A DNA stretch of 64,000 nucleotides from the NCBI GenBank assembly GCA_048268245.1, contig JBLWVX010000002.1, forward strand, positions 32,001 to 96,000, in the 5' to 3' direction. The notes beneath the pieces are model-generated. The model had not been told where the DNA came from. It did no database searches and saw only the letters and a list, made by a program, of their open reading frames with translations. This DNA comes from Arcobacteraceae bacterium. GTDB taxonomy: Bacteria > Campylobacterota > Campylobacteria > Campylobacterales > Arcobacteraceae. The first letter of the stretch is position 1. Every line of letters starts with the position of its first letter. A program made the position numbers and the translations under genes. Of the stretch, positions 1 through 64,000 are shown one piece after another.

Positions 1-151
1 AATGACTTATTTTGGTGTAAATTATTATTTAGCGGGAAAACATTCGTATGCAGCAGGAGATCCAATACCAATACCCATATTTATTCCTATAATACTAGTG
101 GTAATAAGTATAGTAATTATGTTTGGATACAAAAATAGAAAGATTTTATAG
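1..151 (+). CDS. ccsA: C-terminal fragment of a system II cytochrome c biogenesis protein (CcsA/CcsBA-like), partial
   Basis: Frame 2 reads MTYFGVNYYLAGKHSYAAGDPIPIP...KIL* (TAG 149-151), matching the conserved FGVNY.L.G.HSY tail of CcsA/CcsBA. Confidence 0.85.
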   Translation, partial: MTYFGVNYYLAGKHSYAAGDPIPIPIFIPIILVVISIVIMFGYKNRKIL

Positions 152-187
152 ATAATAACTAAATTATATATCCATTTAATACATAAA

Positions 188-209
188 AATTACAAATTAA
201 TTACAAATT
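188..209 (+). repeat. Perfect tandem 11-mer AATTACAAATT x2, possible regulator site
   Basis: Seen directly; 11-bp periodicity is typical of OmpR/PhoB-family binding sites. Confidence 0.5.
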
Positions 210-229
210 CTAAAAAATTTTTAATAAAC

Positions 230-249
230 ATAGCATTAGAGTAGCATTT
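230..249 (+). promoter_or_regulatory. Direct-repeat box TAGCATT-N4-TAGCATT
   Basis: ATAGCATTAGAGTAGCATTT; near-identical copy at 26690-26709 (minus strand). Confidence 0.6.
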
Positions 250-261
250 TTATTTTTTTTA

Positions 262-270
262 TGATATAAT
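262..270 (+). promoter_or_regulatory. Extended -10 promoter TGATATAAT
   Basis: Matches the TGnTATAAT sigma70 element of Campylobacterota. Confidence 0.6.
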
Positions 271-277
271 CCTATTC

Positions 278-366
278 ATAAAACAAGAAGTTTTATCTTA
301 ATTATCTCTCCTTAGTTAAAAATTACGTAGCTGTAACAATTTTTTTCGAAGATGAAGCTTCTTTTT
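278..366 (+). ncRNA. Putative small regulatory RNA with anti-Shine-Dalgarno seed
   Basis: Starts 7-8 nt after the -10; 5' hairpin ATAAAAC/GTTTTAT (278-296), unpaired TATCTCTCCTTA (303-314), second imperfect hairpin, then a short GAAG/CTTC stem and U-tract; no ORF. Confidence 0.5.
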
Positions 367-522
367 TATAGACACAATCGAAACAATCAGTTTAATTAAA
401 TTTCCCAAGTTTTATCTTTTTATATATTAAAACCTCTTTTGATAAAACTTGGAATTTTATCCTCAAATAAAAATATCACTTAATAATTATATAATCTTTT
501 TATAATAATAAAAAGAGATTAA

Positions 523-2505
523 ATGATTAAGAATTCACAGTTTAATGAACTAGTAGAAAAAGCTCATTATATCAAAGTTTTATATGCTGAAGATGAACAT
601 CTTACAAGAGATACAATAGAAAACTTACTTAATATTATTTTCCAAGAAGTAATAGTTGCAAAAGACGGAGAAGATGCTTTAAAACTTTTTGAGAAGCATC
701 AAGATATTGACTTACTTATTACAGACATAAATATGCCTAAAATTAATGGTATTCAACTAGTAAAAAAAATAAATCCTGATCTTGCTACTATAATTGTTTC
801 AGCACATTCTGAAAGTAAATTTATGCTTGAAGCAATAAAACTTAATGTTGATAATTTTATATTAAAACCTTTTAAAGCACAACAACTTTTTGAAGTGGTA
901 AAAAAAGCTATTGATAAAACATCTCTAAAAAGACAAAATGAAAGAAATCTACTTATACTTAAACAATATCAAGAAATAACAAATAAAAGCTCTATTATTT
1001 CGAAAACTGATGCATCAGGAGTTATAACATTTGTAAATGAAAACTTTTGTGAAATTTCTGGTTACTCAAAAGAAGAACTTATAGGTAAAAGTCATAATGT
1101 TGTAAGACATCCGGATAATTCAAAAGAACTTTTTAAAGAACTTTGGCACACAATCAAAATAAAAAAAGAGCCATGGAGTGGGATTATAAAAAATCTTGCA
1201 AAAGATGGAAAGAGTTATTTTGTAAAATCAACTATAAAGCCACTTTTAGATCAAAACAATGAAGTTATAGAATACATGGCATTAAGAAATGATGTAACAG
1301 AAATCATGAGTGAGAAAAAACAACTAATTGCTTCTTTAGAATCTTATGAAAACTCTTTTTTAGCACTATTACAAATTGAGAATTTTGATATTTTAGATAA
1401 GTTTTATGATACTGCAACTGTTTATAAAATAGAAGAAGTATTTGAGGATTTAATAATAAGCCTTTTCCCAAAAAATAGTGAGCTATACGAAAAAATCTTT
1501 AAACTAGGTGATGGGCTTTTTGCTATTAGTAATAGTATGAAAAATATTGAAAAACAAAATATAAATATAGAACTTGAACTATTAACACTTATAAAAAACA
1601 CTAAAAATTCAACTATTAAATTTGATAATATTGAATATGATGTATCAATTGCAGTGAGTTATTGTTATGGAAATAAAAATGTATATGAAAATGCAAAATA
1701 TGGAATAGAAAAGGCTTCAGAAGATAATAAAAGCTTAATATTTGCAAATAATTTAGTTGAAGAAGCTCATGAAAGAGCACAAAAAAATATAGAAACAATC
1801 CATATGGTAAAAAAAGCCCTGGATAACTATAATATAGTATCTTACTTTCAACCAATTATTGAAAATAAAACAAAAAAGATTGCTAAATATGAGTCTTTAG
1901 TAAGACTTATTGATGAGAATGGCAAAACAATATCTCCTTACTTTTTCTTAGATGTTTCAAAAAAAGGAACATACTATACAAAAATTACAAATCGAGTAAT
2001 TGAGAGTTCTTTTAAAGTTTTAGACCATATAGAAAATAGTGTAAGTATCAATCTATCTGTTTTAGATATGGAGAATGAGGATATTAAAAATAAACTAATC
2101 GAGCTTACTTCAAGATCTCAATATAAAGGTAGAGTGATTTTTGAGATTCTAGAAAATGAAAATATAAAAGATTTTGATAGAGTGAAAAAATTTATTGCAA
2201 AAGTAAAAAAACTAGGTGATGTAAAAATTGCCATTGATGACTTTGGAAGTGGTTACTCAAACTTTGAGCGACTTTTAGAGTATACACCTGATATTTTAAA
2301 AATTGATGGAAGCCTAATAAAAAATATCGAAACTGATTCATATTGTAGAAATGTAGTAGAAACTATCGTAACTTTTGCAAAAAAACAAAATATTGAAACT
2401 ATTGCAGAGTTTGTGGAAAATGAAAATATTTATAATATATTAAATGAAATGGGGATTACATACTCTCAAGGTTACTACTTTGGTAAACCTGAGAAATTGA
2501 TATAA
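523..2505 (+). CDS. REC-PAS-degenerate GGDEF-EAL c-di-GMP phosphodiesterase response regulator
   Basis: REC (AEDE, LITDINMP, LKP), PAS (IISKTDASG..FVNENFCEISGY), EAL (FQPI, ESLVRL, DDFGSGYSN, QGYYFGKP). Confidence 0.9.
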   Translation: MIKNSQFNELVEKAHYIKVLYAEDEHLTRDTIENLLNIIFQEVIVAKDGEDALKLFEKHQDIDLLITDINMPKINGIQLVKKINPDLATIIVSAHSESKFMLEAIKLNVDNFILKPFKAQQLFEVVKKAIDKTSLKRQNERNLLILKQYQEITNKSSIISKTDASGVITFVNENFCEISGYSKEELIGKSHNVVRHPDNSKELFKELWHTIKIKKEPWSGIIKNLAKDGKSYFVKSTIKPLLDQNNEVIEYMALRNDVTEIMSEKKQLIASLESYENSFLALLQIENFDILDKFYDTATVYKIEEVFEDLIISLFPKNSELYEKIFKLGDGLFAISNSMKNIEKQNINIELELLTLIKNTKNSTIKFDNIEYDVSIAVSYCYGNKNVYENAKYGIEKASEDNKSLIFANNLVEEAHERAQKNIETIHMVKKALDNYNIVSYFQPIIENKTKKIAKYESLVRLIDENGKTISPYFFLDVSKKGTYYTKITNRVIESSFKVLDHIENSVSINLSVLDMENEDIKNKLIELTSRSQYKGRVIFEILENENIKDFDRVKKFIAKVKKLGDVKIAIDDFGSGYSNFERLLEYTPDILKIDGSLIKNIETDSYCRNVVETIVTFAKKQNIETIAEFVENENIYNILNEMGITYSQGYYFGKPEKLI

Positions 2506-2527
2506 GAAGTAGACTTTCGTCTAATTC

Positions 2528-3766
2528 TTATAAATACTTTTTAAGAACCTCAGGAATAGCTACTGTTCCATCTTCTCTTTGATAGTTTTCCATAATAGCT
2601 AATAGTGTTCTTCCTACTGCTAATGATGAACCATTTAATGTATGAGCTAATACATTTTTCTTTCCATCTTTATATCTGATTTTTGCTCTTCTTGCTTGGA
2701 ATTCTCTTGTATTAGAAATTGAAGAAATTTCTCTATATTTGTTTTGACCTGGTAACCAAACTTCTAAATCGATTGTTGTTGCTGCACTAAATCCTAGGTC
2801 ACCAGTACAAAGCTGTACTTTTTGGTGTGCAAGACCAAGAGATGTTAATAAATCTGATGCACAATCTACCATTTTTTCGAATACTTCTTGAGATTCTTCT
2901 TGTTTTGTGATAGCAACCATTTCAACCTTATCAAACTGGTGTTGTCTAATAAGTCCTCTTGTATCTCTACCTGCACTTCCTGCTTCTTTTCTAAAACAAG
3001 GAGTATATGATGTAAGCATAAGTGGTAACTCTTCAGCTGGAACTATTTCATCATTATAAAGGTTTGTAAGAGATACTTCTGCTGTAGGAATTAAGTATAA
3101 ATCTTCACCTTCAATTTTAAATAAATCATCTTCAAACTTTGGTAACTGACCAGTTCCTTGAAGTGTATTTGTATTTGCCATAAATGGAACATACCACTCT
3201 TCAAAACCTCTTTGTCTATTAAAATCCAGCATATAGTTAATTAAAGCTCTCTCTAATCTTGCGCCCTCACCTCTAATAGCTGAAAATCTTGATTTTGCAA
3301 GTTTTACACCTCTTTCAAAATCTAACCAACCGTTATCTAAGTCCCAGTGCTCTTTTGGCTCAAAATCAAAAGATGGCTTTTCACCAATTGTTTCTAAAAC
3401 AACATTATCATCTTCACTTTCACCATTTGGAACATTTTCATCTGGAAGATTTGGAACACCTAAAGCAATTGAAGTTAACTTTTCTTCTAAATCTCTAACT
3501 TCATCTTCCATTGTTTGTTTTTTTGCTTTTAGCTCATTGATACTTGCTTGAAGTGGTGCAATATCAAGACCTTCTTTTTTATATCTTCCAAACTCACGTG
3601 AGAGTTTATTTTGTTCAGCTGTTACATTTTCCATATCTTGTCTCTTAAGCTTTGCTTCTTCTGAAATAGCTTTTAAATTATCAAGAATGTCTGCATCAAC
3701 ACCTTTTCTTGTAAGTGCGGCAGCTACGTTTTCAAAATCTCTTTGTAGTAATCTTACATCAATCAT
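2528..3766 (-). CDS. serS: Serine--tRNA ligase
   Basis: [42 protein letters not shown]. Confidence 0.98.
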
Positions 3767-3886
3767 TTTAATCTTTCATTGTAAATTTTTGGCAATTATA
3801 TCTAATTTTTTCTATATGAAGGCTTTTAAAAAAGAAACTATTTCTTGTCATGAAGAATTAGCACTAAGAAACTTTTTATATCAATT

Positions 3887-3930
3887 TGATTATGATTCTC
3901 AAAATGTATTATAAATGATATTGAAAATCA
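3887..3930 (+). promoter_or_regulatory. Two Fur-box-like 7-1-7 sites upstream of the TonB cluster
   Basis: TGATTATGATTCTCA (3887-3901) and TGATATTGAAAATCA (3916-3930) versus consensus TGATAATnATTATCA. Confidence 0.65.
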
Positions 3931-3999
3931 ATTCTGTGATTTTATTGTGATTTTTAAATGGCATAATCACAAATATTGATTGTACACAAAAGGGTTATA

Positions 4000-4746
4000 A
4001 TGAAAAGAATATACAAAGCTATTCTATTTTTATCAAGTTTAAGTATGCTACTACATGCAAATACTATTGATAAATCTATTAGTATATTAGAAAATACAAA
4101 TAGCAAACTAAAGTCTTATCAAAAAAGTATTGATAAAAATGAGAGTATAAAAGAAGAGTTATTAAATGAGTACAAATACACAACAAGTGCCATAAAAAGT
4201 ACAACTATTTATAATAATCAACTATCTAAGATTATAAACTCACAAGAAGAAGAAATAAAGAGTTTAAATCAACAAATTATTGATATTGAACAAACACAAA
4301 AAAATATTTTCCCATTAATGATTGATATGATTAAATCACTTAAAATTTTAGTACAAGAAGACACACCTTTCTTGCTAGAAGAGCGAACAAACAGAGTTAA
4401 AAGACTTGAAAGTATTTTAGATAAAGCAGATATTAAAACACATGAAAAATATAGACTTATACTAGAAGCTTTTAAAGTAGAGTATGACTATGCAAAAACA
4501 ATTGAAAGTTATCAAGAAAAACTAAATGACAAAACATATAACTTTTTAAGACTTGGTAGAGTTGCTTTATACTATCAAAGTTTAGATTTAAAAGAGTATG
4601 GATATTACAATAAACAAACAAAATCATGGGAAAAAATAGAAAACTCAAAATCTAAATCAAATATCAGAAAAGCAATAAAAATAGCTAAGAAACAACAAAA
4701 TGTTGACTTCTTAAACTTACCATTTTTAGCTTTAAAGGATAAATAA
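4000..4746 (+). CDS. DUF3450 family periplasmic protein (TtpB-like)
   Basis: Signal peptide, coiled coil, DTPFLLEER and FLRLGRVALYYQSLD motifs; ATG at 4000 preferred over TTG at 3976. Confidence 0.85.
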   Translation: MKRIYKAILFLSSLSMLLHANTIDKSISILENTNSKLKSYQKSIDKNESIKEELLNEYKYTTSAIKSTTIYNNQLSKIINSQEEEIKSLNQQIIDIEQTQKNIFPLMIDMIKSLKILVQEDTPFLLEERTNRVKRLESILDKADIKTHEKYRLILEAFKVEYDYAKTIESYQEKLNDKTYNFLRLGRVALYYQSLDLKEYGYYNKQTKSWEKIENSKSKSNIRKAIKIAKKQQNVDFLNLPFLALKDK

Positions 4747-6059
4747 TGATGAAATATATATTAACTTTAGCTTTATTTTTTAACTTTGCTTTTTCTCTTG
4801 ATTTAGATAATATCTTACAAAATATCAAAAATGATTCATCACAAGAAATTAAGGAAGAACAAAAAAGATTACAAGAGTTTATAAAAGATAAAAACAGACA
4901 AGCTGTTTTAGTAAAAGAAAAAAAAGCTTTATTAAATACAATTGAGAAAAAGAGCCAAGAACTAAAAACAAAAATTGACGAGAATGAACTTCTTTTAGAA
5001 GAAAAAGAGACTGAACTTAAAAATAAATCTGCAAACTTAGGTGAGATGTTTGGTAGTGTAAGACAAATATCTGCTGACTTTTTAACAAACTATCAAAACT
5101 CACTTACAGCTTCACAAAATCCTTTAAGACAAGAAAAGTTTTCAAAACTTGCAAACTCTAAAAAGCTTCCTAATTTAGATGAACTTAAAGGCTTTTGGCA
5201 CAATATGTTAGATGAGATTGTTCAATCAGGAAACATCTCAAAGTATGAAGCCTCTGTTATTTTAAATAGTGGAGAAAAAACTACAAAAGAGGTTACAAGA
5301 ATTGGTCTTTTTGCAGCAGTTTCACAAGGAAAATACTTAACATATTCAAATGATATGAAAGCTTTGATTGAATTAGCAGTTCAACCAAGTAAGCAAGTTT
5401 CAAAAGAAGCAAAAGAGTTTGAAAACAGTCATACAATCTCAAATATTACAATTGATCCTACAAGAGGAACACTTTTTGAGATGCTTGAAAACAATCCTAC
5501 TATCATCGATAGAGTAAATCAAGGAGGTATTGTAGGATATATAATTCTTGCTCTTGGAGGTCTTGGTTTACTTTTTGCTTTATATAAAATCATTGTTTTA
5601 AATATCGTTTCAATCAAAATCAAATCACAAATAAAAAACTTAGACAAGCCTAAAGATAATAACTCTTTAGGAAAAATTGCAGATATTTTCTATAAAAATC
5701 TAAATGACTCTATAAATGATTTAGAGATTAAAATCGGTGAAGCGATTTTAAAAGAAACAAATAAAATCAAAAAAGGTCAAAGCTTTGTAAAACTTCTAGC
5801 AGCTGTTACTCCTCTTTTAGGACTATTAGGAACAGTTACAGGAATGATTGCAACTTTCCAAGCTATTACTTTATTTGGAACAGGTGACCCAAAACTAATG
5901 GCAGGAGGTATTTCAACTGCACTTATTACGACTGTTTTAGGTTTAATCACAGCAATACCACTTCTTTTTGCATATACATATATATCTTCAAAAGCTGAAG
6001 AGTTAGTATCTATACTAGAAGAGCAAAGTATTGGACTACTTGCAAAAATGTTGAAGTAA
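4746..6059 (+). CDS. Long MotA/TolQ/ExbB family protein (TtpC-like)
   Basis: Periplasmic N-terminal region plus PLLGLLGTVTGMI...MAGGISTALITT. Confidence 0.9.
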   Translation: MMKYILTLALFFNFAFSLDLDNILQNIKNDSSQEIKEEQKRLQEFIKDKNRQAVLVKEKKALLNTIEKKSQELKTKIDENELLLEEKETELKNKSANLGEMFGSVRQISADFLTNYQNSLTASQNPLRQEKFSKLANSKKLPNLDELKGFWHNMLDEIVQSGNISKYEASVILNSGEKTTKEVTRIGLFAAVSQGKYLTYSNDMKALIELAVQPSKQVSKEAKEFENSHTISNITIDPTRGTLFEMLENNPTIIDRVNQGGIVGYIILALGGLGLLFALYKIIVLNIVSIKIKSQIKNLDKPKDNNSLGKIADIFYKNLNDSINDLEIKIGEAILKETNKIKKGQSFVKLLAAVTPLLGLLGTVTGMIATFQAITLFGTGDPKLMAGGISTALITTVLGLITAIPLLFAYTYISSKAEELVSILEEQSIGLLAKMLK

Positions 6060-6060
6060 T

Positions 6061-6579
6061 ATGATTGAAATATATTTAGATGATTTACTAGTTTTCTTTA
6101 ATAAAGGAGGCTTTGTATTATATATTGTATTTACCATTGCTTTGTTTTTATGGACACTTTTAATTGAAAGATATATCTATATAACTTTTGAATACAAAAA
6201 ATATAGAAAAAAAGTATTTGAAGAATTAAAAAATCTAAATGAAAAAAATAGATTTAAAGATGAGATTAAAAGATATATTGTTGAAGAAGCTAACTTTAAA
6301 CTAAAAAATGGTCTTGATTTTATAAAAACATTGATTATTGTATGTCCTTTAGTTGGTTTATTAGGAACTGTAACGGGAATGATCGAAGTATTTGATGTAA
6401 TGGCAATATTGGGTACTAGTAATGTTAAATCAATGGCAAATGGTGTTTCAATGGCAACTATCCCAACAATGGCTGGAATGGTTGTAGCCTTAAGTGGAAT
6501 ACTTTTTGAAAAAAGATTAGAACTATCTATAAAGTGTCAAACACAAAAATTAGAACTTGAACTTTCAAAGGTTATATAA
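6061..6579 (+). CDS. exbB: MotA/TolQ/ExbB proton channel protein
   Basis: CPLVGLLGTVTGMIEVF, MANGVSMATIPT. Confidence 0.88.
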   Translation: MIEIYLDDLLVFFNKGGFVLYIVFTIALFLWTLLIERYIYITFEYKKYRKKVFEELKNLNEKNRFKDEIKRYIVEEANFKLKNGLDFIKTLIIVCPLVGLLGTVTGMIEVFDVMAILGTSNVKSMANGVSMATIPTMAGMVVALSGILFEKRLELSIKCQTQKLELELSKVI

Positions 6580-6987
6580 ATGAGAAGATTTTCACAGAAA
6601 CATCATAAAGAAGAAACGGAAATCAACCTAACACCTATGCTAGATGTTGTTTTTATTATGCTTATATTTTTTATTGTTACAACATCCTTTGTAAAAGAAG
6701 CAGGTATTGAAGTAAATAGACCAAGTGCAGCATCAACAAAACAAAAAGGAGCTGCAAATATTCTAATAGCAATTAAAAATAACAATGAAATCTGGATTGA
6801 TAAAAGAATGGTTGACATTAGATCAGTTAGAGCAAATATAGAAAGACTAAAAGCTTTAAATACTCAAAACTCTATTGTTATTCAATCAGATAGTGAGTCA
6901 AAAACAGGAATTTTAGTTCAAGTTATGGATCAAATTAGACTTGCTGGTATTTTTAATATCTCAATATCAACACTAAAAGAGAACTAA
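6580..6987 (+). CDS. exbD: ExbD/TolR biopolymer transport protein
   Basis: EINLTPMLDVVFIMLIFFIVT. Confidence 0.92.
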   Translation: MRRFSQKHHKEETEINLTPMLDVVFIMLIFFIVTTSFVKEAGIEVNRPSAASTKQKGAANILIAIKNNNEIWIDKRMVDIRSVRANIERLKALNTQNSIVIQSDSESKTGILVQVMDQIRLAGIFNISISTLKEN

Positions 6988-6988
6988 A

Positions 6989-7603
6989 ATGAGACTATTT
7001 ATAGCTCTTATTTTATCAGTTGTTATAAGTTTAGGTATATTTTTTGGTATGCACTTGATGACTGATAGTAAAAACTCTCATATTCAAGAGAAATCGGAAG
7101 CTAGGCATATAGTTTATTTAAGAGAAAAAAATGAAACAAAAGTTGAAAGAAAAAAAAGAGTAAAGCCTGAAAAACCGCCAAAGAAAAAACCACCAAAAAA
7201 AATAAAAGTTGAAACGAGAATAAACACACAGATTGATAAAAACGTAAAGATTAAACCCTTTAAAGTTCAATCAAAACAAGTAGATGTTTCTACAATTTCT
7301 TCTTTAAGTGGTGCAAAAATTGAAATGGGTGTAGGATTAGTAGATGCAAATAGCCTAACAGCTATTTCAAAAGTAAATCCAAGGTTTCCTAGACGTGCAA
7401 AAATAAGAAAACAAAGTGGATATGTAAAACTAGGTTTCTTAATAGACAAAGAAGGTAATGTAAGTGATGTAAAAGTACTTGAATCAAATCCTGCAGGTGT
7501 ATTTGAAAAAAACTCAATTCATGCCATAAAAAGATGGAAGTTTAAAAGAAATGAGTTTGATAGGAATGCAACAATAACATTTAACTTTAGGTTACAAAGA
7601 TGA
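6989..7603 (+). CDS. tonB: Energy transducer TonB
   Basis: N-terminal TM, Pro/Lys linker (KPEKPPKKKPPK), TonB_C domain (PRFPRRA...G.V...WKF). Confidence 0.88.
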   Translation: MRLFIALILSVVISLGIFFGMHLMTDSKNSHIQEKSEARHIVYLREKNETKVERKKRVKPEKPPKKKPPKKIKVETRINTQIDKNVKIKPFKVQSKQVDVSTISSLSGAKIEMGVGLVDANSLTAISKVNPRFPRRAKIRKQSGYVKLGFLIDKEGNVSDVKVLESNPAGVFEKNSIHAIKRWKFKRNEFDRNATITFNFRLQR

Positions 7604-8778
7604 AAAAGATAATTTTAATATTTTTAATGACAGTATCAATTTTAAGTGCAAAAGATACTATAAAAGCAAATGATTTTAAAAGTTTACAAAATATAAATAA
7701 ACTAATAGAACAAAACAAATTAAAAGAAGCAAAAAATAAAATTGAAGTATTATTAAATAAAGATATAAATAATCTTACTAAATCATACTCCCTTCAATCT
7801 TTAGCAAATATAAATCTAAAAAGAAAAAACTATAAAGCAGCAGCTAAAACTTATGAGAGAATTATTTCTTATGATAGCTTAGAAAAAAATGATATTTTAA
7901 AAATAAAATATTCACTATCAAAAATATATTTTAGTTTAGAAAACTACTCATCAAGTATCAAATATTCAAAACAGTTAGTAGGCTCTAAAATAGTTAAAAA
8001 CAAAGATATTTATGAAAACCTAGCCTTAGCTTACTACTATACTAAACAATATACAAAAAGTATTTTTTATACTAAAAAAATTCTTAGCTTAACAAAAGGG
8101 AATAAAAATAAAGAGTCTTGGTATAGAATGCTTTATTCAGCCTATGTAGAAAGTAAAAAATATAAAGCTGCAATTAATACTCTAAAAGATATGACTAAAA
8201 TTTATAAGAAAAATGAAACTTATTGGATGCAATTAATTTCCCTTTATGAAAGAACTAAACAAAAAAGAAAATCTTTAGCAACTTTAGAGTTTACATATAA
8301 AAATAGTATTGTAAATAAGGAAAAAAATCTTTTATATTTAGTTAGTATCTTAAGTGATTATGGTATTTATAATAAAGCTGCTAAGTATATGCATGAAGCT
8401 TTAAATAAAAGAATTGTTAATACAAATCAAAAAAACTTCAATATCTTAATCTCTTTATATTTAAATGCAAAAAACTATGAAAAATCTATTGATTTACTTG
8501 AAAACTCACCTTATGCAAAAAATGACAAATATCAACTAATCCTTGGAAATATTTATTACAATCAAAATATTTTTAAAAAAGCTGTAAATGTTTTGGAAAA
8601 ACATACTTTTAAAGAAAAATCTAAAGCAGATGGGAAAAGATATACTCTTTTAGCATTAAGTTATTATGAATTAGATAATAAATCAAGAATTACAAAATAC
8701 CTTAAAAAAGCCTCAAAAAATAGATATGAAAAAAGAAGAGCTAAAAACTTAGCTAAGGATTTAGGTTTTAAAATCTAA
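7600..8778 (+). CDS. TPR repeat protein (TtpD-like)
   Basis: Signal peptide and repeated Tyr/Ala TPR-like helices; last gene of the TonB cluster. Confidence 0.8.
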   Translation: MKKIILIFLMTVSILSAKDTIKANDFKSLQNINKLIEQNKLKEAKNKIEVLLNKDINNLTKSYSLQSLANINLKRKNYKAAAKTYERIISYDSLEKNDILKIKYSLSKIYFSLENYSSSIKYSKQLVGSKIVKNKDIYENLALAYYYTKQYTKSIFYTKKILSLTKGNKNKESWYRMLYSAYVESKKYKAAINTLKDMTKIYKKNETYWMQLISLYERTKQKRKSLATLEFTYKNSIVNKEKNLLYLVSILSDYGIYNKAAKYMHEALNKRIVNTNQKNFNILISLYLNAKNYEKSIDLLENSPYAKNDKYQLILGNIYYNQNIFKKAVNVLEKHTFKEKSKADGKRYTLLALSYYELDNKSRITKYLKKASKNRYEKRRAKNLAKDLGFKI

Positions 8779-8784
8779 ATCCTT
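8755..8784. terminator. Hairpin at convergent gene ends
   Basis: AAGGATTTAG/CTAAATCCTT inverted repeat. Confidence 0.5.
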
Positions 8785-8805
8785 TATAAAATAATCTATT
8801 TAAAT

Positions 8806-9018
8806 CTATCCATTCATTTGCATTTTGATGATTACTTCACCGCTTGGCTCATCATAAACTGCTGTAAATTTATGCTTGTGACAAAAATCCTCATTCATTT
8901 CTATACACATCATATTTGCTTTTTGTAAAGCTTCATCAATTGTTTCAAAAGTCATTTCTTGTTTATAATCTGAATTTTTAAAGCATCCACATGCTCTTTC
9001 AACTCTTACTGTTGCCAT
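8806..9018 (-). CDS. Small Cys/His-containing hypothetical protein (70 aa)
   Basis: RBS AGGAG; ACGCF and FCHKHKF motifs. Confidence 0.75.
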   Translation of the reverse strand: MATVRVERACGCFKNSDYKQEMTFETIDEALQKANMMCIEMNEDFCHKHKFTAVYDEPSGEVIIKMQMNG

Positions 9019-9118
9019 TTTTTCTCCTAATAAATTTTTTCGAATTCTAACATAATCATCATATAAACTTCTTTTAGTAAAATATAATAAAAGTTTTTAT
9101 TCAAATAAAGAGTCATAT

Positions 9119-10396
9119 ATGAAAAACAAATTCATTCTAGTATCCATACCAATGTTAGCACTTGTTGTTGGTGTATTTTATTTTACTGCACAGTTTATAA
9201 AACCTAGTCCGAAAAAAGAGATTACTATAGCAACTGGTTCAAAATCTGGTCAATATTATCAAACAGCTTTAAAATATAAAGAGCTTTTAGAGAAAGAAAA
9301 AGTTAAAGTAAATATTGTAACTTCAACAGGTTCTATTGAAAATATTAAGCTTTTAGAAGAGAAAAAAGTTGATGTAGCATTTGTACAAAATGGAGTTATT
9401 GAAAAAAGTGAGAACTTAGAATCATTAGCATCTATATATTATGAACCTCTTTGGATATTTTATAACACAAATATTAAGAATTTATCATATATACAAGATT
9501 TAGAAAATAAAAAAATAGCAATAGGAGAAGAGGGTAGTGGCACTAAAGACTTAGCTTTAAATATCCTAAATATAAATGGAATCTACGAAAAAAATAGTTC
9601 TTTTTATAGTTATAATTCAAAAGAAGCAATACAAAAACTTCTAAATAAAAAAATAGATGCTCTTTTTTTAGTCACATCAGCAGACTCTAAAATAATCAAA
9701 GAGCTACTTAACAATAAAGAGATATCTTTATTTTCATTTAATAGAGCAAATGCTTATAGTAGAAAGTTTCACTATTTAAATGCCCTAGATTTACATGAAG
9801 GAACTATTGACTTATTTCAAAATATTCCAAAAGAGAACAAAAAACTTTTAGCAAGTACAGCAACTTTAGTTGCCAATAAAGAGTTCTCAGATGAACTAAT
9901 AAGAATTCTACTAAAAAAAGTAACTCAAATACACAAAAACAAAAGTTTACTTTCACATGAAAATGAGTTTCCAAATAATTTGAACTTACCTTTAGCACAA
10001 AATGAAGAAGCAAGTATTTACTTAACTTATGGGGATACATGGCTTGAAAAGATTTTTCCATACTGGATAGCCTCAACTCTTGATAGATTAAAAATCTTAC
10101 TTATTCCATTAATTACTTTATCAATTCCATTATTTAAAGGAGTATTCCCACTATATAGATGGAGTATAAGGTCAAAAATATATAGATGGTATGACGAATT
10201 ACAAGATTTAGATTTAGGCTTAGATAAAGCAAGCAAAGAAGAACTAATTGAAAAAATTGCTGAACTGGAGAAATTGAAAAAAGAGATAAAAGATGAAACT
10301 AAAGTGCCACTTGCTTATATGGGTGAATACTATGATTTAATAATGCACTTAGAACTTATAATATCAAAAGCTGGAACCAAGTTAAATAACCAGTAA
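9119..10396 (+). CDS. TAXI-family TRAP solute-binding protein with C-terminal TM and soluble tail
   Basis: ITIATGSKSGQY, STGSIENI, DVAFVQ, IAIGEEGSGT; hydrophobic ILLIPLITLSIPLF segment. Confidence 0.85.
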   Translation: MKNKFILVSIPMLALVVGVFYFTAQFIKPSPKKEITIATGSKSGQYYQTALKYKELLEKEKVKVNIVTSTGSIENIKLLEEKKVDVAFVQNGVIEKSENLESLASIYYEPLWIFYNTNIKNLSYIQDLENKKIAIGEEGSGTKDLALNILNINGIYEKNSSFYSYNSKEAIQKLLNKKIDALFLVTSADSKIIKELLNNKEISLFSFNRANAYSRKFHYLNALDLHEGTIDLFQNIPKENKKLLASTATLVANKEFSDELIRILLKKVTQIHKNKSLLSHENEFPNNLNLPLAQNEEASIYLTYGDTWLEKIFPYWIASTLDRLKILLIPLITLSIPLFKGVFPLYRWSIRSKIYRWYDELQDLDLGLDKASKEELIEKIAELEKLKKEIKDETKVPLAYMGEYYDLIMHLELIISKAGTKLNNQ

Positions 10397-10443
10397 TTAT
10401 GCTTATTTTAGATATAATTCTCAAAAAATTATAAGGATTAGAT

Positions 10444-11409
10444 TTGAGAATTTTATCAGGAATTCAACCATCAGGAACAATTCATATAGGTAACTATTTT
10501 GGAATGATTAAGAAGATGATTGAATCTCAAGACGATGGAGAATTATTTGCGTTTATTGCATCTTACCATGCATTAACATCAGTAAAGGATAAAGAGCTTT
10601 TAGAGCAAAACACTTTTGAAGCTGCAGTTAACTTTTTAGCATTAGGAATGGACCCAGAGAAATCTACATTTTGGGTACAACACCATGTAAAAGAAGTACT
10701 AGAACTTTACTGGCTACTTTCAAATCATACATCTATGGGACTTTTAGAGAGAGCCCATTCTTATAAAGACAAAACAGCAAAAGGTATTCAAGCAAATCAT
10801 GGATTATTTTCATATCCAGTTTTAATGGCAGCTGATATTTTACTTTTTGATTCAAATATAGTTCCAGTTGGAAAAGACCAAATCCAACACGTAGAAATGA
10901 CAAGAGATATTGCAAATTCTTTTAATTATGCTTACAAAAAAGAACTATTTGTAATGCCTGAATCAAAAGTTGATGAAATTGTAGCTACTGTTCCAGGAAC
11001 AGATGGAGCTAAAATGTCAAAATCTTATGGTAATACAATTGATATGTTTAATACAAAGAAAAAAATCAAAAAACAAGTAATGGGAATAGTTACAGATTCA
11101 AAAGAGCTTGATGAAGTAAAAGAGTGGGAGAACTGTAATATCTATAAACTTTGTGAACTATTTATGAATGAAGCTGAACTAAAAGAACTTCAAGTTAGAT
11201 ATGCAACACCAGGTGAAGGATATGGTCACTTTAAGTTAACTTTACTAGATAAAATAAATGAACATTTTGAACCATATGTACAAAAAAGAGAAGAACTACT
11301 TGCAAACCCAAAACAAGTACATGAAATCTTAGCTTTTGGTGCTTCAAAAGCTTCTAAAATTGCTAGTGAAAAAATGAGAGTTTTAAGAGACGCAGTTGGA
11401 TTAATATAA
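10444..11409 (+). CDS. trpS: Tryptophan--tRNA ligase
   Basis: HIGN and KMSKS motifs, VPVGKDQ. Confidence 0.97.
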   Translation: MRILSGIQPSGTIHIGNYFGMIKKMIESQDDGELFAFIASYHALTSVKDKELLEQNTFEAAVNFLALGMDPEKSTFWVQHHVKEVLELYWLLSNHTSMGLLERAHSYKDKTAKGIQANHGLFSYPVLMAADILLFDSNIVPVGKDQIQHVEMTRDIANSFNYAYKKELFVMPESKVDEIVATVPGTDGAKMSKSYGNTIDMFNTKKKIKKQVMGIVTDSKELDEVKEWENCNIYKLCELFMNEAELKELQVRYATPGEGYGHFKLTLLDKINEHFEPYVQKREELLANPKQVHEILAFGASKASKIASEKMRVLRDAVGLI

Positions 11410-11420
11410 AGATTTTTACG

Positions 11421-12788
11421 ATGATGCCTACAGTTGAAGAAATTGCTATCAAAAAGCTTGTCTTAATTGACAGAAACTCTACATTGGAAAAAGCTATTAA
11501 AAAAATGGCAGATGCTAATATAAGAAATATAGTAGTTTCTGACACTGTAAAAGAAAAACATAAATACTTTATGCTTACAATTGATCATCTAATTGATTAT
11601 AAACTAAGTTCAATAGATCAAAATATTTCACTAAAAGAGCTTGATCTACCAAAAGCAAAAGTAGTACAAAAAGACTTAAGTATTCTAAATGTTTTAAATG
11701 AAGTTGATATTACTGATAGGTATATGATTATTTTAGATGAAGATGAAATAATTGGTATATTATCGTATAGTGATATTCTAAATAATATCGACCCAAAAAT
11801 TCTAATCAAAAAACAAACTATAGCAAAACTTATTTTGCAGTATAAAGCTGTAACAACTTATGAAAATACAACAACTTTACATACTATAGAGCTTATGAGA
11901 GATAATCATAGTGATTCTGTAATTATCATAAATAATGAGCACTTACCAATTGGTATTTTCACTACAAAAGATTTTATAAGCCTTATTCATAAAAACTCTG
12001 ATTTAAAACTTCCCATAAGAGAGTATATGAACAATCCAGTTTATACTTTAAATGAAAGTTCAACTATTTCAGATGCACTTGATTTTATACAAGACAATCA
12101 CTTCAAAAGAATTGTAGTAACAGATGATGAAAACAAACTTGTAGGTATCTTAACACAAAAAGAATTACTTAGAATCGTATATAATAAATGGATAGATTTC
12201 ATAAAAGAAGAAGGAAATAAGATATCAAAAATCAATGAAGAGCTTTTATCCAAAACTTCAAAACTTGAAGAGAAAGCTTCATATGATTTTCTTACAAAAA
12301 TTTACAATAGACAAAAATTTGATTCATACTTAGAATACGAAATAAAAAAAACCAATAGATATGATAGTCAAGTTTTATCTATTATGCTATTTGATATTGA
12401 TTACTTTAAAAATGTAAATGATACTTATGGTCACTTAGTAGGTGATAAAGTCTTAAAAGAAGTAGCTAAAATACTTACAGTATGCTCAAGAGACTGTGAT
12501 ATAGTTGCTAGATGGGGAGGAGAAGAGTTTGTACTTATGCTTCCTCAAACAAACTTAGAACAATCGATGTTTGTAGCTCAAAAACTTCGTGCAACCATAG
12601 AAAAACATAAGTTTGAAAAAGTTGGTAATATCACTTGTTCAATTGGCATTAGTCAATATCATAAAAATGAATCTAAAAAGATTTTATTCAAAAGAGTAGA
12701 TGAAGCTTTATACAAAGCAAAATCAAATGGTAGAAATAGAGTTGAAATAGAGTATATAAATGAACTATTTGAACAAAATGAAGACTAA
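11421..12788 (+). CDS. CBS-domain diguanylate cyclase
   Basis: Tandem CBS domains plus GGDEF domain (DIDYFK, RWGGEEF, RxxD I-site RDCD). Confidence 0.92.
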   Translation: MMPTVEEIAIKKLVLIDRNSTLEKAIKKMADANIRNIVVSDTVKEKHKYFMLTIDHLIDYKLSSIDQNISLKELDLPKAKVVQKDLSILNVLNEVDITDRYMIILDEDEIIGILSYSDILNNIDPKILIKKQTIAKLILQYKAVTTYENTTTLHTIELMRDNHSDSVIIINNEHLPIGIFTTKDFISLIHKNSDLKLPIREYMNNPVYTLNESSTISDALDFIQDNHFKRIVVTDDENKLVGILTQKELLRIVYNKWIDFIKEEGNKISKINEELLSKTSKLEEKASYDFLTKIYNRQKFDSYLEYEIKKTNRYDSQVLSIMLFDIDYFKNVNDTYGHLVGDKVLKEVAKILTVCSRDCDIVARWGGEEFVLMLPQTNLEQSMFVAQKLRATIEKHKFEKVGNITCSIGISQYHKNESKKILFKRVDEALYKAKSNGRNRVEIEYINELFEQNED

Positions 12789-12798
12789 AGCAGTTAAA

Positions 12799-13497
12799 CT
12801 ACTTTGTCTTTTCACAAATAAATATTAATTTATCTGCTTCATCTTCACAATGTAAGTTAAATTCTCTAATCTCCTGAACATTAAAGCCATTTGACTCAAG
12901 AATATTTTTTAAGAACTCTTTTGAGTGATACTCTTGCACTATAAAATCAGCTTCTTTTGAGAAAAGATTGTTTTTTTGTTTTGTAAATAGTGTAAGATTT
13001 GTTTGTAGTTTTTCATCTTCAAAAATAGCATCTATTGATATGAATTTATCTTTTAAATCCATAGTTATACAACCCTGAGCTATCTCATCAAATCCAAAAT
13101 AAGAGTTTACATCAAACATAAAGTAGCCATCTTTATTTAAAACATTTGATACATCTTTTATAAAAGTTTCTAAATACTCTTTATCCATATAATTAAGTAC
13201 ATCAAAAATAGCTGTTGCACAATCATATTTTTTTTCTACTTTATCCAAAGGTATAGCACTTGCATCTAAACCTTTTGATTTACACACTTTTATTTGCTCA
13301 ACACTCAGATCAGTACCAAATGCAGTTTTGCCATTGATTCTAAGGTTTTCTAAAAAGTATCCTTGACCACATCCTATATCTATGATATTGTCAAGTTCAT
13401 TTACCATCACAAACTCCATAAACTGTCTGTGAAGAGTATAAACCTCATCTTCAAAATCTAGATAAGGCTCAATTTTTGAGTATAAATCTAATCCCAT
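12799..13497 (-). CDS. Class I SAM-dependent methyltransferase
   Basis: IIDIGCGQG motif I; FDVLNY. Confidence 0.88.
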   Translation of the reverse strand: MGLDLYSKIEPYLDFEDEVYTLHRQFMEFVMVNELDNIIDIGCGQGYFLENLRINGKTAFGTDLSVEQIKVCKSKGLDASAIPLDKVEKKYDCATAIFDVLNYMDKEYLETFIKDVSNVLNKDGYFMFDVNSYFGFDEIAQGCITMDLKDKFISIDAIFEDEKLQTNLTLFTKQKNNLFSKEADFIVQEYHSKEFLKNILESNGFNVQEIREFNLHCEDEADKLIFICEKTK

Positions 13498-14105
13498 TAA
13501 AGTACTTCTTCTATCTTCTCTTTTAAATCTAAGATTAAATCTTTTTTAGCATAAAAAGCATTTTTATTAGCTATTAAGTGAGCTGAACTTTCCATAATTG
13601 TTGGTCCCACTTCAAGTCCATTTTGCTTCATAGTTTCACCCGTCTCAACTATATCAACAATACAATCAGAAAGATTAACTAAAGGTGCAAGTTCAATAGA
13701 ACCATAAAGCTTAATAATCTCAACAGCCATTGCTTTTTCTTCAAAGAATTTTTTTGCAATTTTTTCATGTTTTGTAGCAACCGTGATTTTACTTTTTGTT
13801 AAATCAAGCTCTTCACCTTTTCTTAATCCAAATGCAACTTTACATTTACCTAGTTCTAAATCAAGTAGTTTGATTAAGTCATACTCTTTTTCTTCTAATA
13901 CATCAAGTCCTACTACACCTAAGTCAGCTGCTCCGTGCATTACATAAGTTGGTACATCTTGGTTTCTTACATTTAAAAATCTAAAACCAGATTTTTCAAG
14001 TATTAACTTTCTATCTTCAAATACAAACTCTTCCCCAAAAGCTTTCTCAAACTTGGCTAAAGTCTCCTTGGCAATTCTTCCCTTAGGCAATGCAATCGTT
14101 AGCAT
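13497..14105 (-). CDS. hisG: ATP phosphoribosyltransferase (short form)
   Basis: LTIALPKGRI, GSIELAP, IVDIVETGET; ~202 aa, no C-terminal regulatory domain. Confidence 0.95.
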   Translation of the reverse strand: MLTIALPKGRIAKETLAKFEKAFGEEFVFEDRKLILEKSGFRFLNVRNQDVPTYVMHGAADLGVVGLDVLEEKEYDLIKLLDLELGKCKVAFGLRKGEELDLTKSKITVATKHEKIAKKFFEEKAMAVEIIKLYGSIELAPLVNLSDCIVDIVETGETMKQNGLEVGPTIMESSAHLIANKNAFYAKKDLILDLKEKIEEVL

Positions 14106-14718
14106 CAATAATCCTTTTCATGTTCTCAAATATTAAATCTTTTTTATAAATACTATTTTTAAAATATTGGCTCAATAGCTTTCCATCTCCACCTGTGAAT
14201 ATTATTTTTTTATCTTTACTTATCTCTTTTATAGGTAAAATGATGGATTTTAACATAGCATATTGTATAGCATCTTTTGTTTGAAGCGGTATTTTATCTA
14301 AATTTATATTTTTTTCAAAATCAAACTTTAGTTTTTTAGATATTTTTGGGTAAGTTTTCATAAAAGCTCTAAATCCAGGCATTATAAAGCCACCTTTATG
14401 AATTCCTTTACACATAAAATCAACTGTAATAGCACTTCCAGCATCAACTATAACTGCATCTTTTTCATATACACAAGCCAAGGCTCTATCTATTCCATGA
14501 CCTATATAATCAGTTTTAAACTTTAAATACTTTTTTATATTTATAGCATTAGGATTTGCTTTTAAAAGTTTTTTTGTAGCTTTTTTATTAACAGATACAA
14601 AAACAATTTGTTCTTTAAATTTCGGAACTTCATCTTTTAAACTTACTCTTTTATGTTTTCCCTTAATCAAAAAATGAAAGGTTGTATTTCCTATATCACA
14701 TAAAATCAACTCTAACAC
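14083..14718 (-). CDS. coaX: Type III pantothenate kinase
   Basis: CDIGNT, GIDR, VDAGSAITVD, GGFIMPG, FTGGDG. Confidence 0.92.
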   Translation of the reverse strand: MLELILCDIGNTTFHFLIKGKHKRVSLKDEVPKFKEQIVFVSVNKKATKKLLKANPNAINIKKYLKFKTDYIGHGIDRALACVYEKDAVIVDAGSAITVDFMCKGIHKGGFIMPGFRAFMKTYPKISKKLKFDFEKNINLDKIPLQTKDAIQYAMLKSIILPIKEISKDKKIIFTGGDGKLLSQYFKNSIYKKDLIFENMKRIIDANDCIA

Positions 14719-15028
14719 TCCATGAGTTTTCTTCTAAATACTTTTTTGCTTTTGAACATAAAGGACTTGATATAATTAGTTCTTTCTTCTTAAAGTTGTG
14801 TTCTTTATATAAAGCTAGTTTTTCACATAAAGCCATTAGTTCATCAGCATTTTTTCTTAAAAATCTACTTTTTGCATCTATTTTAAAAATTGCATAATAT
14901 TTTGAGTCAACACTAGTTGCACTATAAATATCCATCTTTTTTCTTGATGCTAAAGTTTTTGGTTCGATTTTTTCAATTTCTTTAAATAATATATCTTTGT
15001 TTGTATAATAGTTTGTAAGTTCTTTCAA
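14696..15028 (-). CDS. Hypothetical protein (110 aa)
   Basis: RBS AAGGA plus TTG; overlaps the coaX start. Confidence 0.75.
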   Translation of the reverse strand: MKELTNYYTNKDILFKEIEKIEPKTLASRKKMDIYSATSVDSKYYAIFKIDAKSRFLRKNADELMALCEKLALYKEHNFKKKELIISSPLCSKAKKYLEENSWSVRVDFM

Positions 15029-15060
15029 GTAATCTATCCTTATATTTAAATAGATTATAT

Positions 15061-16212
15061 CTAATTGTCACTTTTATTTATAAAAGCTCTTTTTTTAAAT
15101 GACTTTGCAGCTATAGCATAACCACCATTTGAGCAATCCACAAAATGAGTATGTTTCCCATGTCTCTCAAAAATTAAACATGTTATTAAAGCTGAGTTTG
15201 ATTCATGTACTCCATAAACAATATTTCCACTTTTATACTCTTTTTCTAAATACTCTTTTAGTTTATTTGTTTGCTCGCTACTAGTTGAAACTACCATTCT
15301 TAAAAGGTCATCAAACTTTTCTGCATCAATAGTTGATAAAATCCTATCTTTGTACTCTCCCCATTTATCAACTTTAAAACTCATAAGAGTAAGTCCTATT
15401 AAATTTATTAGTTTAAATCCTAAAACCTTTATATACTTTTTAAAAAATGATTTTTCATAAATACTAGCTTCCACATTTAAATCACTTGTTTTAAAACTAA
15501 GATTTAAATTTTTCTTGCTTAGGGGTGATCTTTTTTTATTATCCCCAATAAGATTTTCAATATTAAATAAAAGCTTTTCATAATAAGTATCTTCTTTACA
15601 CTTTATCATAACTGCTAAAGTATCATCTTTTGGAGACTTTATAGCTTCCCATCTACACTCTAAACCTTCTAAGTCAACTACAGTTGAATCAAGTAGTTTA
15701 TCTTTTATTAAAAACTCTTGGCTATTTTTGAGTAAATCATCTGCATACTCTAAGCCCCCACCTTTAATAATAGCTTGAAAACTATCCTCATTTAATTTTA
15801 ACTTAGTAATTAGAAGTGATTTTTTATCTTCATAGATTTTAGCAATGGGTACTATACCAACTCTTAAATCTAAAGAGTAACTCTCTTTTGAGATTTTTTG
15901 AGTTGCTAATAAAATTTGTTTTGTTTGCTCTAATATTTGTTTTGGAATTAAAATAAAAGCCCCATCTCCACCAAAAACAAAAGGTAAATCAAGAGTTTTA
16001 TCTATATTTAAAATAGCTATTATACTTAAAGCCCCAACCATATTAACTTCTTTGTATTTACCATTTTCGATAGCTATTGTTGAGTTTTTCACATCAGTTA
16101 CTACCACATACCAATCACTTGGCATATCTTTATAACTAGTGCTTTTACTTATTTCTTTTATAGAAGTGATACTTTTTAAGTTTTTATAAAAATCACTATT
16201 CATTTTAATCAT
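15061..16212 (-). CDS. DUF3095 family protein
   Basis: DVKNSTIAIENGKYKEVN, FVFGGDGA, GLECRW, HFVD..GGYAIAAK. Confidence 0.85.
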   Translation of the reverse strand: MIKMNSDFYKNLKSITSIKEISKSTSYKDMPSDWYVVVTDVKNSTIAIENGKYKEVNMVGALSIIAILNIDKTLDLPFVFGGDGAFILIPKQILEQTKQILLATQKISKESYSLDLRVGIVPIAKIYEDKKSLLITKLKLNEDSFQAIIKGGGLEYADDLLKNSQEFLIKDKLLDSTVVDLEGLECRWEAIKSPKDDTLAVMIKCKEDTYYEKLLFNIENLIGDNKKRSPLSKKNLNLSFKTSDLNVEASIYEKSFFKKYIKVLGFKLINLIGLTLMSFKVDKWGEYKDRILSTIDAEKFDDLLRMVVSTSSEQTNKLKEYLEKEYKSGNIVYGVHESNSALITCLIFERHGKHTHFVDCSNGGYAIAAKSFKKRAFINKSDN

Positions 16213-17230
16213 CTAAAAGATTTAAAAGTTCCATATTTTTAAGAACCTCTGTTGTCCCATTTGAAACAGCCATTAGTGGGTCTTCACTTATATGTACAGG
16301 AAGCTTAATAATATTTGCTAGATATTTATCAATACCTCTTAATAAAGCTCCTCCACCTGTTAAAACAACTCCATTATCAATAACATCAGAAGCTAAGTCA
16401 GGTGGCATTTGCTCCAATAGTTTTCGAACAGAGTTTGAAATTTCTTTTAAAGGCTCTTCTATGGCTTCTCTAACTTCTTCACTATTAAGCTGTATTGTTT
16501 TTAAAAAACCAAAGTTGTCTTTTCCTTTAACCTCAACTGTTAAAAGCTTATCTAGTTTAATAGCAGTTCCAATAGCAAACTTTACTTTCTCAGCAGCTTC
16601 ATTACCAATAGTTAAACTATATTTTTGTTTTACATATTTTACTATCTTAGCATCAAACTTATCACCTGCTGTTCTAGTAGCTTTACATAAAACAAGTCCA
16701 CCTAAAGAAGTTAAACCAATTTCAGTTGTACCAGAACCAATATCTACTACCATATGTCCATTAGGGCTATTTACAGGAATTCCAGCACCAATTGCAGCTG
16801 CTAATGGCTCTTCAATTAAATATACTTTTCTAGCTCCTGCTGCCATGGCTGATTCTTTTACAGCATTTCTTTCAACTGGTGTTACTCCATGAGGAATACA
16901 TATGATGATTTTTGGTTTAAAGAAGAAGTTTTTCTTATAAGCTTTTTGAATAAAATAGTTTATCATAGTCTCTGTAGTATCAAAGTCAGCTATAACACCA
17001 TCTTTCATAGGTCTAACAGCTTTTATATTTAAAGGTGTTTTTCCAAGCATTTTTTTTGCTTCCAAACCAACTGCTATTACCTTATCCTGTCCTTTGTTAT
17101 TTTTTTGAATTGCAACTACTGAGGGTTCATTTATAATAAGCCCTTTATTTTTTGTAGTAACAATAATATTTGCAGTTCCTAAGTCAATTGCTATATTAGG
17201 TGCAATAAGATTCGATAAAGTATTAAACAT
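16205..17230 (-). CDS. mreB: MreB-family actin homolog (probable paralog)
   Basis: IAIDLGTAN, RPMKDGVIADF, VDIGSGTTE, LTGGGALL. Confidence 0.92.
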   Translation of the reverse strand: MFNTLSNLIAPNIAIDLGTANIIVTTKNKGLIINEPSVVAIQKNNKGQDKVIAVGLEAKKMLGKTPLNIKAVRPMKDGVIADFDTTETMINYFIQKAYKKNFFFKPKIIICIPHGVTPVERNAVKESAMAAGARKVYLIEEPLAAAIGAGIPVNSPNGHMVVDIGSGTTEIGLTSLGGLVLCKATRTAGDKFDAKIVKYVKQKYSLTIGNEAAEKVKFAIGTAIKLDKLLTVEVKGKDNFGFLKTIQLNSEEVREAIEEPLKEISNSVRKLLEQMPPDLASDVIDNGVVLTGGGALLRGIDKYLANIIKLPVHISEDPLMAVSNGTTEVLKNMELLNLLDD

Positions 17231-17318
17231 ATTTTTCCCAAATTTAAATTTATATTGAGATTATATAAGTAAAGCAGTTAAAAAGTAATGAAACGTCTAT
17301 TATTAATTTTTATTATTC

Positions 17319-17381
17319 AAAACTTACAGCCCATAATAATCACAAGATAGGAAACAATAGTTATTATAGACTGTAAGGTTT
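17319..17381 (-). terminator. Long hairpin plus U-tract downstream of putA
   Basis: Minus strand CUUACAGUCUAUAAUAA/UUAUUAUGGGCUGUAAG (two G-U pairs) followed by UUUU. Confidence 0.7.
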
Positions 17382-17405
17382 AAATAAATAAGAGAGAAAA
17401 CCCCC

Positions 17406-20400
17406 TTATTTTTTAAGCTCTCTTGCTCCTATATTTCCATATCTGTGGTAAGAGTGAGAAACAGATTGTTCAATGAAGTAATTAAGAAGTTCTAATCTTC
17501 CTTCCATCATTGGTTTAGCTCTTACTATAAATGTAGTTGATTTATTAGCTTCTTTAAATACAGTAGGACTAACCTTTACAATATCAGAGTAAATAACTCT
17601 GTCATATGAAGAAATATTTTTCATCATTTTCTCTTCACTTTGCTCAACTAAACCATCTCTTGAAGTAAATAATTCAGTTTTGTTTGACTCTAAGAAATCT
17701 TTTACTAGATTATTGTTTTCAATTGAAACTTTAAAATGAACTCCAGCAACTCTTGCAGCAAGTATTCTTGAAACTGCTTCAAATAAAGTATCATCAGAAG
17801 ATACTCTAATTAATACATTTTCTAAAGGTATATATCTGAAATGATTATCTTCACCTCTTACATTACAATAATCTTTTTCTTGAGAAAACTCATTTTCATA
17901 ATTTGCATAATATGACTGTAATGCAACGCCTAATTTTTCAAAATCCTCTCTGTTATTATGAGTTTTTGCACAAGACTCAATAAAGCTTGCTAAATCAGAG
18001 TTATATCCTCTACTTACATTTGGTGTTTTAGTTTCAGTATAATCAACAAATTGAGTAATGTAATTGTAAATACCAACTTTTCTACCTGCACCAATTGCAG
18101 ATTTACCCATACCACCAAATGGTTGTCGAAGAACTATAGCACCTGTTGTTCCTCTATTTACATAAAGATTACCAGCTTTTAAGTTTGCTTTCCAGTATTC
18201 AACTTCTCTTTCATCAAGTGATTCAATACCTGAAGTTAATCCATATCCAGTTGAGTTTACAATCTCTACTGCATGTTTTAAATCTTTTGCTTTCATCACA
18301 GCTAAAACTGGTCCAAATAGCTCATTTTTATGAATAAAGTTACCTTCATCAACTCCCCACTTAATAGCAGGTTTTAACATAAATTCATTACCTTCTGCAT
18401 AAGAAGGCTCTAATGCCCACTCTTCATTTCCTTCAAGCTCATTAATTGCTTGTTTTAAAGCTCCACCTACTGGGTTTGCTAAAGTACCAATTCTATTAGA
18501 GAAATCCCAAACAGAACCAACACTCATAGATTTTGCTGTATCAACTAATGCTTTTCTAAATGACTTATCATTATAAACCTCTTCTTCCAATACAAGAAGT
18601 GAAGTTGCACTACATTTTTGTCCTGAGTTATTAAATGCAGATAAACATACATTTTTAACAGCTTGGTCTCTATCTGCCATATTTGTAACGATTGTTGCAT
18701 CTTTTCCACCAGTTTCAGCAGTTAAGAATAAATCAGGTCTTGTTTCTAACATATTATATGCAGTATCTTCACCACCTGTTAAAATTACAAAATCAACATC
18801 TTTGTTCGCGATAAGATGTTCACCTGCAAGTCTACCTGGACAAGGAACAAACTGTAAAACATTTTTAGAAATACCTGCATCCCAGAAACATTTACACATT
18901 TCATATGCAGTTAAAGCAGCAACTGAAGCAGGCTTGATAATTACAGTATTACCAGCAGCTAATGTAGAAGCAACACCACCTAAAGGAATAGCAACAGGGA
19001 AATTCCAAGGAGGTACAACTACACCAACACCTTTACCACTAAACTCTAAGTTTTCATATCTATCCCAATACTGTGCACTATGTGCATAGAATTCAATAAA
19101 ATCAACAGCCTCTGAAACTTCAACATCAGTTTCTGTAAAGATTTTACCAACCTCAGCAGCAGCAACACCAATTAAATCATCTCTTCTTTGTCTAACTTTA
19201 ATTGCCGCTTGTTTAAGCATAGCATGTCTTTGTTTATGAGATAAACTTCTCCATCCATCAACATCTTCTTTTGCAACTTCAACAGCTCTTTTTAAATCTT
19301 CAGCAGTAGCATTTGCAAATTTACCAGCTAAAACACCCTCTTTTACTTGAGACTTATCAATAGCTTCAACTACTTTTCTATCGCCAATTAAATCCTCACC
19401 CCCAACTACAACAGGAGCAACTTGATGTTGCGTGTCTTTTGAGAACTTCCATTTTTTTACAATATTTCTTGCCCACTCTTGGTTTGCAGGTAAAACAAAA
19501 TCAGTATCAGCTTCTGCATGATACTCACCTAAATCATAAGATGAACCATTAAAATCATCCCATTTCTCTTCTAATCTATTTTGTTGTCTTTTTGCACCTA
19601 CAAAAGATGTTTTTTCATTCTCAAAAGACTTTCTAAATAGTTGCTCTTGCATTTTCCAATCTCTTGAACCTACTTCAAGACCAAATGAGTATCTAATAAA
19701 GTTATTAGGACCTGTATTTTCATCAAGTCTTCTAACTAAATATGCAATTGCATTTGTAAATTGCTCTTTTGAAGCAGTTGGACCATATAAAATTGCATTT
19801 TTAGAAATCTCTTTTATTGCAAGTCTTGCAGACTCACTCATTCCTTCTAGCATCTCAATAGTATGATATTGTGAAGTATTATTTACTCTTGCTAATTCAA
19901 CAGCAAAAGCTTGTTCGAATAAGTTGTGAGAACCTGTTCCAACATGCATATATTTTGCATTTTCACTTTGAAGTGCATATCTAATCATTCTTTTATAGTT
20001 TGAGTCTGTATCACTTTTATCAGTATAAGTTACTAATTCCCAGTGCTTTTGAGAGGCTTCTGTTTCTTCCATCTCCATATTAGCCCCTTTTACAAGTCTA
20101 AATTTAATAGGACTTCCACCATTTTCAACTCTTGTCTTAGCCCATTGGCATAAATCTTTTTGAACTAAGAATGAATCTGGGATATAAGCTTGAAGTACAA
20201 TACCAGCATAGAAGTCTTTAAATTGTGGTAACTCTAAAGTTCTTTTAAACACCTCAACAGTAATATCTAAATCTCTATACTCTTCCATATCAAGATTGAT
20301 AAACTTATTAGATTTTGTTCCATCAGGTGCAGTGTATGGATATTTTTTTGCTTGTTCATAAATTCTAGTTAATTTTTTTACTAAAGTTTGAACTGTTCCT

Positions 20401-20981
20401 TCAAAGTTTAATGGATTAATTTGAGAATAAATAGTTGAAATTTTAATAGAAATATAATCAATATTTGGATTTTCTAAAGCTTTAAGATATTTTTCTATTC
20501 TTTCTTGGGCTTCTTCTTCTCCTAGTACTACTTCACCAATAAGGTTTACATTTATTCTAGTACCCTCTTCTCTTCTCATTTTAAGGTGTTTATTAAATGG
20601 CTCTTCTTCACCTTTTAAAACTACTGTTTTTGTATCATCTCTAATTTGATTAACAAACATAGGAACAGATAAATCAGGTAAGAATTTTCCAAAGTTTTTA
20701 AATAACCATAATAGAGTTTTATCTTTTGTTGTAAAGAAGTGAGCCATACCATGTTTTTCTAATAAAAATATGATTTGATCGGCTACTCTATCATTTGATT
20801 CACATCTAAAACATTGATCCATAAGCTCAATAAGTAATGCTTTATCTTCAGGATATTCAAGCATCTTATTCATTTTTTTATAAAACTCTCTATCATAATC
20901 ACTTACTAGCTCTGTTGCTCTACTTTGCCATTTTTGAGCTAACTTTATTGAAGATTCTATTAGTTCTTGTTCATTTTTCAT
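17406..20981 (-). CDS. putA: Bifunctional proline dehydrogenase / P5C dehydrogenase PutA (no N-terminal RHH domain)
   Basis: PRODH (DMEEY, RLVKGAN, YLVRRLDEN) plus ALDH (PWNFP, AETGGKD, GQKCSA, ELFGPVL). Confidence 0.96.
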   Translation of the reverse strand: MKNEQELIESSIKLAQKWQSRATELVSDYDREFYKKMNKMLEYPEDKALLIELMDQCFRCESNDRVADQIIFLLEKHGMAHFFTTKDKTLLWLFKNFGKFLPDLSVPMFVNQIRDDTKTVVLKGEEEPFNKHLKMRREEGTRINVNLIGEVVLGEEEAQERIEKYLKALENPNIDYISIKISTIYSQINPLNFEGTVQTLVKKLTRIYEQAKKYPYTAPDGTKSNKFINLDMEEYRDLDITVEVFKRTLELPQFKDFYAGIVLQAYIPDSFLVQKDLCQWAKTRVENGGSPIKFRLVKGANMEMEETEASQKHWELVTYTDKSDTDSNYKRMIRYALQSENAKYMHVGTGSHNLFEQAFAVELARVNNTSQYHTIEMLEGMSESARLAIKEISKNAILYGPTASKEQFTNAIAYLVRRLDENTGPNNFIRYSFGLEVGSRDWKMQEQLFRKSFENEKTSFVGAKRQQNRLEEKWDDFNGSSYDLGEYHAEADTDFVLPANQEWARNIVKKWKFSKDTQHQVAPVVVGGEDLIGDRKVVEAIDKSQVKEGVLAGKFANATAEDLKRAVEVAKEDVDGWRSLSHKQRHAMLKQAAIKVRQRRDDLIGVAAAEVGKIFTETDVEVSEAVDFIEFYAHSAQYWDRYENLEFSGKGVGVVVPPWNFPVAIPLGGVASTLAAGNTVIIKPASVAALTAYEMCKCFWDAGISKNVLQFVPCPGRLAGEHLIANKDVDFVILTGGEDTAYNMLETRPDLFLTAETGGKDATIVTNMADRDQAVKNVCLSAFNNSGQKCSATSLLVLEEEVYNDKSFRKALVDTAKSMSVGSVWDFSNRIGTLANPVGGALKQAINELEGNEEWALEPSYAEGNEFMLKPAIKWGVDEGNFIHKNELFGPVLAVMKAKDLKHAVEIVNSTGYGLTSGIESLDEREVEYWKANLKAGNLYVNRGTTGAIVLRQPFGGMGKSAIGAGRKVGIYNYITQFVDYTETKTPNVSRGYNSDLASFIESCAKTHNNREDFEKLGVALQSYYANYENEFSQEKDYCNVRGEDNHFRYIPLENVLIRVSSDDTLFEAVSRILAARVAGVHFKVSIENNNLVKDFLESNKTELFTSRDGLVEQSEEKMMKNISSYDRVIYSDIVKVSPTVFKEANKSTTFIVRAKPMMEGRLELLNYFIEQSVSHSYHRYGNIGARELKK

Positions 20982-21017
20982 CTATTTATCCTTAAAATTT
21001 ATTGTTTTTTAAATGAA

Positions 21018-21101
21018 TTTTAAGTAGCTTAGAGCGCACGCTTTTCATTTGTGCTCGTAAGAGGGGAGCAACCGCCAAGTATGCCCCTCTTGCTACTTAA
21101 A
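21018..21101. other. GC-rich three-stem structured element between livF and putA
   Basis: Outer TTTAAGTAGC/GCTACTTAAA stem enclosing GAGCGCA/TGTGCTC and AAGAGGGG/CCCCTCTT hairpins. Confidence 0.65.
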
Positions 21102-21119
21102 TATTTTTCTTCTTCTTAA

Positions 21120-21842
21120 TTAATGTTTTTTTCCTAAATATGCTTCTTGAATTGTTTCTGAATTTAATAACTCTTCTGCTGTTCCAGCATGAGTAATTTT
21201 TCCAACTTCAAGTACATAAGCTCTATCAGCTAACTTCAATGCAGCCTTTGCATTTTGTTCAACTAATAAAACAGTTACTCCACTTTGAGCGATTTCTTTT
21301 ACAGCTTTGAAAATTGCTTTAATCAAAATTGGAGCTAATCCAAGTGATGGTTCATCAAGGATTAAAAGTTTTGGTTTTGACATAATAGCTCTACCAATTG
21401 CTAACATTTGTTGCTCACCACCTGAAAGTGTTCCAGCAAGTTGTTTTCTTCTCTCTTTTAATCTTGGCAAAATGTCATAAATCCACTCTAGTGTTTCTTT
21501 ATCATGATCTTTTAAAGTATAAGCTCCCATAAGCAAGTTTTCTTCAACTGTAAGTGTTCCAAAAACTCTTCTTCCTTCTGGTGAATGACTCATACCTAAA
21601 GTTACAATATCATGAGCAGCAGTTGCAGTAATATCATTTTTATCAAAAACAATATGACCTGACTTTGCTTTTAAAAGTCCTGAAATTGTTCTAAGAGTAG
21701 TAGTTTTCCCAGCACCATTAGCTCCTAGAATTGTTACAACTTCACCACGTCTAACTTGTAAAGATATACCTTTGATAGCGGCAATTGCTCCATATGAAAC
21801 ATGAAGATCTTTAATATCCAGTAATACTTCATTATTTACCAT
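21120..21842 (-). CDS. livF: HAAT (liv-type) ABC transporter ATPase
   Basis: GANGAGKTT, LSGGEQQMLAIGR, DEPSLGLAP. Confidence 0.93.
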   Translation of the reverse strand: MVNNEVLLDIKDLHVSYGAIAAIKGISLQVRRGEVVTILGANGAGKTTTLRTISGLLKAKSGHIVFDKNDITATAAHDIVTLGMSHSPEGRRVFGTLTVEENLLMGAYTLKDHDKETLEWIYDILPRLKERRKQLAGTLSGGEQQMLAIGRAIMSKPKLLILDEPSLGLAPILIKAIFKAVKEIAQSGVTVLLVEQNAKAALKLADRAYVLEVGKITHAGTAEELLNSETIQEAYLGKKH

Positions 21843-22618
21843 TATTCATCCTCCTCATCATCTGAACCAATATAAGCTTCAAGAACCTTTGGATCATTTT
21901 GAACAAAACTTGGTTCACCTTGAGAAATCTCTTTACCAAAGTTAATAACTGTAATATAATCAGTTAAGTTCATAACCATATCCATATCATGTTCAATCAT
22001 CATAATCCCAAGACCCATTTCTTTAATCTTTTGAATAATTGCTGTTAACTCAATAGTTTCATTTTCATTAAGTCCTGCAGCTGGTTCATCTAAGATTAAA
22101 AGTTCAGGTTCAGCAGCTAAAGCTCTTGCCATCTCTACTTTTCTTTGAACTCCATAAGATAAATCACCTGTTGGATGCATTGCAAATTTAGTTAAACCAA
22201 AAAACTCCATAAGTTCTTCAACCTTTTCCCAATGCTTTTTCTCATCAGCTCTGTATGCAGATGTATGAACAATTGAGTGGTACCATTTTTGAGTTGATTT
22301 TGTATGACATCCAGCCATAATGTTTTCAGCCACACTCATCTCTTTAAATAGTCTAATATTTTGGAATGTTCTTAAAACTCCCCTTTGGGCAATTTTATGT
22401 GGACTCATTCCTGTAATATTTTCACCTTTATATTTAATGCTTCCTTTTTCAGGAGTATAAATACCAGTTACACAGTTAAAAAGTGTAGTTTTACCAGCAC
22501 CATTAGGTCCAATAATTCCATAAATCTGACCTGGTTTTACTTTGATTGTTAAATCATCAATTGCAACTAAACCATGGAAAAACTTTGAAACGTTTTCAAT
22601 CTCTAATACGTAATCCAT
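21842..22618 (-). CDS. livG: HAAT (liv-type) ABC transporter ATPase
   Basis: GPNGAGKTT, RTFQNIRLF, DEPAAGLN. Confidence 0.93.
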   Translation of the reverse strand: MDYVLEIENVSKFFHGLVAIDDLTIKVKPGQIYGIIGPNGAGKTTLFNCVTGIYTPEKGSIKYKGENITGMSPHKIAQRGVLRTFQNIRLFKEMSVAENIMAGCHTKSTQKWYHSIVHTSAYRADEKKHWEKVEELMEFFGLTKFAMHPTGDLSYGVQRKVEMARALAAEPELLILDEPAAGLNENETIELTAIIQKIKEMGLGIMMIEHDMDMVMNLTDYITVINFGKEISQGEPSFVQNDPKVLEAYIGSDDEEDE

Positions 22619-23580
22619 TATTTCTCTCCTTGGCTTTTATTTGCTTTTTCTTTAATAAATTTAGGCACAATTCCAAATTTAGCTGGCCATACACCATTTG
22701 GTCTTAAAATCATTGTTAATACCATTGCTGCACCAAAGATTAGATATCTAGCTTCATCAAATTCAGTAAATAACTCTGGTAATACAAACATTACAAATGT
22801 TCCTATGATAATACCAGGAAGTGAAGCAGAACCACCCACAAGTACAATAGCAAAGAACATTACAGATTGCATAAAGTTAAATGACTCAGGAGATACAGCT
22901 GAATACTGAATAGCAAACACTGAACCAGCAGCACCTGCAATAGCAGCACCTAAAGCAAAGGCAAATAATTTATAGAATGAAATATTAATTCCCATAGATT
23001 TTGCTGCAATCTCATCTTTATTGATATAGTATAATGCTCTACCAAATGCTGATGTATCTAAGTTTCTAATAATTAATAATGTAATTAAAAGTAAACCAAA
23101 TGCAATATAGTAAATTGCAGTATCAGACCATAACTCATATCCAAATACTCTTACTACATCAATACCAAAAATACCATTTGGACCACCTGTTAAACCAAAA
23201 ATATCATTTGATAAAACTTGTTCAAAAATAATATTAAATCCAATAGTCGCAACTAAAAGGTAATCCCCTCTTAAGTGAATAATTGGACCAGCAAGTAATA
23301 CTGCTACAATCATAGGAAATAAAATTGCAAACGGAATTGTTGCAATAATTTCTAGTCCATAATGTACATTTAAAATAGCTGTTGTATATGCACCAATACC
23401 AAAGAAAATAGCATGACCCATATTGAAAATACCAGCTCTTCCTAAAATAATATCTTGAGAAAAAGCAACAACTGCAAATACTAAAAAAGTAATACCAATT
23501 GATAACCATGCTGAATCAACTAAAAACGGAAAAACTGCCATTATTGCTACAAAGGCAAGTAAAATATTTCTATTAATCAT
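22618..23580 (-). CDS. livM: HAAT ABC transporter permease
   Basis: LRGDYLLVATIGF, LTGGPNGI; multiple TM helices. Confidence 0.9.
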   Translation of the reverse strand: MINRNILLAFVAIMAVFPFLVDSAWLSIGITFLVFAVVAFSQDIILGRAGIFNMGHAIFFGIGAYTTAILNVHYGLEIIATIPFAILFPMIVAVLLAGPIIHLRGDYLLVATIGFNIIFEQVLSNDIFGLTGGPNGIFGIDVVRVFGYELWSDTAIYYIAFGLLLITLLIIRNLDTSAFGRALYYINKDEIAAKSMGINISFYKLFAFALGAAIAGAAGSVFAIQYSAVSPESFNFMQSVMFFAIVLVGGSASLPGIIIGTFVMFVLPELFTEFDEARYLIFGAAMVLTMILRPNGVWPAKFGIVPKFIKEKANKSQGEK

Positions 23581-24482
23581 TATACTTTCTCCGCTGTTTT
23601 TTCACCAAGAATACCTGTAGGTCTAAAGATTAAAATTACAATTAACAGAATAAATGTAAACGTTTCAGCCCATTCAGTTGAAACATATCCTGAAATCATT
23701 GCATTAAATAACCCTAGTAATAATCCACCAAGCATTGCTCCTGGAATTGAACCAATTCCACCAATAATAGCTGCAATAAATGCATTTAAACCATAAAGCC
23801 ATCCCATATCAAATGTTAAACCTCTGTAGTAAATACCAATAAATAAACCACCTATAGCACCAAGCATAGAACCAATGATAAAAATAGTCATAATAATTCT
23901 ATTTACATTAATACCCATAAGCTTCGCTGCATCTTGATCAATTGCAGTTGCTCTAATAGCTGTTCCAACTTTTGTTTTATTAATAAAGATATATAATCCA
24001 ATCATTAAAACTGCTGACAATGCTAAAATCACTAACTGTGTAAATGAAATAACTACTGTTCCAAAAGTCCATGATGTATCTGGGAATACATTTGATGGGA
24101 AAATCTCCATATTTGGACCCCAAATCAGCATAATTCCATTTTGAATTACTAAAGATGCTCCAAGTGCTGAAACAACGGCACTTAACCTTGGTGCAGTTCT
24201 TAAAGGTCTATAAGCAAGACGCTCAAGAAGAACACCCACGAATGCTACTACCACTGCTGTTAAAGAAAATACAATTACAATGTTTACAATATTTAGTGCA
24301 TTTGAACCATAAAACTGTGTAAAAATAGTCAGTCCCACATAAGCAGAAAAGGCTACAAGGTCACCGTGTGCGAAGTTAATTAACCTCATCACACCGTAAA
24401 CCATTGTATAACCTAAAGCTACCAATGCATATAAACTTCCTATAGTTAAACCATTAATTAACTGTTGAAGAAAAATATCCAT
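23580..24482 (-). CDS. livH: HAAT ABC transporter permease
   Basis: QQLINGLTIGSLYALVALGYTMVYG..INFAHG. Confidence 0.93.
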   Translation of the reverse strand: MDIFLQQLINGLTIGSLYALVALGYTMVYGVMRLINFAHGDLVAFSAYVGLTIFTQFYGSNALNIVNIVIVFSLTAVVVAFVGVLLERLAYRPLRTAPRLSAVVSALGASLVIQNGIMLIWGPNMEIFPSNVFPDTSWTFGTVVISFTQLVILALSAVLMIGLYIFINKTKVGTAIRATAIDQDAAKLMGINVNRIIMTIFIIGSMLGAIGGLFIGIYYRGLTFDMGWLYGLNAFIAAIIGGIGSIPGAMLGGLLLGLFNAMISGYVSTEWAETFTFILLIVILIFRPTGILGEKTAEKV

Positions 24483-24497
24483 TTTTTACCTTAAAAT

Positions 24498-25619
24498 TTA
24501 TTGCCCTACTACTTTGTAAGAACCGTCTTTTTGGATGCTGTAAACCATAAATTTAGCACCAATTCTTTCACCATCATTTCTAAATGTTACAGGTCCTGTA
24601 ATACCTGGGTAATCTTTTAGAGTATGTAAGTAATCTGAAATCTTTTTAGTATCAAAAGATTTTGTTTGCTCAACACCATGCATAATAGCTCTTAATCCAT
24701 CGGCATTTACAACTGCCCAAATTGAAGGTGGCTTCATGTTATAAGTATCTTCATACATACCTAAATATTTTTTAGCCTCTTTGTATGGTAAGATATCTGG
24801 AGTTGGGAAGTTAATAAGTGTAGTTCCCTCTGCTGCTTTTCCTGCAAGTTTTAAGAAATCTGGGTTATCATTTGAATCACCACCGATGAAATCAGCATCA
24901 ATTCCTAACTGTGCTTGTTGAGCTCTTAATAAACCACCATCAGTATAGTAACCTGAATAATAAATAGCATCAGGGTTCATAGCTTTAATTTTAGTAAGCA
25001 TTGCTGTAAAGTTTTGAGTTCCTGATTTGATTTTACCTCTAAATACAACATTTCCACCAAGTTTTTTGATAGAAGCTTCTGTAGCATCACCAAGACCTGT
25101 TGAATATGAAGAATAATCAGATAAAACTACAATATTTTTATATTTTTTTGTATTTACCATATACTCAGCTGTAAAATCACTTTGTGCTGAATTTGGGAAT
25201 GAGTTTCTAAAGAAAGTCCAGTATTTTTTCTTAATTAAATCATCAGATGTACCATCTGAAGTTTGTAATACTTTACTTCTATAATATGTAGTTTGAGCTG
25301 CTTGTGTAGCTCCTGAAGTATAAGATCCAATTACTGCAAATACACCAGCGTTTACTAATTTCTTAGCACAAACAGCTGCTTTTTGAGCTTTTGCTTCATC
25401 ATCACAAGTGATAACTTCAATTTGCTTACCAAGTAATCCGCCTTGCTCATTTTTCTCATTTACAATTAACTTAACAAATTGATCAATTCCTTGACCTTCA
25501 TTTGCATATTTTCCAGTAATTGGAGCTTGTACTCCGATTTTTACAGTATCAGCAGCTACTAGTGAACTTGCAACTACAGCACTTAGTGCTAAAGCACCTG
25601 TTAATTTTTTAAAATTCAT
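24498..25619 (-). CDS. livK: HAAT ABC transporter substrate-binding protein (proline a plausible ligand from context)
   Basis: Signal peptide from ATG 25619 (RBS AAGGAGAG), VKIGVQAPITG, periplasmic binding protein type 1 pattern. Confidence 0.88.
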   Translation of the reverse strand: MNFKKLTGALALSAVVASSLVAADTVKIGVQAPITGKYANEGQGIDQFVKLIVNEKNEQGGLLGKQIEVITCDDEAKAQKAAVCAKKLVNAGVFAVIGSYTSGATQAAQTTYYRSKVLQTSDGTSDDLIKKKYWTFFRNSFPNSAQSDFTAEYMVNTKKYKNIVVLSDYSSYSTGLGDATEASIKKLGGNVVFRGKIKSGTQNFTAMLTKIKAMNPDAIYYSGYYTDGGLLRAQQAQLGIDADFIGGDSNDNPDFLKLAGKAAEGTTLINFPTPDILPYKEAKKYLGMYEDTYNMKPPSIWAVVNADGLRAIMHGVEQTKSFDTKKISDYLHTLKDYPGITGPVTFRNDGERIGAKFMVYSIQKDGSYKVVGQ

Positions 25620-25654
25620 ATATCTCTCCTTAAATTTTTTTAATTTTAACTCTT

Positions 25655-26314
25655 CTAAAAAGTAGGCTCTATAATATAGCAACCCACACACCATTCACCT
25701 ATGTTGTCTATTTTATTAATCTCGCCTCCTTTAAAACTTGATTTTAAATTTTTATGTGAGTAAACAATCTTATCAAATGCTTCAATTATCTCTTCAACTC
25801 TTTTTTCGCTCTTTTTTCTTGCTGTATTTGAAATATCTAAGTAAAATGCAAATACACCATAATCTAAAGTAGAGTCTTCTTTTTTATCTCTTGAAATCAT
25901 CTTACACATTGTTTCAACATCATTTTTATACTCTTCTTGTACGTTTCTTACACCATTTTTTATACTCATAACAACTCTTGAAATTGAGTCATTATCACTT
26001 TTATGCTCAAATCTTTCATCAAGTGTAAGACATATAACATCGGGAGTTAAATAGTGTTCTTTCATAAACTCTCTAAATGCATCTCTTTTAGGTAATGAAC
26101 ATCTTAAAATATCTGCAATAGTTGCATCTATGAAAATCTCTGGTGGATTTTGAAGTTTTGCTATTTCTTGTGATACATGAATTGTAAGAAACTTTGGTGG
26201 AGCATATGATAAGTATAACTCATCAGCTGTCCAAAATGAGTAGTTTTTTTTTGCTTCTTTTATTCCAGTCATCACTGCATCAATAACTTCATTTTTTGAA
26301 GGGAAGTTATTCAT
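25655..26314 (-). CDS. Hypothetical protein, possibly a degenerate PD-(D/E)xK-like fold
   Basis: ATG 26314 with GGAG RBS overlaps the stop of the upstream gene; fold call is by-eye inference. Confidence 0.75.
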   Translation of the reverse strand: MNNFPSKNEVIDAVMTGIKEAKKNYSFWTADELYLSYAPPKFLTIHVSQEIAKLQNPPEIFIDATIADILRCSLPKRDAFREFMKEHYLTPDVICLTLDERFEHKSDNDSISRVVMSIKNGVRNVQEEYKNDVETMCKMISRDKKEDSTLDYGVFAFYLDISNTARKKSEKRVEEIIEAFDKIVYSHKNLKSSFKGGEINKIDNIGEWCVGCYIIEPTF

Positions 26315-26546
26315 TATCATCTCCAACATAGTTTTCATCAACTTCTTGAATTATTCCACTTTCACAAAGAATATCTTCAATCAATCTATTTTTTGAAATA
26401 TTTAAAGACTGACTTAAAACAACTAAAGCATTATCTAGTCTTTTATCAATTTTGATAGTCAACTGAGATATTTCTTTTTTATTACTTTTTAAATGATTAT
26501 TAATAACCTTTTGGATTACTGTTCTTTTATTTTTTTGTTTTGCCAT
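26307..26546 (-). CDS. Ribbon-helix-helix-like DNA-binding protein
   Basis: SQLTIKID beta-strand pattern followed by two helices (KRLDNALVVLSQSLN-ISKNRLIEDIL). Confidence 0.7.
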   Translation of the reverse strand: MAKQKNKRTVIQKVINNHLKSNKKEISQLTIKIDKRLDNALVVLSQSLNISKNRLIEDILCESGIIQEVDENYVGDDNE

Positions 26547-26570
26547 CTTAAATTCTCTAAATAAATTTTA

Positions 26571-26589
26571 GTACTACTTTTAGTAGTAC
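26571..26589. promoter_or_regulatory. Perfect palindrome GTACTACT-TTT-AGTAGTAC, candidate operator
   Basis: 8-3-8 inverted repeat 25 bp upstream of the RHH gene. Confidence 0.6.
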
Positions 26590-26689
26590 CTTTTTTCATT
26601 TAGTCATTATTTCATAGCAAAACTTAACTGATTCTTAATTTTTATAGATAAATTATATACTTTTTAGACAATTGTTACAAAAAAGTTGC

Positions 26690-26709
26690 AAATGCTATTC
26701 TATTGCTAT
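26690..26709 (-). promoter_or_regulatory. Direct-repeat box TAGCAAT-N4-TAGCATT upstream of the RHH-liv-putA operon
   Basis: Minus strand ATAGCAATAGAATAGCATTT; TATAAT at 26657-26652. Confidence 0.6.
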
Positions 26710-26726
26710 TCAAGGTACTTTATTAG

Positions 26727-27608
26727 CTATTTTGAGAATTTAAATTGTTGAATTACTAAACCTAAAACAATAGTACTTAAACCTATAACTGTAGATACGT
26801 ATATCTTCTCTCCAACAATAAAATATATAAATACTAAAGACAAAAATGGAGATATAAAAATTAGATTTGCTATTTTTGAAGTTGACGTTGCACTTTGCAT
26901 AGCTTTTAACCAAAACAAAAATGTAATACCCATTTCAAACATTCCCACATAACTTGCTGCTAAAATACCATTTAATGATGGCAAGTTTACTGGTTGTGTT
27001 AATAAAAAATAAACAATAATTATTGGAAGAGAAACTAAAAAGTTACTAAACAATCCAACAATAGGGTCAACTTTTGATTTTGTATTTAAAATCCAATACA
27101 TAGACCAAAGAACAGTAGATAATAAAGCTAAAAAAACTCCATCTAGATTTGAAAAGTTAAGTGAAAAAGGTTCACCTTTTGTTGAAATAATTAAAACCCC
27201 AAAATAACAAATGATACCTGCAACTATATCATTTATTGTAAGTTTCTGTTTTAAAAATATTACTGATAAAAAAGCTAACATCAATGCCCAAGTATAATTA
27301 ATAGCTTGAGCTTCTTGCGCAGGTAATAAATCATAGGCTTTAAATAAAACAACATAATATAAAAAAGGATTAATAAGTCCAAGCAAAAAAACTATTTTAA
27401 AGTTGTTTTTTATATGTTCTTTTACAAGAGCAAATTTCTTTTCATATGCTATTACTAAAGATAAAACTAAGGTAGAACTAATTGATGCATATAAAACTAG
27501 CTCATAGGGTGTTAAATAATCAAGTGAGATTTTAAAAGCAGTAGCAACTGTTGACCAAAAAAATATTGCTATTAGTGCATATTTATATGCTGTAGTTTGA
27601 GTATTAAT
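26727..27608 (-). CDS. DMT/EamA family transporter, probable ATT start codon
   Basis: Frame stays open 74 codons upstream of the ORF-track start and encodes AYKYALIAIFFWSTVATAFK; RBS AAAGGA 6 nt before ATT 27608. Confidence 0.85.
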   Translation of the reverse strand: MNTQTTAYKYALIAIFFWSTVATAFKISLDYLTPYELVLYASISSTLVLSLVIAYEKKFALVKEHIKNNFKIVFLLGLINPFLYYVVLFKAYDLLPAQEAQAINYTWALMLAFLSVIFLKQKLTINDIVAGIICYFGVLIISTKGEPFSLNFSNLDGVFLALLSTVLWSMYWILNTKSKVDPIVGLFSNFLVSLPIIIVYFLLTQPVNLPSLNGILAASYVGMFEMGITFLFWLKAMQSATSTSKIANLIFISPFLSLVFIYFIVGEKIYVSTVIGLSTIVLGLVIQQFKFSK

Positions 27609-27660
27609 GTTAAATCCTTTAAAAGAAAGAATTGTAACATAAAAGTTATACGTTTATTTC

Positions 27661-28263
27661 TTAAACTTTTTGTTTTTTTGTTTTTTTATAGTACCAGTAT
27701 CCTAAAACAACTAAAGCTAATAAAATACCAACTATTATATATCTTAAATACTCTTTTACTAAAGCTTCGTTATCACCAATAAAGTAACCAAGAAGAGTAA
27801 GCACAACTACCCAAATACCTGCACCAAGTGTAGTATAAATTGAGAAAACTAGTAAGTTCATTCTAGCAAGTCCTGCTGGGAATGAGATATATTGTCTAAC
27901 AGCGGGGATTAACCTACCTGAAAAAGTTGATATATGACCATGACTTTTAAAGAACTCTTCCATTTTATTAATAGTTTCTTCTTTTATAAAAAAGTATTTG
28001 CCATATTTAATTAAAAAAGCTCTACCAAATTTAACTGCTAAGAAGTAGTTTAAAAGTGCACCTGAAAGTGAACCTAGAATACCAAAGAAAATAGCAAGAA
28101 ATAGATTCATTTCACCTTTATATGCTAGGTATCCTGCTGGAACCATTACAACTTCTGAAGGGAAAGGAAAGAATGAACTTTCTAAAAACATCATAATAAA
28201 AATACCTGCATAGCCTAAACTACCAACAGTGTCTACTATAAAGTTTACTATATCTGCTAACAT
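27661..28263 (-). CDS. DedA family membrane protein
   Basis: [32 protein letters not shown]. Confidence 0.93.
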
Positions 28264-28270
28264 TAATATC

Positions 28271-28786
28271 CTAAATTAATTTTTTCCATCTTTCGATGGA
28301 ATTGTTTATAAGTTTAAAAATCTCTTCATTACTTGGTTTTTCTTCATCAAAATAATCAGATACAATTTTTAAAATATAAAAATCTTTGATTTTTTCTTTA
28401 CAACTATCTTTGAAAAATGAAGCCTGCTTATCAACTAGAAGTGTTTCTAAGTTTTCATCAGTCTCTAAGTTTTCTTCAACAGTAGTAATATTTGCGAAGT
28501 TAAGTCCAAAAATGAATCTATTTGTACAAAAAAGTGTTCCTAATGCAATTGTGCCATCACTACAAGAAGCTATGCTTAAATCAAATGCTTTAGAAATATC
28601 GTAATTTTTAAATATGTAGTTTAGAGATTCTAAGATTTCTTCTTTACTTACACCTGATATTATAAGTAAAATGTCATCATTAGAATAAATATTTTTCCTA
28701 GAGTCGTTTAATTCTTTTAAATTAAAAAACTCTATGATTGGTTTTGCCTCTACCTTTGAGGTAGTATGAATTAATATCTTAGACAT
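28271..28786 (-). CDS. Truncated/degenerate nucleoside phosphorylase-fold protein
   Basis: EAKPII, LIISGV, LVDKQA (usually VDMEA), LKIVSD. Confidence 0.6.
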
Positions 28787-28792
28787 AGTATA

Positions 28793-28814
28793 AACTAAGG
28801 GGTTAACCTTAGTT
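28793..28814 (-). terminator. Terminator after rplS
   Basis: AACTAAGG/CCTTAGTT hairpin. Confidence 0.6.
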
Positions 28815-28816
28815 AA

Positions 28817-29173
28817 TTACTTTTTAAGCTCTTTAATTCTTGCAGCTTTACCTTTTAATCCTCTTAAGTAGTGAAGTTTAGCTCTTCTTACTCTACCTCT
28901 TCTGATTACCTCAAAAGATTTTAAAGACTCAGAGTATAATGGGAAGATTCTTTCAACACCAACAGAGTTAGCACCGATTTTTCTTACAGTAAATGTAGAA
29001 TCAACACCGTTACCAGCTCTAGCAATAACGATACCTTCGAAAGTTTGAATTCTAGTTTTTGAACCTTCTTTAATTTCAACACCTAATCTAACTGTATCAC
29101 CAGCTCTAAACTGAGGAATTTCTTTGTTTGCAATTTGCGCTGCTTCAAAAGCTGCAATATATCTGTTTTTCAT
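28817..29173 (-). CDS. rplS: 50S ribosomal protein L19
   Basis: [28 protein letters not shown]. Confidence 0.98.
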
Positions 29174-29226
29174 GTCTTTACCTTTGGTGAAAGTGCCCGC
29201 ATTTGCAAGTTGCGGGGTATCACACT

Positions 29227-29919
29227 TTAATTTTTGATTTTTTTGTTTGTAACTAAATCTGGTCTAAAATATTTTGTCTTGCAAATAGCCAGATTATATT
29301 TTAAGTCGGCTATTTTACTGTGATTTCCCTTTAAGAATTCTTTAATGACACTTAAATTTTGGAAATTTTCAGGCTTTGAAAAAGATGGTGCTTCTAAGAT
29401 ATTATCTTCATAACTCTCCGTTACTAGTGAGTCTGAGTTACCAAGTACTCCATCTACATTTCTCGAAATTGCATCAGCCATAACTAATGATGGCAATTCG
29501 CCACCTGTTAGAATAAACTCTCCTATTGAAAATACTTCATTTGCATATTTTTCAATAACTCTTTCATCAATACCTTCATATCTCCCACTAACAAAAACTA
29601 TATTTTTCTTTTTTGCTAATCTTTTTGCATCATTTTGATTAAAAGGTTTTGCAGCAGCCAAAGGAAAAATAATATAAGCTTCTTCATTTTGCTCTTTGAT
29701 TTTATCTAAGCAATCAAAAAGTGGCTGAGGAGTCATAAGCATTCCAGCTCCTCCACCAACCATTTGTTTATCAACTTTATTATGTTTATTAGTAGTATAA
29801 TCTCTTGGATTATAAAACTCATAGTTAATAAAATTTGAATCAACTGCTCTTTTTAAAATCGAGTCTTGAAAGTATGGTTCTACTAAATTTGGGAAAAGTG
29901 TCACAAATGTAAATTTCAA
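29227..29919 (-). CDS. trmD: tRNA (guanine37-N1)-methyltransferase
   Basis: [27 protein letters not shown]. Confidence 0.97.
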
Positions 29920-30015
29920 AGCAAGCCTTAATTTTTTGGGAATTTTATCTTATTTTAAATTAAGTTTAGTTTTTATTAGCTATACTTTGCCCTTAATTTT
30001 TATGAAAGGATCGTT

Positions 30016-30372
30016 GTGAAGTCACCAAGAGGTTTTGGAAAAAGCTATTTTACATTTGCTAGCATACTAGCTCATAGTGTTCAAAAGACTATTGAAAACC
30101 AAATTACTATTGCGAAAAAGACTTTACGATATAGATCATCTAAAAATGAGGATGAAGTACTAGAAGAGGAACCCCCTGATTTACTTTACACTTTATCTAT
30201 CATTACTAATCAAAATAAAGCTTGTCATTGTGACTGCCACTTTAGGAAAAAAACAAAAGTAGCTATCACTTTATTCAAGTTTATTCCTAGATGTCCATAT
30301 TATACTACTTATTTCGCATTTAGACGAACAGGAGTACACCCTCCACTATTATCTTTAAATTTCAATCAATAA
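30016..30372 (+). CDS. Hypothetical upstream ORF of metE, candidate leader/arrest peptide
   Basis: -10 TATACT 29981-29986, RBS AAAGGA, GTG start; CHCDCH and RRTGVHPP motifs. Confidence 0.65.
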   Translation: MKSPRGFGKSYFTFASILAHSVQKTIENQITIAKKTLRYRSSKNEDEVLEEEPPDLLYTLSIITNQNKACHCDCHFRKKTKVAITLFKFIPRCPYYTTYFAFRRTGVHPPLLSLNFNQ

Positions 30373-30409
30373 ATCATACAAACAAAAATAGAAAATTTAA
30401 GGATAAAGA

Positions 30410-32686
30410 ATGTCAAAAAATTATGTAATAGGATTTCCAAGAATTGGAGAACAAAGAGAGCTTAAAAAAGTTTTAGAGGAGTTTTGGTCAAATAAGTGTT
30501 CATTTGAAAAAGTAGAAGTTGTTGCAAAAGAGTTAAAGCAAAGACACTGGTCATATCAGCAAAAATCTGGAATTGATTTTATTTCATCAAATGATTTTTC
30601 ATTTTATGATAATGTTTTAGATACTTGTGTATTATTAAATGCTATTCCTAAAAGATTTAAAGATTTAGAAAATGAAGAATTATATTTTTCAATGGCAAGA
30701 GGTAATAAAAATAGTGTAGCAATGGAAATGACAAAATGGTTTAATACAAACTATCATTTTATAGTTCCAGAGTTAAGCTTAGAAGATGAATATAAATTAA
30801 ATGCTTCAAAAATCATAAATGAATATAAAGAAGCAAAAGAGTTTGGTTTAAAAACTAAAATCAATATTATAGGTCCACTTACATTTTTAGGATTATCAAA
30901 AAGAGTTGATAATGGTGATGTATATGAATTACATTCTAAAATTCTTCCTATATATAAAGAGTTATTAGAAGAGGTTTCAAAACTTGATGAGAGTGTTACT
31001 GTACAAATTGATGAACCTATTTTAGTAAAAGATAATGAAGTAAAAGTTTTAAGTTTAATAAAACCTACATATGATTTATTAGCAAATGTATCTAATAATA
31101 TTGATATTATTGTTACTACGTATTTTGAACACTCAAATGAAGCTACTAAAATTTTAGTAAATACACCTATTTATGCTTTAGGTCTTGACTTTTTATATGG
31201 TGTAAAAAACTTTGAAGTTTTAGATGATATTTCTAAAAGTGGGAAAAAATTAGTTGCAGGTGTAGTTGATGGTAGAAATATCTGGAAAAACAATATTCAA
31301 AATTCTTTAGAACTGTTAAGTAAAATAAGTAAATATATAAATAAAGAAGATTTAATTATCTCTTCATCTTGTTCACTACTTCATACTCCTTATACACTAA
31401 AATATGAAGAAAAAATGAAAAGTGAAATAAAAAATTGGCTTTCATATGCTTGTGAAAAACTTGATGAGCTAAATTTAATTACAAAAATATTTTTTGAAGG
31501 TGTCAATTCATTAAACGAAATTGAACAAAATGCTTACAATGAAAATATTGAATCTAATTATAATAGATTAAACTCTGAAATTATTCATGATAAGTCAGTA
31601 CAACAAAGAGTTGATAACTTCACAAAGTTAGAAAGAGAGGGCAGATATGAAGAAAGAATTAAATTACAAAAAGAGCTTCTAGGATACGAAGATTTAGCAA
31701 CTACTACAATTGGATCTTTCCCTCAAACTCCTGAAGTAAGAAAATCAAGAAGAGATTTCAAAAAAGGAGAGATTTCAAAAGAACAATACGAACAAGATAT
31801 AAAACAATATATTGATGATTGTATTGCTTTCCAAGAAGAGTGTGGAATTGAAGTATTAGTTCATGGAGAACCAGAAAGAAATGATATGGTTGAATACTTT
31901 GGTGAGCAATTAAAAGGTTATGGTTTCTCTCAAAATGGATGGGTTCAATCTTATGGAAGTAGATGTGTAAAGCCACCATTTATTTATGGAGATATTAGTA
32001 GACCTAAACCTATGACAATTGATTGGATTACATATGCTCAAAGTAAAACAGATAAAATCATGAAAGGAATGCTAACAGGTCCAGTTACGATTTTAAACTG
32101 GTCTTTTGTAAGAGATGATAAGCCAAGAAGTGAAGTATCAAAACAAATAGCAGTTGCACTAAGTGATGAAATTGATGATTTACAAAACGAAGGAATTAAA
32201 ATCATTCAAGTTGATGAAGCAGCCTTTAAAGAAGGTTATCCCTTAAGAGCTGAAAATATTAAAGAGTATGAAAACTGGGCAACAAGAGACTTTAAAATGT
32301 GTGTAAGTACAGCAAAAAAAGAGACTCAAATTCATACACACATGTGCTATAGTGAGTTTAATGACATTATTAAAACAATTGAAGATATGGATGCTGATGT
32401 TATCTCAATTGAGACAGCAAGAAGTGGAAATGAACTACTTAAAATCTTTAAAGAAGTAGGATATAAACAAGAAGTAGGACCTGGAATTTATGATATTCAT
32501 AGTCCTAGAGTTCCAAGTGTAGAAGAAATAAAAAAACAAATAGAACTTTTACTTGAAGTACTACCAAAAGAGCACTTATGGATAAATCCAGATTGTGGAT
32601 TAAAAACAAGAAAATGGGAAGAAGTGAAACCAAGCCTTACAAATATGGTTGAAGCAGTAAAACAAATAAGAAAGGATTATGAATAA
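30410..32686 (+). CDS. metE: Cobalamin-independent methionine synthase
   Basis: GFPRIG, EMTKWFNTNYH, HGEPERNDMVEYF, IHTHMCYSE, NPDCGLKTR. Confidence 0.98.
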   Translation: MSKNYVIGFPRIGEQRELKKVLEEFWSNKCSFEKVEVVAKELKQRHWSYQQKSGIDFISSNDFSFYDNVLDTCVLLNAIPKRFKDLENEELYFSMARGNKNSVAMEMTKWFNTNYHFIVPELSLEDEYKLNASKIINEYKEAKEFGLKTKINIIGPLTFLGLSKRVDNGDVYELHSKILPIYKELLEEVSKLDESVTVQIDEPILVKDNEVKVLSLIKPTYDLLANVSNNIDIIVTTYFEHSNEATKILVNTPIYALGLDFLYGVKNFEVLDDISKSGKKLVAGVVDGRNIWKNNIQNSLELLSKISKYINKEDLIISSSCSLLHTPYTLKYEEKMKSEIKNWLSYACEKLDELNLITKIFFEGVNSLNEIEQNAYNENIESNYNRLNSEIIHDKSVQQRVDNFTKLEREGRYEERIKLQKELLGYEDLATTTIGSFPQTPEVRKSRRDFKKGEISKEQYEQDIKQYIDDCIAFQEECGIEVLVHGEPERNDMVEYFGEQLKGYGFSQNGWVQSYGSRCVKPPFIYGDISRPKPMTIDWITYAQSKTDKIMKGMLTGPVTILNWSFVRDDKPRSEVSKQIAVALSDEIDDLQNEGIKIIQVDEAAFKEGYPLRAENIKEYENWATRDFKMCVSTAKKETQIHTHMCYSEFNDIIKTIEDMDADVISIETARSGNELLKIFKEVGYKQEVGPGIYDIHSPRVPSVEEIKKQIELLLEVLPKEHLWINPDCGLKTRKWEEVKPSLTNMVEAVKQIRKDYE

Positions 32687-32705
32687 TTAGAGCTTTTACT
32701 CTTGT

Positions 32706-32742
32706 AAAATAGTTTTTACTTCAATAGAGTAAAAACTATTTT
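32706..32742 (+). terminator. Hairpin after metE
   Basis: AAAATAGTTTTTACT/AGTAAAAACTATTTT. Confidence 0.65.
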
Positions 32743-32766
32743 TAGATATTATTCGCAAAATAAAAT

Positions 32767-33987
32767 ATGAAAAGTATAAAAATGATTACATTTGATAAAA
32801 TAAAAGAAGCACATAAAAATTTAGAAGGTGTAGCTCAAATTACACCAATGACAAAAGCTCCAATTTTAAGTGAAGACTTTGGTAGTGATATTTACCTAAA
32901 AAAGGAAAACTTACAACTAACGGGAAGCTTTAAATTAAGAGGTGCATATAATAGAATTGCGAATTTATCACAAGAGAAAAGAGATAAAGGTGTAGTTGCA
33001 GCAAGTGCAGGAAATCATGCACAAGGTTTAGCATTTGCTGCAAAACAATTTAACTGTGAAGCTACTATTTTCATGCCCGAAGCAACTCCTCTTACAAAAG
33101 TTTCAGGAGTTATGTCTCATGGTGCAAATGTTGTTTTAACTGGTGAAAATTTTGATGAAGCCTACGAGGCAGCTATGAAGTTTAAAGAAGAGAAAAACTG
33201 TGAATTTATTCACCCTTTTGCTGATGATGATGTAATAGCAGGACAAGGAACAGTTGCAATTGAAATTTTAGAAAAAATACCTGACTTAAAACAAATAGTT
33301 GTACCAATTGGTGGTGGTGGTTTAATTGCAGGAATTGCAATTGCAGCTAAAGCTATAAATCCAGATATTAAAATAATTGGTGTTGTTTCAAGTGGTGCTA
33401 CAGCAATGAAAGAGTCATATAAGTCACAAATGCCTCTTGATTCAAAATCAGTAAGAACTATTGCAGATGGAATTGCAGTAAAAAATGTAAACCCAAAACT
33501 TTTAAATATCATCATTGATTATGTTGACCATATTGTTGAAGTAACTGACAATGAAATTGCTAATGCTATTTTATTTTTACTAGAAAAACATAAGCTTGTA
33601 GTTGAAGGTGCAGGAGCTGTTGCAACAGCTGCAATTATGCATGATAAAATTGAAATGGATGATACAAAAGTTTGTGCACTTGTAAGTGGTGGGAATATTG
33701 ATGTTACTATGCTTGCACAAATTATTGAAAAAGGTTTAGTAAAATCAAATAGAAAAATGAATCTTATGGTAACACTTATGGATAAACCTGGTTCATTAAC
33801 ACATTTAAGTGAAATTTTTAGAGATTGTGGTGCAAATATTGTTCAAATAGATTATGACAGAGACTCGGTAAAACTGGACTTTGGAGAGGCATTAATCACA
33901 ATTTCTCTTGAAACAAAAGGTGAAGAACACCAAAAACAAATAAGAGAAAAATTGAAACAAAATGGTTACAAATTCAAACAAATTTAG
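32767..33987 (+). CDS. ilvA: Threonine ammonia-lyase with ACT domain
   Basis: ENLQLTGSFKLRGA, SAGNHAQG, PIGGGGL, SGGNID; start may be 32782. Confidence 0.95.
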   Translation: MKSIKMITFDKIKEAHKNLEGVAQITPMTKAPILSEDFGSDIYLKKENLQLTGSFKLRGAYNRIANLSQEKRDKGVVAASAGNHAQGLAFAAKQFNCEATIFMPEATPLTKVSGVMSHGANVVLTGENFDEAYEAAMKFKEEKNCEFIHPFADDDVIAGQGTVAIEILEKIPDLKQIVVPIGGGGLIAGIAIAAKAINPDIKIIGVVSSGATAMKESYKSQMPLDSKSVRTIADGIAVKNVNPKLLNIIIDYVDHIVEVTDNEIANAILFLLEKHKLVVEGAGAVATAAIMHDKIEMDDTKVCALVSGGNIDVTMLAQIIEKGLVKSNRKMNLMVTLMDKPGSLTHLSEIFRDCGANIVQIDYDRDSVKLDFGEALITISLETKGEEHQKQIREKLKQNGYKFKQI

Positions 33988-34089
33988 TTTAAATTAATAT
34001 CTAAATTGATATCTAAAGAAAGATTTTAGAAAAAAAACTATACAATGTACGACATAATTTAGTATTGAGTAACAACAAAAAGGAAAAAA

Positions 34090-34776
34090 ATGGAAGGAAG
34101 ACTGTTTACGTTCTTAGGTAGCATCGGTGGTCACGGTCAAGAATGGATAATCTTATCGCACTACATCTTAGTGATTGGTGTTATATTTTTAATAGCTAGA
34201 GCAGCTACTAAAAAAATTCAACTGGTTCCAACTGGTTCACAAAATGTTATGGAAGCATTCATTGGTGGTGTTGTGTCTATGGGTGCAGATACAATGGGTG
34301 AAAAAAACGCTAGAGTTTATATGCCATTAATTGGTTCATTAGGTTTAGTAATCGTTGTTGCTAACTTAATGGGTGTTATTCCAGGGTTTGAGTCTCCAAC
34401 AGCAAACATCAACTTTACATTATCATTAGCATTAATTGTTTTTATATACTATAATTACTTAGGTATTAAAACAAATGGTTTTGTTAATTACTTTAAGCAC
34501 TTTATGGGTCCTATGCCTGTACTAGCTCCATTAATGTTTCCTATTGAAATAATTTCTCATGTTTCAAGAATTATTTCTTTATCATTCAGACTTTTTGGTG
34601 CAATTAGAGGGGATGATATGTTCTTAATGGTATTATTAATGTTAGTACCATGGCTTGTTCCTTTATCTGGATTCTTTATGTTAACTGCATTCGGATTATT
34701 ACAAGCATTTATTTTCATGATTTTAACTTATGTTTATATTGCTGGTTCTATTATGATGGAGCATGAAGATCACTAA
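34090..34776 (+). CDS. atpB: F0 ATP synthase subunit a
   Basis: SPTANIN, SLSFRLFGAI, LQAFIF. Confidence 0.96.
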   Translation: MEGRLFTFLGSIGGHGQEWIILSHYILVIGVIFLIARAATKKIQLVPTGSQNVMEAFIGGVVSMGADTMGEKNARVYMPLIGSLGLVIVVANLMGVIPGFESPTANINFTLSLALIVFIYYNYLGIKTNGFVNYFKHFMGPMPVLAPLMFPIEIISHVSRIISLSFRLFGAIRGDDMFLMVLLMLVPWLVPLSGFFMLTAFGLLQAFIFMILTYVYIAGSIMMEHEDH

Positions 34777-34805
34777 TTATTAATTAGGAACTACATAAAG
34801 CACAT

Positions 34806-34838
34806 AAAAAGGGAAGGATTTTATCCTTCCCTTTTTTT
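34806..34838 (+). terminator. Intrinsic terminator after atpB
   Basis: GGGAAGGAT/ATCCTTCCC plus T-tract. Confidence 0.85.
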
Positions 34839-34901
34839 ATTAATATTATTATTAGTATTTACATATTATACTTAAGATAAAAATTTAACAAAAAGTATAA
34901 A

Positions 34902-35468
34902 ATGAAACCTCCTTTGAAAAAGTATCTTATTACTGACCCTAAATACTACTCAAATAATGTTGAGTTATTTAAAAAAAATCTACAAAGAATACTTCAAAAA
35001 AATAGTATTGACATTGCATGTTTTAGAGATAAAACAAGTGAAAATTTTGAAGAGTTAGCAGAAGTTTTTGTTCAAACTTGTAAAGAGTTTAATATAGAAA
35101 AAATCCTATTAAATAAAGATTTTAAACTAGCAAAAAAACTAGGTGCTACTGGTGTGCATTTAACTTCAGAACAATTTAAGAAAATTAAAAAAGCTAAAGA
35201 CTTAGACCTATATGTAATTATTTCATGTCACAATTTATCTGATATAGAAAAAGCCCAAGAATCATACGCAAATTCTGTTACATTCTCACCTATTTTTGAC
35301 ACTCCAAATAAAGGTGAACCAAAAGGTATAAATGCACTTGTTCAAGCTGTAAACTTATATGAAGATATGGATATTATAGCTTTAGGTGGAATTGTATCAA
35401 ATGAGCAAGTTAAACAGATAGAAAAAGCAAATCCTTATGGATTTGCTTCTATTAGATATTTTGTTTAA
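34902..35468 (+). CDS. Thiamine phosphate synthase family (ThiE/TenI-like)
   Basis: YLITD, FRDK, GVHL, SCH, SPIFDT..K, IALGGI. Confidence 0.82.
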   Translation: MKPPLKKYLITDPKYYSNNVELFKKNLQRILQKNSIDIACFRDKTSENFEELAEVFVQTCKEFNIEKILLNKDFKLAKKLGATGVHLTSEQFKKIKKAKDLDLYVIISCHNLSDIEKAQESYANSVTFSPIFDTPNKGEPKGINALVQAVNLYEDMDIIALGGIVSNEQVKQIEKANPYGFASIRYFV

Positions 35469-38200
35469 ACCTCATCTATAACAGAGTTTTCTTCATTTAA
35501 ATAAATAAGGTATGAAGATACCTTATTTGTATTAAAAATATCACTAATTGCTTTTTTATAGTGTCTTACTTGATTTTTATGTTCAAGTGAGTTTTCACTC
35601 TTAGTTGTTTTATAATCAAAAATATAATACTCATTACCTTTTTGTAAAAGTAAATCTATTATTTTCACTTTACCTTGATAAATAAGCGATTGTTCAGAAA
35701 TAAAAGTAGCATCTTCTAAAAAGTTTTGAAACTGTTTATTATCAATAAGATTTGTAATTCTTAACCTAATTTTCTCAAAATCTTCTTCTTTTAAATAATT
35801 AGAGTATCTTGAAATTGTAATCTTTAAACTATAATCTAAACTCTCGTAAGTAAACTTATTCATCATTTCTAAACAAAAGTGAGTTGCAATTCCAAAATAC
35901 CTTGCATATAAAATCTCACTACTACTATCTTTTTCTTTTGATATTTGTTGTTCTTGAATACCTAAATCCATAGGAGTATAATTAACTTTCTCAAAACTAT
36001 CAAAGTTTTTAGATATATTTGAGCTTAATTCCAACTGCCCGATTTTACAAGGACTCATATCTAAAATATCAAATACAGAAGATTTCTTCTTTTTAAAAAT
36101 AAGCATATTATTTTGTGCTCTTGTAAGTGCTACATATAAAATATTTATTTCATCTTGTAATGATAAAGACTTCTCTTTTGTAAGAGCTCTTGCATAATCA
36201 ATATTATAGTTTTCATAACCTTTTATCTTATAAAAAATATTTTTTAGATTTACACTATCATATTCAAAAAGAAGAGAACTTTTATCAGCATTTTTTCTTT
36301 TAATTCTATCAAGAAGAATAACTGTTTTAAACTCTAAACCTTTTGATTTAAAAATCGTTAGAATTTGAAGTCCAACTGTTTCACTATTTTGTATAGTAGC
36401 ATCTAACTTATCCACTTCATAAACAAAATCTACAATATTGTCATAGCTTTCACAAACCTCTATTAGCTTTATAATATTTTGATCAATAATCATTAAACTA
36501 GAAGCTATATCTTTTACGATTTTACTAACTGACTTTTTATCAAAATCAATTTGCAACTCTACAGGACTTGTAAGTTCTTTTCCAATTAAAGCATTTAAGT
36601 TCTCTTTGTAAATCTCTTTATTAAAATATAAATATTTAATAGCATTAATTACAGCTTTTACATTTTCTTGATTTACTAATCTTGAAGTCATTTCAGTAGA
36701 TATTTTAAGTTTAGGAAACTTCTTTTTTAAATAGTAATATAAACTTAATACATCATCATTTGTGTAAGTTAGAATTGCGATGTCATTTGAATTAATTCCA
36801 CTTTTAATTAAACTTGCAATTTTTGAAGCTACATTTTCAAACTTATCATCCTCATCTAAAGCTTCATCTTCAATAACTTCAATAAAACCACCTTTTTTAA
36901 TTGATTGCTGATTATGATACTCATAGTTTGGTACGTTTATAAAAAGTGAATTAACAAACTCTACTACATTTTGACTTGACCTATAGTTTGTATTTAAAAC
37001 TTCTACTTCTAATAGTCTATTCGTATTAGCTACATGATCAAAAAGCTCTTTTTTACCACCTCTAAATCTATATATAGACTGTTTTACGTCTCCAACATAA
37101 AAGAAAGTTTTAAATCTTGTCTCATCTCCTGATAATATTTCATCAATCAAAGGTTTTAAAATATTGTATTGAATCAATGAAGTATCCTGAAACTCATCAA
37201 TTAATATATGATTAAATTGTGAATCCAATCTAAAGTATAAGAACTCTTTGTCAATTTTAGTAGTTAATAAATCATAAACTAAATTTGAAATATCGTTAAA
37301 CTCTAAATAGTTTTTATTTTTGTTATAATTTAATTTAAACTCTTTAAACATTAAAAAAAGTTCAAAGAGTTTTGATAAACTATAATTTGCTCTTAATTTA
37401 TAGTAAGCTTGCAACTGTTGTTTTAAATCTGTAAAATAGTTTTCTAAAATTTCATTTGAACATTTTTTAAAATAACTATAATCACTTAATGCCTCTTTTG
37501 AAAGCCATGTTTTTTCAAACAGAGATTCAAAACTCTCAAAATCAACAGCTTTTTTAGCAGAGTTTGAAGCCACATCACAATTTAGGATGGCTTCTTTTAT
37601 TTTATATGCATATTTTAAAACCTCTTGTTTTTGAAGGTTTATTAAACTTCCATCAATATTTACAGGTTCAATTTTTTCATTTTTCTCAAGTAATATTTTA
37701 AATAGCTCAAAAATAGAATTAAACTTCTTCTTCTCATAAAGTGAGAAATCAATTAATGTGTCAAACTGTTGAACATTTAATGAAGCTAAAAACTTAATAC
37801 TTAAAGCTTCTATATCATCTTCTTTTATTTCAAAGTCATCAGATACTCCAATATAACCACAAAACTCTCTAAGAATTTTATTTACAAATTTATCAATTGT
37901 AAATATTGACAAAGTTGCATTTGAAAAAGATTTTACTAAAAACCCTTTCTTTCCTAAAATCTGTTCTTTACTCATAGATGATTGTTCACAAATTGCATTT
38001 AAGTATGCTTCATCATCTCCTAAAGTAAGTAGAGTTTTATATATCCTCTCACTCATTTCATTTGCTGCTTTATTTGTAAAGGTAAGAGTTAATATCTCAC
38101 TTGGTTTGGCACCTTTTAATAATAAAGTAATATATCTTACGGTTAATGCAAAAGTCTTTCCACTTCCTGCACTTGCTTTTAATGCTAAATATTTTTTCAT
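35465..38200 (-). CDS. addA: RecB-like helicase-nuclease AddA
   Basis: ASAGSGKT, LTFTNKAA, IDEFQDTS, GDVKQSIYRFR, YVALTRA, C-terminal IDLL...DYKT nuclease. Confidence 0.92.
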   Translation of the reverse strand: MKKYLALKASAGSGKTFALTVRYITLLLKGAKPSEILTLTFTNKAANEMSERIYKTLLTLGDDEAYLNAICEQSSMSKEQILGKKGFLVKSFSNATLSIFTIDKFVNKILREFCGYIGVSDDFEIKEDDIEALSIKFLASLNVQQFDTLIDFSLYEKKKFNSIFELFKILLEKNEKIEPVNIDGSLINLQKQEVLKYAYKIKEAILNCDVASNSAKKAVDFESFESLFEKTWLSKEALSDYSYFKKCSNEILENYFTDLKQQLQAYYKLRANYSLSKLFELFLMFKEFKLNYNKNKNYLEFNDISNLVYDLLTTKIDKEFLYFRLDSQFNHILIDEFQDTSLIQYNILKPLIDEILSGDETRFKTFFYVGDVKQSIYRFRGGKKELFDHVANTNRLLEVEVLNTNYRSSQNVVEFVNSLFINVPNYEYHNQQSIKKGGFIEVIEDEALDEDDKFENVASKIASLIKSGINSNDIAILTYTNDDVLSLYYYLKKKFPKLKISTEMTSRLVNQENVKAVINAIKYLYFNKEIYKENLNALIGKELTSPVELQIDFDKKSVSKIVKDIASSLMIIDQNIIKLIEVCESYDNIVDFVYEVDKLDATIQNSETVGLQILTIFKSKGLEFKTVILLDRIKRKNADKSSLLFEYDSVNLKNIFYKIKGYENYNIDYARALTKEKSLSLQDEINILYVALTRAQNNMLIFKKKKSSVFDILDMSPCKIGQLELSSNISKNFDSFEKVNYTPMDLGIQEQQISKEKDSSSEILYARYFGIATHFCLEMMNKFTYESLDYSLKITISRYSNYLKEEDFEKIRLRITNLIDNKQFQNFLEDATFISEQSLIYQGKVKIIDLLLQKGNEYYIFDYKTTKSENSLEHKNQVRHYKKAISDIFNTNKVSSYLIYLNEENSVIDEV

Positions 38201-38313
38201 AAACAAATCATACTAAAGTAATTGTTATAAAATACTATATCAATCATCAAAACTTAAACATTTTTATTATATTATTCCATTATTAACTATTATAATATTT
38301 TCAGGAACTCAGT

Positions 38314-40140
38314 ATAAAAACAAATAGTAAGATTATTTTTCTTGTTACCACTGTTATATTCTTTATGTTTATTCTTATGATTCTAAACTTTACTTACAAC
38401 TTTAGAGAGTACGGAATTAAAAGTATCGATAATAAAGCCACTATTCTAGCTAAAACCGTAGAGCATGCCCTGACAACTCAGATGTTAACAGGTGTGATTG
38501 ATAAAAGAGAAGTGTTTTTAAATCAATTAGAAGATTTACCACATATAGACAAAGTTTGGTTAAGTCGTGGTCATAAAGTAATTGAAATGTATGGAGAAGG
38601 CCTTAATAGTGAAATTGCGCAAGATGATATAGACAAAAAAGTTTTAGAAACAGGGAAAGAAATAAAAGTTATAGATGAAAAACTTTTTTCAAGCAGTACT
38701 TATAGAATCACTATACCATACAAAGCAACTTCAAGTGGAGAGATAAACTGTCTTAATTGTCATTCAAATGCAAAAGAAGGTGACACATTAGGTGCTATTA
38801 CGATTACTATTCCAGTTGATGATTCAAAACAAAAAGGAATTAGTACAGTTTTAAATACAACTGCTATTGCTTTGATTCTTATTTTTACAATTGCCTTTTT
38901 AATTAACTATTTAATATCTCCTTTTTTAAAGCTTTTTGTTTCAATTAAAAAAGTAATGAACAATGCAAATGAAGGTGATTATTCCCAAAGAGTATTAGAT
39001 ATAAATAACAAAGATGCAAAAGAAGTATCTATTTGGATTAATACATTACTTAAAAAACTTGAGACAACTTTAATTGATATAGATAAAAATATATCAATCT
39101 TTTTATCAAGTAAAACTCATGAAAATAGTGACCCTTTGATAAATGTACAAGAAACTGTTTCAAGATTATCTTCTGTTTACAAATTTAGAAAAACAATAGA
39201 ACATGACGATGATTTAAATACTATTTATGATAGATTAGCTCAAGTTATAAAATCTAAATTAAATATTGAAAACTTTAATATTCAAGAAGCTGATACAAGA
39301 ACAGGTAAATCAAAAAATATATACATTGGAAATAAAGAGTATTGTAATAAAAGTATTCAATGTAGAGCTGATAAAACGAATCAAATAGTTGATTCAACAG
39401 TATTTGAAAATATCTGTGTTTCATGTAAAGATAACAATATAAACTATCTTTGTATTCCATATTCAATATCTAATGAGTTAGATTTAATTATCTCTTTTTT
39501 CGCAAAGGATAAAGAAGAAATTGAAAGAATAAAATACAATATTCCTTTTATAAATGATTATATTGATGCATCAAAATCAGTTATTATTACAAATAAACTT
39601 ATGAATATTTTAGAAAAAAATGCTCGAACTGATGCCTTAACTGGACTTTATAATAGAAAACAACTAGAAGACCAATTACCTAAAATTGTATCCCAAAGCA
39701 ATCGAGCAAAAATACCATATGGTGTATTGATGATTGACATAGATTTCTTCAAAAAAATTAATGACACATATGGTCATGATGTTGGAGATAAAGCTATTCA
39801 AATTGTAGCTCAAACACTAAATGAAAACACTAGGAACTCTGATACAGTTATTAGATATGGGGGTGAAGAGTTTATTGTATTATTACATAATTGTAATGAA
39901 GTAAGTGTACTTAGTGTAGCAGAAAAGATAAGAATTACATTTATGAAAAAGAATATTCCTGTTAGTCCTACAAATACTATAAATAAAACATTAAGTATCG
40001 GTGCTTCTGTTTTTCCAAAAGACAGTATAGATCTAAAAGAGTGTATTAGAAATGCTGATATTGCTTTATACAAAGCTAAAAATGCAGGTAGAAATAGAAC
40101 TGTTATCTTTGAAAAAAGCATGATAAAAGAAAACAACTAA
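38314..40140 (+). CDS. Membrane diguanylate cyclase with periplasmic CxxCH, HAMP- and GAF-like regions
   Basis: Two TM helices, CLNCH, RYGGEEF with RxxD; start probably ATA 38314 (first ATG 38365). Confidence 0.88.
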   Translation: MKTNSKIIFLVTTVIFFMFILMILNFTYNFREYGIKSIDNKATILAKTVEHALTTQMLTGVIDKREVFLNQLEDLPHIDKVWLSRGHKVIEMYGEGLNSEIAQDDIDKKVLETGKEIKVIDEKLFSSSTYRITIPYKATSSGEINCLNCHSNAKEGDTLGAITITIPVDDSKQKGISTVLNTTAIALILIFTIAFLINYLISPFLKLFVSIKKVMNNANEGDYSQRVLDINNKDAKEVSIWINTLLKKLETTLIDIDKNISIFLSSKTHENSDPLINVQETVSRLSSVYKFRKTIEHDDDLNTIYDRLAQVIKSKLNIENFNIQEADTRTGKSKNIYIGNKEYCNKSIQCRADKTNQIVDSTVFENICVSCKDNNINYLCIPYSISNELDLIISFFAKDKEEIERIKYNIPFINDYIDASKSVIITNKLMNILEKNARTDALTGLYNRKQLEDQLPKIVSQSNRAKIPYGVLMIDIDFFKKINDTYGHDVGDKAIQIVAQTLNENTRNSDTVIRYGGEEFIVLLHNCNEVSVLSVAEKIRITFMKKNIPVSPTNTINKTLSIGASVFPKDSIDLKECIRNADIALYKAKNAGRNRTVIFEKSMIKENN

Positions 40141-40190
40141 GATAATTTTTGATATAATATTTGCCTTTAAAAAACATCCTAGGAAATATT

Positions 40191-41096
40191 ATGCAAAAGA
40201 AACATCAAAAAGTTCAAACCCTACTTGATGCAATTCCTCATATCAAAAAGTTTTATGGGAAAACTATTGTTATTAAATATGGTGGTTCAGCTCAAACAAG
40301 TCCAGAATTAAAAGAGAAGTTTGCTGAAGATATAGTTTTACTTTCACTTGTAGGTATCAAACCTGTAATTGTTCATGGTGGAGGAGCTAGAATATCTGAA
40401 CTACTTGATAAGTTATCTATTGAATCAGAGTTTGTAGATGGACATAGAGTTACATCAGAAGAAACTATGAGAGTTGTTGAAATGGTTTTAAGTGGAGAGA
40501 TAAATAAAAATATCACATCTTTACTAAATCACCATGGAGCAAAAGCTATTGGTATCTCAGGGAAAGACTCGTCGATAATAAATGCAATTCCTAAAGAAGA
40601 TGGTAAATTTGGTTACACAGGTGTTGTAACAAAAGTAAATGGAGATATGATAAATAATCTTATTAAAGAAGGTTTTATACCAGTAATTGCTCCAATTGCT
40701 GATAGTGCTGAACCTAATCATCCTGGATTTAATATTAATGCTGATGTTGCGGCTTCTAAAATAGCTGCTGCTATTGGAGCTCAAAAAGTTCTATTTTTAA
40801 CTGATACAATAGGTGTTTTAGATAAAGAAGGAAATTTACTTAATTCACTTGACCAAGATGATGTGGAAGCTTATAAAGAGGATGGAACAATTGGAGGAGG
40901 AATGATTCCTAAAGTTGATTCTTGTATAGATGCAATTTACAATGGTGTAAATAAAGCTCATATCATAGATGGTAGAGTTGAACACTCTATTTTACTTGAA
41001 CTATTCACAAGTGATGGAATCGGAACACAATTTGTTAGAAAAGATAATCCAAATAATGGGATTGATATGGAAAAACTACTAAGCAATGAAGCGTAA
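40191..41096 (+). CDS. argB: Acetylglutamate kinase
   Basis: VIKYGGSA, VHGGG, NINAD, GGMIPK. Confidence 0.96.
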   Translation: MQKKHQKVQTLLDAIPHIKKFYGKTIVIKYGGSAQTSPELKEKFAEDIVLLSLVGIKPVIVHGGGARISELLDKLSIESEFVDGHRVTSEETMRVVEMVLSGEINKNITSLLNHHGAKAIGISGKDSSIINAIPKEDGKFGYTGVVTKVNGDMINNLIKEGFIPVIAPIADSAEPNHPGFNINADVAASKIAAAIGAQKVLFLTDTIGVLDKEGNLLNSLDQDDVEAYKEDGTIGGGMIPKVDSCIDAIYNGVNKAHIIDGRVEHSILLELFTSDGIGTQFVRKDNPNNGIDMEKLLSNEA

Positions 41097-41105
41097 GGAA
41101 GAAAA

Positions 41106-42587
41106 ATGAAATTTATAGAAACTAGAGGAAATGATGGAGTTAAGGATAAAGAAGTAGAATTTTCATATGCTATATTAAATCCTAGTGCATCTTTTGGTGG
41201 TCTTTATGTACCAAAAGAGTTACCAAAACTTGAAGAAAATTTTCTTTTAAATCATATTAATGACGGATATAAAGAATTAGCATATGCAATTTTAAAAGCA
41301 TTTGAAATTGATATTGATGAAGAAGAGATTCAAAAAGCTTTAGATTTATATGATAACTTTGATGATGCTGCTGATCCTTGTCCAGTTGTTAAAGTTAAAG
41401 ATGACTTATTTGTACATGAACAATATCATGGACCAACAAGAGCATTTAAAGATATGGCATTACAACCTTTTGGTTCAATTCTAAGTTCAATTGCTAAAAA
41501 AAGAGACGAAAAATATTTAATACTAGCTGCAACATCTGGGGATACAGGTCCTGCTGCACTAAATACTTTTAAAAACAAAGAGAATATTCAAGTTGCTTGT
41601 TTATATCCAGATGGTGGTACTTCTGATGTACAAAGATTACAAATGGTATGTGAAGATGGAGACAATCTAAAAGTTTTAGGTATTAAAGGAAACTTTGATG
41701 ATGCTCAAACTGCACTAAAAAAACTACTTGCAAGCCAATCTTTTAAAGATGAATTAGAAAATGATGGTATTAAACTATCTGCGGCTAACTCTGTTAACTT
41801 TGGTAGAATTATTTTCCAAATTATTTATCACTTCCACTCTTACTTAGAGTTATTAAAACAAGGAGAAGTTGAATATGGTGAAGAAATTTACTTAGTAGTG
41901 CCATCAGGAAACTTTGGAAATGTACTTGGTGGATTCTATGCAAAACAAATGGGTGTTCCAATTAAAAAACTTCTTGTTGCATCAAATGAAAACAATATCT
42001 TAACTGAATGGATTAACACAGGTATTTATGATATTAGAGATAAAGAATTAAAACTTACAAAATCTCCAGCTATGGATATTTTAAAATCTTCTAATATAGA
42101 AAGAGTGATTTTTTCACTTTTTGGAGCAAAAAGAACGAAAGAGTTACTAGATGACCTAAATGAGAAAAAAATCTTTAAAATGAGTAAAGATGAAACAGCT
42201 AAGCTTCAAGAGTACTTTAGTGCTATAAATTCTGATGATGAATATGGTTCAAAAATCATCAAATCTTTCTTAGATGATGGTTACTTAATGGACCCTCATA
42301 CTGCAACTTGTATTAAAGCTTATGAAGAACTAAGAGAAGAGAAAATTACTACTGTAATTTACTCAACAGCTGAGTGGACGAAATTCTCACCAACAGTTCT
42401 AAATGCCCTAAAACAAGATAATAAAAAGTATTCAGATAAAGAAGCATTAGAAGAAATTTCATCAAAATATAAAGCTGTTTTACCTCAATCAATTAAAGAC
42501 TTATTTACAGCAAAAATCAACCATAATCAAGTTATTGAAAAAGAGAATATTGAAGAAGAAATCGTAAAATTTATTAGAGAATGTTAA
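41106..42587 (+). CDS. thrC: Threonine synthase
   Basis: HGPTRAFKD, ATSGDTG, SAANSVNFGR, VPSGNFGN. Confidence 0.96.
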   Translation: MKFIETRGNDGVKDKEVEFSYAILNPSASFGGLYVPKELPKLEENFLLNHINDGYKELAYAILKAFEIDIDEEEIQKALDLYDNFDDAADPCPVVKVKDDLFVHEQYHGPTRAFKDMALQPFGSILSSIAKKRDEKYLILAATSGDTGPAALNTFKNKENIQVACLYPDGGTSDVQRLQMVCEDGDNLKVLGIKGNFDDAQTALKKLLASQSFKDELENDGIKLSAANSVNFGRIIFQIIYHFHSYLELLKQGEVEYGEEIYLVVPSGNFGNVLGGFYAKQMGVPIKKLLVASNENNILTEWINTGIYDIRDKELKLTKSPAMDILKSSNIERVIFSLFGAKRTKELLDDLNEKKIFKMSKDETAKLQEYFSAINSDDEYGSKIIKSFLDDGYLMDPHTATCIKAYEELREEKITTVIYSTAEWTKFSPTVLNALKQDNKKYSDKEALEEISSKYKAVLPQSIKDLFTAKINHNQVIEKENIEEEIVKFIREC

Positions 42588-42651
42588 AATTCTCTAATAA
42601 TTAAAATAACTCCTCCCTATTTTACCACACTGGGTAAATTTTTCACAAAAA

Positions 42652-42671
42652 ATAGCATAAACATAACATTT
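42652..42671 (+). promoter_or_regulatory. Weaker TAGCAT/TAACAT direct-repeat box upstream of petA
   Basis: ATAGCATAAACATAACATTT, 15/20 identity to the boxes at 230 and 26690; TATAAT at 42709-42714. Confidence 0.4.
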
Positions 42672-42750
42672 TATGATTCAAGTCAAATCATTTTAAGTAA
42701 GAAAACAATATAATATATGGATTTCAATCTAAAAAAAAAGGAAGCCAAAT

Positions 42751-43254
42751 ATGTCTAATGAAACTAATAGACGAGATTTTCTTGGTTATTCATTTGCTGC
42801 TGTTGCTGCAGTAGGTGGTGCTGCGTCGCTTGTTGGTATGAAGCAAGTATGGGATCCACTTCCAAGCGTATTAGCGGGTGGTTTTACAAAAGTAGAACTA
42901 GGTGAACTAAAAGCCGGAAATCCTGTTACAATTACTTGGAGAGGAAAACCAATTTTTCTTCTTAAAAAAACTGCTGAAATGAAAAATAATGAGAGAGATT
43001 TAGTAATCGGTGATGACAGATATACTGTTGCTATTGGATTATGTACTCACTTAGGTTGTATTCCAGCATGGAAAAAAGATAAATGGAAATGTGCATGTCA
43101 CGGTGGGGAATTTAACCCTTCTGCTGAACAAATCTTCGGACCTCCTCCAAGACCACTTGACTTACCTCCATTTAGTGTACAAGGAACTTCTATTACTTTA
43201 GGTGAAGAAGGACCAGAATACAAAAAAATCGCTGCTGCGATGGCAACGGCATAA
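42751..43254 (+). CDS. petA: Rieske Fe-S subunit of the bc1 complex
   Basis: Tat motif RRDFL, CTHLGC, CACHG. Confidence 0.97.
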   Translation: MSNETNRRDFLGYSFAAVAAVGGAASLVGMKQVWDPLPSVLAGGFTKVELGELKAGNPVTITWRGKPIFLLKKTAEMKNNERDLVIGDDRYTVAIGLCTHLGCIPAWKKDKWKCACHGGEFNPSAEQIFGPPPRPLDLPPFSVQGTSITLGEEGPEYKKIAAAMATA

Positions 43255-43264
43255 GGAGTAGTTT

Positions 43265-44515
43265 ATGGCAAAATTTGAAAAAGCTAACTCAGTTGGTGAG
43301 TGGTTAGATCAAAGACTTAATACTACAGCTTTAAACAAAGTTTTAATGACTGAGTATTGGATTCCAAAAGATATTAACTTCTTATGGGCAATGGGTGTAT
43401 TACTAGCTACTACATTTGGTATCTTAGTAGTTTCTGGTTTATTCTTAATGATGTACTACAAGCCAGATGTTGCTTTAGCGTTTGATTCTGTTAACTATAC
43501 AATTATGCAAGAAGTAGCATTTGGTTGGTTATTTAGACATATGCATGGTGTTGCTGCTTCTGTTGTATTCTTAATCATCTACATTCACATGTTTACAGGT
43601 ATCTACTATGGTTCTTATAAGCAAGGTAGAGAAATGATTTGGATTTCAGGTATGTTATTATTCATGACATTCTCTGCTGCTGGATTCTCTGGATATATGT
43701 TACCATGGGGACAAATGTCTTACTGGGCTGCAATGGTTATTACTAACTTATTTGGTGGTGTTCCAGTTATTGGTGATGCTTTAGTTGTATGGATTAGAGG
43801 TGACTTCAACGTTGCTGATGCTACATTAACTAGATTCTTCATGTTACACGTATTCTTATTACCTATTACTATTATGGGTATTATTGGGTTACACTTCTAC
43901 ACATTAAGAATTCCTCACGTTAATAACCAAAACTCTGATGAGTTTGATTTTGATGAAGAAGCTGAAAAATACTTAGCTGGTAACAAAAGAGAATCAAAAG
44001 TTATTCCTTTCTGGCCTGTATTTATTTCTAAAGATTTAGCTGTATTAGGTATTTTCTTAATCTTCTACTTCTACTTAGTATTCTTCCACTATAACTTTGC
44101 AATGGACCCAGTTAACTTCGATCCTGCTGATCCAATGGTAACTCCTGCGCATATTTACCCAGAGTGGTACTTCTTATGGTCATATGAAGTATTAAGAGGA
44201 TTCTTCTTTGATGTTGGACCTGTTAAGGCATTTGACATTGGATTAATTGCATTTGCATTTGCAAACGTTATCTTCTTAGTATTACCTTGGTTAGATAGAG
44301 ATCCAAAAATCTTACCAGCACATAAAAGACCTAAATTCTTCATTTGGTTCTGGATTTTAATGGCTGACTTAATTGTATTAACTGTATATGGAAAATTACC
44401 TCCAACAGGTGTAAATGCATGGGTTGGATTTGTAGTTGCTACATTATTCATCATTTTATTCCTTGTATTACCATTTATTACAAAAGCAGATGCTAAAAAG
44501 AGAGGAGATGCATAA
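43265..44515 (+). CDS. petB: Cytochrome b
   Basis: RHMHG, GYMLPWGQMSYW, PEWY. Confidence 0.97.
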   Translation: MAKFEKANSVGEWLDQRLNTTALNKVLMTEYWIPKDINFLWAMGVLLATTFGILVVSGLFLMMYYKPDVALAFDSVNYTIMQEVAFGWLFRHMHGVAASVVFLIIYIHMFTGIYYGSYKQGREMIWISGMLLFMTFSAAGFSGYMLPWGQMSYWAAMVITNLFGGVPVIGDALVVWIRGDFNVADATLTRFFMLHVFLLPITIMGIIGLHFYTLRIPHVNNQNSDEFDFDEEAEKYLAGNKRESKVIPFWPVFISKDLAVLGIFLIFYFYLVFFHYNFAMDPVNFDPADPMVTPAHIYPEWYFLWSYEVLRGFFFDVGPVKAFDIGLIAFAFANVIFLVLPWLDRDPKILPAHKRPKFFIWFWILMADLIVLTVYGKLPPTGVNAWVGFVVATLFIILFLVLPFITKADAKKRGDA

Positions 44516-45399
44516 TGAAAGAATTAAAAATTTTAGCAGTAGTTGTAGCATTAACGCTGGTAACTTACTGGGGAGTTGAGCCATTTGCTCACTATCAAAT
44601 GTACCCTCCTATAGAACCAGCTGATTTTAAATTCTCTGATGTTCAAGAAGACGTTAAAGATGTTAAAGCTTTAAGTGGTGATGCTACAAATGGTAAAACA
44701 TTAGTTACTACTAACTGTACAGCTTGTCACTCAATTAAAACTGAGGGATTCCCACAAGTTATGGATAATGCAAGTTCAGCAGCTGCCTATGGTGTTGTTC
44801 CACCAGATTTAAGTACTGCTGGATACCTTTATAATGCAGATTATTTAGCAGCATTTATTAAAAATCCTGCTAAAGCTTCTAAAGTTGAGCATAAGTTTGA
44901 AGATGGAAGAGTTCACCCAATGCCAGGTTATGGTTGGATGCAACCACAAGAAATTGCTGATATGGTAGCTTATTTACAATCAATTGCTCCAGAAGAAATG
45001 ACAAATAAAGCAGTATTTACTAATGCTTGTCAAAGATGTCACGGTATTAAATACGCTGATATGAAAAATGGAACAATGAGTGCATTTACTCCTGATTCAG
45101 ATATTAAAAAGTACATGGGTAAATTACCTCCTGATTTATCACAATACATTAGATCTAGAGGTGAAGGATACTTAACTACATTTATTAATAATCCACAAAA
45201 ACACCTTGAAGGTACTGCAATGCCTAGAGTTGGTTTAAATGAAGATTCTCAAAAGCAAGTTATTACTTACATGGAAGAAGTTGGTGATACAAGTAAAGAT
45301 GAAAGATCTGAATTAGGACCTAAATTCTTAATTTACTTTGTAATCTTTGCAATCTTCGCATTCTTATGGAAGAAAAAAATGTGGAGAGATGTTCATTAA
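44515..45399 (+). CDS. petC: Diheme cytochrome c1-type subunit
   Basis: CTACH and CQRCH, PPDLS twice, C-terminal TM. Confidence 0.93.
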   Translation: MKELKILAVVVALTLVTYWGVEPFAHYQMYPPIEPADFKFSDVQEDVKDVKALSGDATNGKTLVTTNCTACHSIKTEGFPQVMDNASSAAAYGVVPPDLSTAGYLYNADYLAAFIKNPAKASKVEHKFEDGRVHPMPGYGWMQPQEIADMVAYLQSIAPEEMTNKAVFTNACQRCHGIKYADMKNGTMSAFTPDSDIKKYMGKLPPDLSQYIRSRGEGYLTTFINNPQKHLEGTAMPRVGLNEDSQKQVITYMEEVGDTSKDERSELGPKFLIYFVIFAIFAFLWKKKMWRDVH

Positions 45400-45412
45400 G
45401 AACTCTTAAGAT

Positions 45413-45442
45413 AAAAAGGTTAGGTAGCCCTAACCTTTTTTA
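45413..45442 (+). terminator. Terminator after petC
   Basis: AAAAAGGTTAGG/CCTAACCTTTTT. Confidence 0.8.
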
Positions 45443-45466
45443 ATAAAAAATCATAAAGGAAACCAA

Positions 45467-45862
45467 ATGAAACTAGCAAAATTATTAGTTGCATGTACAT
45501 TAGCTTTTGGTGTTGCTAATGCTCAAGATGTTATGCAAAAATCTATGTCTATCATGGAAAAAGGTATGACTCAAATTCAAAAAGGTTTTTTAAATAACAA
45601 CCTTGAATTAATCAAAGAAGGTTCTGCTTTAGTAAAAGAAGGAAATGAACTTTTCTCTGACAAGAAAGTTATTAAAAACTATTTACCAGAAAACAAAAAA
45701 CACTTAGTTAATGTTGCTGCTGCGGCAAGTGAGAGAATTAACTTAGACTTAACTGTTTTAGAATTAAATTTAGACGAAAAAGCATATTTAAATGCTGCTG
45801 ATGCATATTCTGATATGTTAAATGCATGTTCTAGATGTCACTCAATTGTAAGAAGCTGGTAA
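45467..45862 (+). CDS. Periplasmic class II (c'-like) monoheme cytochrome c
   Basis: Signal peptide, helical body, C-terminal CSRCH. Confidence 0.8.
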   Translation: MKLAKLLVACTLAFGVANAQDVMQKSMSIMEKGMTQIQKGFLNNNLELIKEGSALVKEGNELFSDKKVIKNYLPENKKHLVNVAAAASERINLDLTVLELNLDEKAYLNAADAYSDMLNACSRCHSIVRSW

Positions 45863-45880
45863 TAATTTATTATTAGCATA

Positions 45881-45915
45881 AAAAAAAGCCAAGCTTTAAA
45901 AACTTGGCTTTTTTT
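45881..45915. terminator. Bidirectional terminator
   Basis: AAAAAAGCCAAG/CTTGGCTTTTTT between convergent genes. Confidence 0.8.
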
Positions 45916-46585
45916 ATATCAATATTTTTGAACTTGCACTTATTACTGCAGTTTCACTACGTAATATTAAACTTGATTTAAAACCTACTACTTTTTCTTT
46001 ATCAAAAGTAATTCTTTCATCATCTGAAAAACCACCTTCACAACCAATTATTAAAGTTTTAATATCATCTCTTTTAGTTTCGATATTTGTTTGGGAAAAG
46101 TCTAAAAAGTATGAATTAGGATTTTGCTTTAAAAACTCTTCTAAGCTATTACAAATATCTAATTTTATAATAGATGATCTTCCACATTGACTAGAAGAGT
46201 TATATAAAATTCTATTTAACTTTTCAATATTAACTTTAAAGTTCTTTTGTGAAAATTCACAATAAACAAATGTAATTTTATCTACACCTAGTTCATTTAA
46301 AGAAGCTATATTTTTTTCAATAGTTTTTGGATCAACCATACACCAAGCAAGGTGCAATTTTTTATCATTTTCAACTATTTTCTCTTCATAACTAACAAGA
46401 GATAAATTAGCATCTTTTCTCCCAATTGACTCTAATTTATATAGATAAACAAAACTATCATTTAAATTCCTAAAGTAGATTTCATCCCCTACTTTATGTC
46501 TTCTAGCTTTTATTAAATATTTATATGTGTCATTATTAATTATAAGATTTGATTCTTTAGCATCCTCATGATAAGAAAATTGCAT
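45914..46585 (-). CDS. rsmE: 16S rRNA m3U1498 methyltransferase
   Basis: ELGV, QCGR, IGCEGGFS, LILRSETA. Confidence 0.92.
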   Translation of the reverse strand: MQFSYHEDAKESNLIINNDTYKYLIKARRHKVGDEIYFRNLNDSFVYLYKLESIGRKDANLSLVSYEEKIVENDKKLHLAWCMVDPKTIEKNIASLNELGVDKITFVYCEFSQKNFKVNIEKLNRILYNSSSQCGRSSIIKLDICNSLEEFLKQNPNSYFLDFSQTNIETKRDDIKTLIIGCEGGFSDDERITFDKEKVVGFKSSLILRSETAVISASSKILI

Positions 46586-46587
46586 TC

Positions 46588-46992
46588 TTAAAATACCTTA
46601 CTAATTATATAAATCGAAACTAATACCATAATTTCAATAGTATAAATTTTTCTTGCATATTTATAGAAGTCTTCTTGAAGTTCTTTATCACCACTTTTAA
46701 TAACTCTCATTTTTTTATATCTTTTAATTTCTATAACTAAAAGGAATATTGAAGTTGGTATCATAATAAAAATTGTAAAACTCATTGCATGAGCATAAAA
46801 AGCAACAATTGCTCCTGTATACATTACAATTGCATTTGTTAAGTGATATAAAGGAGTCATGAATTTTAGTCTTTTTGCTAATTTCATAAAATCTTTTACA
46901 CTAACAACTGAGTAAAGGTTAAATAACATAATTGCTAAAAAAAAGTAAATTGTATATACGTGTGTCGTAATCGCACTTTGCATTAATTCCAT
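46588..46992 (-). CDS. Hypothetical membrane protein
   Basis: About four hydrophobic segments, intact ORF. Confidence 0.75.
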   Translation of the reverse strand: MELMQSAITTHVYTIYFFLAIMLFNLYSVVSVKDFMKLAKRLKFMTPLYHLTNAIVMYTGAIVAFYAHAMSFTIFIMIPTSIFLLVIEIKRYKKMRVIKSGDKELQEDFYKYARKIYTIEIMVLVSIYIISKVF

Positions 46993-47077
46993 CTTTGTTT
47001 ATCTCACTTTTAAAAAATTTCGCTATTATATCTAACTTGTCATAAGTTTTTTATTTTAAATATCAAAAGGAATAATA

Positions 47078-48301
47078 ATGGCTATTAGTGTAGAAGATAC
47101 TATAAATATTATTTCACAACTTCAACTAAAACAAAATTTTGAAATCATACCAATCGAAGATGCTTTAAATAGAGTTTGTGCCCAAAATATTTATGCAACA
47201 TCAAGTTTGCCTAAGTTTAACAACTCTGCAATGGACGGGTATGCGATACTATATGAAAACAAAGATGAAGATTTAGAAGTTATTGATACTGTATTCGCAG
47301 GAGATAACAATACTACCTTACTTAAAGATAACTGTTGTGTAAAAATAATGACAGGAGCAAGAGTTCCAGATAATACAACAGCGATTATTCCTAAAGAAGA
47401 TACACATAAACTTAATGATAATCAAATTAAAATTACAAAAAATGTAAAAGAATTTCAACATATTAGATATATTGGCGAAGATATAAAAGAAGAAGAACTT
47501 TTAATAAAAATAGGTGAAAATATAAATTTCTCGAGAATAACACTATTATCTTCTCAAGGAATTAGTCACATAAAAGTTTACAAAAAACCAAAAATTGTTG
47601 TTTTTTCAAGTGGAGAAGAATTAAAACTTCATTATGAAAAAATTCAAGACCATCAAATATATAATTCTAATACTCCAACATTAATCGCAAGAGCTAAAGA
47701 GTTAGGTTGTGATGTAACATTTATTGGTCAAGCTAAAGACTCAGTAGATGCAATAAAAGAATTAATTGAAAACTCTTTAGATGCAAATTTAATTATAACA
47801 TCAGGTGGAGTATCAGTGGGAGATGCTGATTTTACAAAAGAGGCTTTTAATGAGCTTAATTTTGAAACAATTTTTGATGGAATCATAATAAAACCTGGAA
47901 AACCAACAGTCTTTGGAAAAATTGGCAATACTTTAATACTTAACTTACCTGGTAATCCCCTAGCAAGTGCTATGATTTTTGAAATGTTTGGAAAATTAAT
48001 AATTCAAAAACTTTTAGGTTCAAATAAAACCTATCCAAACTACATCAAATCAAAAATATCACAAGATTTAAAAAATAAATCTGGAAGAATTACTTTAGTT
48101 CCAGGTTTTTTTGATGGAGAATCATTTAATGTATGTGAAAAAAGAAGTCCAGGAATGGTATCAACACTATCTAATTGTAACAGTATGATAGCTTTAAATG
48201 AAAATGTAGATTTTTTAAAAGAGAATTCAAAAGTTAAAGTTCTTCCTATAAATTGGAAATTTTTTACAGAAATAAAAAAGGATTTTTTAACAAATGAGTA
48301 G
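47078..48301 (+). CDS. moeA: Molybdopterin molybdotransferase
   Basis: SAMDGYA, IMTGA, TSGGVSVG, KPGKP, LPGNP. Confidence 0.96.
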   Translation: MAISVEDTINIISQLQLKQNFEIIPIEDALNRVCAQNIYATSSLPKFNNSAMDGYAILYENKDEDLEVIDTVFAGDNNTTLLKDNCCVKIMTGARVPDNTTAIIPKEDTHKLNDNQIKITKNVKEFQHIRYIGEDIKEEELLIKIGENINFSRITLLSSQGISHIKVYKKPKIVVFSSGEELKLHYEKIQDHQIYNSNTPTLIARAKELGCDVTFIGQAKDSVDAIKELIENSLDANLIITSGGVSVGDADFTKEAFNELNFETIFDGIIIKPGKPTVFGKIGNTLILNLPGNPLASAMIFEMFGKLIIQKLLGSNKTYPNYIKSKISQDLKNKSGRITLVPGFFDGESFNVCEKRSPGMVSTLSNCNSMIALNENVDFLKENSKVKVLPINWKFFTEIKKDFLTNE

Positions 48302-48977
48302 CAAATCAAATAAAAAAGCAATTTGTATTTTAAGTGGAGGTATGGATTCCACTTTAGCTTCTTATATAGCAAAAAATGATGGTTATGAAATTATTGCAGT
48401 TCATTTTAACTATGGACAAAGAACAGAAAAAAGGGAATTAGAAGCCTTTAGAAATATTTGTGACGATTTGGAAATTAATGAAAAATATGAAATTGATATT
48501 CCATTTTTTACACAAATAGGAGCAAGTGCTTTAACTGATAAAGATATTGATGTACCAACAGGTGGAGTTGAAGCAGGAGTTCCAATTACTTATGTGCCAT
48601 TTAGAAATGGTATCTTTTTATCAATTACTGCTGCAATTGCAGAAAAAGAAGAAGCTACAGCTATGTATATAGGAGTTGTTCAAGAAGATAGTTCTGGTTA
48701 TCCTGATTGTACAGATAAGTTTATTGCTGATATTACAAAAGCTATTAATCAAGGAACAAAAGAGTCAACAAATATAGAGATAAAAACTCCTTTAGTACAC
48801 TTAAGTAAGGCTCAAATTGTATCAAAAGCTATTGAATTAGATGTTCCATTAAAGCATACTTGGTCTTGTTATAAAGAAGAAGATGAAGCTTGTGGTCTTT
48901 GTGATTCATGTAGATTAAGACTAAATGGTTTTAATCTTGCAAATACAAAAGACCCTATACCATATAAGGTTTTATAA
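48294..48977 (+). CDS. queC: 7-cyano-7-deazaguanine synthase
   Basis: SGGMDS, YVPFRNG, YPDC, TWSCY, CGLCDSC. Confidence 0.97.
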   Translation: MSSKSNKKAICILSGGMDSTLASYIAKNDGYEIIAVHFNYGQRTEKRELEAFRNICDDLEINEKYEIDIPFFTQIGASALTDKDIDVPTGGVEAGVPITYVPFRNGIFLSITAAIAEKEEATAMYIGVVQEDSSGYPDCTDKFIADITKAINQGTKESTNIEIKTPLVHLSKAQIVSKAIELDVPLKHTWSCYKEEDEACGLCDSCRLRLNGFNLANTKDPIPYKVL

Positions 48978-49510
48978 TGAAATGGAAAATATCAAAAGAG
49001 TTTGATTTTTGTTATGGACATAGAGTATGGTCACAAACTTTAAATACTGAATTTTCATTAGATGGATGTTTAAAATGTAGACACCTACATGGTCACCAAG
49101 GGAAAATATTAATTTATTTAGAAGCAGATGAATTAAAAGATGGAATGGTAACTGATTTTAAACACCTAAATTGGTTTAAAGCTTTTTTAGATGATGTACT
49201 TGATCATAAATTTATTTTAGATATAAATGACCCTTTATACTCTAAACTTTTATCAGATGTGCAAAAAGAAGAACTTGTAAAGTTTGATGAAGATTATTAT
49301 TTAGTTGATTTAACAAAATTTAAAGATGAAGAATCCTATTTAATTGAACTATATGAAGGTTATGTTTTAGTTGATTTTGTACCAACAAGTGAAAATCTAT
49401 CAGCTTGGTTTTTAAAAATTGTACAAAAAAAGATGGATAAATTAGGTGTAAAAGTATCTCATGTTGAGTTTTTAGAAACACCTAAGAGTAAAAGCACGTT
49501 TTATGCTTGA
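48977..49510 (+). CDS. queD: 6-carboxytetrahydropterin synthase (long type)
   Basis: CRHLHGH, GMVTDF, LDH, PTSENL, FLET. Confidence 0.92.
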   Translation: MKWKISKEFDFCYGHRVWSQTLNTEFSLDGCLKCRHLHGHQGKILIYLEADELKDGMVTDFKHLNWFKAFLDDVLDHKFILDINDPLYSKLLSDVQKEELVKFDEDYYLVDLTKFKDEESYLIELYEGYVLVDFVPTSENLSAWFLKIVQKKMDKLGVKVSHVEFLETPKSKSTFYA

Positions 49511-50267
49511 GATAAATGAGATTTTTGGTCCTACAATTCAAGGAGAAGGAAAACTTGTAGGAACGCCTTCTGTATTTATTAGATTTGGAAAATGTAACTT
49601 TAAATGTGTAGGCTTCAATGTAGAATATGAAACACCAAGTGGAATAAAAAAATGTGCTTGTGATACATATTATGCAGTTGATCCAGAGTTTAAAGAATCA
49701 TGGACTAAATATAAAACATATGATGAAATTGTAAATGAAGTAGATAAGTTAACTAATCTTTATGACTATGATTATAAAATGGATATAGTTATAACAGGAG
49801 GTGAGCCATTGCTTTACTGGAACAAAAAAGAGTTTCAAAATCTTCTTAAACACTATATAAACAATGGTCATCAAGTAACTATTGAAACAAATGCTTCTTT
49901 AAATCTAAACTTTACAGAAGAGTATCAAAAAAAGATCTTATTTTCAATGAGTGTAAAACTAAGTAATTCTCTAGAGCCACTTAAAAAAAGAGTTAATTAC
50001 GAAACTTTAGAAAAAGTTTTGACAAATACAAAAGACTCTTATTTAAAATTTGTAATAAATAAAGATTTTATGCAAAAGGCTCAAGAAGAAATCAAAACAA
50101 TACTATCAAATATCCCTAGATGTGAAGTTTATCTAATGCCAATGGGTGATGATGCTAAAACTATAAATGAAAATGATGAAGCAGTAATTAACATGGCAAT
50201 TAAAAATGGTTTTAAATATTGTGATAGGCTGCATATAAGAGTATGGAACAATAAAAGAGGAGTTTAA
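49503..50267 (+). CDS. queE: 7-carboxy-7-deazaguanine synthase (radical SAM)
   Basis: TIQGEG, FIRF..CNFKC...CDT, ITGGEP, IETN. Confidence 0.94.
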   Translation: MLEINEIFGPTIQGEGKLVGTPSVFIRFGKCNFKCVGFNVEYETPSGIKKCACDTYYAVDPEFKESWTKYKTYDEIVNEVDKLTNLYDYDYKMDIVITGGEPLLYWNKKEFQNLLKHYINNGHQVTIETNASLNLNFTEEYQKKILFSMSVKLSNSLEPLKKRVNYETLEKVLTNTKDSYLKFVINKDFMQKAQEEIKTILSNIPRCEVYLMPMGDDAKTINENDEAVINMAIKNGFKYCDRLHIRVWNNKRGV

Positions 50268-50350
50268 AAAAGCTCAATAATCTTTTTATATAAAAACTTG
50301 CGATATAATACGCAAATTTTTTGAAATTTACTAAACGAAAAAGGAATAAT

Positions 50351-51094
50351 ATGAATTTTACAGGTTCAAATGTATTAGTTACAGGAGCTAGTAGAGGAAT
50401 TGGTGCTCAAATTGCTAGAACTCTAGCTAGTTATGGTTTAAAAGTTTGGATTAACTATAGAAGTGGAGCCGAAGCTGCTGAAAAAATCAAAGAAGAGATT
50501 GAAGCTGCTGGAGGAAAAGCTGCTATAGTAAAAGCAGATGTAACTAGCGAAGAAGAGTTTACGGCTGCAATTAAAACTGTAATTGATGCAGATGGTGAAC
50601 TATCATATTTAGTAAATAATGCAGGTATTACAAGAGATAAATTAGCATTAAGAATGTCAGTTGAAGATTTCAATGATGTAATTTCTGCAAACTTAACATC
50701 TGCATTTATTGGATGTAAAGCATCATTAAAAGTAATGGGTAAAAAAAGATTTGGTTCTATTGTAAATATTTCTTCAATTGTTGGAGAAATGGGAAATCCT
50801 GGTCAAACAAATTATTCAGCTTCAAAAGGTGGATTAAATGCTATGACTAAATCATTTGCAAAAGAGGCTGCGGCTAGAGGTATTAGATACAATGCAGTAA
50901 CTCCTGGATTTATTCAAACAGATATGACTGATGAATTAAAAGATGATGTAAAAGCTGAATATGAAAAAAATATTCCATTATCAAGATTTGGTCAACCAAA
51001 AGAAATTGCCGATGCAGTAGCGTTTTTATTAAGTGATCACTCTTCATATATTACAGGTGAGATTTTAAAAGTAAATGGTGGTTTATACGTTTAG
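50351..51094 (+). CDS. fabG: 3-oxoacyl-ACP reductase
   Basis: TGASRGIG, NNAGITRD, YSASK; ATG 50351 after AAGGA. Confidence 0.96.
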   Translation: MNFTGSNVLVTGASRGIGAQIARTLASYGLKVWINYRSGAEAAEKIKEEIEAAGGKAAIVKADVTSEEEFTAAIKTVIDADGELSYLVNNAGITRDKLALRMSVEDFNDVISANLTSAFIGCKASLKVMGKKRFGSIVNISSIVGEMGNPGQTNYSASKGGLNAMTKSFAKEAAARGIRYNAVTPGFIQTDMTDELKDDVKAEYEKNIPLSRFGQPKEIADAVAFLLSDHSSYITGEILKVNGGLYV

Positions 51095-51187
51095 AACTTT
51101 AATCTAAACTAAAATTTTATAATTTAAAAGACTTTTTAAAATCTTTTTAGTTATAATACATAGATAATTTTATAAAAGGAAATAAAT

Positions 51188-51418
51188 ATGGCATTATTAG
51201 ATGATGTAAAAGAAGTAGTAGTTGAGCAATTAGATTGTGATGCAGCTGAAATTAAAGAAGATTCAAAGTTTATCGAAGATTTAGGTGCAGATTCGCTTGA
51301 CGTAGTTGAGTTAGTAATGGCTTTAGAAGAAAAATTCGATATCGAAATCCCTGATGAAGATGCTGAAGGAATCTTAACTGTTTCTGATGCTATTAAATAC
51401 ATCGAAAATAACGCGTAA
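51188..51418 (+). CDS. acpP: Acyl carrier protein
   Basis: [12 protein letters not shown]. Confidence 0.98.
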
Positions 51419-51436
51419 TTTATACGCTTAAGTTTC

Positions 51437-51468
51437 ATAGAAGACTAATTATATTAGTCTTCTATTTT
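51437..51468 (+). terminator. Terminator after acpP
   Basis: ATAGAAGACTAAT/ATTAGTCTTCTAT plus T-tract. Confidence 0.7.
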
Positions 51469-51549
51469 AATTACATAAATTTTAATTATTGAATTTTTTA
51501 ATATAATAAAAGATTGAATAGTTTAAATAATAAATACGGAGCATTTTTA

Positions 51550-52809
51550 ATGAAAAGAGTTGTTGTAACTGGTTTAGGTACTATTAATTCTATTGGACAT
51601 AATGTAGAAGAATCATTTAACGCGGCAGTAGCAGGTAAATGTGGAATTGATACAATCACACTATTTGACGCAAGTGAGTTTCCTGTAAAGATTGCAGGTG
51701 AAGTAAAAGATTTTGATCCTACAACAGTAATGGATAAAAAAGAAGTTAAAAAAGCGGATAGATTTATTCAACTAGGGATAAAAGCTGCTAAAGAAGCAAT
51801 GATAGACTCAGGTTTTGTTACAGATGAAAACAAAAAAGTAAGTGATGCTGATTCTTCAAGATTTGGAATTATCTCAGCTTCTGGAATTGGTGGATTAGGA
51901 ACAATCCAAAAAAACTCAGTTGTATGTGAAAATAGAGGTCCAAAAAGAATTTCTCCTTTCTTTATTCCTTCATCATTAGTAAATATGTTAAGTGGATTCA
52001 TTTCAATTGAGCATGGATTAAAAGGTCCTTCCTTATCTCATGTAACAGCTTGTGCAGCGTCTACTCATGCTTTAAATGATGCTGTAAAAACAATTGCTAC
52101 AAATGGTGCTGATAGAATTTTAGTTGTTGGTGCTGAATCTGCAATTTGTGGTGCAGGTATGGGTGGATTTGCTTCAATGAAAGCATTATCTTCAAGAAAT
52201 GATGAGCCTAAAAAAGCTTCAAGACCATTTGACAAAGATAGAGATGGTTTTGTAATGGGTGAAGGTTCAGGAGCTATTGTTGTTGAAACATTAGAATCAG
52301 CACAAGCTAGAGGAGCAAAAATCTATTGTGAAATCATTGGGTTTGGTGAATCAGGTGATGCAAATCATATTACTGCTCCTGTAATGGATGGTCCACTAAG
52401 ATCTATGAAAGCAGCACTTTCTATGGCTGAATCAATAACTGGTGAAAAAATCAAAATTGATTACATCAATTCTCATGGTACATCTACTCCTGTTGGTGAT
52501 GTAAATGAATCAAAAGCAATTGCTGAATTATTTGGTGGAGAAGAAAACTGTCCTCCTGTAACTTCAACAAAAGGTCAAGTTGGTCACTGTTTAGGTGCTG
52601 CTGGTGCTATTGAAGCAATTTTCGCAATTAAATCATTAAATGAGGGTGTAATCCCTCCAACAATCAATCTTGATAATCAAGATGAAGAATGTAAATTAGA
52701 TTATGTTCCAAATGTAGCAAGAAAAGTTGAGTTAACTACTGTTATGAGTAACAACTTTGGATTTGGTGGAACAAATGGAAGTGTTATTTTCAAGAAATTT
52801 GAAGCATAA
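51550..52809 (+). CDS. fabF: Beta-ketoacyl-ACP synthase II
   Basis: RVVVTGLG, TACAAS, HGTST, GHCLGAAG, FGFGGTN. Confidence 0.96.
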   Translation: MKRVVVTGLGTINSIGHNVEESFNAAVAGKCGIDTITLFDASEFPVKIAGEVKDFDPTTVMDKKEVKKADRFIQLGIKAAKEAMIDSGFVTDENKKVSDADSSRFGIISASGIGGLGTIQKNSVVCENRGPKRISPFFIPSSLVNMLSGFISIEHGLKGPSLSHVTACAASTHALNDAVKTIATNGADRILVVGAESAICGAGMGGFASMKALSSRNDEPKKASRPFDKDRDGFVMGEGSGAIVVETLESAQARGAKIYCEIIGFGESGDANHITAPVMDGPLRSMKAALSMAESITGEKIKIDYINSHGTSTPVGDVNESKAIAELFGGEENCPPVTSTKGQVGHCLGAAGAIEAIFAIKSLNEGVIPPTINLDNQDEECKLDYVPNVARKVELTTVMSNNFGFGGTNGSVIFKKFEA

Positions 52810-52834
52810 CAACAAATAAAGAATTAATCTAATC

Positions 52835-52867
52835 AAAAAGAGCTAGTAACACTAGCTCTTTTTTTTT
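52835..52867 (+). terminator. Terminator after fabF
   Basis: AAGAGCTAGT/ACTAGCTCTT plus T-tract. Confidence 0.8.
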
Positions 52868-52882
52868 AAAGGGAGTAATAAC

Positions 52883-53821
52883 TTGGCAGCTTATTTAGAA
52901 TTTGAAGAGAAAATTAAAAAAATTGAAGAAGATATTATTGTAGCTAAAACAAAAGCAGACGAGCATGCAGTAGAAATCTTAGAAAAAAAACTTGAAAAAG
53001 AAGTAGAAAAAACTTTTAAAAATTTAAGTGATTATCAAAAACTTCAATTAGCTAGACATCCAGATAGACCTTACGCAATGGATTATATCAATGAACTATT
53101 AACTGATGCATACGAAATACATGGTGATAGACACTACGTAGATGATAAAGCAATTGTTTGTTATTTAGGTTATATTGATGGTCAAAAAGTTATGGTAATT
53201 GGAGAGCAAAAAGGTAGAGGAACTAAAGATAAGCTTCATAGAAACTTTGGTATGCCAAGTCCTGAAGGATATAGAAAAGCTTTAAGAGCTGCAAAACTTG
53301 CTGATAAATTTCAAATTCCTATTGTTATGTTAGTTGACACACCAGGTGCATATCCAGGAATTGGAGCTGAAGAAAGAAACCAATCAGAAGCTATTGCTAA
53401 AAACCTTTTTGAATTTGCTGATTTAACTACTCCTACAATTTCTATTGTAATTGGAGAAGGTGGTTCAGGTGGTGCATTAGCTATTTCAGTTGCTGATAAA
53501 CTAGCAATGATGAGATACTCAGTATACGCTGTAATTTCACCTGAGGGTTGTAGTGCTATTTTATGGAATGACCCTACAAAAGTAGAAACAGCAGCAAATG
53601 CTCTTAGGATCACAGCTGAAAATTTAAAAGAATTAAATCTAGTTGATGATGTAATTAATGAGCCTTTAATTGGTGCTCATAGACAAAAAGAGCAAGCAAT
53701 ACTTGCATTAAAAGAGTATGTTTTAGAATCAATAAATGAATTAAAAACTATGACAACAGCTCAAAGACACCAAAAGAAATACGAAAAACTTATGGCTCTT
53801 GGATCTTTCCAAGATAGTTAA
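52883..53821 (+). CDS. accA: Acetyl-CoA carboxylase carboxyltransferase alpha
   Basis: [30 protein letters not shown]. Confidence 0.97.
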
Positions 53822-53858
53822 ATCTATTTAGTAAAGAAAGGGAGTTAAACTTCTTCCT

Positions 53859-54203
53859 TTACTTTTTTACTTGCTCACCTACTAATCTACCAGCATATTC
53901 ACCTGCTAAAATATGAAAATGTAAATGTGCAACTTCTTGCCCACCATGTTCACCAATATTAGTAATTAATCTATATCCATCTTCTTTAATATTTAATTTT
54001 GAAACAACTTTATGAATAAATTCAGTCATTTTAGCCATTAACTTTGGAGGAATTACATCAAAAGAATCATAATGCTCTTTAGGAATTACTAAAACATGAA
54101 CCTTTCTTGCTGGGTTAATATCATTGAATGCTAAAAAGTTTTCATCTTCTAAAACAGTTTGATTAGGAATCTCACCTTTTACAATCTTACAAAAAATACA
54201 CAT
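53859..54203 (-). CDS. HIT family nucleotide-binding protein
   Basis: MCIFCKI start at 54203; HLHFH triad. Confidence 0.93.
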   Translation of the reverse strand: MCIFCKIVKGEIPNQTVLEDENFLAFNDINPARKVHVLVIPKEHYDSFDVIPPKLMAKMTEFIHKVVSKLNIKEDGYRLITNIGEHGGQEVAHLHFHILAGEYAGRLVGEQVKK

Positions 54204-54328
54204 TATATTTCCTTCTAATAAAATAGTTGAAATATTATAACCAAACTCTAATAAATCTTTAAGTATAATCTCCAATTTATAGAAATGACAAGTAAATTAA
54301 AATATATAATAACTTAGGGAGCAAGTAA

Positions 54329-55321
54329 GTGAAAGAGTGGATTGAAAAAATTGAAAATGCAAACTGTCTTGAAGACTTAGAAAACCTAAGAGTAGAAACA
54401 CTTGGTAAAAAAGGTGTTTTAACTTTAGAGTTTGCAAAAATGAAAACTATTCCAAATGAAGAGAAGAAAGCTTTTGCTCAAAATCTTAATAAGCAAAAAG
54501 CACAAGTAACTGAAGCTATTGAAGCAAAGAAAGTTATCTTAGAAAAAGAAGCTTTAAATAAAAAGCTTGAAGCTGAAAAAATTGATGTAACAAAATTTAA
54601 TAATGAACTATCATGTGGTGCAACTCACCCAGTAGTTGAAACAATGAATAGAATTATTACATATTTCCAAAACTTAAACTTTGCAGTTGAGGAAGGACCA
54701 CTAGTAGAAGATGACTTCCATAATTTTGAAGCATTAAATCTACCAAAGTATCACCCAGCAAGAGATATGCAAGATACATTTTATAATAAAGACTACACTC
54801 TATTAAGAACACATACGTCTCCTGTTCAAATTAGAACTATGTTAAGTCAAAATACTCCTATTAGAATGATAGCTCCAGGAACTGTATTTAGAAGAGATTT
54901 CGATTTAACTCACACACCAATGTTTCACCAAATTGAAGCATTAGTTGTTGATGATGAAGATAAAGTATCTTTTGCAAACTTAAAGCATGTATTAGTTGAA
55001 TTTTTACATCATATGTTTGGTGATGTGGATGTTAGATTTAGACCTTCTTTCTTCCCATTTACAGAACCATCAGCAGAAGTTGATATTTCATGTGTATTCT
55101 GTAAAGGTGATGGTTGTAGAGTATGTTCGCAGACAGGATGGCTTGAAGTATTAGGTTGTGGTGTTGTTGATGAAAACGTATTCAAAGCTGTAGGTTATGA
55201 AAATAAATCAGGTTATGCATTTGGTTTAGGTGTTGAGAGATTTGCAATGTTAATTCACAATATTGGTGACTTAAGATCACTATTTGAGAGCGATATGAAA
55301 TTATTAGGACAATTTAAATGA
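54329..55321 (+). CDS. pheS: Phenylalanine--tRNA ligase alpha subunit
   Basis: [30 protein letters not shown]. Confidence 0.98.
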
Positions 55322-57639
55322 TTATTACAAGAAACTGGTTACAAGAATTTATAGATATATCAAAAATATCAACTGATGATATTTGTAAAACACTAAATTC
55401 AATTGGATTAGAAGTTGATAGTGTAGAAAAAGTTTTAATAGCTCCTAAAGTTGTAGTTGGAAAAGTAACTCAAAAAGAGAAACACCCTGATGCTGATAAA
55501 TTAAATATCTGTCAAGTTGACTTAGGTGATGAACAAGTTCAAATTGTATGTGGTGCTAAAAATGTAGATGCTGGTCAATATGTACCTGTTGCAACTGTTG
55601 GATGTAACTTAGGTGGTGGTTTTAAAATTAAAAAAGCTAAACTAAGAGGTGTTGAATCAAATGGTATGATTTGTTCTTCAACTGAGATTGGTTTACCGCA
55701 GATTAATGATGGAATTTTAGTACTAGACAATTCAATTGGTGAATTAGTTTTAGGAAAAGAATTAAATGAATACAAACTTATTAATGATGATATTATTGAA
55801 ATTGAATTAACTGCAAATAAAGGTGATTGTTTAAGTATAAATGGTGTTGCTAGAGAGTTATCAGCATTTTATAACATCCCACTAAATGAGTTTGAGAAAA
55901 ATGTAAACTACAATGAGATTGGAATTGGTCAAGTTTTAGAAGTTGAGTGTGATAGTAATATTGACTCATCACTTATATATAAAGCTGTTGACTTTTCTGA
56001 CTTCAAACTTCCTGTTGTACAAAAGTTAAGAGTTGGTGCAATTGGAAAATATAATGATGAAAATGACATTCAAAATGTATTATCATATGTAACTCACTGT
56101 AATGGTGTGATTTTAAATGCATATGCAAAAGATAAAGCAGATAGTACAGATAACTTAAGCGTTCTTCATGTAAAAAAAGATGAAAAAGGCTTTGATAATG
56201 TTTATGGAAAAGAACAATTAAGTAAAATAGCAATTGTGCATGAAGAAGTAGTTCCAAGTGAGTTAAACTTTATTGTTGAAGCATCATATGTAAATCCTGA
56301 ATTATTGGCAAAACAAGTTTTTGAGACTAAGATAAAAACAGGTGATGTTTATTATAGATCTTCAAGAGGTAGTGAACCTGATATTCAATATGGAATTGAC
56401 TACTTCACAACTTTAACTTCTAAATTTGGTGCTTTAATTTATAAAGGTGCTGAGACTTTTATAGAAGATAAAGAGAAAGCTATTTTAGATGTAGATGTAA
56501 ATAAAGTAAATGCGATTATTGGACAAGATGTTCCAAAACTTGATATTGAAAGAATTCTAAACTCACTAGGATTTGAAGTAAAAGATGGTGCTAATGGTAT
56601 TTTATCTGTTAAAATTCCTTTATTTAGACATGATATTAAAAATATCGCTGATATTACAGAAGAGATTGTAAGAATAATTGGTATTGATAATATTAAATCA
56701 AAACCTTTAGCAATAGATGAAGTAAATAGAGTAAATAAAACATCTAATGATTTAGTAAAGAAAAATAAACTTAGATTTAAAGCAATTGAAAATGGTTTCT
56801 TTGAAACTTTAACTTATGTTTTCTCTTCAAGAGAGAGTTTAGAAAAATACAACTTCCCCGTTGTAAAAGAAGAACTTGACATTTTAAATCCAATTGCAAA
56901 AGAGTTAAATACTTTTAGAAGTACAATCTTACTAAACCTTGTTGAAGCTTGTTCAAATAACTTCAAAAATGGTAATAGATCAACAGCATTCTTTGAAATA
57001 GGAACTGTTTTTGATGAAAACAGAAGTGAAAGTAAAAAAATATCATTTGTTCAAACAGGAGCAAAAGAGCTTGAAGATATTTCAAATAGTGGAAAACCTT
57101 CAAATATTGACTTCTTTAGTTTTGCAAAAAAGATTTTAAATACAGTAGGAAAATTTGATTTAGAAGAGATGAGCGAAATCTCTAATAGTTTTGTTCACCC
57201 ATATCAAAATGCAAATGTAATAGTTGAAAGTAAAGTTATTGGTTATATCTCAAAACTTCACCCAAGTGTTGCAGAAGAGTATGATTTAAATGATACGTTT
57301 ATTGCTGAAATTGATTTTGATGCAATTGCAAATGATTTAATTAAAGTTGATACATACTCTAAATTTCAAGCATCTAAAAAAGATTTAAGTATTATTGCTC
57401 CAAAATCTTTAAAATATAAAGAAATTAAAGATGTTATTAATGGTATTAATGATAAAAATATCAAACAATTTAACTTAATTGATATTTACAATGATGAAAA
57501 ATTAGGTGAGAATGAAAGTTTAACAATCAGATTTGTTTTACAAAATGATGAAAAAACTTTAGAAGAAGAAGATATTACTAAATCAATGGATGGTGTTTTA
57601 AAAGCACTTGAAGAAAAATTATCAATAACAATTAGATAA
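55318..57639 (+). CDS. pheT: Phenylalanine--tRNA ligase beta subunit
   Basis: [34 protein letters not shown]. Confidence 0.96.
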
Positions 57640-57655
57640 AAGAAAAAGGAAAAAA

Positions 57656-58933
57656 GTGAATACGTTTAATATAAAAAGGTTAAATAAGCCATTTAATGTA
57701 GAGATTGACTCAATAGCAAGTGATAAATCAATATCGCACAGATGTGCTATGTTTTCACTTTTTTCTAATAAAACTTCATATATAAAAAACTATTTAACAG
57801 CAGAAGACACACTAAATACTTTAAGTATAGTTGAACAACTTGGTGCAAAAATCAAAAGAGATGGTTCATCTGTTGAAATTACACCAACTGATACATTAAG
57901 TGAACCTACAAATGTTTTAGACTGCGGAAACTCAGGAACTGCTATGAGACTGTTTTGTGGTTTACTTGCATCTGTTGATGGAGCATTTACATTAACAGGT
58001 GATAAATATCTTCATGCAAGACCTATGAAAAGAGTTGCTGATCCACTAAGAAGTATTGGTGCAAATATTGATGGAAGAGAGAATGGAAATAAAGCCCCTT
58101 TATTTATTAGAGGAGTAAAAGAGTTAAAACCATTTACATATCACTCTCCAGTAGATTCTGCTCAAGTTAAATCAGCAATGATATTAGCAGCACTAAGAGC
58201 AGATGGTATTTCTAAATATAAAGAGAATGAATTAACAAGAGACCATACAGAAAGAATGTTAAAAGGTATGGGAGCTACTTTAGAAAATGATCAAGATGGG
58301 TTTATAAATATTCATCCTTTAAAAGGTCACTTAAAACCACTAAATATTACTGTTCCAACTGATCCATCATCAGGATTCTTTTTTGCAGTAGCAGCAGCAA
58401 TTACACCAAATGCTAGAGTGGTAATTAAAAATGTGACATTAAACCCAACAAGAGTTGAAGCATATAAAGTACTTCAAAAAATGGGTGCAGAGGTAAACTT
58501 TGTTGAAAAAGAGAATATTTATGAACCTATAGGAGATATTGAAATTAAACACAAAGAGTTAAATGGTGTAGAAGTTTCAGATAATATCTCTTGGTTAATA
58601 GATGAACTTCCAGCACTATCAATTGCGATGAGTGTAGCAAATGGAAAATCAGTAGTAAAAAATGCAAAAGAACTTAGAGTAAAAGAATCAGATAGAATTA
58701 AATCAGTAGTTACAAACCTAGAAAAATGTGGTGTTAACTATACTGAGTATGAAGATGGATATGAGATAATTGGTGGCGAAATAAAAGCTGCTACTATTGA
58801 TTCACATGGAGATCATAGAATTGCAATGAGTTTTGCAATTGCAGGAACTTTATGTGACATGCAAATAAACGATACTGATTGTATTGAGACTTCATTCCCT
58901 AATTTCAAAAAGATACTTGACTCATTATATTAA
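57656..58933 (+). CDS. aroA: EPSP synthase
   Basis: DKSISHR, GNSGT, SAQVKS, RDHTE, KESDR, DHRIAM. Confidence 0.97.
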
Positions 58934-59011
58934 GAACAGTATTGTTCTTAATTTTGGTTCTTAATTAATAAATATTACACCCAATTTTAGGGTAAAATTT
59001 AAGGATTAAAA

Positions 59012-59848
59012 ATGAAAGTAAAATTAGCTTCAAGCTATGGTTTTTGTTTCGGTGTAAAAAGAGCTATTAAAATAGCTGAATCATATGAAAATTCAGCAAC
59101 AATGGGTCCTCTAATTCACAATCAAGATGAAATCAATAGATTAAAAAATGATTTTAATGTAGGTTTATACCAAAACTTAAAAGAAGTAAAAGATGAAGAT
59201 ACAGTAATCATTAGAACTCATGGTATTCCTAAAAATGATCTAAAAGATTTAAAAGCACAAAAAGCAAAAGTTATTAATGCAACATGTCCATTTGTAACAA
59301 CTCCTCAACAAATAGTAAAAAAGATGTCTAAAGAGGGTTACTCTATTTTAATATTTGGAGATTCTTCACATCCAGAAGTAAAAGGTGTTAAATCATATGG
59401 TGAAGATCAAGAAGATGTTCATGTAATTATGGAAATTGATGAAATCAAAAACCTTAACTTCAAAAATAGTAAGATTGCTACAGTTGCACAAACTACAAAA
59501 AAGAAAGAAAAATATTTAGAAATAGTTAATCAGCTTATATTAAGAAACAAAGAAGTTAGAGTTTTCAATACTATATGTGATGCAACATTTGAAAATCAAG
59601 ATGCAGCAAGAGACCTTTCAAAAGAAGTTGACGTAATGGTAGTAATTGGAGGAAAAAACTCTTCAAATACAAAGCAATTACACTCTATTTGTAAAGAAAA
59701 TTGTGAAGATTCTTACTTAATAGAAAACCATCAAGAGATTGAAGATTCGTGGTTTAAAGACAAAAAACTTTGTGGTGTAACAGCAGGTGCAAGTACTCCA
59801 GATTGGATTATTCAAGAGGTCGTAGACAAAATAGAAAAAATTAACTAG
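59012..59848 (+). CDS. ispH: HMBPP reductase
   Basis: GFCFGV, IHN, ATCP, TICDAT, SSNT, TAGASTP. Confidence 0.97.
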   Translation: MKVKLASSYGFCFGVKRAIKIAESYENSATMGPLIHNQDEINRLKNDFNVGLYQNLKEVKDEDTVIIRTHGIPKNDLKDLKAQKAKVINATCPFVTTPQQIVKKMSKEGYSILIFGDSSHPEVKGVKSYGEDQEDVHVIMEIDEIKNLNFKNSKIATVAQTTKKKEKYLEIVNQLILRNKEVRVFNTICDATFENQDAARDLSKEVDVMVVIGGKNSSNTKQLHSICKENCEDSYLIENHQEIEDSWFKDKKLCGVTAGASTPDWIIQEVVDKIEKIN

Positions 59849-59914
59849 AGAATTTAAGCATCAATTCTGTATAATAGTCCCATTTAATTAAAACGGTAAA
59901 TATGAAGGAATAAA

Positions 59915-61567
59915 ATGGGTATCGAAGATATTGATTTAGGTGAAGACTTTGATTTTGAGCAAATGCTTAATGAGTCTTTCGAGAATGCTGAAAACAACTC
60001 TGTAGTTGATGGTGTAATTGTTGAAATCTCTGGTGAGAGAGTTCTAGTTGATGTTGGTCAAAAAATTGAAGGTCAGTTAAATGTTTCTGATATTACAATT
60101 GGTGGCGAAGTTAAGTATAAAGAGGGTGATACTATCCCTGTAATGCTTATGGGAAGCAGAGGTGAAAGACCTAATATCTCTCATAAGAAAGTTTTACAAA
60201 AAGAAAAGTTTGATGCATTTGTAGCTAAACATGGTGAAAATGTTGAAGACGTAACAATTGAAGGTAAAGTAATCTCTGTTAAAAACAGAGGTGGATTTAT
60301 CATCGAAGATGAAGAAGGTTGTGAATACTTCATGCCTATGGCTCAATCTTACTTAAAAGCTCATGGAGCAGTTGGTAAGAAAGTTAAAGCTAAAGTATTA
60401 AAAGTTAATACTGCACAAAACTCTATCATTGTTTCTAGAAAAAAATTAATTGAAGAAGCAAAAGCTGAAAAAGACAACAAAGTAGCTGAAATTTTAGAAA
60501 GTGGTGAGCCTGTAAATGGTATCATTAAAAAAATCACTTCTTACGGTATGTTTGTAGATTTAGGTGGAATTGATGGTTTAGTTAACTACAATGAAATTTC
60601 ATACAAAGGTCCTGTAAATCCAGCTAACTACTACAACGAAGGTGATGAAGTAACTGTAGTTGTATTATCTTACGATAAAGCAAAACAACACTTATCATTA
60701 TCTATCAAAGCTGCATTAGCAAATCCATGGGAAGAAATTAAAGATGAATTAGAAGTTGGTGACACAATTACAGTTACTGTTTCTAACTTTGAATCTTACG
60801 GTGCATTTGTTGACTTAGGAAATGACATTGAAGGTTTATTACATATTTCTGAAATTTCATGGAATAAAAACGTTAAAAACCCAAAAGAGTTATTAACTTT
60901 AGGTGAAGAAGTTAACGTTGAAGTAATCGAATTAGATGTAGATAAAAAAAGATTAAGAGTTTCATTAAAGAACTTACAAGAAAAACCTTTCTCTAAATTC
61001 ACAAAAGACCACAAAGTTGGTGATGTAGTAACTGGAAACATTGCAACTTTAACTGATTTTGGTGCATTTGTTACTATTGGAGAAGTAGATGGATTATTAC
61101 ATAATGAAGAGGCTTCATGGGAGTCTAATGCAAAATGTAAATCTTTATACAAAAAAGGTGATGAAGTTCAAGTTAAGATTATCAAAATTGATAGAGAAAA
61201 AGAAAACATTTCATTATCAATTAAAGAAATTGCTGAATCTCCTGCTAAAAAATTCCAAAATGAACACAAAGTTGGTGACATTGTAAAAGGTGCTGTTAAA
61301 GATGCAAAAGACTTTGGTATCTTTATTAAGTTAGAAGATAACTTAGACGGACTTATTAGAAATGAAGATTTTGGACCACTAGAGGCTGAAGAAGTTAAGA
61401 ATGGTGATGAAATCGAAGCAGTAGTAGTAAATATTGATACTAAAAGAAATAGAGTTAGATTATCTGTTAAAAGATTAGAGCAACAACAAGAAAGAGAAGT
61501 TCTAAAAGCAGTTAATGATGATTCATCTATGACTTTAGGTGATTTACTAAAAGATCAAATCAAATAA
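59915..61567 (+). CDS. rpsA: 30S ribosomal protein S1
   Basis: Six S1 repeats (YGAFVDL, GLLH). Confidence 0.97.
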   Translation: MGIEDIDLGEDFDFEQMLNESFENAENNSVVDGVIVEISGERVLVDVGQKIEGQLNVSDITIGGEVKYKEGDTIPVMLMGSRGERPNISHKKVLQKEKFDAFVAKHGENVEDVTIEGKVISVKNRGGFIIEDEEGCEYFMPMAQSYLKAHGAVGKKVKAKVLKVNTAQNSIIVSRKKLIEEAKAEKDNKVAEILESGEPVNGIIKKITSYGMFVDLGGIDGLVNYNEISYKGPVNPANYYNEGDEVTVVVLSYDKAKQHLSLSIKAALANPWEEIKDELEVGDTITVTVSNFESYGAFVDLGNDIEGLLHISEISWNKNVKNPKELLTLGEEVNVEVIELDVDKKRLRVSLKNLQEKPFSKFTKDHKVGDVVTGNIATLTDFGAFVTIGEVDGLLHNEEASWESNAKCKSLYKKGDEVQVKIIKIDREKENISLSIKEIAESPAKKFQNEHKVGDIVKGAVKDAKDFGIFIKLEDNLDGLIRNEDFGPLEAEEVKNGDEIEAVVVNIDTKRNRVRLSVKRLEQQQEREVLKAVNDDSSMTLGDLLKDQIK

Positions 61568-61583
61568 TTAGGATTTATTTAAA

Positions 61584-63167
61584 ATGAGTAAACACACAAT
61601 CGTAGTTTGTGACCATATACATGAAGATGGTTTAAACATCTTACAAAACACTGATGATGTAAACTATGTATATGCCGCAGATATAGATAAAACAGAACTT
61701 TTAAATGTAATAAAAGACGCAGAAGTAGTGATCACTAGATCATCTACTGATGTTGATGAAAAATTTTTAGATGCAGCACAAAACTTAAAAGCTATCATTA
61801 GAGCTGGTGTTGGGTATGATAATGTTGATATTGAAGGATGTAGTAAAAGAGGAATTATCGCAATGAACGTTCCTACTGCAAATACAATAGCAGCTGTTGA
61901 ATTAACAATGGCACATATGTTATCTTGTATGAGAAAATTCCCATACGCTCACAACCAATTAAAACAAGATAGAATCTGGAAAAGAGAAGATTGGTATGGA
62001 AATGAACTTTATGGTAAAAAACTTGGTGTTATTGGATTTGGTAACATTGGACATAGAGTTGCATTAAGAGCTAAATCATTTGAAATGGACGTAGTAACAT
62101 ACGACCCATACATTCCTTCAACAAAAGCAACTGATTTAGGTATTTCATACACAACTAATTTTGATGATATTTTAGATTGTGACATCATTACAATACATAC
62201 ACCAAAAAATCAAGAAACACTTGATATGATTGGTGAAGAGCAAATTGCTAAAATGAAAGATGGTGTGATTTTAATTAACTGTGCAAGAGGTGGATTATAC
62301 AATGAAGAAGCTCTTGCTAATAACTTAAAATCAGGAAAAATTGCTATGGCTGGTATTGATGTATTTATCAAAGAGCCTGCAACAGATCATCCATTATTAG
62401 ATTTACCAAATGTAACAGTAACTGCACACTTAGGTGCAAATACTAAAGAATCTCAAAAGAAAATTGCTACTCAAGCTGCTGAAAACGCAATTGAATCAGC
62501 AAGAGGAATTGCATATCCTAATGCTTTAAACTTACCTATTGATGAGAGTAAGATTCCTACTTTTGTAAAACCATATATTGAACTAACTCAAAAAATGGCA
62601 TTTTTAATTGCACAAAATGACAAAAGTGAAATTAGATCTATAAATGTATCTGCTGAAGGTGAAATTTCAGAATATTTAGATTCACTTCAAACTTTTGCAA
62701 CAGTTGGTGCTTTATCAGTAGCTTCTGGAGATGAAATTAATTATGTAAATGCTAACTTTATTGCTGAAGAAAAAGGTATTGAACTTACAACTTCAGAATT
62801 TTCTGCTCATAGTGGATACCAAAATAAAGTTTCAGTAAAAATCACTACTTCAAATGGAGTTCAAACAATTTGTGGAACTGTATTTAATGAAGATGTACAA
62901 AGAATTATTGATATCAATAACTTCTCATTAGACATTGAACCAAAAGGTAAAATGATTATTATGAGAAATAATGATGTTCCTGGTGTAATTGGACAAGTAG
63001 GTTCAATTTTAGCTCAAGAAAATATCAATATTGCAGACTTTAGATTATCAAGAGGAAAAGATGGTGCATTAGCAGTTATCTTAGTTGATGAAAAAGTTTG
63101 TATGAATACAATAAATAAACTTGAAGAGCTTGAAGCAGCTATTTCTGTTTCTTATGCTGAAATTTAA
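61584..63167 (+). CDS. serA: D-3-phosphoglycerate dehydrogenase
   Basis: RAGVGYDN, GFGNIG, NCARGG, HLGA, C-terminal ACT domain. Confidence 0.96.
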   Translation: MSKHTIVVCDHIHEDGLNILQNTDDVNYVYAADIDKTELLNVIKDAEVVITRSSTDVDEKFLDAAQNLKAIIRAGVGYDNVDIEGCSKRGIIAMNVPTANTIAAVELTMAHMLSCMRKFPYAHNQLKQDRIWKREDWYGNELYGKKLGVIGFGNIGHRVALRAKSFEMDVVTYDPYIPSTKATDLGISYTTNFDDILDCDIITIHTPKNQETLDMIGEEQIAKMKDGVILINCARGGLYNEEALANNLKSGKIAMAGIDVFIKEPATDHPLLDLPNVTVTAHLGANTKESQKKIATQAAENAIESARGIAYPNALNLPIDESKIPTFVKPYIELTQKMAFLIAQNDKSEIRSINVSAEGEISEYLDSLQTFATVGALSVASGDEINYVNANFIAEEKGIELTTSEFSAHSGYQNKVSVKITTSNGVQTICGTVFNEDVQRIIDINNFSLDIEPKGKMIIMRNNDVPGVIGQVGSILAQENINIADFRLSRGKDGALAVILVDEKVCMNTINKLEELEAAISVSYAEI

Positions 63168-63176
63168 GGAGTAGTT

Positions 63177-63737
63177 ATGGCAATTGGAATGAGTGAATTA
63201 AAAAAAGGAATGAAAATCGAATTAGATGGTGTTCCTTATAAAATTACTGAATACCAACATGTAAAACCTGGTAAAGGTGCTGCATTTGTTAGATGTAAAA
63301 TCAAATCATTTTTAAATGGAAAAGTTATTGAAAAAACTTTCCATGCAGGTGATAAATGTGAAACTCCTGATTTACAACAAAACCAAATGCAATTCTTATA
63401 TGATGATGGTGAAATGCTTCAATTCATGGACACTAACACATATGAGCAAATTGGTTTAACTTACGAGCAAGTAGGTGATGCTGAAAAATGGATTATTGAT
63501 GGAATGAATGTTGATATGATGTTCTTTAATGGTAAAGCTATTACTGTTGAACCACCAATGACTGTTGAATTAAAAATTGTAGAAACTCCACCTAACTTTA
63601 AAGGTGATTCTCAAGGTGGTAGAAAACCTGCTACTTTAGAATCTGGAGCTGTTGTGCAGATTCCATTTCACTTAATCGAAGGTGACATTATTAAATGTGA
63701 CACAAGAACAGGTGAGTACTTAGAAAAAGTTAAATAA
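63177..63737 (+). CDS. efp: Elongation factor P
   Basis: [20 protein letters not shown]. Confidence 0.97.
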
Positions 63738-63860
63738 AAAGGCAAAGCTTTATCGTAGAAATTCTGCGATATTGCTCCTTTTCTTTCCCTCACTTACATC
63801 TGTAAGCTCCCTCAATAAAAGAAACACTATCTTGTTTTCTCCAACAAATCTTTACCTTTT
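63737..63860. repeat. Putative MITE/REP-like element with imperfect terminal inverted repeats
   Basis: AAAAGGCAAAGCTTT ... AAATCTTTACCTTTT ends; internal CTTACA/TGTAAG and TATCG/CGATA hairpins. Confidence 0.45.
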
Positions 63861-63877
63861 AAAGTATTAAAAAAAAG

Positions 63878-64000
63878 CTAAGCAGAAATCTTTCGCTTTA
63901 AGAAGATAATCTTTTCTTCACCTATATAATTTTCGTGAACAATTTCAAAATCTATATCTATATCATTTAAAGCATTTAAACCTTTTCTTATTTTTGGATT
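63878..64000 (-). CDS. C-terminal fragment of an unidentified protein, partial
   Basis: Open frame NPKIRKGLNALNDIDIDFEIVHENYIGEEKIIFLKRKISA* running in from the window edge. Confidence 0.55.
   Translation of the reverse strand, partial: NPKIRKGLNALNDIDIDFEIVHENYIGEEKIIFLKRKISA

Follow-up and report, generated by a model that had tools for sequence, protein, structure and literature searches.

A conserved 11-bp direct-repeat box upstream of a candidate small RNA and a liv-putA operon in an Arcobacteraceae genome, and its predicted two-component regulator

Two boxes, a candidate small RNA and the liv-putA operon

The window, meaning the whole stretch of 64,000 nucleotides that was analysed (G000:C2:32001-96000), belongs to a host genome of 2.68 Mb with 28% G+C that is 99.3% complete. 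It holds two copies of a direct-repeat box, box A in the promoter of a candidate small RNA (sRNA) and box B upstream of an operon for amino-acid uptake and proline catabolism, with the following features.

231..248, plus strand: box A, TAGCATT-AGAG-TAGCATT, a directly repeated 7-mer with a period of 11 bp in the promoter of the sRNA
262..270, plus strand: extended -10 element (TG-a-TATAAT) of the sRNA promoter, kept in an alignment of six same-genus loci
277..366, plus strand: candidate sRNA of about 90 nt, its 5' end placed from the -10 element
305..315, plus strand: invariant CU-rich loop TCTCTCCTTAG, an anti-Shine-Dalgarno seed, identical in 26 of 26 homologues and unique in the window
523..2505, plus strand: REC-PAS-EAL gene (Pfam) downstream of the sRNA, with its own promoter-like TATAAT
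17406..25619, minus strand: genes for a livJ-like binding protein, livH, livM, livG, livF and putA (proline dehydrogenase / P5C dehydrogenase), by Pfam
25621..25632, minus strand: livJ ribosome-binding region TAAGGAGAGATA, the perfect complement of sRNA positions 304-315; the ATG is at 25619-25617
25655..26341, minus strand: orf228, conserved, family not recognised, without a Pfam or NCBIfam match; orthologues in 8 of 21 relatives
26307..26546, minus strand: orf79, first gene of the operon, without a Pfam or NCBIfam match
26570..26590, minus strand: palindrome or hairpin in the operon leader, GGTACTAC-TAAAA-GTAGTACT, kept in alignment, with a C-G pair changed to G-U in some genomes
26652..26657, minus strand: -10 hexamer TATAAT downstream of box B
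26691..26708, minus strand: box B, TAGCAAT-AGAA-TAGCATT, upstream of the orf79-orf228-livJHMGF-putA operon

The two 20-mers that contain the boxes, ATAGCATTAGAGTAGCATTT at 230-249 (+) and ATAGCAATAGAATAGCATTT at 26709-26690 (-), are identical at 18 of 20 positions, and each consists of two copies of TAGCA(T/A)T with a period of 11 bp. A preliminary description of the window had reported these 20-mers with their coordinates, strands and degree of identity, together with TATAAT hexamers 15 and 32 nt further on, and all of this was verified. Box A follows a plus-strand ORF that ends near position 150 and precedes a plus-strand gene; its TATAAT (265-270, with the TG at 262-263) comes 15 nt after the 20-mer and 18 nt after the TAGCA core. 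Box B lies after an EamA-family gene (26727-27386, -) and before the minus-strand operon, and here the hexamer comes 32 nt after the 20-mer and 35 nt after the core. In the window two copies of the exact pattern TAGCAWT-N4-TAGCAWT were found where chance predicts 0.02, and a count of two did not arise in any of 100 shuffles, whereas a search with two mismatches allowed returned 6 matches against 6.85 expected, which is the chance level. Because the loose count is at chance and the exact count far above it, the signal is confined to the exact core.

Downstream of box A, about 90 nt past the -10 element are conserved far above their surroundings in an alignment of same-genus loci. The predicted fold of the sRNA, which is single-copy, has a closing stem of 13-15 bp (286-298 with 350-362), a large loop and a U-run at the 3' side (-17.9 kcal/mol, z = -3.1). 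An alignment of 26 homologues contains 13 consensus pairs, in which the one-sided A-U/G-U changes all preserve pairing and double changes number zero. When 184 genomes of the family were searched by BLAST, sRNA matches were obtained in 70, with complete coverage of genera g1 (5/5), g17 (44/44), g6 (11/11) and g28 (2/2); seven weak matches outside these genera do not include the seed region and are likely to be spurious. Of 30 loci, 6 have the REC-PAS-EAL gene downstream of the sRNA, and these 6 all belong to genus g1; since the downstream gene changes between genera, the sRNA is not a leader of that gene. The matches in 70 of the 184 genomes, the differing downstream genes and the conserved stem bear out the earlier proposal of an sRNA after box A, in that the candidate behaves as an independent, conserved unit. 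It also has the sequence features of a trans-acting sRNA, namely its own promoter and terminator, conservation independent of its neighbours and an invariant seed that is predicted to be single-stranded. Two RNA libraries of relatives contain contigs that span 268-492 (X3) and 297-370 (X5), which is a weak hint, as contigs prove neither transcription nor ends; the gap before 268 in X3 was rejected as a transcript start because an uncovered stretch is no evidence of a start.

A search of the window with the Rfam 15 covariance models gave no match at the gathering score. At E values up to 1, the sole match around the sRNA reached 15 bits and lay elsewhere on the opposite strand, and the same search of the liv leader yielded nothing useful. 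Judged by Rfam, the predicted sRNA is a new family; it may still correspond to an unnamed entry in the supplements of PMC6429828, the available part of which describes the Arcobacter sp. L motifs ffRNA-2 and HRC-4 without a fixed gene context. For orf79, a feature search of the Atlas returned as its second match a cluster in which 84% of the members carry RHH_1 (score 0.94); a ribbon-helix-helix protein is possible, as a lead only.

Distribution, conservation and target genes of the box

The half-site TAGCAWT by itself is not enriched outside long ORFs, where 144 of 1632 occurrences (8.8%) fall, against 10.1% of the DNA. The pair TAGCA-N6-TAGCA, in turn, occurs 13 times in the whole 2.68-Mb genome, and 11 of these 13 lie outside ORFs of at least 100 aa. 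Counts of non-coding TAGCA pairs at spacings from 5 to 40 show a lone peak at 11 (11 pairs), with 0-4 pairs at each of the other 35 spacings (mean 1.06); the enrichment at 11 bp corresponds to a binomial P of 7e-10 and, against 0.53 expected, to a Poisson P of 1.5e-11. The preliminary description had named equal frequency in coding DNA and in promoters as an argument against the motif, and what was found is a strong concentration in the roughly 10% of the DNA that is non-coding. Among the one-mismatch matches to a matrix of the box, 9 of the 15 best that were not part of the training set are non-coding. The weaker matrix matches adjoin a mixed set of genes (porin, sufB, hydrogenase small subunit, GGDEF, petABC, sulfide dehydrogenase and sdh cytochrome b), and the one-mismatch matches were left out of the regulon.

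Both boxes are conserved in relatives. At site A the exact box is present in 6 of 7 loci upstream of REC-PAS-EAL orthologues, and the single locus without it belongs to a different genus and is missing the sRNA too. Upstream of the sRNA itself, exact TAGCA-N6-TAGCA was found in all 30 loci fetched, which come from three genera. Of 9 loci that precede orf228 orthologues, among them an additional paralogous locus in G010, 8 retain the exact core of site B. Genera g6 and g17 contribute four more loci, and in every one of these the box stands some 1 kb ahead of livJ, so that 12 of 13 loci of the orf79-liv-putA operon have it altogether. In the alignments of both sites the box is kept while the flanks diverge. 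Phylogenetic footprinting, which had been suggested as a check, therefore agrees with the view that the two boxes are one operator type, with the same conserved core at the sRNA and liv-putA promoters. Based on these comparisons the repeated box is a real and conserved site, predicted to bind a regulator.

The eleven non-coding boxes of the host genome are located as follows, together with a two-component gene pair on contig C1.

G000:C1:36376-37035: RR1, an OmpR/PhoB-type response regulator of 220 aa with REC (PF00072) and Trans_reg_C (PF00486) domains
C1, paired with RR1: HK1, a histidine kinase of 527 aa with a periplasmic sCache_2 domain
C1, box 1: before a two-subunit sodium:solute symporter (SSF) with a DUF4212/TIGR03647 small subunit and a VC_2705-family large subunit
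C1, two boxes: one before each of two yjcH(DUF485)-actP operons
C1, one box: upstream of pta-ackA
One box: upstream of an amino-acid ABC transporter (SBP_bac_3 and permeases)
One box: upstream of the L-lactate permease gene lctP
One box: at an aminotransferase / AraC-MFS divergent pair
One box: upstream of a REC-PAS-HD-GYP gene with PAS and MCP genes
One box: at an unknown 256-aa gene with a divergent DUF1104 gene as its neighbour, the latter having a response-regulator/histidine-kinase pair behind it
Last two boxes: box A (sRNA) and box B (orf79-liv-putA)

Four of the boxes thus fall within 13 kb of contig C1, directly after the HK1-RR1 pair. The large subunit of the symporter scores 796 bits with the VC_2705-family model, for which the cut-off is 321, and DUF294 and exonuclease genes come after the symporter genes. 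Transporters of the DUF4212-SSF type are tied to lactate and D-alanine use by fitness data in the available part of bioRxiv 10.1101/072470, and a TIGR03647 riboswitch candidate in the available part of PMC6429828 stems from a different genome, HIMB5. The core of the regulon is therefore the uptake of acetate, lactate and other monocarboxylates plus pta-ackA, to which amino-acid uptake and proline catabolism are attached. A regulon for proline and amino-acid uptake, as originally envisaged, stands insofar as the amino-acid/proline operon is included; the supposed specificity for these substrates does not, given the carboxylate core.

A candidate regulator and the readings that compete with it

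The surroundings of RR1 were surveyed at 80 loci from named Arcobacteraceae genomes and MAGs, representing 80 species. In 70 of the 80 loci an exact box lies no more than 350 nt past the RR1 stop codon, in identical orientation throughout, with all 70 boxes reading TGCTA toward the downstream symporter gene. The remaining 589,963 nt of flank at the 80 loci contain one further exact box. Among the 10 loci without an exact box, 3 have a one-mismatch box at the same place, and the other 7, A. butzleri-like genomes included, have a different gene downstream of RR1. The four-box cluster beside RR1 also recurs, among the matches listed, in G001, G002, G003, G004, G007 and G010. The closest solved relatives of RR1 are DrrD, BasR/PmrA and PhoP-type proteins, all of the OmpR/PhoB family. 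In the comparison of RR1 with NCBIfam no equivalog cut-off was reached, which indicates that RR1 is no orthologue of named regulators, ArcA, CreB and PhoB among them. The reading of 11-bp direct repeats as an OmpR/PhoB-type site is upheld by the presence of such a regulator beside four boxes and by the box after its gene in 70 of 80 species. A literature search found no description of the RR1/HK1 two-component system, its operator or the sRNA.

RR1 has two paralogues with nearly the same recognition helix. RR2 is 56% identical to RR1 and has a FIST-domain kinase as partner; the kinase gene is preceded by four tandem TAGC[C/G/T/A] repeats at 11-bp spacing in 6 genomes from three genera, which associates this clade of regulators with TAGC-type repeats. 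The fifth base of the repeat may set the specificity of the paralogues. RR3 (C3:95837-96481) likewise has a kinase with a FIST domain.

The presence of RR1 was called at an E value of 1e-85 or better in the 184 family genomes, and 122 have it. In the four sRNA genera 57 of 63 genomes carry an intact RR1. Five of the 63 are drafts (82-94% complete) in which RR1 was not found, yet which have the sRNA with an exact box; re-examination of four of them (without G183) yielded only RR1 paralogues of 55% identity. In the complete genome G059 the sRNA is present and RR1 is broken into two overlapping pieces with stops. None of 55 genomes from seven genera without RR1 has the sRNA seed region. RR1 ranges more widely than the sRNA, into eleven further genera, and the sRNA is confined to genera carrying RR1; it seems to have joined an older regulon in a lineage-specific manner. 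Genomes without RR1 have 4-10 TAGCA-N6-TAGCA matches, coding and non-coding counted together, and the control pattern for motif counts in relatives contains CG and is a poor match.

The position of the box relative to the promoter is fixed next to RR1 and variable elsewhere. All 70 RR1-adjacent boxes have a -10 hexamer (at least 5 of 6 matches to TATAAT) exactly 11 nt downstream, and in the host genome the distance is 11 nt at pta-ackA, the ABC transporter and AraC and 9 nt at lctP. At the core promoters (DUF4212-SSF, pta-ackA, lctP and the amino-acid ABC transporter) the box reads TGCTA-N6-TGCTA toward the gene. Boxes A and B are inverted relative to the 70 RR1-adjacent promoters and lie farther upstream. 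The -10 element of the sRNA stands 9 nt (g6), 18 nt (g1) or 20 nt (g17) from the TAGCA core, in steps of approximately one helical turn, and the corresponding distances are 35 nt at liv-putA and 50 nt at the HD-GYP gene. With 11 nt next to RR1, 18 nt at A and 35 nt at B, the boxes are placed at or upstream of the -35 region. A tandem-repeat site in place of the -35 element, as in the pho box, implies an activator of OmpR/PhoB type. Activation from variable positions and in both orientations is known in this family, as for PhoP. Repression is a possible option at the sRNA promoter, with its extended -10 element and no need of a -35.

As the box follows the RR1 gene in 70 of 80 species with the -10 hexamer exactly 11 nt further on, the regulator is probably RR1 and not ArcA. 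We consider it likely (probability about 0.7), from sequence comparison, that the RR1/HK1 pair governs a regulon with the box as its operator, and that this regulon includes the sRNA and liv-putA. In the operator, two half-sites TAGCA(W)(T) would form a direct repeat with a period of 11 bp, and the regulon would be conserved in Arcobacteraceae. Phosphorylated by the adjacent HK1, RR1 would bind the two half-sites as a head-to-tail dimer; at the core promoters, where the box substitutes for the -35 element, it would activate transcription, and the same regulator would drive or modulate the sRNA of about 90 nt and the amino-acid/proline operon. The signal of HK1 is probably a small carboxylate (acetate, lactate or pyruvate), to go by the family of the sensor domain and the target genes. 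The sequences themselves show the motif, its preference for non-coding DNA, its conservation, its linkage to RR1 and the promoter geometry; that RR1 binds the box, what HK1 senses, whether A and B are activated or repressed and that the sRNA acts on livJ are inferred.

Alternatively, boxes A and B could be bound by RR3, alone or together with RR1. Such an arrangement, in which the operator itself would be just as real and the sRNA and liv-putA would answer an intracellular amino-acid-type signal in place of an extracellular carboxylate, is improbable. It draws on the recognition helix of RR3, nearly the same as in RR1 and RR2, and its FIST-domain kinase, on a box TAGCATTAAACTAGCA that lies 2.5-7 kb from RR3 in G000, G001, G002, G003, G004 and G010 (among the matches listed), and on the orientation and flank (TAGCATTT) that sites A, B and HD-GYP share, unlike the SSF box. 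However, no box stands directly beside the RR3-HK3 genes, the actP boxes within the RR1 cluster are also of the TAGCATT type, one of them in G003 (TAGCATTAGAGTAGCA, among the matches listed) being exactly the core of box A, and RR2 goes with TAGCC/TAGCG repeats, which implies that paralogues can differ at position 5. A slim chance is left for an unrelated transcription factor encoded elsewhere, the linkage with RR1 then being mere conservation of gene order with the SSF operon. Co-location of box and RR1 is indeed no proof of binding, and the five draft genomes in which RR1 was not found keep both box and sRNA; but OmpR/PhoB-type regulators have as their signature tandem repeats with 11-bp spacing placed 11 nt before a -10 element, a TAGC-type array likewise precedes the operon of a paralogous regulator, and the box is kept beside RR1 in 70 of 80 species.

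It is very unlikely that an ArcA-like redox regulator binds the box. The design of 11-bp direct repeats is the same, TGCTA and TGTTA differ at one base of five, and in E. coli the genes under ArcA control also include those for lactate, acetate and the TCA cycle. Yet ArcA is absent from the 25 best NCBIfam models of RR1, which is below all equivalog cut-offs, the ArcA receiver is the weakest PDB match to RR1 among the matches listed (E = 6e-11), and HK1, in contrast to ArcB, has its sensor, an sCache_2 domain, in the periplasm. Position 3 of TGCTA is a C throughout the 11 non-coding sites of the host, the 70 RR1-adjacent boxes and the 30 sRNA boxes, all of which were selected by that core. The idea that one regulator serves both promoters is well supported by comparative genomics, whereas the resemblance to ArcA that had been pointed out together with it finds no support in the half-site (TGCTA, not TGTTA), the equivalog cut-offs and the sensor domain. 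That the repeat itself is the promoter of an alternative sigma factor is next to impossible. TGCTA-N6-TGCTA is loosely like the -24/-12 elements of sigma-54, whose GC-N9-GC register is compatible with 11-bp spacing, but the GG of the -24 element is missing from the upstream repeat, and 70 of 70 boxes next to RR1 have a sigma-70 -10 hexamer at the constant distance of 11 nt. A search of the 99.3%-complete host genome for Sigma54_DBD (PF04552) found none, and control genomes gave matches. The sigma-54 promoter was rejected on the lack of a Sigma54_DBD match, the missing GG and the fixed sigma-70 -10 hexamer; A. butzleri, too, is reported to be without RpoN in the available part of PMC2147049.

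Pairing with livJ and comparison with known systems

The loop region of the sRNA (298-322) was compared with 2400 predicted start regions, for which start codons were chosen by a heuristic. Length of perfect match was used for ranking, the RNAduplex ranking being crude, with long interior loops. Perfect complementarity of at least 12 nt was found in 6 start regions and of at least 11 nt in 13. One of the 6 is livJ, where a 12-nt perfect match ends one base before the ATG and covers a strong Shine-Dalgarno sequence. The match measures 12, 12, 12, 11, 9 and 11 nt in G000-G004 and G010, respectively, 12 and 10 nt in two more g6 genomes and 13 nt in each of two g17 genomes; it thus spans 9-13 nt in ten genomes from three genera, in a Shine-Dalgarno sequence that is conserved for its own reasons. 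Box-controlled operons account for 3 of the 13 best matches (livJ, the second permease of the ABC transporter and the first yjcH), which in view of 35 regulon genes gives a P of about 7e-4 in a post-hoc test. Other top matches are amino-acid and solute binding proteins, a sodium:alanine symporter, an aminotransferase and citrate synthase.

In the RR1/HK1 scheme the invariant loop of the sRNA would pair with the ribosome-binding sites of livJ and other amino-acid transporters and thereby close a feed-forward loop. The same operator stands at the promoters of the sRNA and of its predicted target (30 of 30 sRNA loci and 12 of 13 liv-putA loci), and all three edges of the loop between transcription factor, sRNA and livJ are conserved at the sequence level. 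A feed-forward loop of this kind is plausible, at somewhat less than even odds. Perhaps a carboxylate-sensing system drives transporters together with an sRNA that represses the mRNAs of livJ and other amino-acid transporters, some of them in the same regulon; this incoherent version is tentative, with the odds rather against it. If true, the incoherent circuit would order the use of organic acids relative to amino acids and would correspond in function to GcvB or Spot 42, within a phylum that, to our knowledge, is generally held to lack Hfq.

Gene regulation in Arcobacteraceae is an almost uncharted field, and what emerges here is a regulon open to testing, with a defined operator, a candidate regulator and sensor, about 11 target promoters and a widespread candidate sRNA family with an invariant seed. 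The promoters span acetate, lactate and amino-acid/proline uptake, pta-ackA and two genes of c-di-GMP phosphodiesterase type. They also form a natural series for the action of an OmpR-type activator, with both orientations, and with steps of one turn at the same sRNA gene in three genera.

Several described systems share parts of this design. The pho box of E. coli consists of two 7-bp direct repeats with an 11-bp period, about 10 nt before the -10 element, and replaces the -35 element. RR1 and the box are like PhoB and the pho box in having 7-bp repeats of 11-bp period that replace the -35 element before a -10 hexamer and a regulator made of REC and a winged helix. They differ in the half-site (TAGCAWT against CTGTCAT) and the regulon (carboxylates and amino acids against phosphate); RR1 reaches 73 bits with the PhoB model, whose cut-off is 296, and boxes A and B are inverted and lie farther upstream than in the pho-box design. 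The cre tag of CreBC, TTCAC-N6-TTCAC, belongs to a regulon that includes ackA-pta. Here the likeness extends to a 5-bp direct repeat with a 6-bp spacer, a regulator of the OmpR family and the link to pta-ackA and carbon sources, whereas the half-site and the sensor domain differ and RR1 scores 78 bits with the CreB model against a cut-off of 273. The ArcA box of E. coli also has direct repeats at 11-bp spacing and 4 of 5 core bases in common with the box, but RR1 is no ArcA orthologue and HK1 is not ArcB-like.

Loops of regulator, sRNA and target are known for OmpR with OmrA/B and MicF and for GcvA-GcvB, which acts on amino-acid transporters. As in these, one factor would drive both the sRNA and the target operon, and the predicted targets are rich in amino-acid transporters. 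Unlike them, the candidate sRNA belongs to no Rfam family, and its seed is a CU-rich anti-Shine-Dalgarno loop within a 13-bp closing stem.

Taken as an analogy, the nearest described counterpart of HK1/RR1 is the MctS/MctR pair of Rhizobium leguminosarum, in which, according to the available part of PMC9100948, a Cache2 kinase and a response regulator control the adjacent SSF-family monocarboxylate permease MctP. Both systems, as far as that part of the source describes MctS/MctR, combine a Cache-type kinase and a response regulator encoded beside an SSF-family carboxylate transporter. HK1 matches the NCBIfam MctS model in the sensor part only (92 bits, cut-off 700) and is no orthologue. Unlike MctS/MctR as described in that part, RR1/HK1 lies beside a two-subunit transporter of DUF4212 and VC_2705-family proteins and would control a much larger regulon, one that includes an sRNA.

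Further box-like sequences and their genes

The following sites, with or without mismatches to the box (TAGCA-N6-TAGCA, the putative operator proposed to bind the OmpR/PhoB-type response regulator RR1), were found in the genome under study (G000) and its relatives.

Window 42649-42672 (+): one-mismatch box, TAGCA-N6-TAACA, 79 nt 5' of the next entry
Window 42751-45399: Rieske / cytochrome b / cytochrome c1 operon, downstream of that box
L009 2199-2214, and the equivalent position in L010-L015: second, one-mismatch box in the symporter promoter
G000:C1:179990-180030 (L145 3988-4030): array of four TAGC[G/C/C/A] repeats in tandem, with a period of 11 bp
G000:C12:21074-21089 (L005 3075-3090): box 5' of a REC-PAS-HD-GYP gene

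In seven genomes, the promoter of the DUF4212-SSF symporter genes carries its second box (TAG[T/G]A-N6-TAGCA) 50 bp 5' of the exact one, a pairing which suggests that two dimers would bind cooperatively. The tandem array lies between an aldehyde dehydrogenase gene and the operon for a FIST-domain kinase and RR2, an RR1 paralogue; it is kept in six genomes and is probably the operator of this paralogous two-component system. As the REC-PAS-HD-GYP gene preceded by a box is followed by PAS and MCP genes, and the box-driven candidate sRNA in this genus lies immediately 5' of a REC-PAS-EAL gene (window 523-2505), a link of the box regulon to c-di-GMP turnover or chemotaxis is suggested.

Leader of the liv-putA operon

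Window 26570-26590 (-): conserved hairpin or palindrome in the operon leader, GGTACTAC-TAAAA-GTAGTACT
Window 26307-26546 (-): orf79, first gene of the operon

In relatives, a C-G pair of the leader element is changed to G-U. A feature search placed orf79 close to clusters bearing RHH_1 (score 0.94). E. coli PutA carries a DNA-binding domain of its own; orf79 may be its stand-alone counterpart and the leader palindrome the orf79 operator.

The sRNA and RR1 in other genomes

In the complete genome G059, RR1 is broken by stop codons into two overlapping pieces (G059:C1:642642-643297), and the sRNA is retained despite this split, which would make G059 a natural test case for decay of the box without the regulator. 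A more distant homologue of the candidate sRNA occurs on a short wastewater-library contig (run X1, record 2), which contains the sRNA core (window 281-325) amid different flanks, with another promoter and another 3' part.

Surroundings of the kinase and symporter genes

Directly 5' of the gene for HK1, the histidine kinase adjacent to RR1, clustered tRNA-like sequences were seen by eye (L147 1850-2250; G000:C1:34350-34750). Downstream of the symporter genes lie two copies of a gene pair.

L001 4416-6922 and 11605-14059: DUF294 (cNMP-binding, CBS, nucleotidyltransferase) and RNase T-like exonuclease genes

These pairs correspond to the DUF294-exonuclease pairing that fitness data tie to expression of DUF4212-SSF transporters (bioRxiv 10.1101/072470).

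Follow-up and report, generated by a model that had tools for sequence, protein, structure and literature searches.

We examined if the interval at about 277-368 on the + strand of a 64,000-nt stretch of Arcobacteraceae DNA (the whole stretch is hereafter called the window) encodes a small regulatory RNA, and whether a CU-rich stretch within that RNA could act upon the ribosome-binding site (RBS) of livK, as a first-pass annotation of the sequence had proposed. Judged from sequence comparison, the interval is very probably a gene for a small regulatory RNA that had not been described before. We further think it likely that the gene specifies a free-standing, Hfq-independent, trans-acting sRNA with an anti-Shine-Dalgarno (anti-SD) loop, which has livK as a likely target and belongs to an uptake regulon.

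Extent and coding status of the element

Every position that the first-pass annotation had assigned was correct, among them the -10 box TGATATAAT at 262-270 and the U-run at 362-367; the features are collected in Table 1. A covariance model matched window positions 276-370 (G000:C2:32276-32370) with 112.5 bits, and the fold z-score was -3.77 for the + strand versus -0.73 for the - strand. The proposal that the interval is noncoding was borne out: no ORF of at least 20 aa occurred on the + strand between 152 and 522, and alignments of the relatives contained no conserved ORF on either strand. A cmscan search of window 1-1200 against Rfam 15 (E up to 10; AbcR, GcvB and the Campylobacterota sRNA families included) returned no family match, and none of its 6 chance-level matches overlapped 262-368. 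A full-text literature search found no description of an Arcobacteraceae sRNA; for a structured-RNA survey of one Arcobacter genome, supplementary table S1d held no matching entry, and an unnamed motif in the figures of PMC6429828 could in principle overlap the element.

Table 1. Features of the predicted sRNA gene and of its candidate pairing and regulator sites, in window coordinates
Feature	Position	Strand	Remark
Direct repeat TAGCA-N6-TAGCA TAGCATTAGAGTAGCA	231..246	+	ends 18 nt before -10 hexamer
Extended -10 element TGATATAAT	262..270	+	read in sequence
Predicted sRNA body, about 90 nt	277..368	+	both ends inferred
P1 closing stem, 5' arm AAGAAGUUUUAUCUU	285..299	+	weaker outer extension 279-283
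Seed UUAUCUCUCCUUAGUUAA, includes anti-SD CUCCUU	302..319	+	unpaired in consensus structure
Small inner hairpin P2, UUAC-GUAGCU-GUAA	323..336	+	variable or missing in some genera
P1 closing stem, 3' arm AAGAUGAAGCUUCUU	349..368	+	leads into U-run 362-367; possible weak intrinsic terminator
livG-side RBS AAGGAGAGA, same operon as livK	22623..22631	-	9-nt match; weaker candidate
livK RBS and start codon UAAGGAGAGAUAUAUG	25617..25632	-	candidate pairing of 12 bp plus a G-U
Second TAGCA-N6-TAGCA site TAGCAATAGAATAGCA	26693..26708	-	about 1.07 kb upstream of livK

Fold and seed

A 5' hairpin (ATAAAAC/GTTTTAT, 278-296) had been drawn at the expected start of the RNA. Its 7 bp are present, but the hairpin was not conserved among the homologs (64.1% of cells paired, with 382 of 500 shuffles as good), and it was ruled out as the conserved fold. 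Comparison showed the conserved fold to be, instead, a predicted long stem that joins the 5' and 3' ends and encloses a large loop with the invariant UUAUCUCUCCUUAGU. This closing stem, P1 (a 14-pair helix), was 94.9% paired among the homologs, a level reached by 0 of 500 shuffles and compared with 44-58% for slid controls; 11 of its 14 pairs were compensatory, i.e., changed on both sides. P1 holds about 66 G-U cells, where the opposite strand would have A-C mismatches, so that a covarying stem rich in G-U pairs fixes the + strand as the strand of the RNA.

The CU-rich stretch TATCTCTCCTTA (303-314) is unpaired in the consensus structure, as had been proposed, but only 23 of 41 homologs left 80% or more of the core unpaired when folded singly by MFE. 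The core itself, CUCUCCUUAG (306-315), was invariant in 41/41 homologs; CTCTCCTTAG was likewise present in all 41 (37 distinct sequences) and TATCTCTCCTTAGT in 36. A perfectly kept core could also be read as conservation of the DNA or of the - strand, with CTCTCCTTAG serving as a protein-binding operator or its complement, AAGGAGAG, as the RBS of a small - strand ORF. We consider this reading extremely unlikely: AAGGAGAG is a perfect SD, yet no conserved start codon or ORF followed it in 9 aligned genomes, and a third GTAGC word does lie within the body (3' of the seed, in 27/41 homologs), whereas the many G-U pairs of the stem become A-C mismatches on the - strand, the - strand fold was no better than shuffles, and both the promoter and the T-rich end are oriented for the + strand.

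Promoter and direct repeat

An extended -10 (a TGnTAnAAT-like box, altered in sequence) stood at the same position in the relatives and was found in 41/41 homologs. A simple sigma-70 scan, which required a -35 match, did not list the 262-270 box, and a terminator scan called no canonical terminator at the sRNA 3' end; these elements were missed because the scan rules demand a -35 match and at least 3 GC pairs. Upstream of the -10, all 41 primary homologs carried the repeat TAGCA-N6-TAGCA, a direct repeat of 11-bp period to which an OmpR-type response regulator probably binds. Its distance to the -10 was 18-20 nt in genera g1, g10 and g18, and only 10 nt in part of g6. The source genome has 13 copies of the repeat, 11 of them intergenic, and the repeat was over-represented relative to the reversed pattern in 8 other genomes.

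Distribution, and the question of a cis-acting leader

Among 151 genomes of the family, the covariance model found a single copy in each of 41 genomes, which belong to four genera, and gave one further, weak match (g1, 5/5; g6, 11/11; g10, 22/22; g18, 2/2; one weak in g15; 42/151 in total), and gave 0 matches in the 17 other genera. Tandem sibling copies are present in genus g6. The weak g15 match (G019, E 0.004), which had neither the regulator site nor the CUCC core, was taken as a false positive and set aside as uncertain. A search for divergent hidden copies in 5 sRNA-less genomes gave nothing with the covariance model at E up to 1, and one match in all to an 11-nt seed pattern. When 185,579 species genomes were scanned for exact matches to the regulator motif together with the seed, 41 stretches were returned, 38 of which have titles naming Aliarcobacter, Arcobacter, Poseidonibacter, Arcobacteraceae or Campylobacterales/-ota. 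Conservation and covariation across 41 genomes place the element itself far beyond chance.

The element lies 155 nt upstream of a response-regulator/PAS/EAL gene (523-2505) in the same orientation, so that a leader of this gene (a 5' UTR, or a riboswitch-like or attenuator structure) would be conceivable. The same downstream gene family occurs in G000-G005; however, in G004 and G005 homology stopped near window 370-377, and the neighbours of the locus vary by genus, the downstream gene being different or convergent in G010, G014 and G022 (convergent in G014 and G022). Some 90 nt beyond the element, moreover, a g10 subgroup has a clear GC-rich terminator of its own, and no downstream SD could be sequestered by the anti-SD in a conserved way. 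The 11 public runs were all available as contigs, one of them recorded as RNA, and four of these sets (X1, X3, X4 and X5) gave patchy cover (uncovered parts are uninformative); from the RNA library a metagenome contig spans 268-492 and bridges the proposed 3' end, as a leader would, but contigs cannot show expression, transcript ends or strand, and this one is compatible with read-through or DNA carry-over. We judge a cis-acting leader to be very improbable.

The earlier proposal of an unannotated, trans-acting anti-SD sRNA is thus strongly supported by comparative genomics, in that a single-copy element of four genera, whose neighbours vary, combines a conserved promoter and regulator site, an invariant core and a covarying stem.

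Complementarity to livK and livG

The 12-mer TATCTCTCCTTA does occur again on the + strand at 25621-25632, directly 5' of the livK start codon on the coding strand (reverse-complement ATG, 25617-25619), and the livG-side 9-mer AAGGAGAGA was likewise located where the first-pass annotation had placed it. The livK product is a 373-aa protein (Peripla_BP_6; branched-chain amino-acid binding protein). When 2673 crude translation-initiation regions were ranked for pairing, livK came 10th (-18.3 kcal/mol) and the livG-side site 25th (-16.3 kcal/mol), and four liv-operon initiation regions fell within the top 100.

The accompanying caveat that anti-SD seeds find many mRNAs by chance proved well placed. 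Exact complements to the 18-nt seed numbered 4 regions at 12 nt or longer and 9 regions at 11 nt or longer, versus means of 1.65 and 5.96 for 1000 control seeds whose flanks were shuffled while the CTCCTT core was retained; 12% and 21% of the shuffled seeds, respectively, reached the observed counts. A genome-wide excess of seed matches was therefore rejected, since flank-shuffled anti-SD seeds yield as many, and the 12-nt livK match in the source genome alone is no more than chance.

It is the complementarity retained in relatives that supports livK as a candidate target. Among the sRNA-bearing genomes in which livK has an ortholog, 15 of 17, across three genera, had at least 10 nt of contiguous complementarity, versus 0/6 orthologs from sRNA-less genomes (one of which has a LivK 89% identical), a comparison that, like the other sRNA-bearing versus sRNA-less comparisons here, is confounded by shared descent. 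In the sRNA-less ortholog that is closest, there is only the 7-nt SD. Two pairing registers were seen, UAAGGAGAGAUA(A) and AACUAAGGAGA, and in one g6 subclade the pairing had moved to another register and was not lost; the matches were short in G057 (7 nt) and G004 (9 nt). An ortholog was present in only 2 of the 22 g10 genomes tested, and livK therefore cannot be the sole or universal target.

Other candidate targets

Candidate targets varied from genus to genus. At the RBS of a PRK08636-type aminotransferase, ACUAAGGAG gave a match of at least 9 nt in 14/16 sRNA-bearing versus 1/12 sRNA-less genomes, a difference that is confounded by descent and by overlap with coding sequence (G008, in which the locus lies at a contig end, was omitted from the count). 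At a PrpC-like citrate synthase gene, AACUAAGGAGA was found in 4 of 5 g10 genomes examined. Both the permease match and the aminotransferase match fall within the last codons of upstream ORFs. The permease was rejected as discriminating evidence: its site is coding sequence for the end of the upstream ORF, and the sRNA-less G021 has the identical site. AgcS was rejected as a conserved target, with 12 nt of complementarity in G001 and 5-8 nt in G010, G063, G078 and G024, i.e., complementarity that ends at the genus border. The AAGGAGAGAT pattern was also set aside; in five other genomes its matches were mostly intragenic, and in G014 0/7 (sRNA gene excluded) lay at an RBS.

These observations bear on a different assignment of targets, in which a real sRNA pairs through its anti-SD without livK being a physiological target; other mRNAs (the aminotransferase, PrpC-like and others) would then be the conserved targets, and the livK match would reflect shared ancestry of a strong RBS. 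The seed is invariant also in the 20 of 22 g10 genomes without livK, and this, the count of extended matches not above chance and the aminotransferase and PrpC-like sites all agree with such an assignment. On the other hand, the livK pairing kept in three genera, its change of register without loss in the g6 subclade, the bare 7-nt SD of the closest sRNA-less ortholog and the four liv-operon regions in the top 100 do not. We hold this assignment to be possible, though rather unlikely, and retain livK as a likely target wherever it is present.

An uptake regulon and a proposed circuit

The TAGCA-N6-TAGCA sites mark operons for the uptake of acetate, lactate and amino acids, and the liv, aap-like, actP, lactate-permease and pta-ackA operons share the motif with the sRNA promoter. 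The site at 26693-26708 precedes an operon of a 79-aa ORF, a 219-aa ORF and livK, and a liv-operon site stood at the equivalent relative position in 5 other genomes. A histidine kinase-response regulator pair (Cache kinase / OmpR-type regulator) adjoins a TAGCA site in G000, G010, G014 and five further genomes, and a protein with Response_reg and Trans_reg_C domains adjoins one in 8 genomes. The response regulator is located next to the DUF4212-symporter operon. The operons next to the 11 intergenic sites contain 46 genes, of which 4 ranked within the 25 best predicted targets (hypergeometric p 7.5e-4) and 8 within the best 100, in a test that was post hoc, used crude gene calls and drew 5 of the 8 top-100 genes from the liv operon.

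Because the sRNA promoter and the uptake operons have a regulator motif in common, the sRNA is probably a post-transcriptional arm of a carboxylate/amino-acid uptake regulon. In the mechanism that we propose, the loop would mimic the 3' end of 16S rRNA and pair with selected mRNAs at their SD regions and at a few bases beside them; this pairing would block 30S binding and so repress translation, and the mRNA would probably be destabilised. The predicted targets would be livK, possibly with further liv cistrons, and additional candidates are the PRK08636-type aminotransferase and, in genus g10, the PrpC-like citrate synthase. The repeat at the uptake operons, liv included, along with the Cache kinase/OmpR-type pair suggests a putative feed-forward circuit, with a loop on liv. 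A wider version is offered tentatively, as something that may well prove wrong: a family-wide carboxylate-sensing two-component regulon (Cache kinase, OmpR-type regulator, TAGCA-N6-TAGCA) would drive the acetate, lactate and amino-acid uptake operons and, with them, an anti-SD sRNA as the post-transcriptional arm, by which the mRNAs of amino-acid transporters and of the aminotransferase would be repressed, and four genera would have added the sRNA gene to an older regulon.

Comparison with known systems

GcvB has been proposed to repress, on a global scale, the mRNAs of amino-acid and peptide transporters, livK and livJ included; it is controlled by GcvA, and its G/U-rich seed acts on C/A-rich enhancers and not on the SD. 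The Arcobacteraceae element had no Rfam match to GcvB. In Enterobacteria, GcvB acts on ABC-transporter mRNAs with dependence on Hfq, as described in PMC4474525.

AbcR1/AbcR2 of the Rhizobiales (Sinorhizobium, Agrobacterium, Brucella) are described in PMC3712013 as trans-acting sRNAs that use an anti-SD motif to pair with the SD of ABC-transporter mRNAs, livK among them, and so block translation. Anti-SD pairing is common to AbcR and the present element, and so are tandem sibling copies, here in g6. The two differ in that there is no sequence or Rfam relation, and in that the present RNA has one long closing stem, another seed and a host in another phylum. AbcR, moreover, is Hfq-dependent (PMC3712013), whereas a search for Hfq (PF17209) gave no match in the source genome (99.3% complete), while 5 of 14 named control genomes gave an Hfq match in the same search.

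CJnc190 of Campylobacter jejuni and RepG of Helicobacter pylori, according to PMC8687705, act independently of Hfq and ProQ, and repress translation by pairing a C/U-rich loop with a G-rich RBS or leader. The Rfam scan detected no homology to either. CJnc190 differs also in its RNase III maturation from an antisense pair, whereas the Arcobacteraceae gene stands alone; and the present seed, a near-canonical anti-SD between A/U-rich flanks, is not a target-specific G-repeat binder. The analogy to RBS-pairing sRNAs of the AbcR and CJnc190 types holds as a working model.

For the regulator side, the nearest comparison is CrbS/CrbR (MxtR/ErdR) of Vibrio and Pseudomonas, a two-component system that controls acs and DUF485-actP, which serve acetate activation and uptake, via a shared promoter motif (PMC5715377), and the acetate gene set resembles that of the TAGCA-N6-TAGCA regulon. 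However, CrbR recognises an imperfect inverted repeat (here a direct repeat), CrbS is an SLC5-fused kinase (here the kinase has a Cache domain and is paired with an OmpR-type regulator), and the parts of PMC5715377 drawn on here mention no sRNA member.

Significance

The results point to a shared, so far undescribed, control of acetate, lactate and amino-acid uptake. If the family-wide circuit is true, it would set a hierarchy of carbon sources, or exert catabolite control, through RNA in bacteria without Hfq, Crc or CRP-type systems. The sRNA family offers an invariant seed, a covarying scaffold, a conserved regulator site and a short testable list of targets in nutrient uptake, and the Arcobacteraceae include emerging food- and water-borne species as well as abundant wastewater and marine bacteria; this predicted sRNA family may therefore give a direct entry to Hfq-independent riboregulation beyond Campylobacter and Helicobacter.

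The predicted sRNA gene and its distribution

The first-pass annotation had read 262-366 as a candidate unannotated sRNA that could pair with the livK ribosome-binding site (RBS), and all its coordinates were correct on direct reading of the sequence (table). As it had also stated, no ORF is present: between the end of the upstream gene (151) and the next start (523) there are zero + strand ORFs of at least 20 aa. The window (28.9% G+C) sits on contig C2 of a source genome, G000, that is 99.3% complete.

When 41 related genomes were searched by a BLAST-type method, 5/5 genomes of the same genus (g1) had the region, as did members of three other genera at 70-74% identity. For G004 and G005 this similarity stops at about 370-377, which matches the proposed 3' end of the sRNA and not the next gene. 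The neighbours in g1 are a membrane protein upstream and a response-regulator/PAS/EAL gene downstream; in G010, G014 and G022 they are a small secreted protein upstream and other genes downstream (convergent in G014 and G022). A covariance model built from nine sequences was run against 151 family genomes and gave exactly one match per genome in 41 genomes (g1 5/5, g6 11/11, g10 22/22, g18 2/2), one weak match in genus g15, and none in 17 other genera. The g15 match was treated as false because both the seed core and the promoter motif are absent. A second search of five sRNA-less genomes, using relaxed filters (E up to 1) plus the seed pattern, yielded nothing convincing.

The family named in the first-pass annotation is borne out by a pattern scan of single genomes representing 185,579 species, in which the promoter motif had to precede the seed core. 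It returned 41 stretches with both, titled Aliarcobacter (18), Arcobacter (8), Poseidonibacter (4), Arcobacteraceae (2), Campylobacterales / Campylobacterota (6), or as MAG bins under other labels (3). At L318, L319 and L325 the element is on 9-23 kb contigs of bins titled "bacterium", "Candidatus Paceibacteria" and "Candidatus Omnitrophota", probably mis-binned Arcobacteraceae DNA. Comparison of genomes shows the putative sRNA to be an independent gene, and we consider it very probable that the gene is real.

Features of the sRNA region and the livK operon, and second RNA copies in genus g6 (window coordinates unless a locus is named)
Feature	Position	Strand	Remark
TGATATAAT	262-270	+	extended -10
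ATAAAAC/GTTTTAT hairpin	278-296	+	local 5' hairpin
TATCTCTCCTTA	303-314	+	CU-rich 12-mer
GTAGC word	327-331	+	equals promoter half-site
U-run	362-367	+	
Perfect 12-bp stem	404-455	+	CCAAGTTTTATC/GATAAAACTTGG, loop containing AACCUCUUUUG, then AAUUUUAU
Receiver + PAS + EAL gene	523-2505	+	3' of sRNA
Second copy of 12-mer	25621-25632		adjoins reverse-strand ATG of livK (373 aa)
219-aa ORF	25655-26314	-	no Pfam match
79-aa ORF	26307-26546	-	no Pfam match
TAGCA-N6-TAGCA	26693-26708	-	heads operon 79-aa ORF, 219-aa ORF, livK
Second RNA copy	L037:1730-1815	-	
Second RNA copy	L039:1720-1806	-	
Second RNA copy	L042:1684-1767	-	
Second RNA copy	L043:1291-1376	+	
Second RNA copy	L044:1685-1767	-	

Promoter, fold and 3' end

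The extended -10 box (TGnTAnAAT-like) is kept in the homologs, with sequence changes, and the direct repeat TAGCA-N6-TAGCA lies 5' of it in 41/41 primary homologs. The distance from the end of the repeat to the -10 hexamer is 18 nt in g1 and part of g6, 20 nt in g10 and g18, and 10 nt in the rest of g6. Promoters of g10 and g18 (L045-L068, L009, L065) carry a conserved TTTAAGTTT between the repeat and the -10 box, at a position held by a T-run in g1.

In the minimum-energy fold of 277-368 the 5' end (AAGAAGUUUUAUCUU) pairs with the 3' end (AAGAUGAAGCUUCUU, then U6) as a long stem, P1, with a fold z-score of -3.77 on the + strand versus an unremarkable -0.73 on the opposite strand. Stem covariation and seed conservation, which the first-pass annotation had named as checks, were both found. 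The 14-pair P1 helix is paired in 94.9% of cells of a 47-row alignment (which was fitted to the covariance model, a bias towards the structure), and 11 pairs change on both sides, e.g., AAGAAG.../...CUUCUU versus AGAGAUUUUACC/GGUAAAGUCUCU; 0/500 shuffles reach the observed values and slid controls fall to 44-58%. Some 66 cells hold G-U pairs; read from the opposite strand these would become A-C mismatches, so the + strand is the RNA strand. The 5' hairpin of the first-pass fold is present in the sequence and was rejected as a conserved fold: it shares bases with P1 and is 64.1% paired, a value equalled or exceeded by 382/500 shuffles.

The loop holds the seed, with CUCUCCUUAG in 41/41 homologs (37 distinct sequences) and UAUCUCUCCUUAGU in 36/41. 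The small inner hairpin (323-336) is variable. The predicted promoter with its regulator site, the closing stem and the invariant loop are each shown by this comparison. A third GTAGC word, 3' of the seed in the sRNA body, has an equivalent in 27/41 homologs; in g1 and g6 it occupies the inner-hairpin loop. Possible readings are an operator half-site or an RNA motif.

The 3' end of the sRNA is uncertain. P1 followed by U6 looks like a weak terminator but was not called by a terminator scan. In a g10 subgroup (L056, L052, L054, L058, L062-L064, L066-L068, L050, L055) the RNA appears to extend ~90 nt past the closing stem, through a conserved AAGGUCGUUCU / AAGGTCGTTCT motif, a TTAAGTTT/AAACTTAA hairpin and a GC-rich terminator with a T-run; this extension may be a second functional module. 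The 12-bp stem, which follows the sRNA and precedes the gene at 523, is outside the conserved core, since homology in G004 and G005 stops before it; possible roles are termination of read-through transcripts or a part in the downstream leader. The product of the gene at 523, having receiver, PAS and EAL domains and no GGDEF match in Pfam at E 1e-5, is a probable response regulator of the c-di-GMP phosphodiesterase type. Contig C12 carries a similar RR-PAS-HD gene with its own TAGCA-N6-TAGCA site.

The probable TAGCA regulon and its candidate regulator

Of 13 TAGCA-N6-TAGCA copies in G000, 11 fall in the intergenic ~10% of the genome. In other genomes, too, it is in strong excess: three sRNA-bearing genomes have 7, 14 and 17 copies vs 0, 0 and 1 of the reversed pattern, and five sRNA-less genomes have 10, 18, 25, 11 and 10 vs 0, 2, 1, 0 and 5. 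That the repeat is a genuine regulator site seems highly likely, if a shade less so than the gene itself. Besides the livK operon, the G000 sites neighbour DUF4212 + sodium:solute symporter genes with a DUF294 protein and an RNase_T exonuclease, two DUF485 + symporter (ActP-like) pairs, pta-ackA, an SBP_bac_3 + permeases operon (including a permease with a seed match of at least 11 nt), a lactate permease, the RR-PAS-HD gene and a BioF-like gene. The majority of sites face away from the neighbouring gene; those of the sRNA and liv face the same way as theirs. In relatives, pta and symporters (G014, G022, G010) and lactate permease (G022, G010) are beside sites, and a site ~1.07-1.10 kb 5' of livK recurs in G010, G017, G021, G007 and G024.

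On contig C1 of G000 (34812-51605) a gene cluster with four interspersed sites runs from a Cache histidine kinase and an OmpR-type regulator through DUF4212 + symporter + DUF294 + RNase_T, two DUF485 + ActP-like symporter pairs and a second DUF294 + exonuclease pair to pta-ackA; the whole resembles a regulon for monocarboxylate uptake and metabolism. In G000, G010 and G014 a Cache-domain histidine kinase and an OmpR-type response regulator immediately adjoin one site (regulator identity to G000 91% in G010, 84% in G014). The arrangement is found in 5/5 sRNA-less genomes examined (identity 78-87%, gene-to-site distance 80-100 nt), making eight genomes in all. From this we infer that the OmpR-type regulator may bind the TAGCA repeat, an assignment for and against which we are evenly divided, and that the regulon would predate the sRNA, a member gained in four genera.

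Among 46 genes in operons beside 11 sites, 4 are in the top 25 predicted sRNA targets (p 7.5e-4) and 8 in the top 100 (p 2.3e-4), of which 5 are liv-operon genes; this overlap test was post hoc.

Predicted pairing and candidate targets

The seed contains CUCCUU, an anti-Shine-Dalgarno (SD) sequence. The 373-aa protein, with matches to Peripla_BP_6 and to the branched-chain amino-acid binding-protein subfamily, has the second copy of the 12-mer beside its start, and the 9 matching nt at the livG-side RBS were likewise confirmed. When initiation regions of 2674 crude gene calls in G000 were ordered by duplex energy with the loop, that of livK ranked 10 (-18.3 kcal/mol; mean -7.6, sd 2.8). The 219-aa ORF upstream ranks 68th of 2673. 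Exact RBS matches of at least 11 nt occur in ten genes (SDR, amino-acid ABC permease, SBP_bac_3 protein, SoxA, LivK, AgcS alanine symporter, ProX, DsbA-like protein, DUF485 protein and PRK08636-type aminotransferase), 6/10 being of amino-acid transport or metabolism by a post hoc count. The first-pass caution that anti-SD seeds match by chance was justified: 1000 seeds with the CTCCTT core retained and flanks shuffled matched on average 45, 16.5, 6.0 and 1.65 genes at ≥9, ≥10, ≥11 and ≥12 nt vs 36, 15, 9 and 4 for the real seed, so that the livK match in G000 is one expected somewhere from any anti-SD seed.

A search of 67 other genomes for livK orthologs gave, with G000, 17 sRNA-bearing genomes. 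The longest seed complement at livK is 12 nt in G000, G001 and G002, 11 in G003 and 9 in G004 (g1); 12 in G063 and G108 and 11 in G115 (g6); 11 each, in a different register (AACUAAGGAGA), in G010, G078, G100, G046, G090 and G131 (also g6); 13 in G145 and G166 (g10); and 7 in G057 (g18). It reaches at least 10 nt in 15/17 of these genomes compared with 0/6 sRNA-less genomes with an ortholog (five with a bare SD of ≤7 nt, one with 9 nt), these being related genomes and so not independent events. The LivK of sRNA-less G017 shares 89% identity with the G000 protein, more than the g6 proteins do. The register shift within g6 keeps pairing with both flanks changed, as expected from selection for pairing. 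No ortholog was found in G005, G121 (88% complete) or G126 (85% complete), and G022 has a distant paralog only. Orthologs were found in only 2/22 g10 genomes, so livK cannot explain seed invariance there. Action of the sRNA through anti-SD pairing appears likely; that livK, where present, is a direct target we place midway between likely and unlikely.

The aminotransferase RBS has ACUAAGGAG in 14/16 sRNA-bearing vs 1/12 sRNA-less genomes (G008 dropped, G019 set aside), at a site overlapping the last codons of the upstream ORF. A PrpC-like citrate synthase has AACUAAGGAGA(GA) in G014, G139, G050 and G128 (15 nt in G128), and lacks it in G145 and in other genera. The permease match, which encodes the end of the upstream protein, is kept in 5/6 sRNA-bearing genomes and in sRNA-less G021. 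AgcS pairing is confined to g1, and a 180-aa putative isochorismatase-like gene (label read from sequence) has matches of 14 nt in G050 and 11 nt in G022. From one genus to the next the predicted targets appear to be exchanged around a seed that stays constant.

A second copy in g6

In five g6 genomes the RNA is preceded, 130-230 nt upstream and on its own strand, by an additional and weaker copy, with seed CCCCUCCUU and a separate promoter, in which a conserved TTGATTTAT.TCATTAA stretch is present instead of TAGCA-N6-TAGCA. Because of its own promoter and seed, this copy looks like a sibling sRNA under different regulation.

Relation to known systems and proposed circuit

The sRNA resembles AbcR1 in mechanism, as an anti-SD motif of that Hfq-dependent RNA pairs with the livK SD (PMC3712013), and resembles CJnc190 and RepG as C/U-rich-loop sRNAs (PMC8687705). 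Hfq was looked for in G000 and not found; C. jejuni, a relative, is described in PMC8687705 as being without Hfq and ProQ. With no Rfam match, a different scaffold and Hfq absent, the sRNA falls outside the AbcR, CJnc190 and RepG families. Full-text literature on small RNAs or transcription start sites of Arcobacter or butzleri gave no description of it, and among the 14 intergenic motifs of Arcobacter sp. L in table S1d of the GC-IGR survey (PMC6429828) none is in its context. We rate it as a new family. The TAGCA regulon is like CrbS/R of gamma-proteobacteria in content (acs, DUF485-actP), whereas kinase type, regulator type and motif differ (PMC5715377).

In the circuit we propose, the sRNA would be produced while the two-component system is active. 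Its loop would base-pair to the SD plus flanking bases in livK and in further mRNAs for uptake or metabolism, and this pairing would block initiation without Hfq. As liv carries the same regulator site as the sRNA, the circuit would be a feed-forward loop.

Follow-up and report, generated by a model that had tools for sequence, protein, structure and literature searches.

The window, that is the whole stretch of 64,000 nucleotides that was analyzed, contains a leader ORF between trmD and metE. The trmD gene (29227-29919) lies on the minus strand and is divergent from the leader ORF, and metE follows the ORF on the plus strand. The coding frame of the leader covers 30016-30369 and its stop codon 30370-30372. 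The features of the locus are as follows:

29981..29986, plus strand: −10-like hexamer TATACT, read from the sequence, in a block kept in close relatives
30005..30010, plus strand: Shine–Dalgarno AAAGGA of the leader ORF; in related loci the start is preceded at 5-9 nt by a site of the AAGG(A) type
30016..30372, plus strand: leader ORF, 118 aa, GTG start, TAA stop; the family is under purifying selection
30031..30075, plus strand: N-terminal motif G6-F-G-K-x-Y-F-T-F-x-S-I-x-A-H20, homologous to the signal peptide of a BtuB-like TonB receptor, with lower hydrophobicity
30163..30177, plus strand: acidic run and first Pro-Pro, E50-E-E-P-P54, with conservation of P53 and P54 at 90% or more among metE-type members
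30223..30240, plus strand: Cys/His motif C70-H-C-D-C-H75, conserved, at a near-fixed distance to the C-terminal Pro-Pro (PP)
30274..30303, plus strand: conserved block F87-K-F-I-P-R-C-P-Y-Y96; I90 and C93 are invariant, P91, R92, P94 and Y96 at least 90% conserved
30313..30345, plus strand: putative arrest segment F100-A-F-R-R-T-G-V-H-P-P110; PP is invariant in distant members
30346..30369, plus strand: tail L111-Q118 after PP, non-conserved
30349..30363, plus strand: 5' arm of the predicted helix that pairs with the metE Shine–Dalgarno (SD), a predicted anti-SD, 9-23 nt past the first Pro codon
30373..30409, plus strand: spacer of 37 nt from the leader stop to metE, A-rich and G-poor by base composition
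30391..30406, plus strand: 3' arm of the helix predicted by RNA folding, containing the metE SD AAGGA (30399-30403)
30410..32686, plus strand: metE, cobalamin-independent methionine synthase, 758 aa (Meth_synt_1 E 2e-118, Meth_synt_2 E 8e-149)

The initial annotation of this DNA had proposed a nascent-peptide sensor that controls metE in cis, and what it had read from the locus itself stands. The ORF has a −10 hexamer (TATACT, 29981-29986) and a ribosome-binding site (AAAGGA, 30005-30010) of its own, both read from the sequence; no full promoter was called at the hexamer in a scan for consensus promoters. The 118 residues contain no internal Met, and a second Pro-Pro motif, EEEPP, is present at residues 50-54. 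The CHCDCH motif at residues 70-75 lies about 35 residues before the Pro-Pro at 109-110 (codons 30340-30345), the distance to P109 being 35 residues from C74 and 39 from C70. The metE ATG is at 30410, and a terminator scan found no terminator-like site in the 37-nt spacer. Neither a B12 nor a SAM riboswitch was matched in the leader region by an Rfam search at E ≤ 10, which returned no family except a chance snoRNA match. Contigs assembled from public RNA libraries contain parts of the leader (e.g. 30034-30293) and parts of metE, with DNA carry-over possible, and none of them bridges the two; as assembled contigs only, they are uninformative on transcription, starts and levels.

Relatives of the leader are numerous and, in the searches made, none was found outside Campylobacterota. 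A protein search (386 candidates) gave 385 homologs; those listed are all unnamed or called ‘hypothetical protein’, none has a Pfam domain, and the genera named among them are Arcobacter, Halarcobacter, Malaciobacter, Aliarcobacter and Sulfurimonas. Relatives occur in 329 species genomes (one genome per species), including Sulfurovum, Sulfurospirillum and Sulfuricurvum, and a profile search of 1.8 billion representatives retrieved 157 proteins at E ≤ 1e-3. Pfam and NCBIfam hold no family for the leader, the only match being a chance one to DUF3997 (E 0.012), and a protein atlas gave no usable match. A search of the full-text literature (main texts) found no description of the family or of a peptide-based B12 leader. 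This is a previously undescribed family, in Campylobacterota.

Conservation of the ORF and its motifs upstream of metE, which had been put forward as a check, holds in related genomes. A DNA search of 41 such genomes gave matches in 22, from which 20 loci were obtained, and in all 15 of these loci that have metE the ORF is open and alignable with the same motifs. The substitution pattern is that of a protein: the codon-position entropy in the codon alignment is 1.12, 0.99 and 1.56 bits for positions 1, 2 and 3, the third being the most variable, and the 12 closest pairs (dS 0.09-0.26) have dN/dS values of 0.03-0.33. The 3' 200 nt of the leader are 70-79% conserved as DNA across genera, and protein homology is still detectable at 25-30% identity, by which point the DNA is unalignable. 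Judged by these alignments, the leader ORF is a real, conserved coding gene. Distant members share an N-terminal motif, M-[KR]-x-P-K-G-F-G-K-N-Y-F-[ST]-L-x-A-I, and also keep the acidic stretch, C-H-C-N-C and a C-terminal x-P-P. When 32 distant members are aligned, no column is invariant except those of Y11 and the two C-terminal prolines.

The position of the leader relative to other genes is very regular. In the best 80 of the 329 species loci, metE lies directly downstream on the same strand in 79, and the contig of the 80th ends 32 nt past the ORF. A profile search of the phylum gave a match in 202 of 401 genomes. The best 30 loci from this search are divided between 17 that precede metE and 13 that precede the gene for a TonB-dependent receptor, the receptors having been identified by tblastn (8), by NCBIfam (4) and, in L138, by near-identity to the N-terminus in L134. 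All 20 further full-length matches precede metE, including second copies in six genomes with a receptor-type leader. Pooling and de-duplication left 138 unique members, 124 before metE (metE-type), 13 before a TonB receptor gene (receptor-type or btuB-type) and one at a contig end; no member away from a target gene was found among the 138. Six genomes have a pair of diverged paralogous leaders, of which one precedes the receptor gene and the other metE, and in three genomes the gene order is receptor-leader-metE.

A closer alignment was used to seed a metagenome scan, as the alignment of distant members was too divergent for this purpose. With nine receptor-type leaders as the query, the scan returned 80 loci, of which 39 precede receptors (29 recognized by tblastn and 10 by the Pfam Plug/barrel domains) and 8 are at contig ends. 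In the other 33 the leader precedes an ORF of 377-487 aa (or a cut one), and 12 of these ORFs match porin families weakly (OprD, BBP2, Porin_4). An ORF of 225-227 aa comes next after the 377-487-aa ORF in 19 of 20 mapped loci; the recurrent small neighbors of 141, 155 and 190 aa have no Pfam match. The gene-context calls cover approximately 220 loci of the 329 species matches and the 385 proteins, and counts of loci and genomes are not independent, because the genomes are related and many metagenome loci come from a shared source.

Several of the genes downstream of the leaders are linked to vitamin B12. For seven of the eight receptors tested the best NCBIfam family is TonB-B12/BtuB; the BtuB-family scores of 44-297 bits are below the NCBIfam curated cut-off, and the next-best families are of heme type. 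ZnuD appears among the weak receptor matches, with E-values of 1e-8 to 1e-12, compared to 1e-61 to 1e-88 for BtuB in the same proteins. The receptor operons continue with BtuF-like binding proteins, an ABC ATPase and BtuC/FhuB-like permeases, one of the binding proteins having IsdE as its best match, and single receptor loci continue with CobD and a ThrB-like kinase, with CobQ, or with a weak CobT-like gene. Among the porin-like metagenome loci, cob genes stand alongside in L225 (CobQ, CobD, ThrB-like kinase), L257 (CobB) and L239 (CbiK-like), and NCBIfam detected none beside the porin-like ORF in L253 and L263. In addition, the N-terminus of the leader shares homology with a further set of receptors, of 620-690 aa, in their signal peptide and acidic linker, and by coordinates receptors with a leader-like signal peptide lie within 7 kb of metH in 14 genomes. 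The predicted targets of the leader family are metE, BtuB-like receptors with btuF, btuC or cob genes, and porin-like genes in cob clusters. This context narrows the probable signal to a corrinoid or B12, and argues against zinc or sulfur amino acids. Of the signals considered in the initial annotation (Zn, Co/B12 or Cys/Met), corrinoid/B12 is thus the one favored by the receptor and cob context, and zinc and the sulfur amino acids are disfavored.

The cobalamin riboswitch RF00174 was found neither in the genome to which the window belongs (0/1), nor in five leader-bearing genomes (0/5), nor in 151 genomes of the phylum (0/151); the same search matched 7 of 14 control genomes. There was also no RF00174 match in the leader region of the window (E ≤ 10) or in 20 related loci (gathering threshold). 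An Rfam search of 20 loci with long spacers found no riboswitch at the leader, and TPP riboswitches only elsewhere in L048 and L079.

The leaders follow the distribution of MetH. MetH is present in the window's own genome and, in the sample of 401 genomes, in nearly all genomes of the families that hold full-length leaders (f1 22/23, f15 32/34, f17 7/8, f20 19/19, f4 4/4, f6 19/20). The two families that have metE and lack MetH are without full-length leaders: f11 (metE 122/158, MetH 0/158) shows only weak matches to the leader profile, with best E-values of 2e-6 to 8e-4, and f13 (metE 7/7, MetH 0/7) has no leader (0/7). The pattern reflects few independent events, because the groups are clades. 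One genus is an exception, having metE and MetH and no leader ORF; its 5' region is short and contains a palindrome upstream of the −10.

Within the family, the distance between the Cys motif and the C-terminal Pro-Pro is nearly fixed. The first Cys is 39 aa before PP in 105 of the 118 metE-type members in which the Cys motif was found, and 36 aa before PP in 12 of the 13 btuB-type members. The Cys motif reads C-H-C-(D/N)-C (CxCxC), and another Cys follows after 19-23 residues. In the 138-member set PP ends at residue 105-114, and the tail past it is unconserved and 0-36 aa long (median 4); translation ends right at PP in two receptor-type members and one metE-type member. The context of PP across the family is (V/I/L)(H/A/S)PP, with V/I/L/T at position −2. 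It differs from the RAPP-like motifs and is not among the proven arrest motifs. The form seen in the window, RRTGVHPP, occurs in 86 of the 124 metE-type members, other motifs being TKTGLAPP and LNNAISPP, and the distant members have the variants SGIHPP, TGLAPP and NSxISPP. The expectation that motifs and spacing are conserved is therefore borne out for the invariant PP and the near-fixed distance from Cys to PP; RRTGVHPP is not universal, and the EEEPP motif of residues 50-54 is missing from the btuB-type members. The segments FKFIPRCPYY and FAFRRTGVHPP fill the last 24 residues up to PP. From the dimensions of the exit tunnel, these 24 residues would lie inside it, with the Cys motif just emerging. 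Start codons of the metE-type leaders are GTG in 55, TTG in 35 and ATG in 34 (n = 124). Internal Met is absent from 87 of these 124 leaders, against an expected probability of 0.10, which makes its absence a family trend and not a rule.

RNA folding suggests how a ribosome at this position could influence metE. In the window, 30349-30363 pairs with 30391-30406 with a predicted energy of –8.2 kcal/mol (z –2.2), and 8 of 200 shuffled sequences fold equally well. The G's of the SD are predicted to be paired (unpaired probability <0.2) in 72 of 77 short-spacer metE loci, compared to 66% when the upstream part is shuffled and 35% in a control set of 83 genes that share this SD core. The pairing partner lies 0-24 nt past the first Pro codon in 64 of the 77 loci. 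In 55 of 112 loci the SD is spanned by an ungapped helix of 8 bp or more, compared to 12.4% of shuffles and 20 of 112 internal segments of equal length, and the arm belonging to the locus pairs better than arms from other loci in 75 of 112. The mean duplex energy is –7.9 kcal/mol for a locus's own arm and –6.0, –5.5 and –6.7 kcal/mol for cross-locus pairs, shuffles and internal segments, which is a modest margin. By eye, the complementarity in the alignment is locus-specific, and in L086 it reaches a 12-bp duplex of –12.3 kcal/mol. With a MAFFT alignment of 12 loci as input, RNAalifold returned neither the anti-SD helix nor any compensatory pair; the register of the arms varies from locus to locus. 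SD pairing shows no enrichment in the receptor- and porin-type loci (at least 8 bp in 4 of 36, compared to 6.8% of shuffles). The SD-pairing signal in metE-type loci is above controls but moderate. The readout of arrest may differ between targets or depend on Rho, since the helix is not general in the RNAalifold alignment or in the 36 receptor and porin loci. Rho is present in the genome of the window. The spacers of the 77 metE-type loci consist of 54% A, 14% C and 2.9% G, and 38 of 73 contain no G at all; in 1001 crude 5' regions of the same genome, G makes up 11.1%.

From the coding selection, the gene context, the motif geometry, the absence of the riboswitch from the samples and the statistics of RNA pairing, we infer stalling, the identity and direct binding of a ligand, and the direction of control, as follows. 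The ORF would be a cis-acting arrest leader, analogous to the copper-responsive leader CruR, that responds to a corrinoid and precedes classical genes of the B12 regulon; we give this reading an even chance of being correct. A ribosome translating the leader would arrest at the invariant C-terminal Pro-Pro. At that moment the conserved 20-25 residues would fill the exit tunnel and CxCxC, 36-39 residues upstream, would be just out. With the ribosome parked at PP the downstream gene would be expressed. In metE-type loci the parked ribosome would cover RNA that otherwise pairs with the metE SD, and protection of the G-poor spacer from Rho is a possible second effect. At high corrinoid levels the arrest would be lifted, possibly because the Cys/His motif outside the tunnel binds the corrinoid, or else by way of a partner protein; the ribosome would then depart, and metE or the uptake genes would be switched off. 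High B12 should shut off metE, uptake and cob genes, and the ligand should therefore relieve arrest rather than induce it. In this way the leader would functionally replace the cobalamin riboswitch, for which the phylum sample gave no match. The earlier proposal of a nascent-peptide arrest leader in cis gains comparative support from the invariant PP with its variable tail, the Cys-PP spacing, the adjacency to targets, the paralog pairs and the SD pairing at metE; the family does not belong to DUF2946/CruR, and its motif differs from RAPP (see below). Tentatively, and with more doubt than confidence, we extend the model to a nascent peptide that itself binds corrinoid through CxCxC/His on the tunnel exit and so frees an intrinsic (V/I/L)(H/A/S)PP arrest, to replacement of the riboswitch across the phylum, and to an origin of the leader in the duplicated 5' end of a btuB-like receptor gene.

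Other explanations fit parts of these data. The leader could instead be a small protein acting in trans and co-transcribed with its partners, for example a corrinoid-binding or escort protein, a metallochaperone or a regulator, in which PP is a structural or binding motif. Conservation over the whole length of 110 residues, N-terminus included, also fits such a protein, Cys/His motifs suit metal or corrinoid ligation, 105-118 aa is an ordinary size for a small protein, and AlphaFold2 with the family alignment predicts a confident long helix at residues 14-43. The same model, however, consists of isolated helices with no compact fold (pLDDT 64, pTM 0.26), and the columns that are invariant are Y11 and PP alone, followed by a tail of any sequence and length. 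A trans-acting factor would not readily account for two diverged paralogs within one genome, each linked to a target of its own, and none of the 138 members was found away from a target gene. The GTG or TTG starts in 90 of 124 and the pairing of RNA beside the PP codons with the metE SD also argue against it, and we regard a trans-acting protein as unlikely. An RNA element that was not recognized, such as a divergent riboswitch, with the open frame being incidental, is scarcely credible. B12 riboswitches do occupy the equivalent position in other phyla, and the DNA conservation of the 3' 200 nt would suit such an element, but the frame is open in all members, substitutions are protein-like with the highest entropy at third positions and dN/dS of 0.03-0.33, protein homology persists beyond the alignability of the DNA, and Rfam gives no match.

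Two further alternatives retain translation of the leader in cis and differ in what it responds to. An arrest leader might sense something other than a corrinoid, namely zinc, cobalt, thiol/redox state, or methionine, SAM or homocysteine. CxCxC with its fourth Cys resembles a metal site, MetE is a zinc-requiring enzyme, ZnuD is among the weak receptor matches, and Met codons are avoided in the metE-type leaders. Against this, the other targets are BtuB-like, BtuF/BtuC-like, CobD, CobQ, CobB and CbiK-like, for which a response to Met or Zn is unexpected, the ZnuD matches are far weaker than the BtuB matches of the same proteins, and the leaders track the presence of MetH. We consider a signal of this kind improbable. 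The leader could also be a device for constitutive coupling, or a substrate for Sec-type monitoring, so that the SD is merely opened or export capacity is reported, with no ligand. The N-terminus is homologous to a receptor signal peptide, and any passing ribosome would open the RNA that masks the SD. In hydrophobicity, however, this N-terminus falls well short of real signal peptides (Kyte-Doolittle maxima over 12 aa of 1.24 and 0.67 vs 1.92 and 2.27), metE has no link to export, and plain coupling needs neither a fixed Cys-PP spacing nor a conserved Cys motif, which leaves this explanation very little likelihood. The corrinoid-responsive arrest leader is the reading best backed by the data.

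Regulation by B12 in bacteria is regarded as the domain of riboswitches. No cobalamin riboswitch was found in a sample of 151 genomes of this phylum, and a conserved translated leader fronts the same regulon instead. To our knowledge the list of arrest peptides that are relieved by a ligand is very short, the copper-responsive CruR being the example known. If the reading is true, a large cofactor would be added as a second ligand class, and (V/I/L)(H/A/S)PP would be a new arrest motif for structural work on the ribosome. It would also account for the switch between MetE and MetH in relatives of Arcobacter, Sulfurimonas, Sulfurovum and Sulfurospirillum, and would provide an annotation rule for hundreds of ‘hypothetical proteins’. 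If the nascent peptide itself binds the corrinoid, it would be the first peptide-based, ribosome-coupled sensor of vitamin B12.

CruR of Bordetella pertussis is a DUF2946 uORF in which, according to PMC9426467, a nascent Cys motif perceives Cu, arrest at RAPP is relieved and Rho terminates transcription. The leader resembles CruR in its length of ~110-145 aa, in part in an N-terminus akin to an export signal, and in the set distance that separates a conserved Cys motif from a C-terminal Pro-Pro, an AlphaFold model with little structure, G-poor unstructured RNA before the next gene, a TonB-dependent transporter among the targets, and the proposed logic by which the ligand relieves arrest and the operon is turned off (PMC9426467). 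The differences are equally clear. CruR has CXXC and the leader family CxCxC; CruR has RAPP, which is not among the (V/I/L)(H/A/S)PP motifs of the leaders. The leader family has a Cys-to-PP spacing of 36-39 aa, its N-terminus has lost the hydrophobicity of a signal peptide, and in the searches made it is restricted to Campylobacterota. CruR belongs with copper genes, whereas the leaders belong with metE and genes of cobamide uptake and synthesis. No DUF2946 match was obtained at E ≤ 1 for the window protein and 32 distant members. Among the features that characterize CruR, the conserved Cys-to-PP spacing is shared, and DUF2946, CXXC and RAPP are not found in the leaders. The leader family is an analogue of these systems and not a member, because the defining tests for DUF2946 and for RAPP-like motifs failed.

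ErmCL and MifM are arrest leaders that unmask a downstream Shine–Dalgarno. SecM does so for secA (PMC10987492). The metE-type leaders are similar in that the metE SD is predicted to be paired with RNA that a stalled ribosome could cover, and in that a putative C-terminal arrest motif is followed by a dispensable tail. They differ in having no sequence similarity to SecM, ErmCL or MifM and in a target that is not a secretion gene, and the predicted helix is AU-rich and weak (–8.2 kcal/mol), did not emerge as a covarying consensus and is unenriched in receptor and porin loci. Compared to RF00174, the leader serves the same regulon (metE, btuB, btuFCD, cob) from the same place directly upstream, as a translated ORF under protein-level selection and not as a structured RNA. 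A classical Met attenuation leader was also considered and rejected, since internal Met codons are absent here (and from 87 of the 124 members) and there is no terminator-like site.

RAPP-like (RQH) arrest motifs are defined in PMC10987492 as a C-terminal [R/Q/H]-[A/G]-P-P or a close variant, and this work and PMC12992588 note TonB-related genes downstream. The leaders likewise have a C-terminal x-x-P-P near the end of a small uORF, preceded by a small residue (A/S/H). The residue two before the first Pro is V/I/L/T in the leaders and R/Q/H in the RAPP-like motifs as given there, which places the leaders outside the RQH definition. Searches for RAPP, RGPP, AAPP, AGPP and similar motifs would have missed the leader family (PMC10987492, PMC12992588). 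The gene lists of PMC12992588 might include such neighbors, although the motif queries there differ.

A TonB receptor of 620-690 aa lies beside metH or less than 7 kb from it in four genomes of the Campylobacterota sample (G101, G378, G065 and G105) and in 10 others. The signal peptide and acidic linker of this receptor are homologous to the first ~55 residues of the leader. Taken together, the proximity to metH and the N-terminal homology suggest that the protein is a metH-linked B12 receptor and that the leader was derived from the duplicated 5' end of such a receptor-type gene.

In one of the loci fetched from related genomes, L135 (G159:C8), the leader has no stop codon and is in frame with the TonB receptor, giving a frame of 723 aa in which the receptor's own signal peptide is retained. 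The leader frame also extends beyond the metE start in L006 and L027, with tails of 28-36 aa.

In L134, the putatively leader-controlled operon of receptor, btuFC-like genes and cobD also contains a YcaO-family gene, a partner among the cobamide genes that was not anticipated. It is listed here with two riboswitches from metE-leader surroundings discussed below.

Features in the fetched loci
L134:2062-3681, gene of the YcaO family, matching the S12 methylthiotransferase accessory model at E 1e-145 with a score under its cut-off
L048:2548-2664, minus strand, TPP riboswitch, 75 bits
L079:2778-2883, minus strand, TPP riboswitch, 74 bits

ORFs of 540-546 aa in L136, L138 and L140 were grouped with the YcaO-family gene of L134. 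Smaller ORFs recur in the set L131-L143 and L223-L261, where they adjoin cobD/cobQ: ~141 aa and ~190-196 aa alongside receptor-type leaders, and ~141 aa and 225-227 aa alongside leaders that precede a porin-like ORF. These small ORFs, which match no family in Pfam or NCBIfam, are candidate parts of cobamide salvage or uptake.

The distance between leader and metE reaches 100-373 nt in L010, L014, L017, L065, L092 and other loci. Some of these long spacers hold GC-rich hairpins in the extra sequence, in L014 immediately 3' of the leader stop; they match no Rfam family and may be either inserted repeats or attenuator/terminator stems. The two TPP riboswitches belong to Sulfurovum loci and sit a few hundred bases 5' of the leader, which shows that riboswitches are detectable in such genomes.

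In L179-L183, from genus g38 of the phylum sample, metE and MetH are present, the leader ORF is absent and the 5' region is short. A conserved ATACATATTGTAT-like palindrome lies ~60-90 nt 5' of metE, immediately upstream of a TATAAT box. It resembles an operator bound by a regulatory protein, which would make it a third mode of metE control in the phylum.
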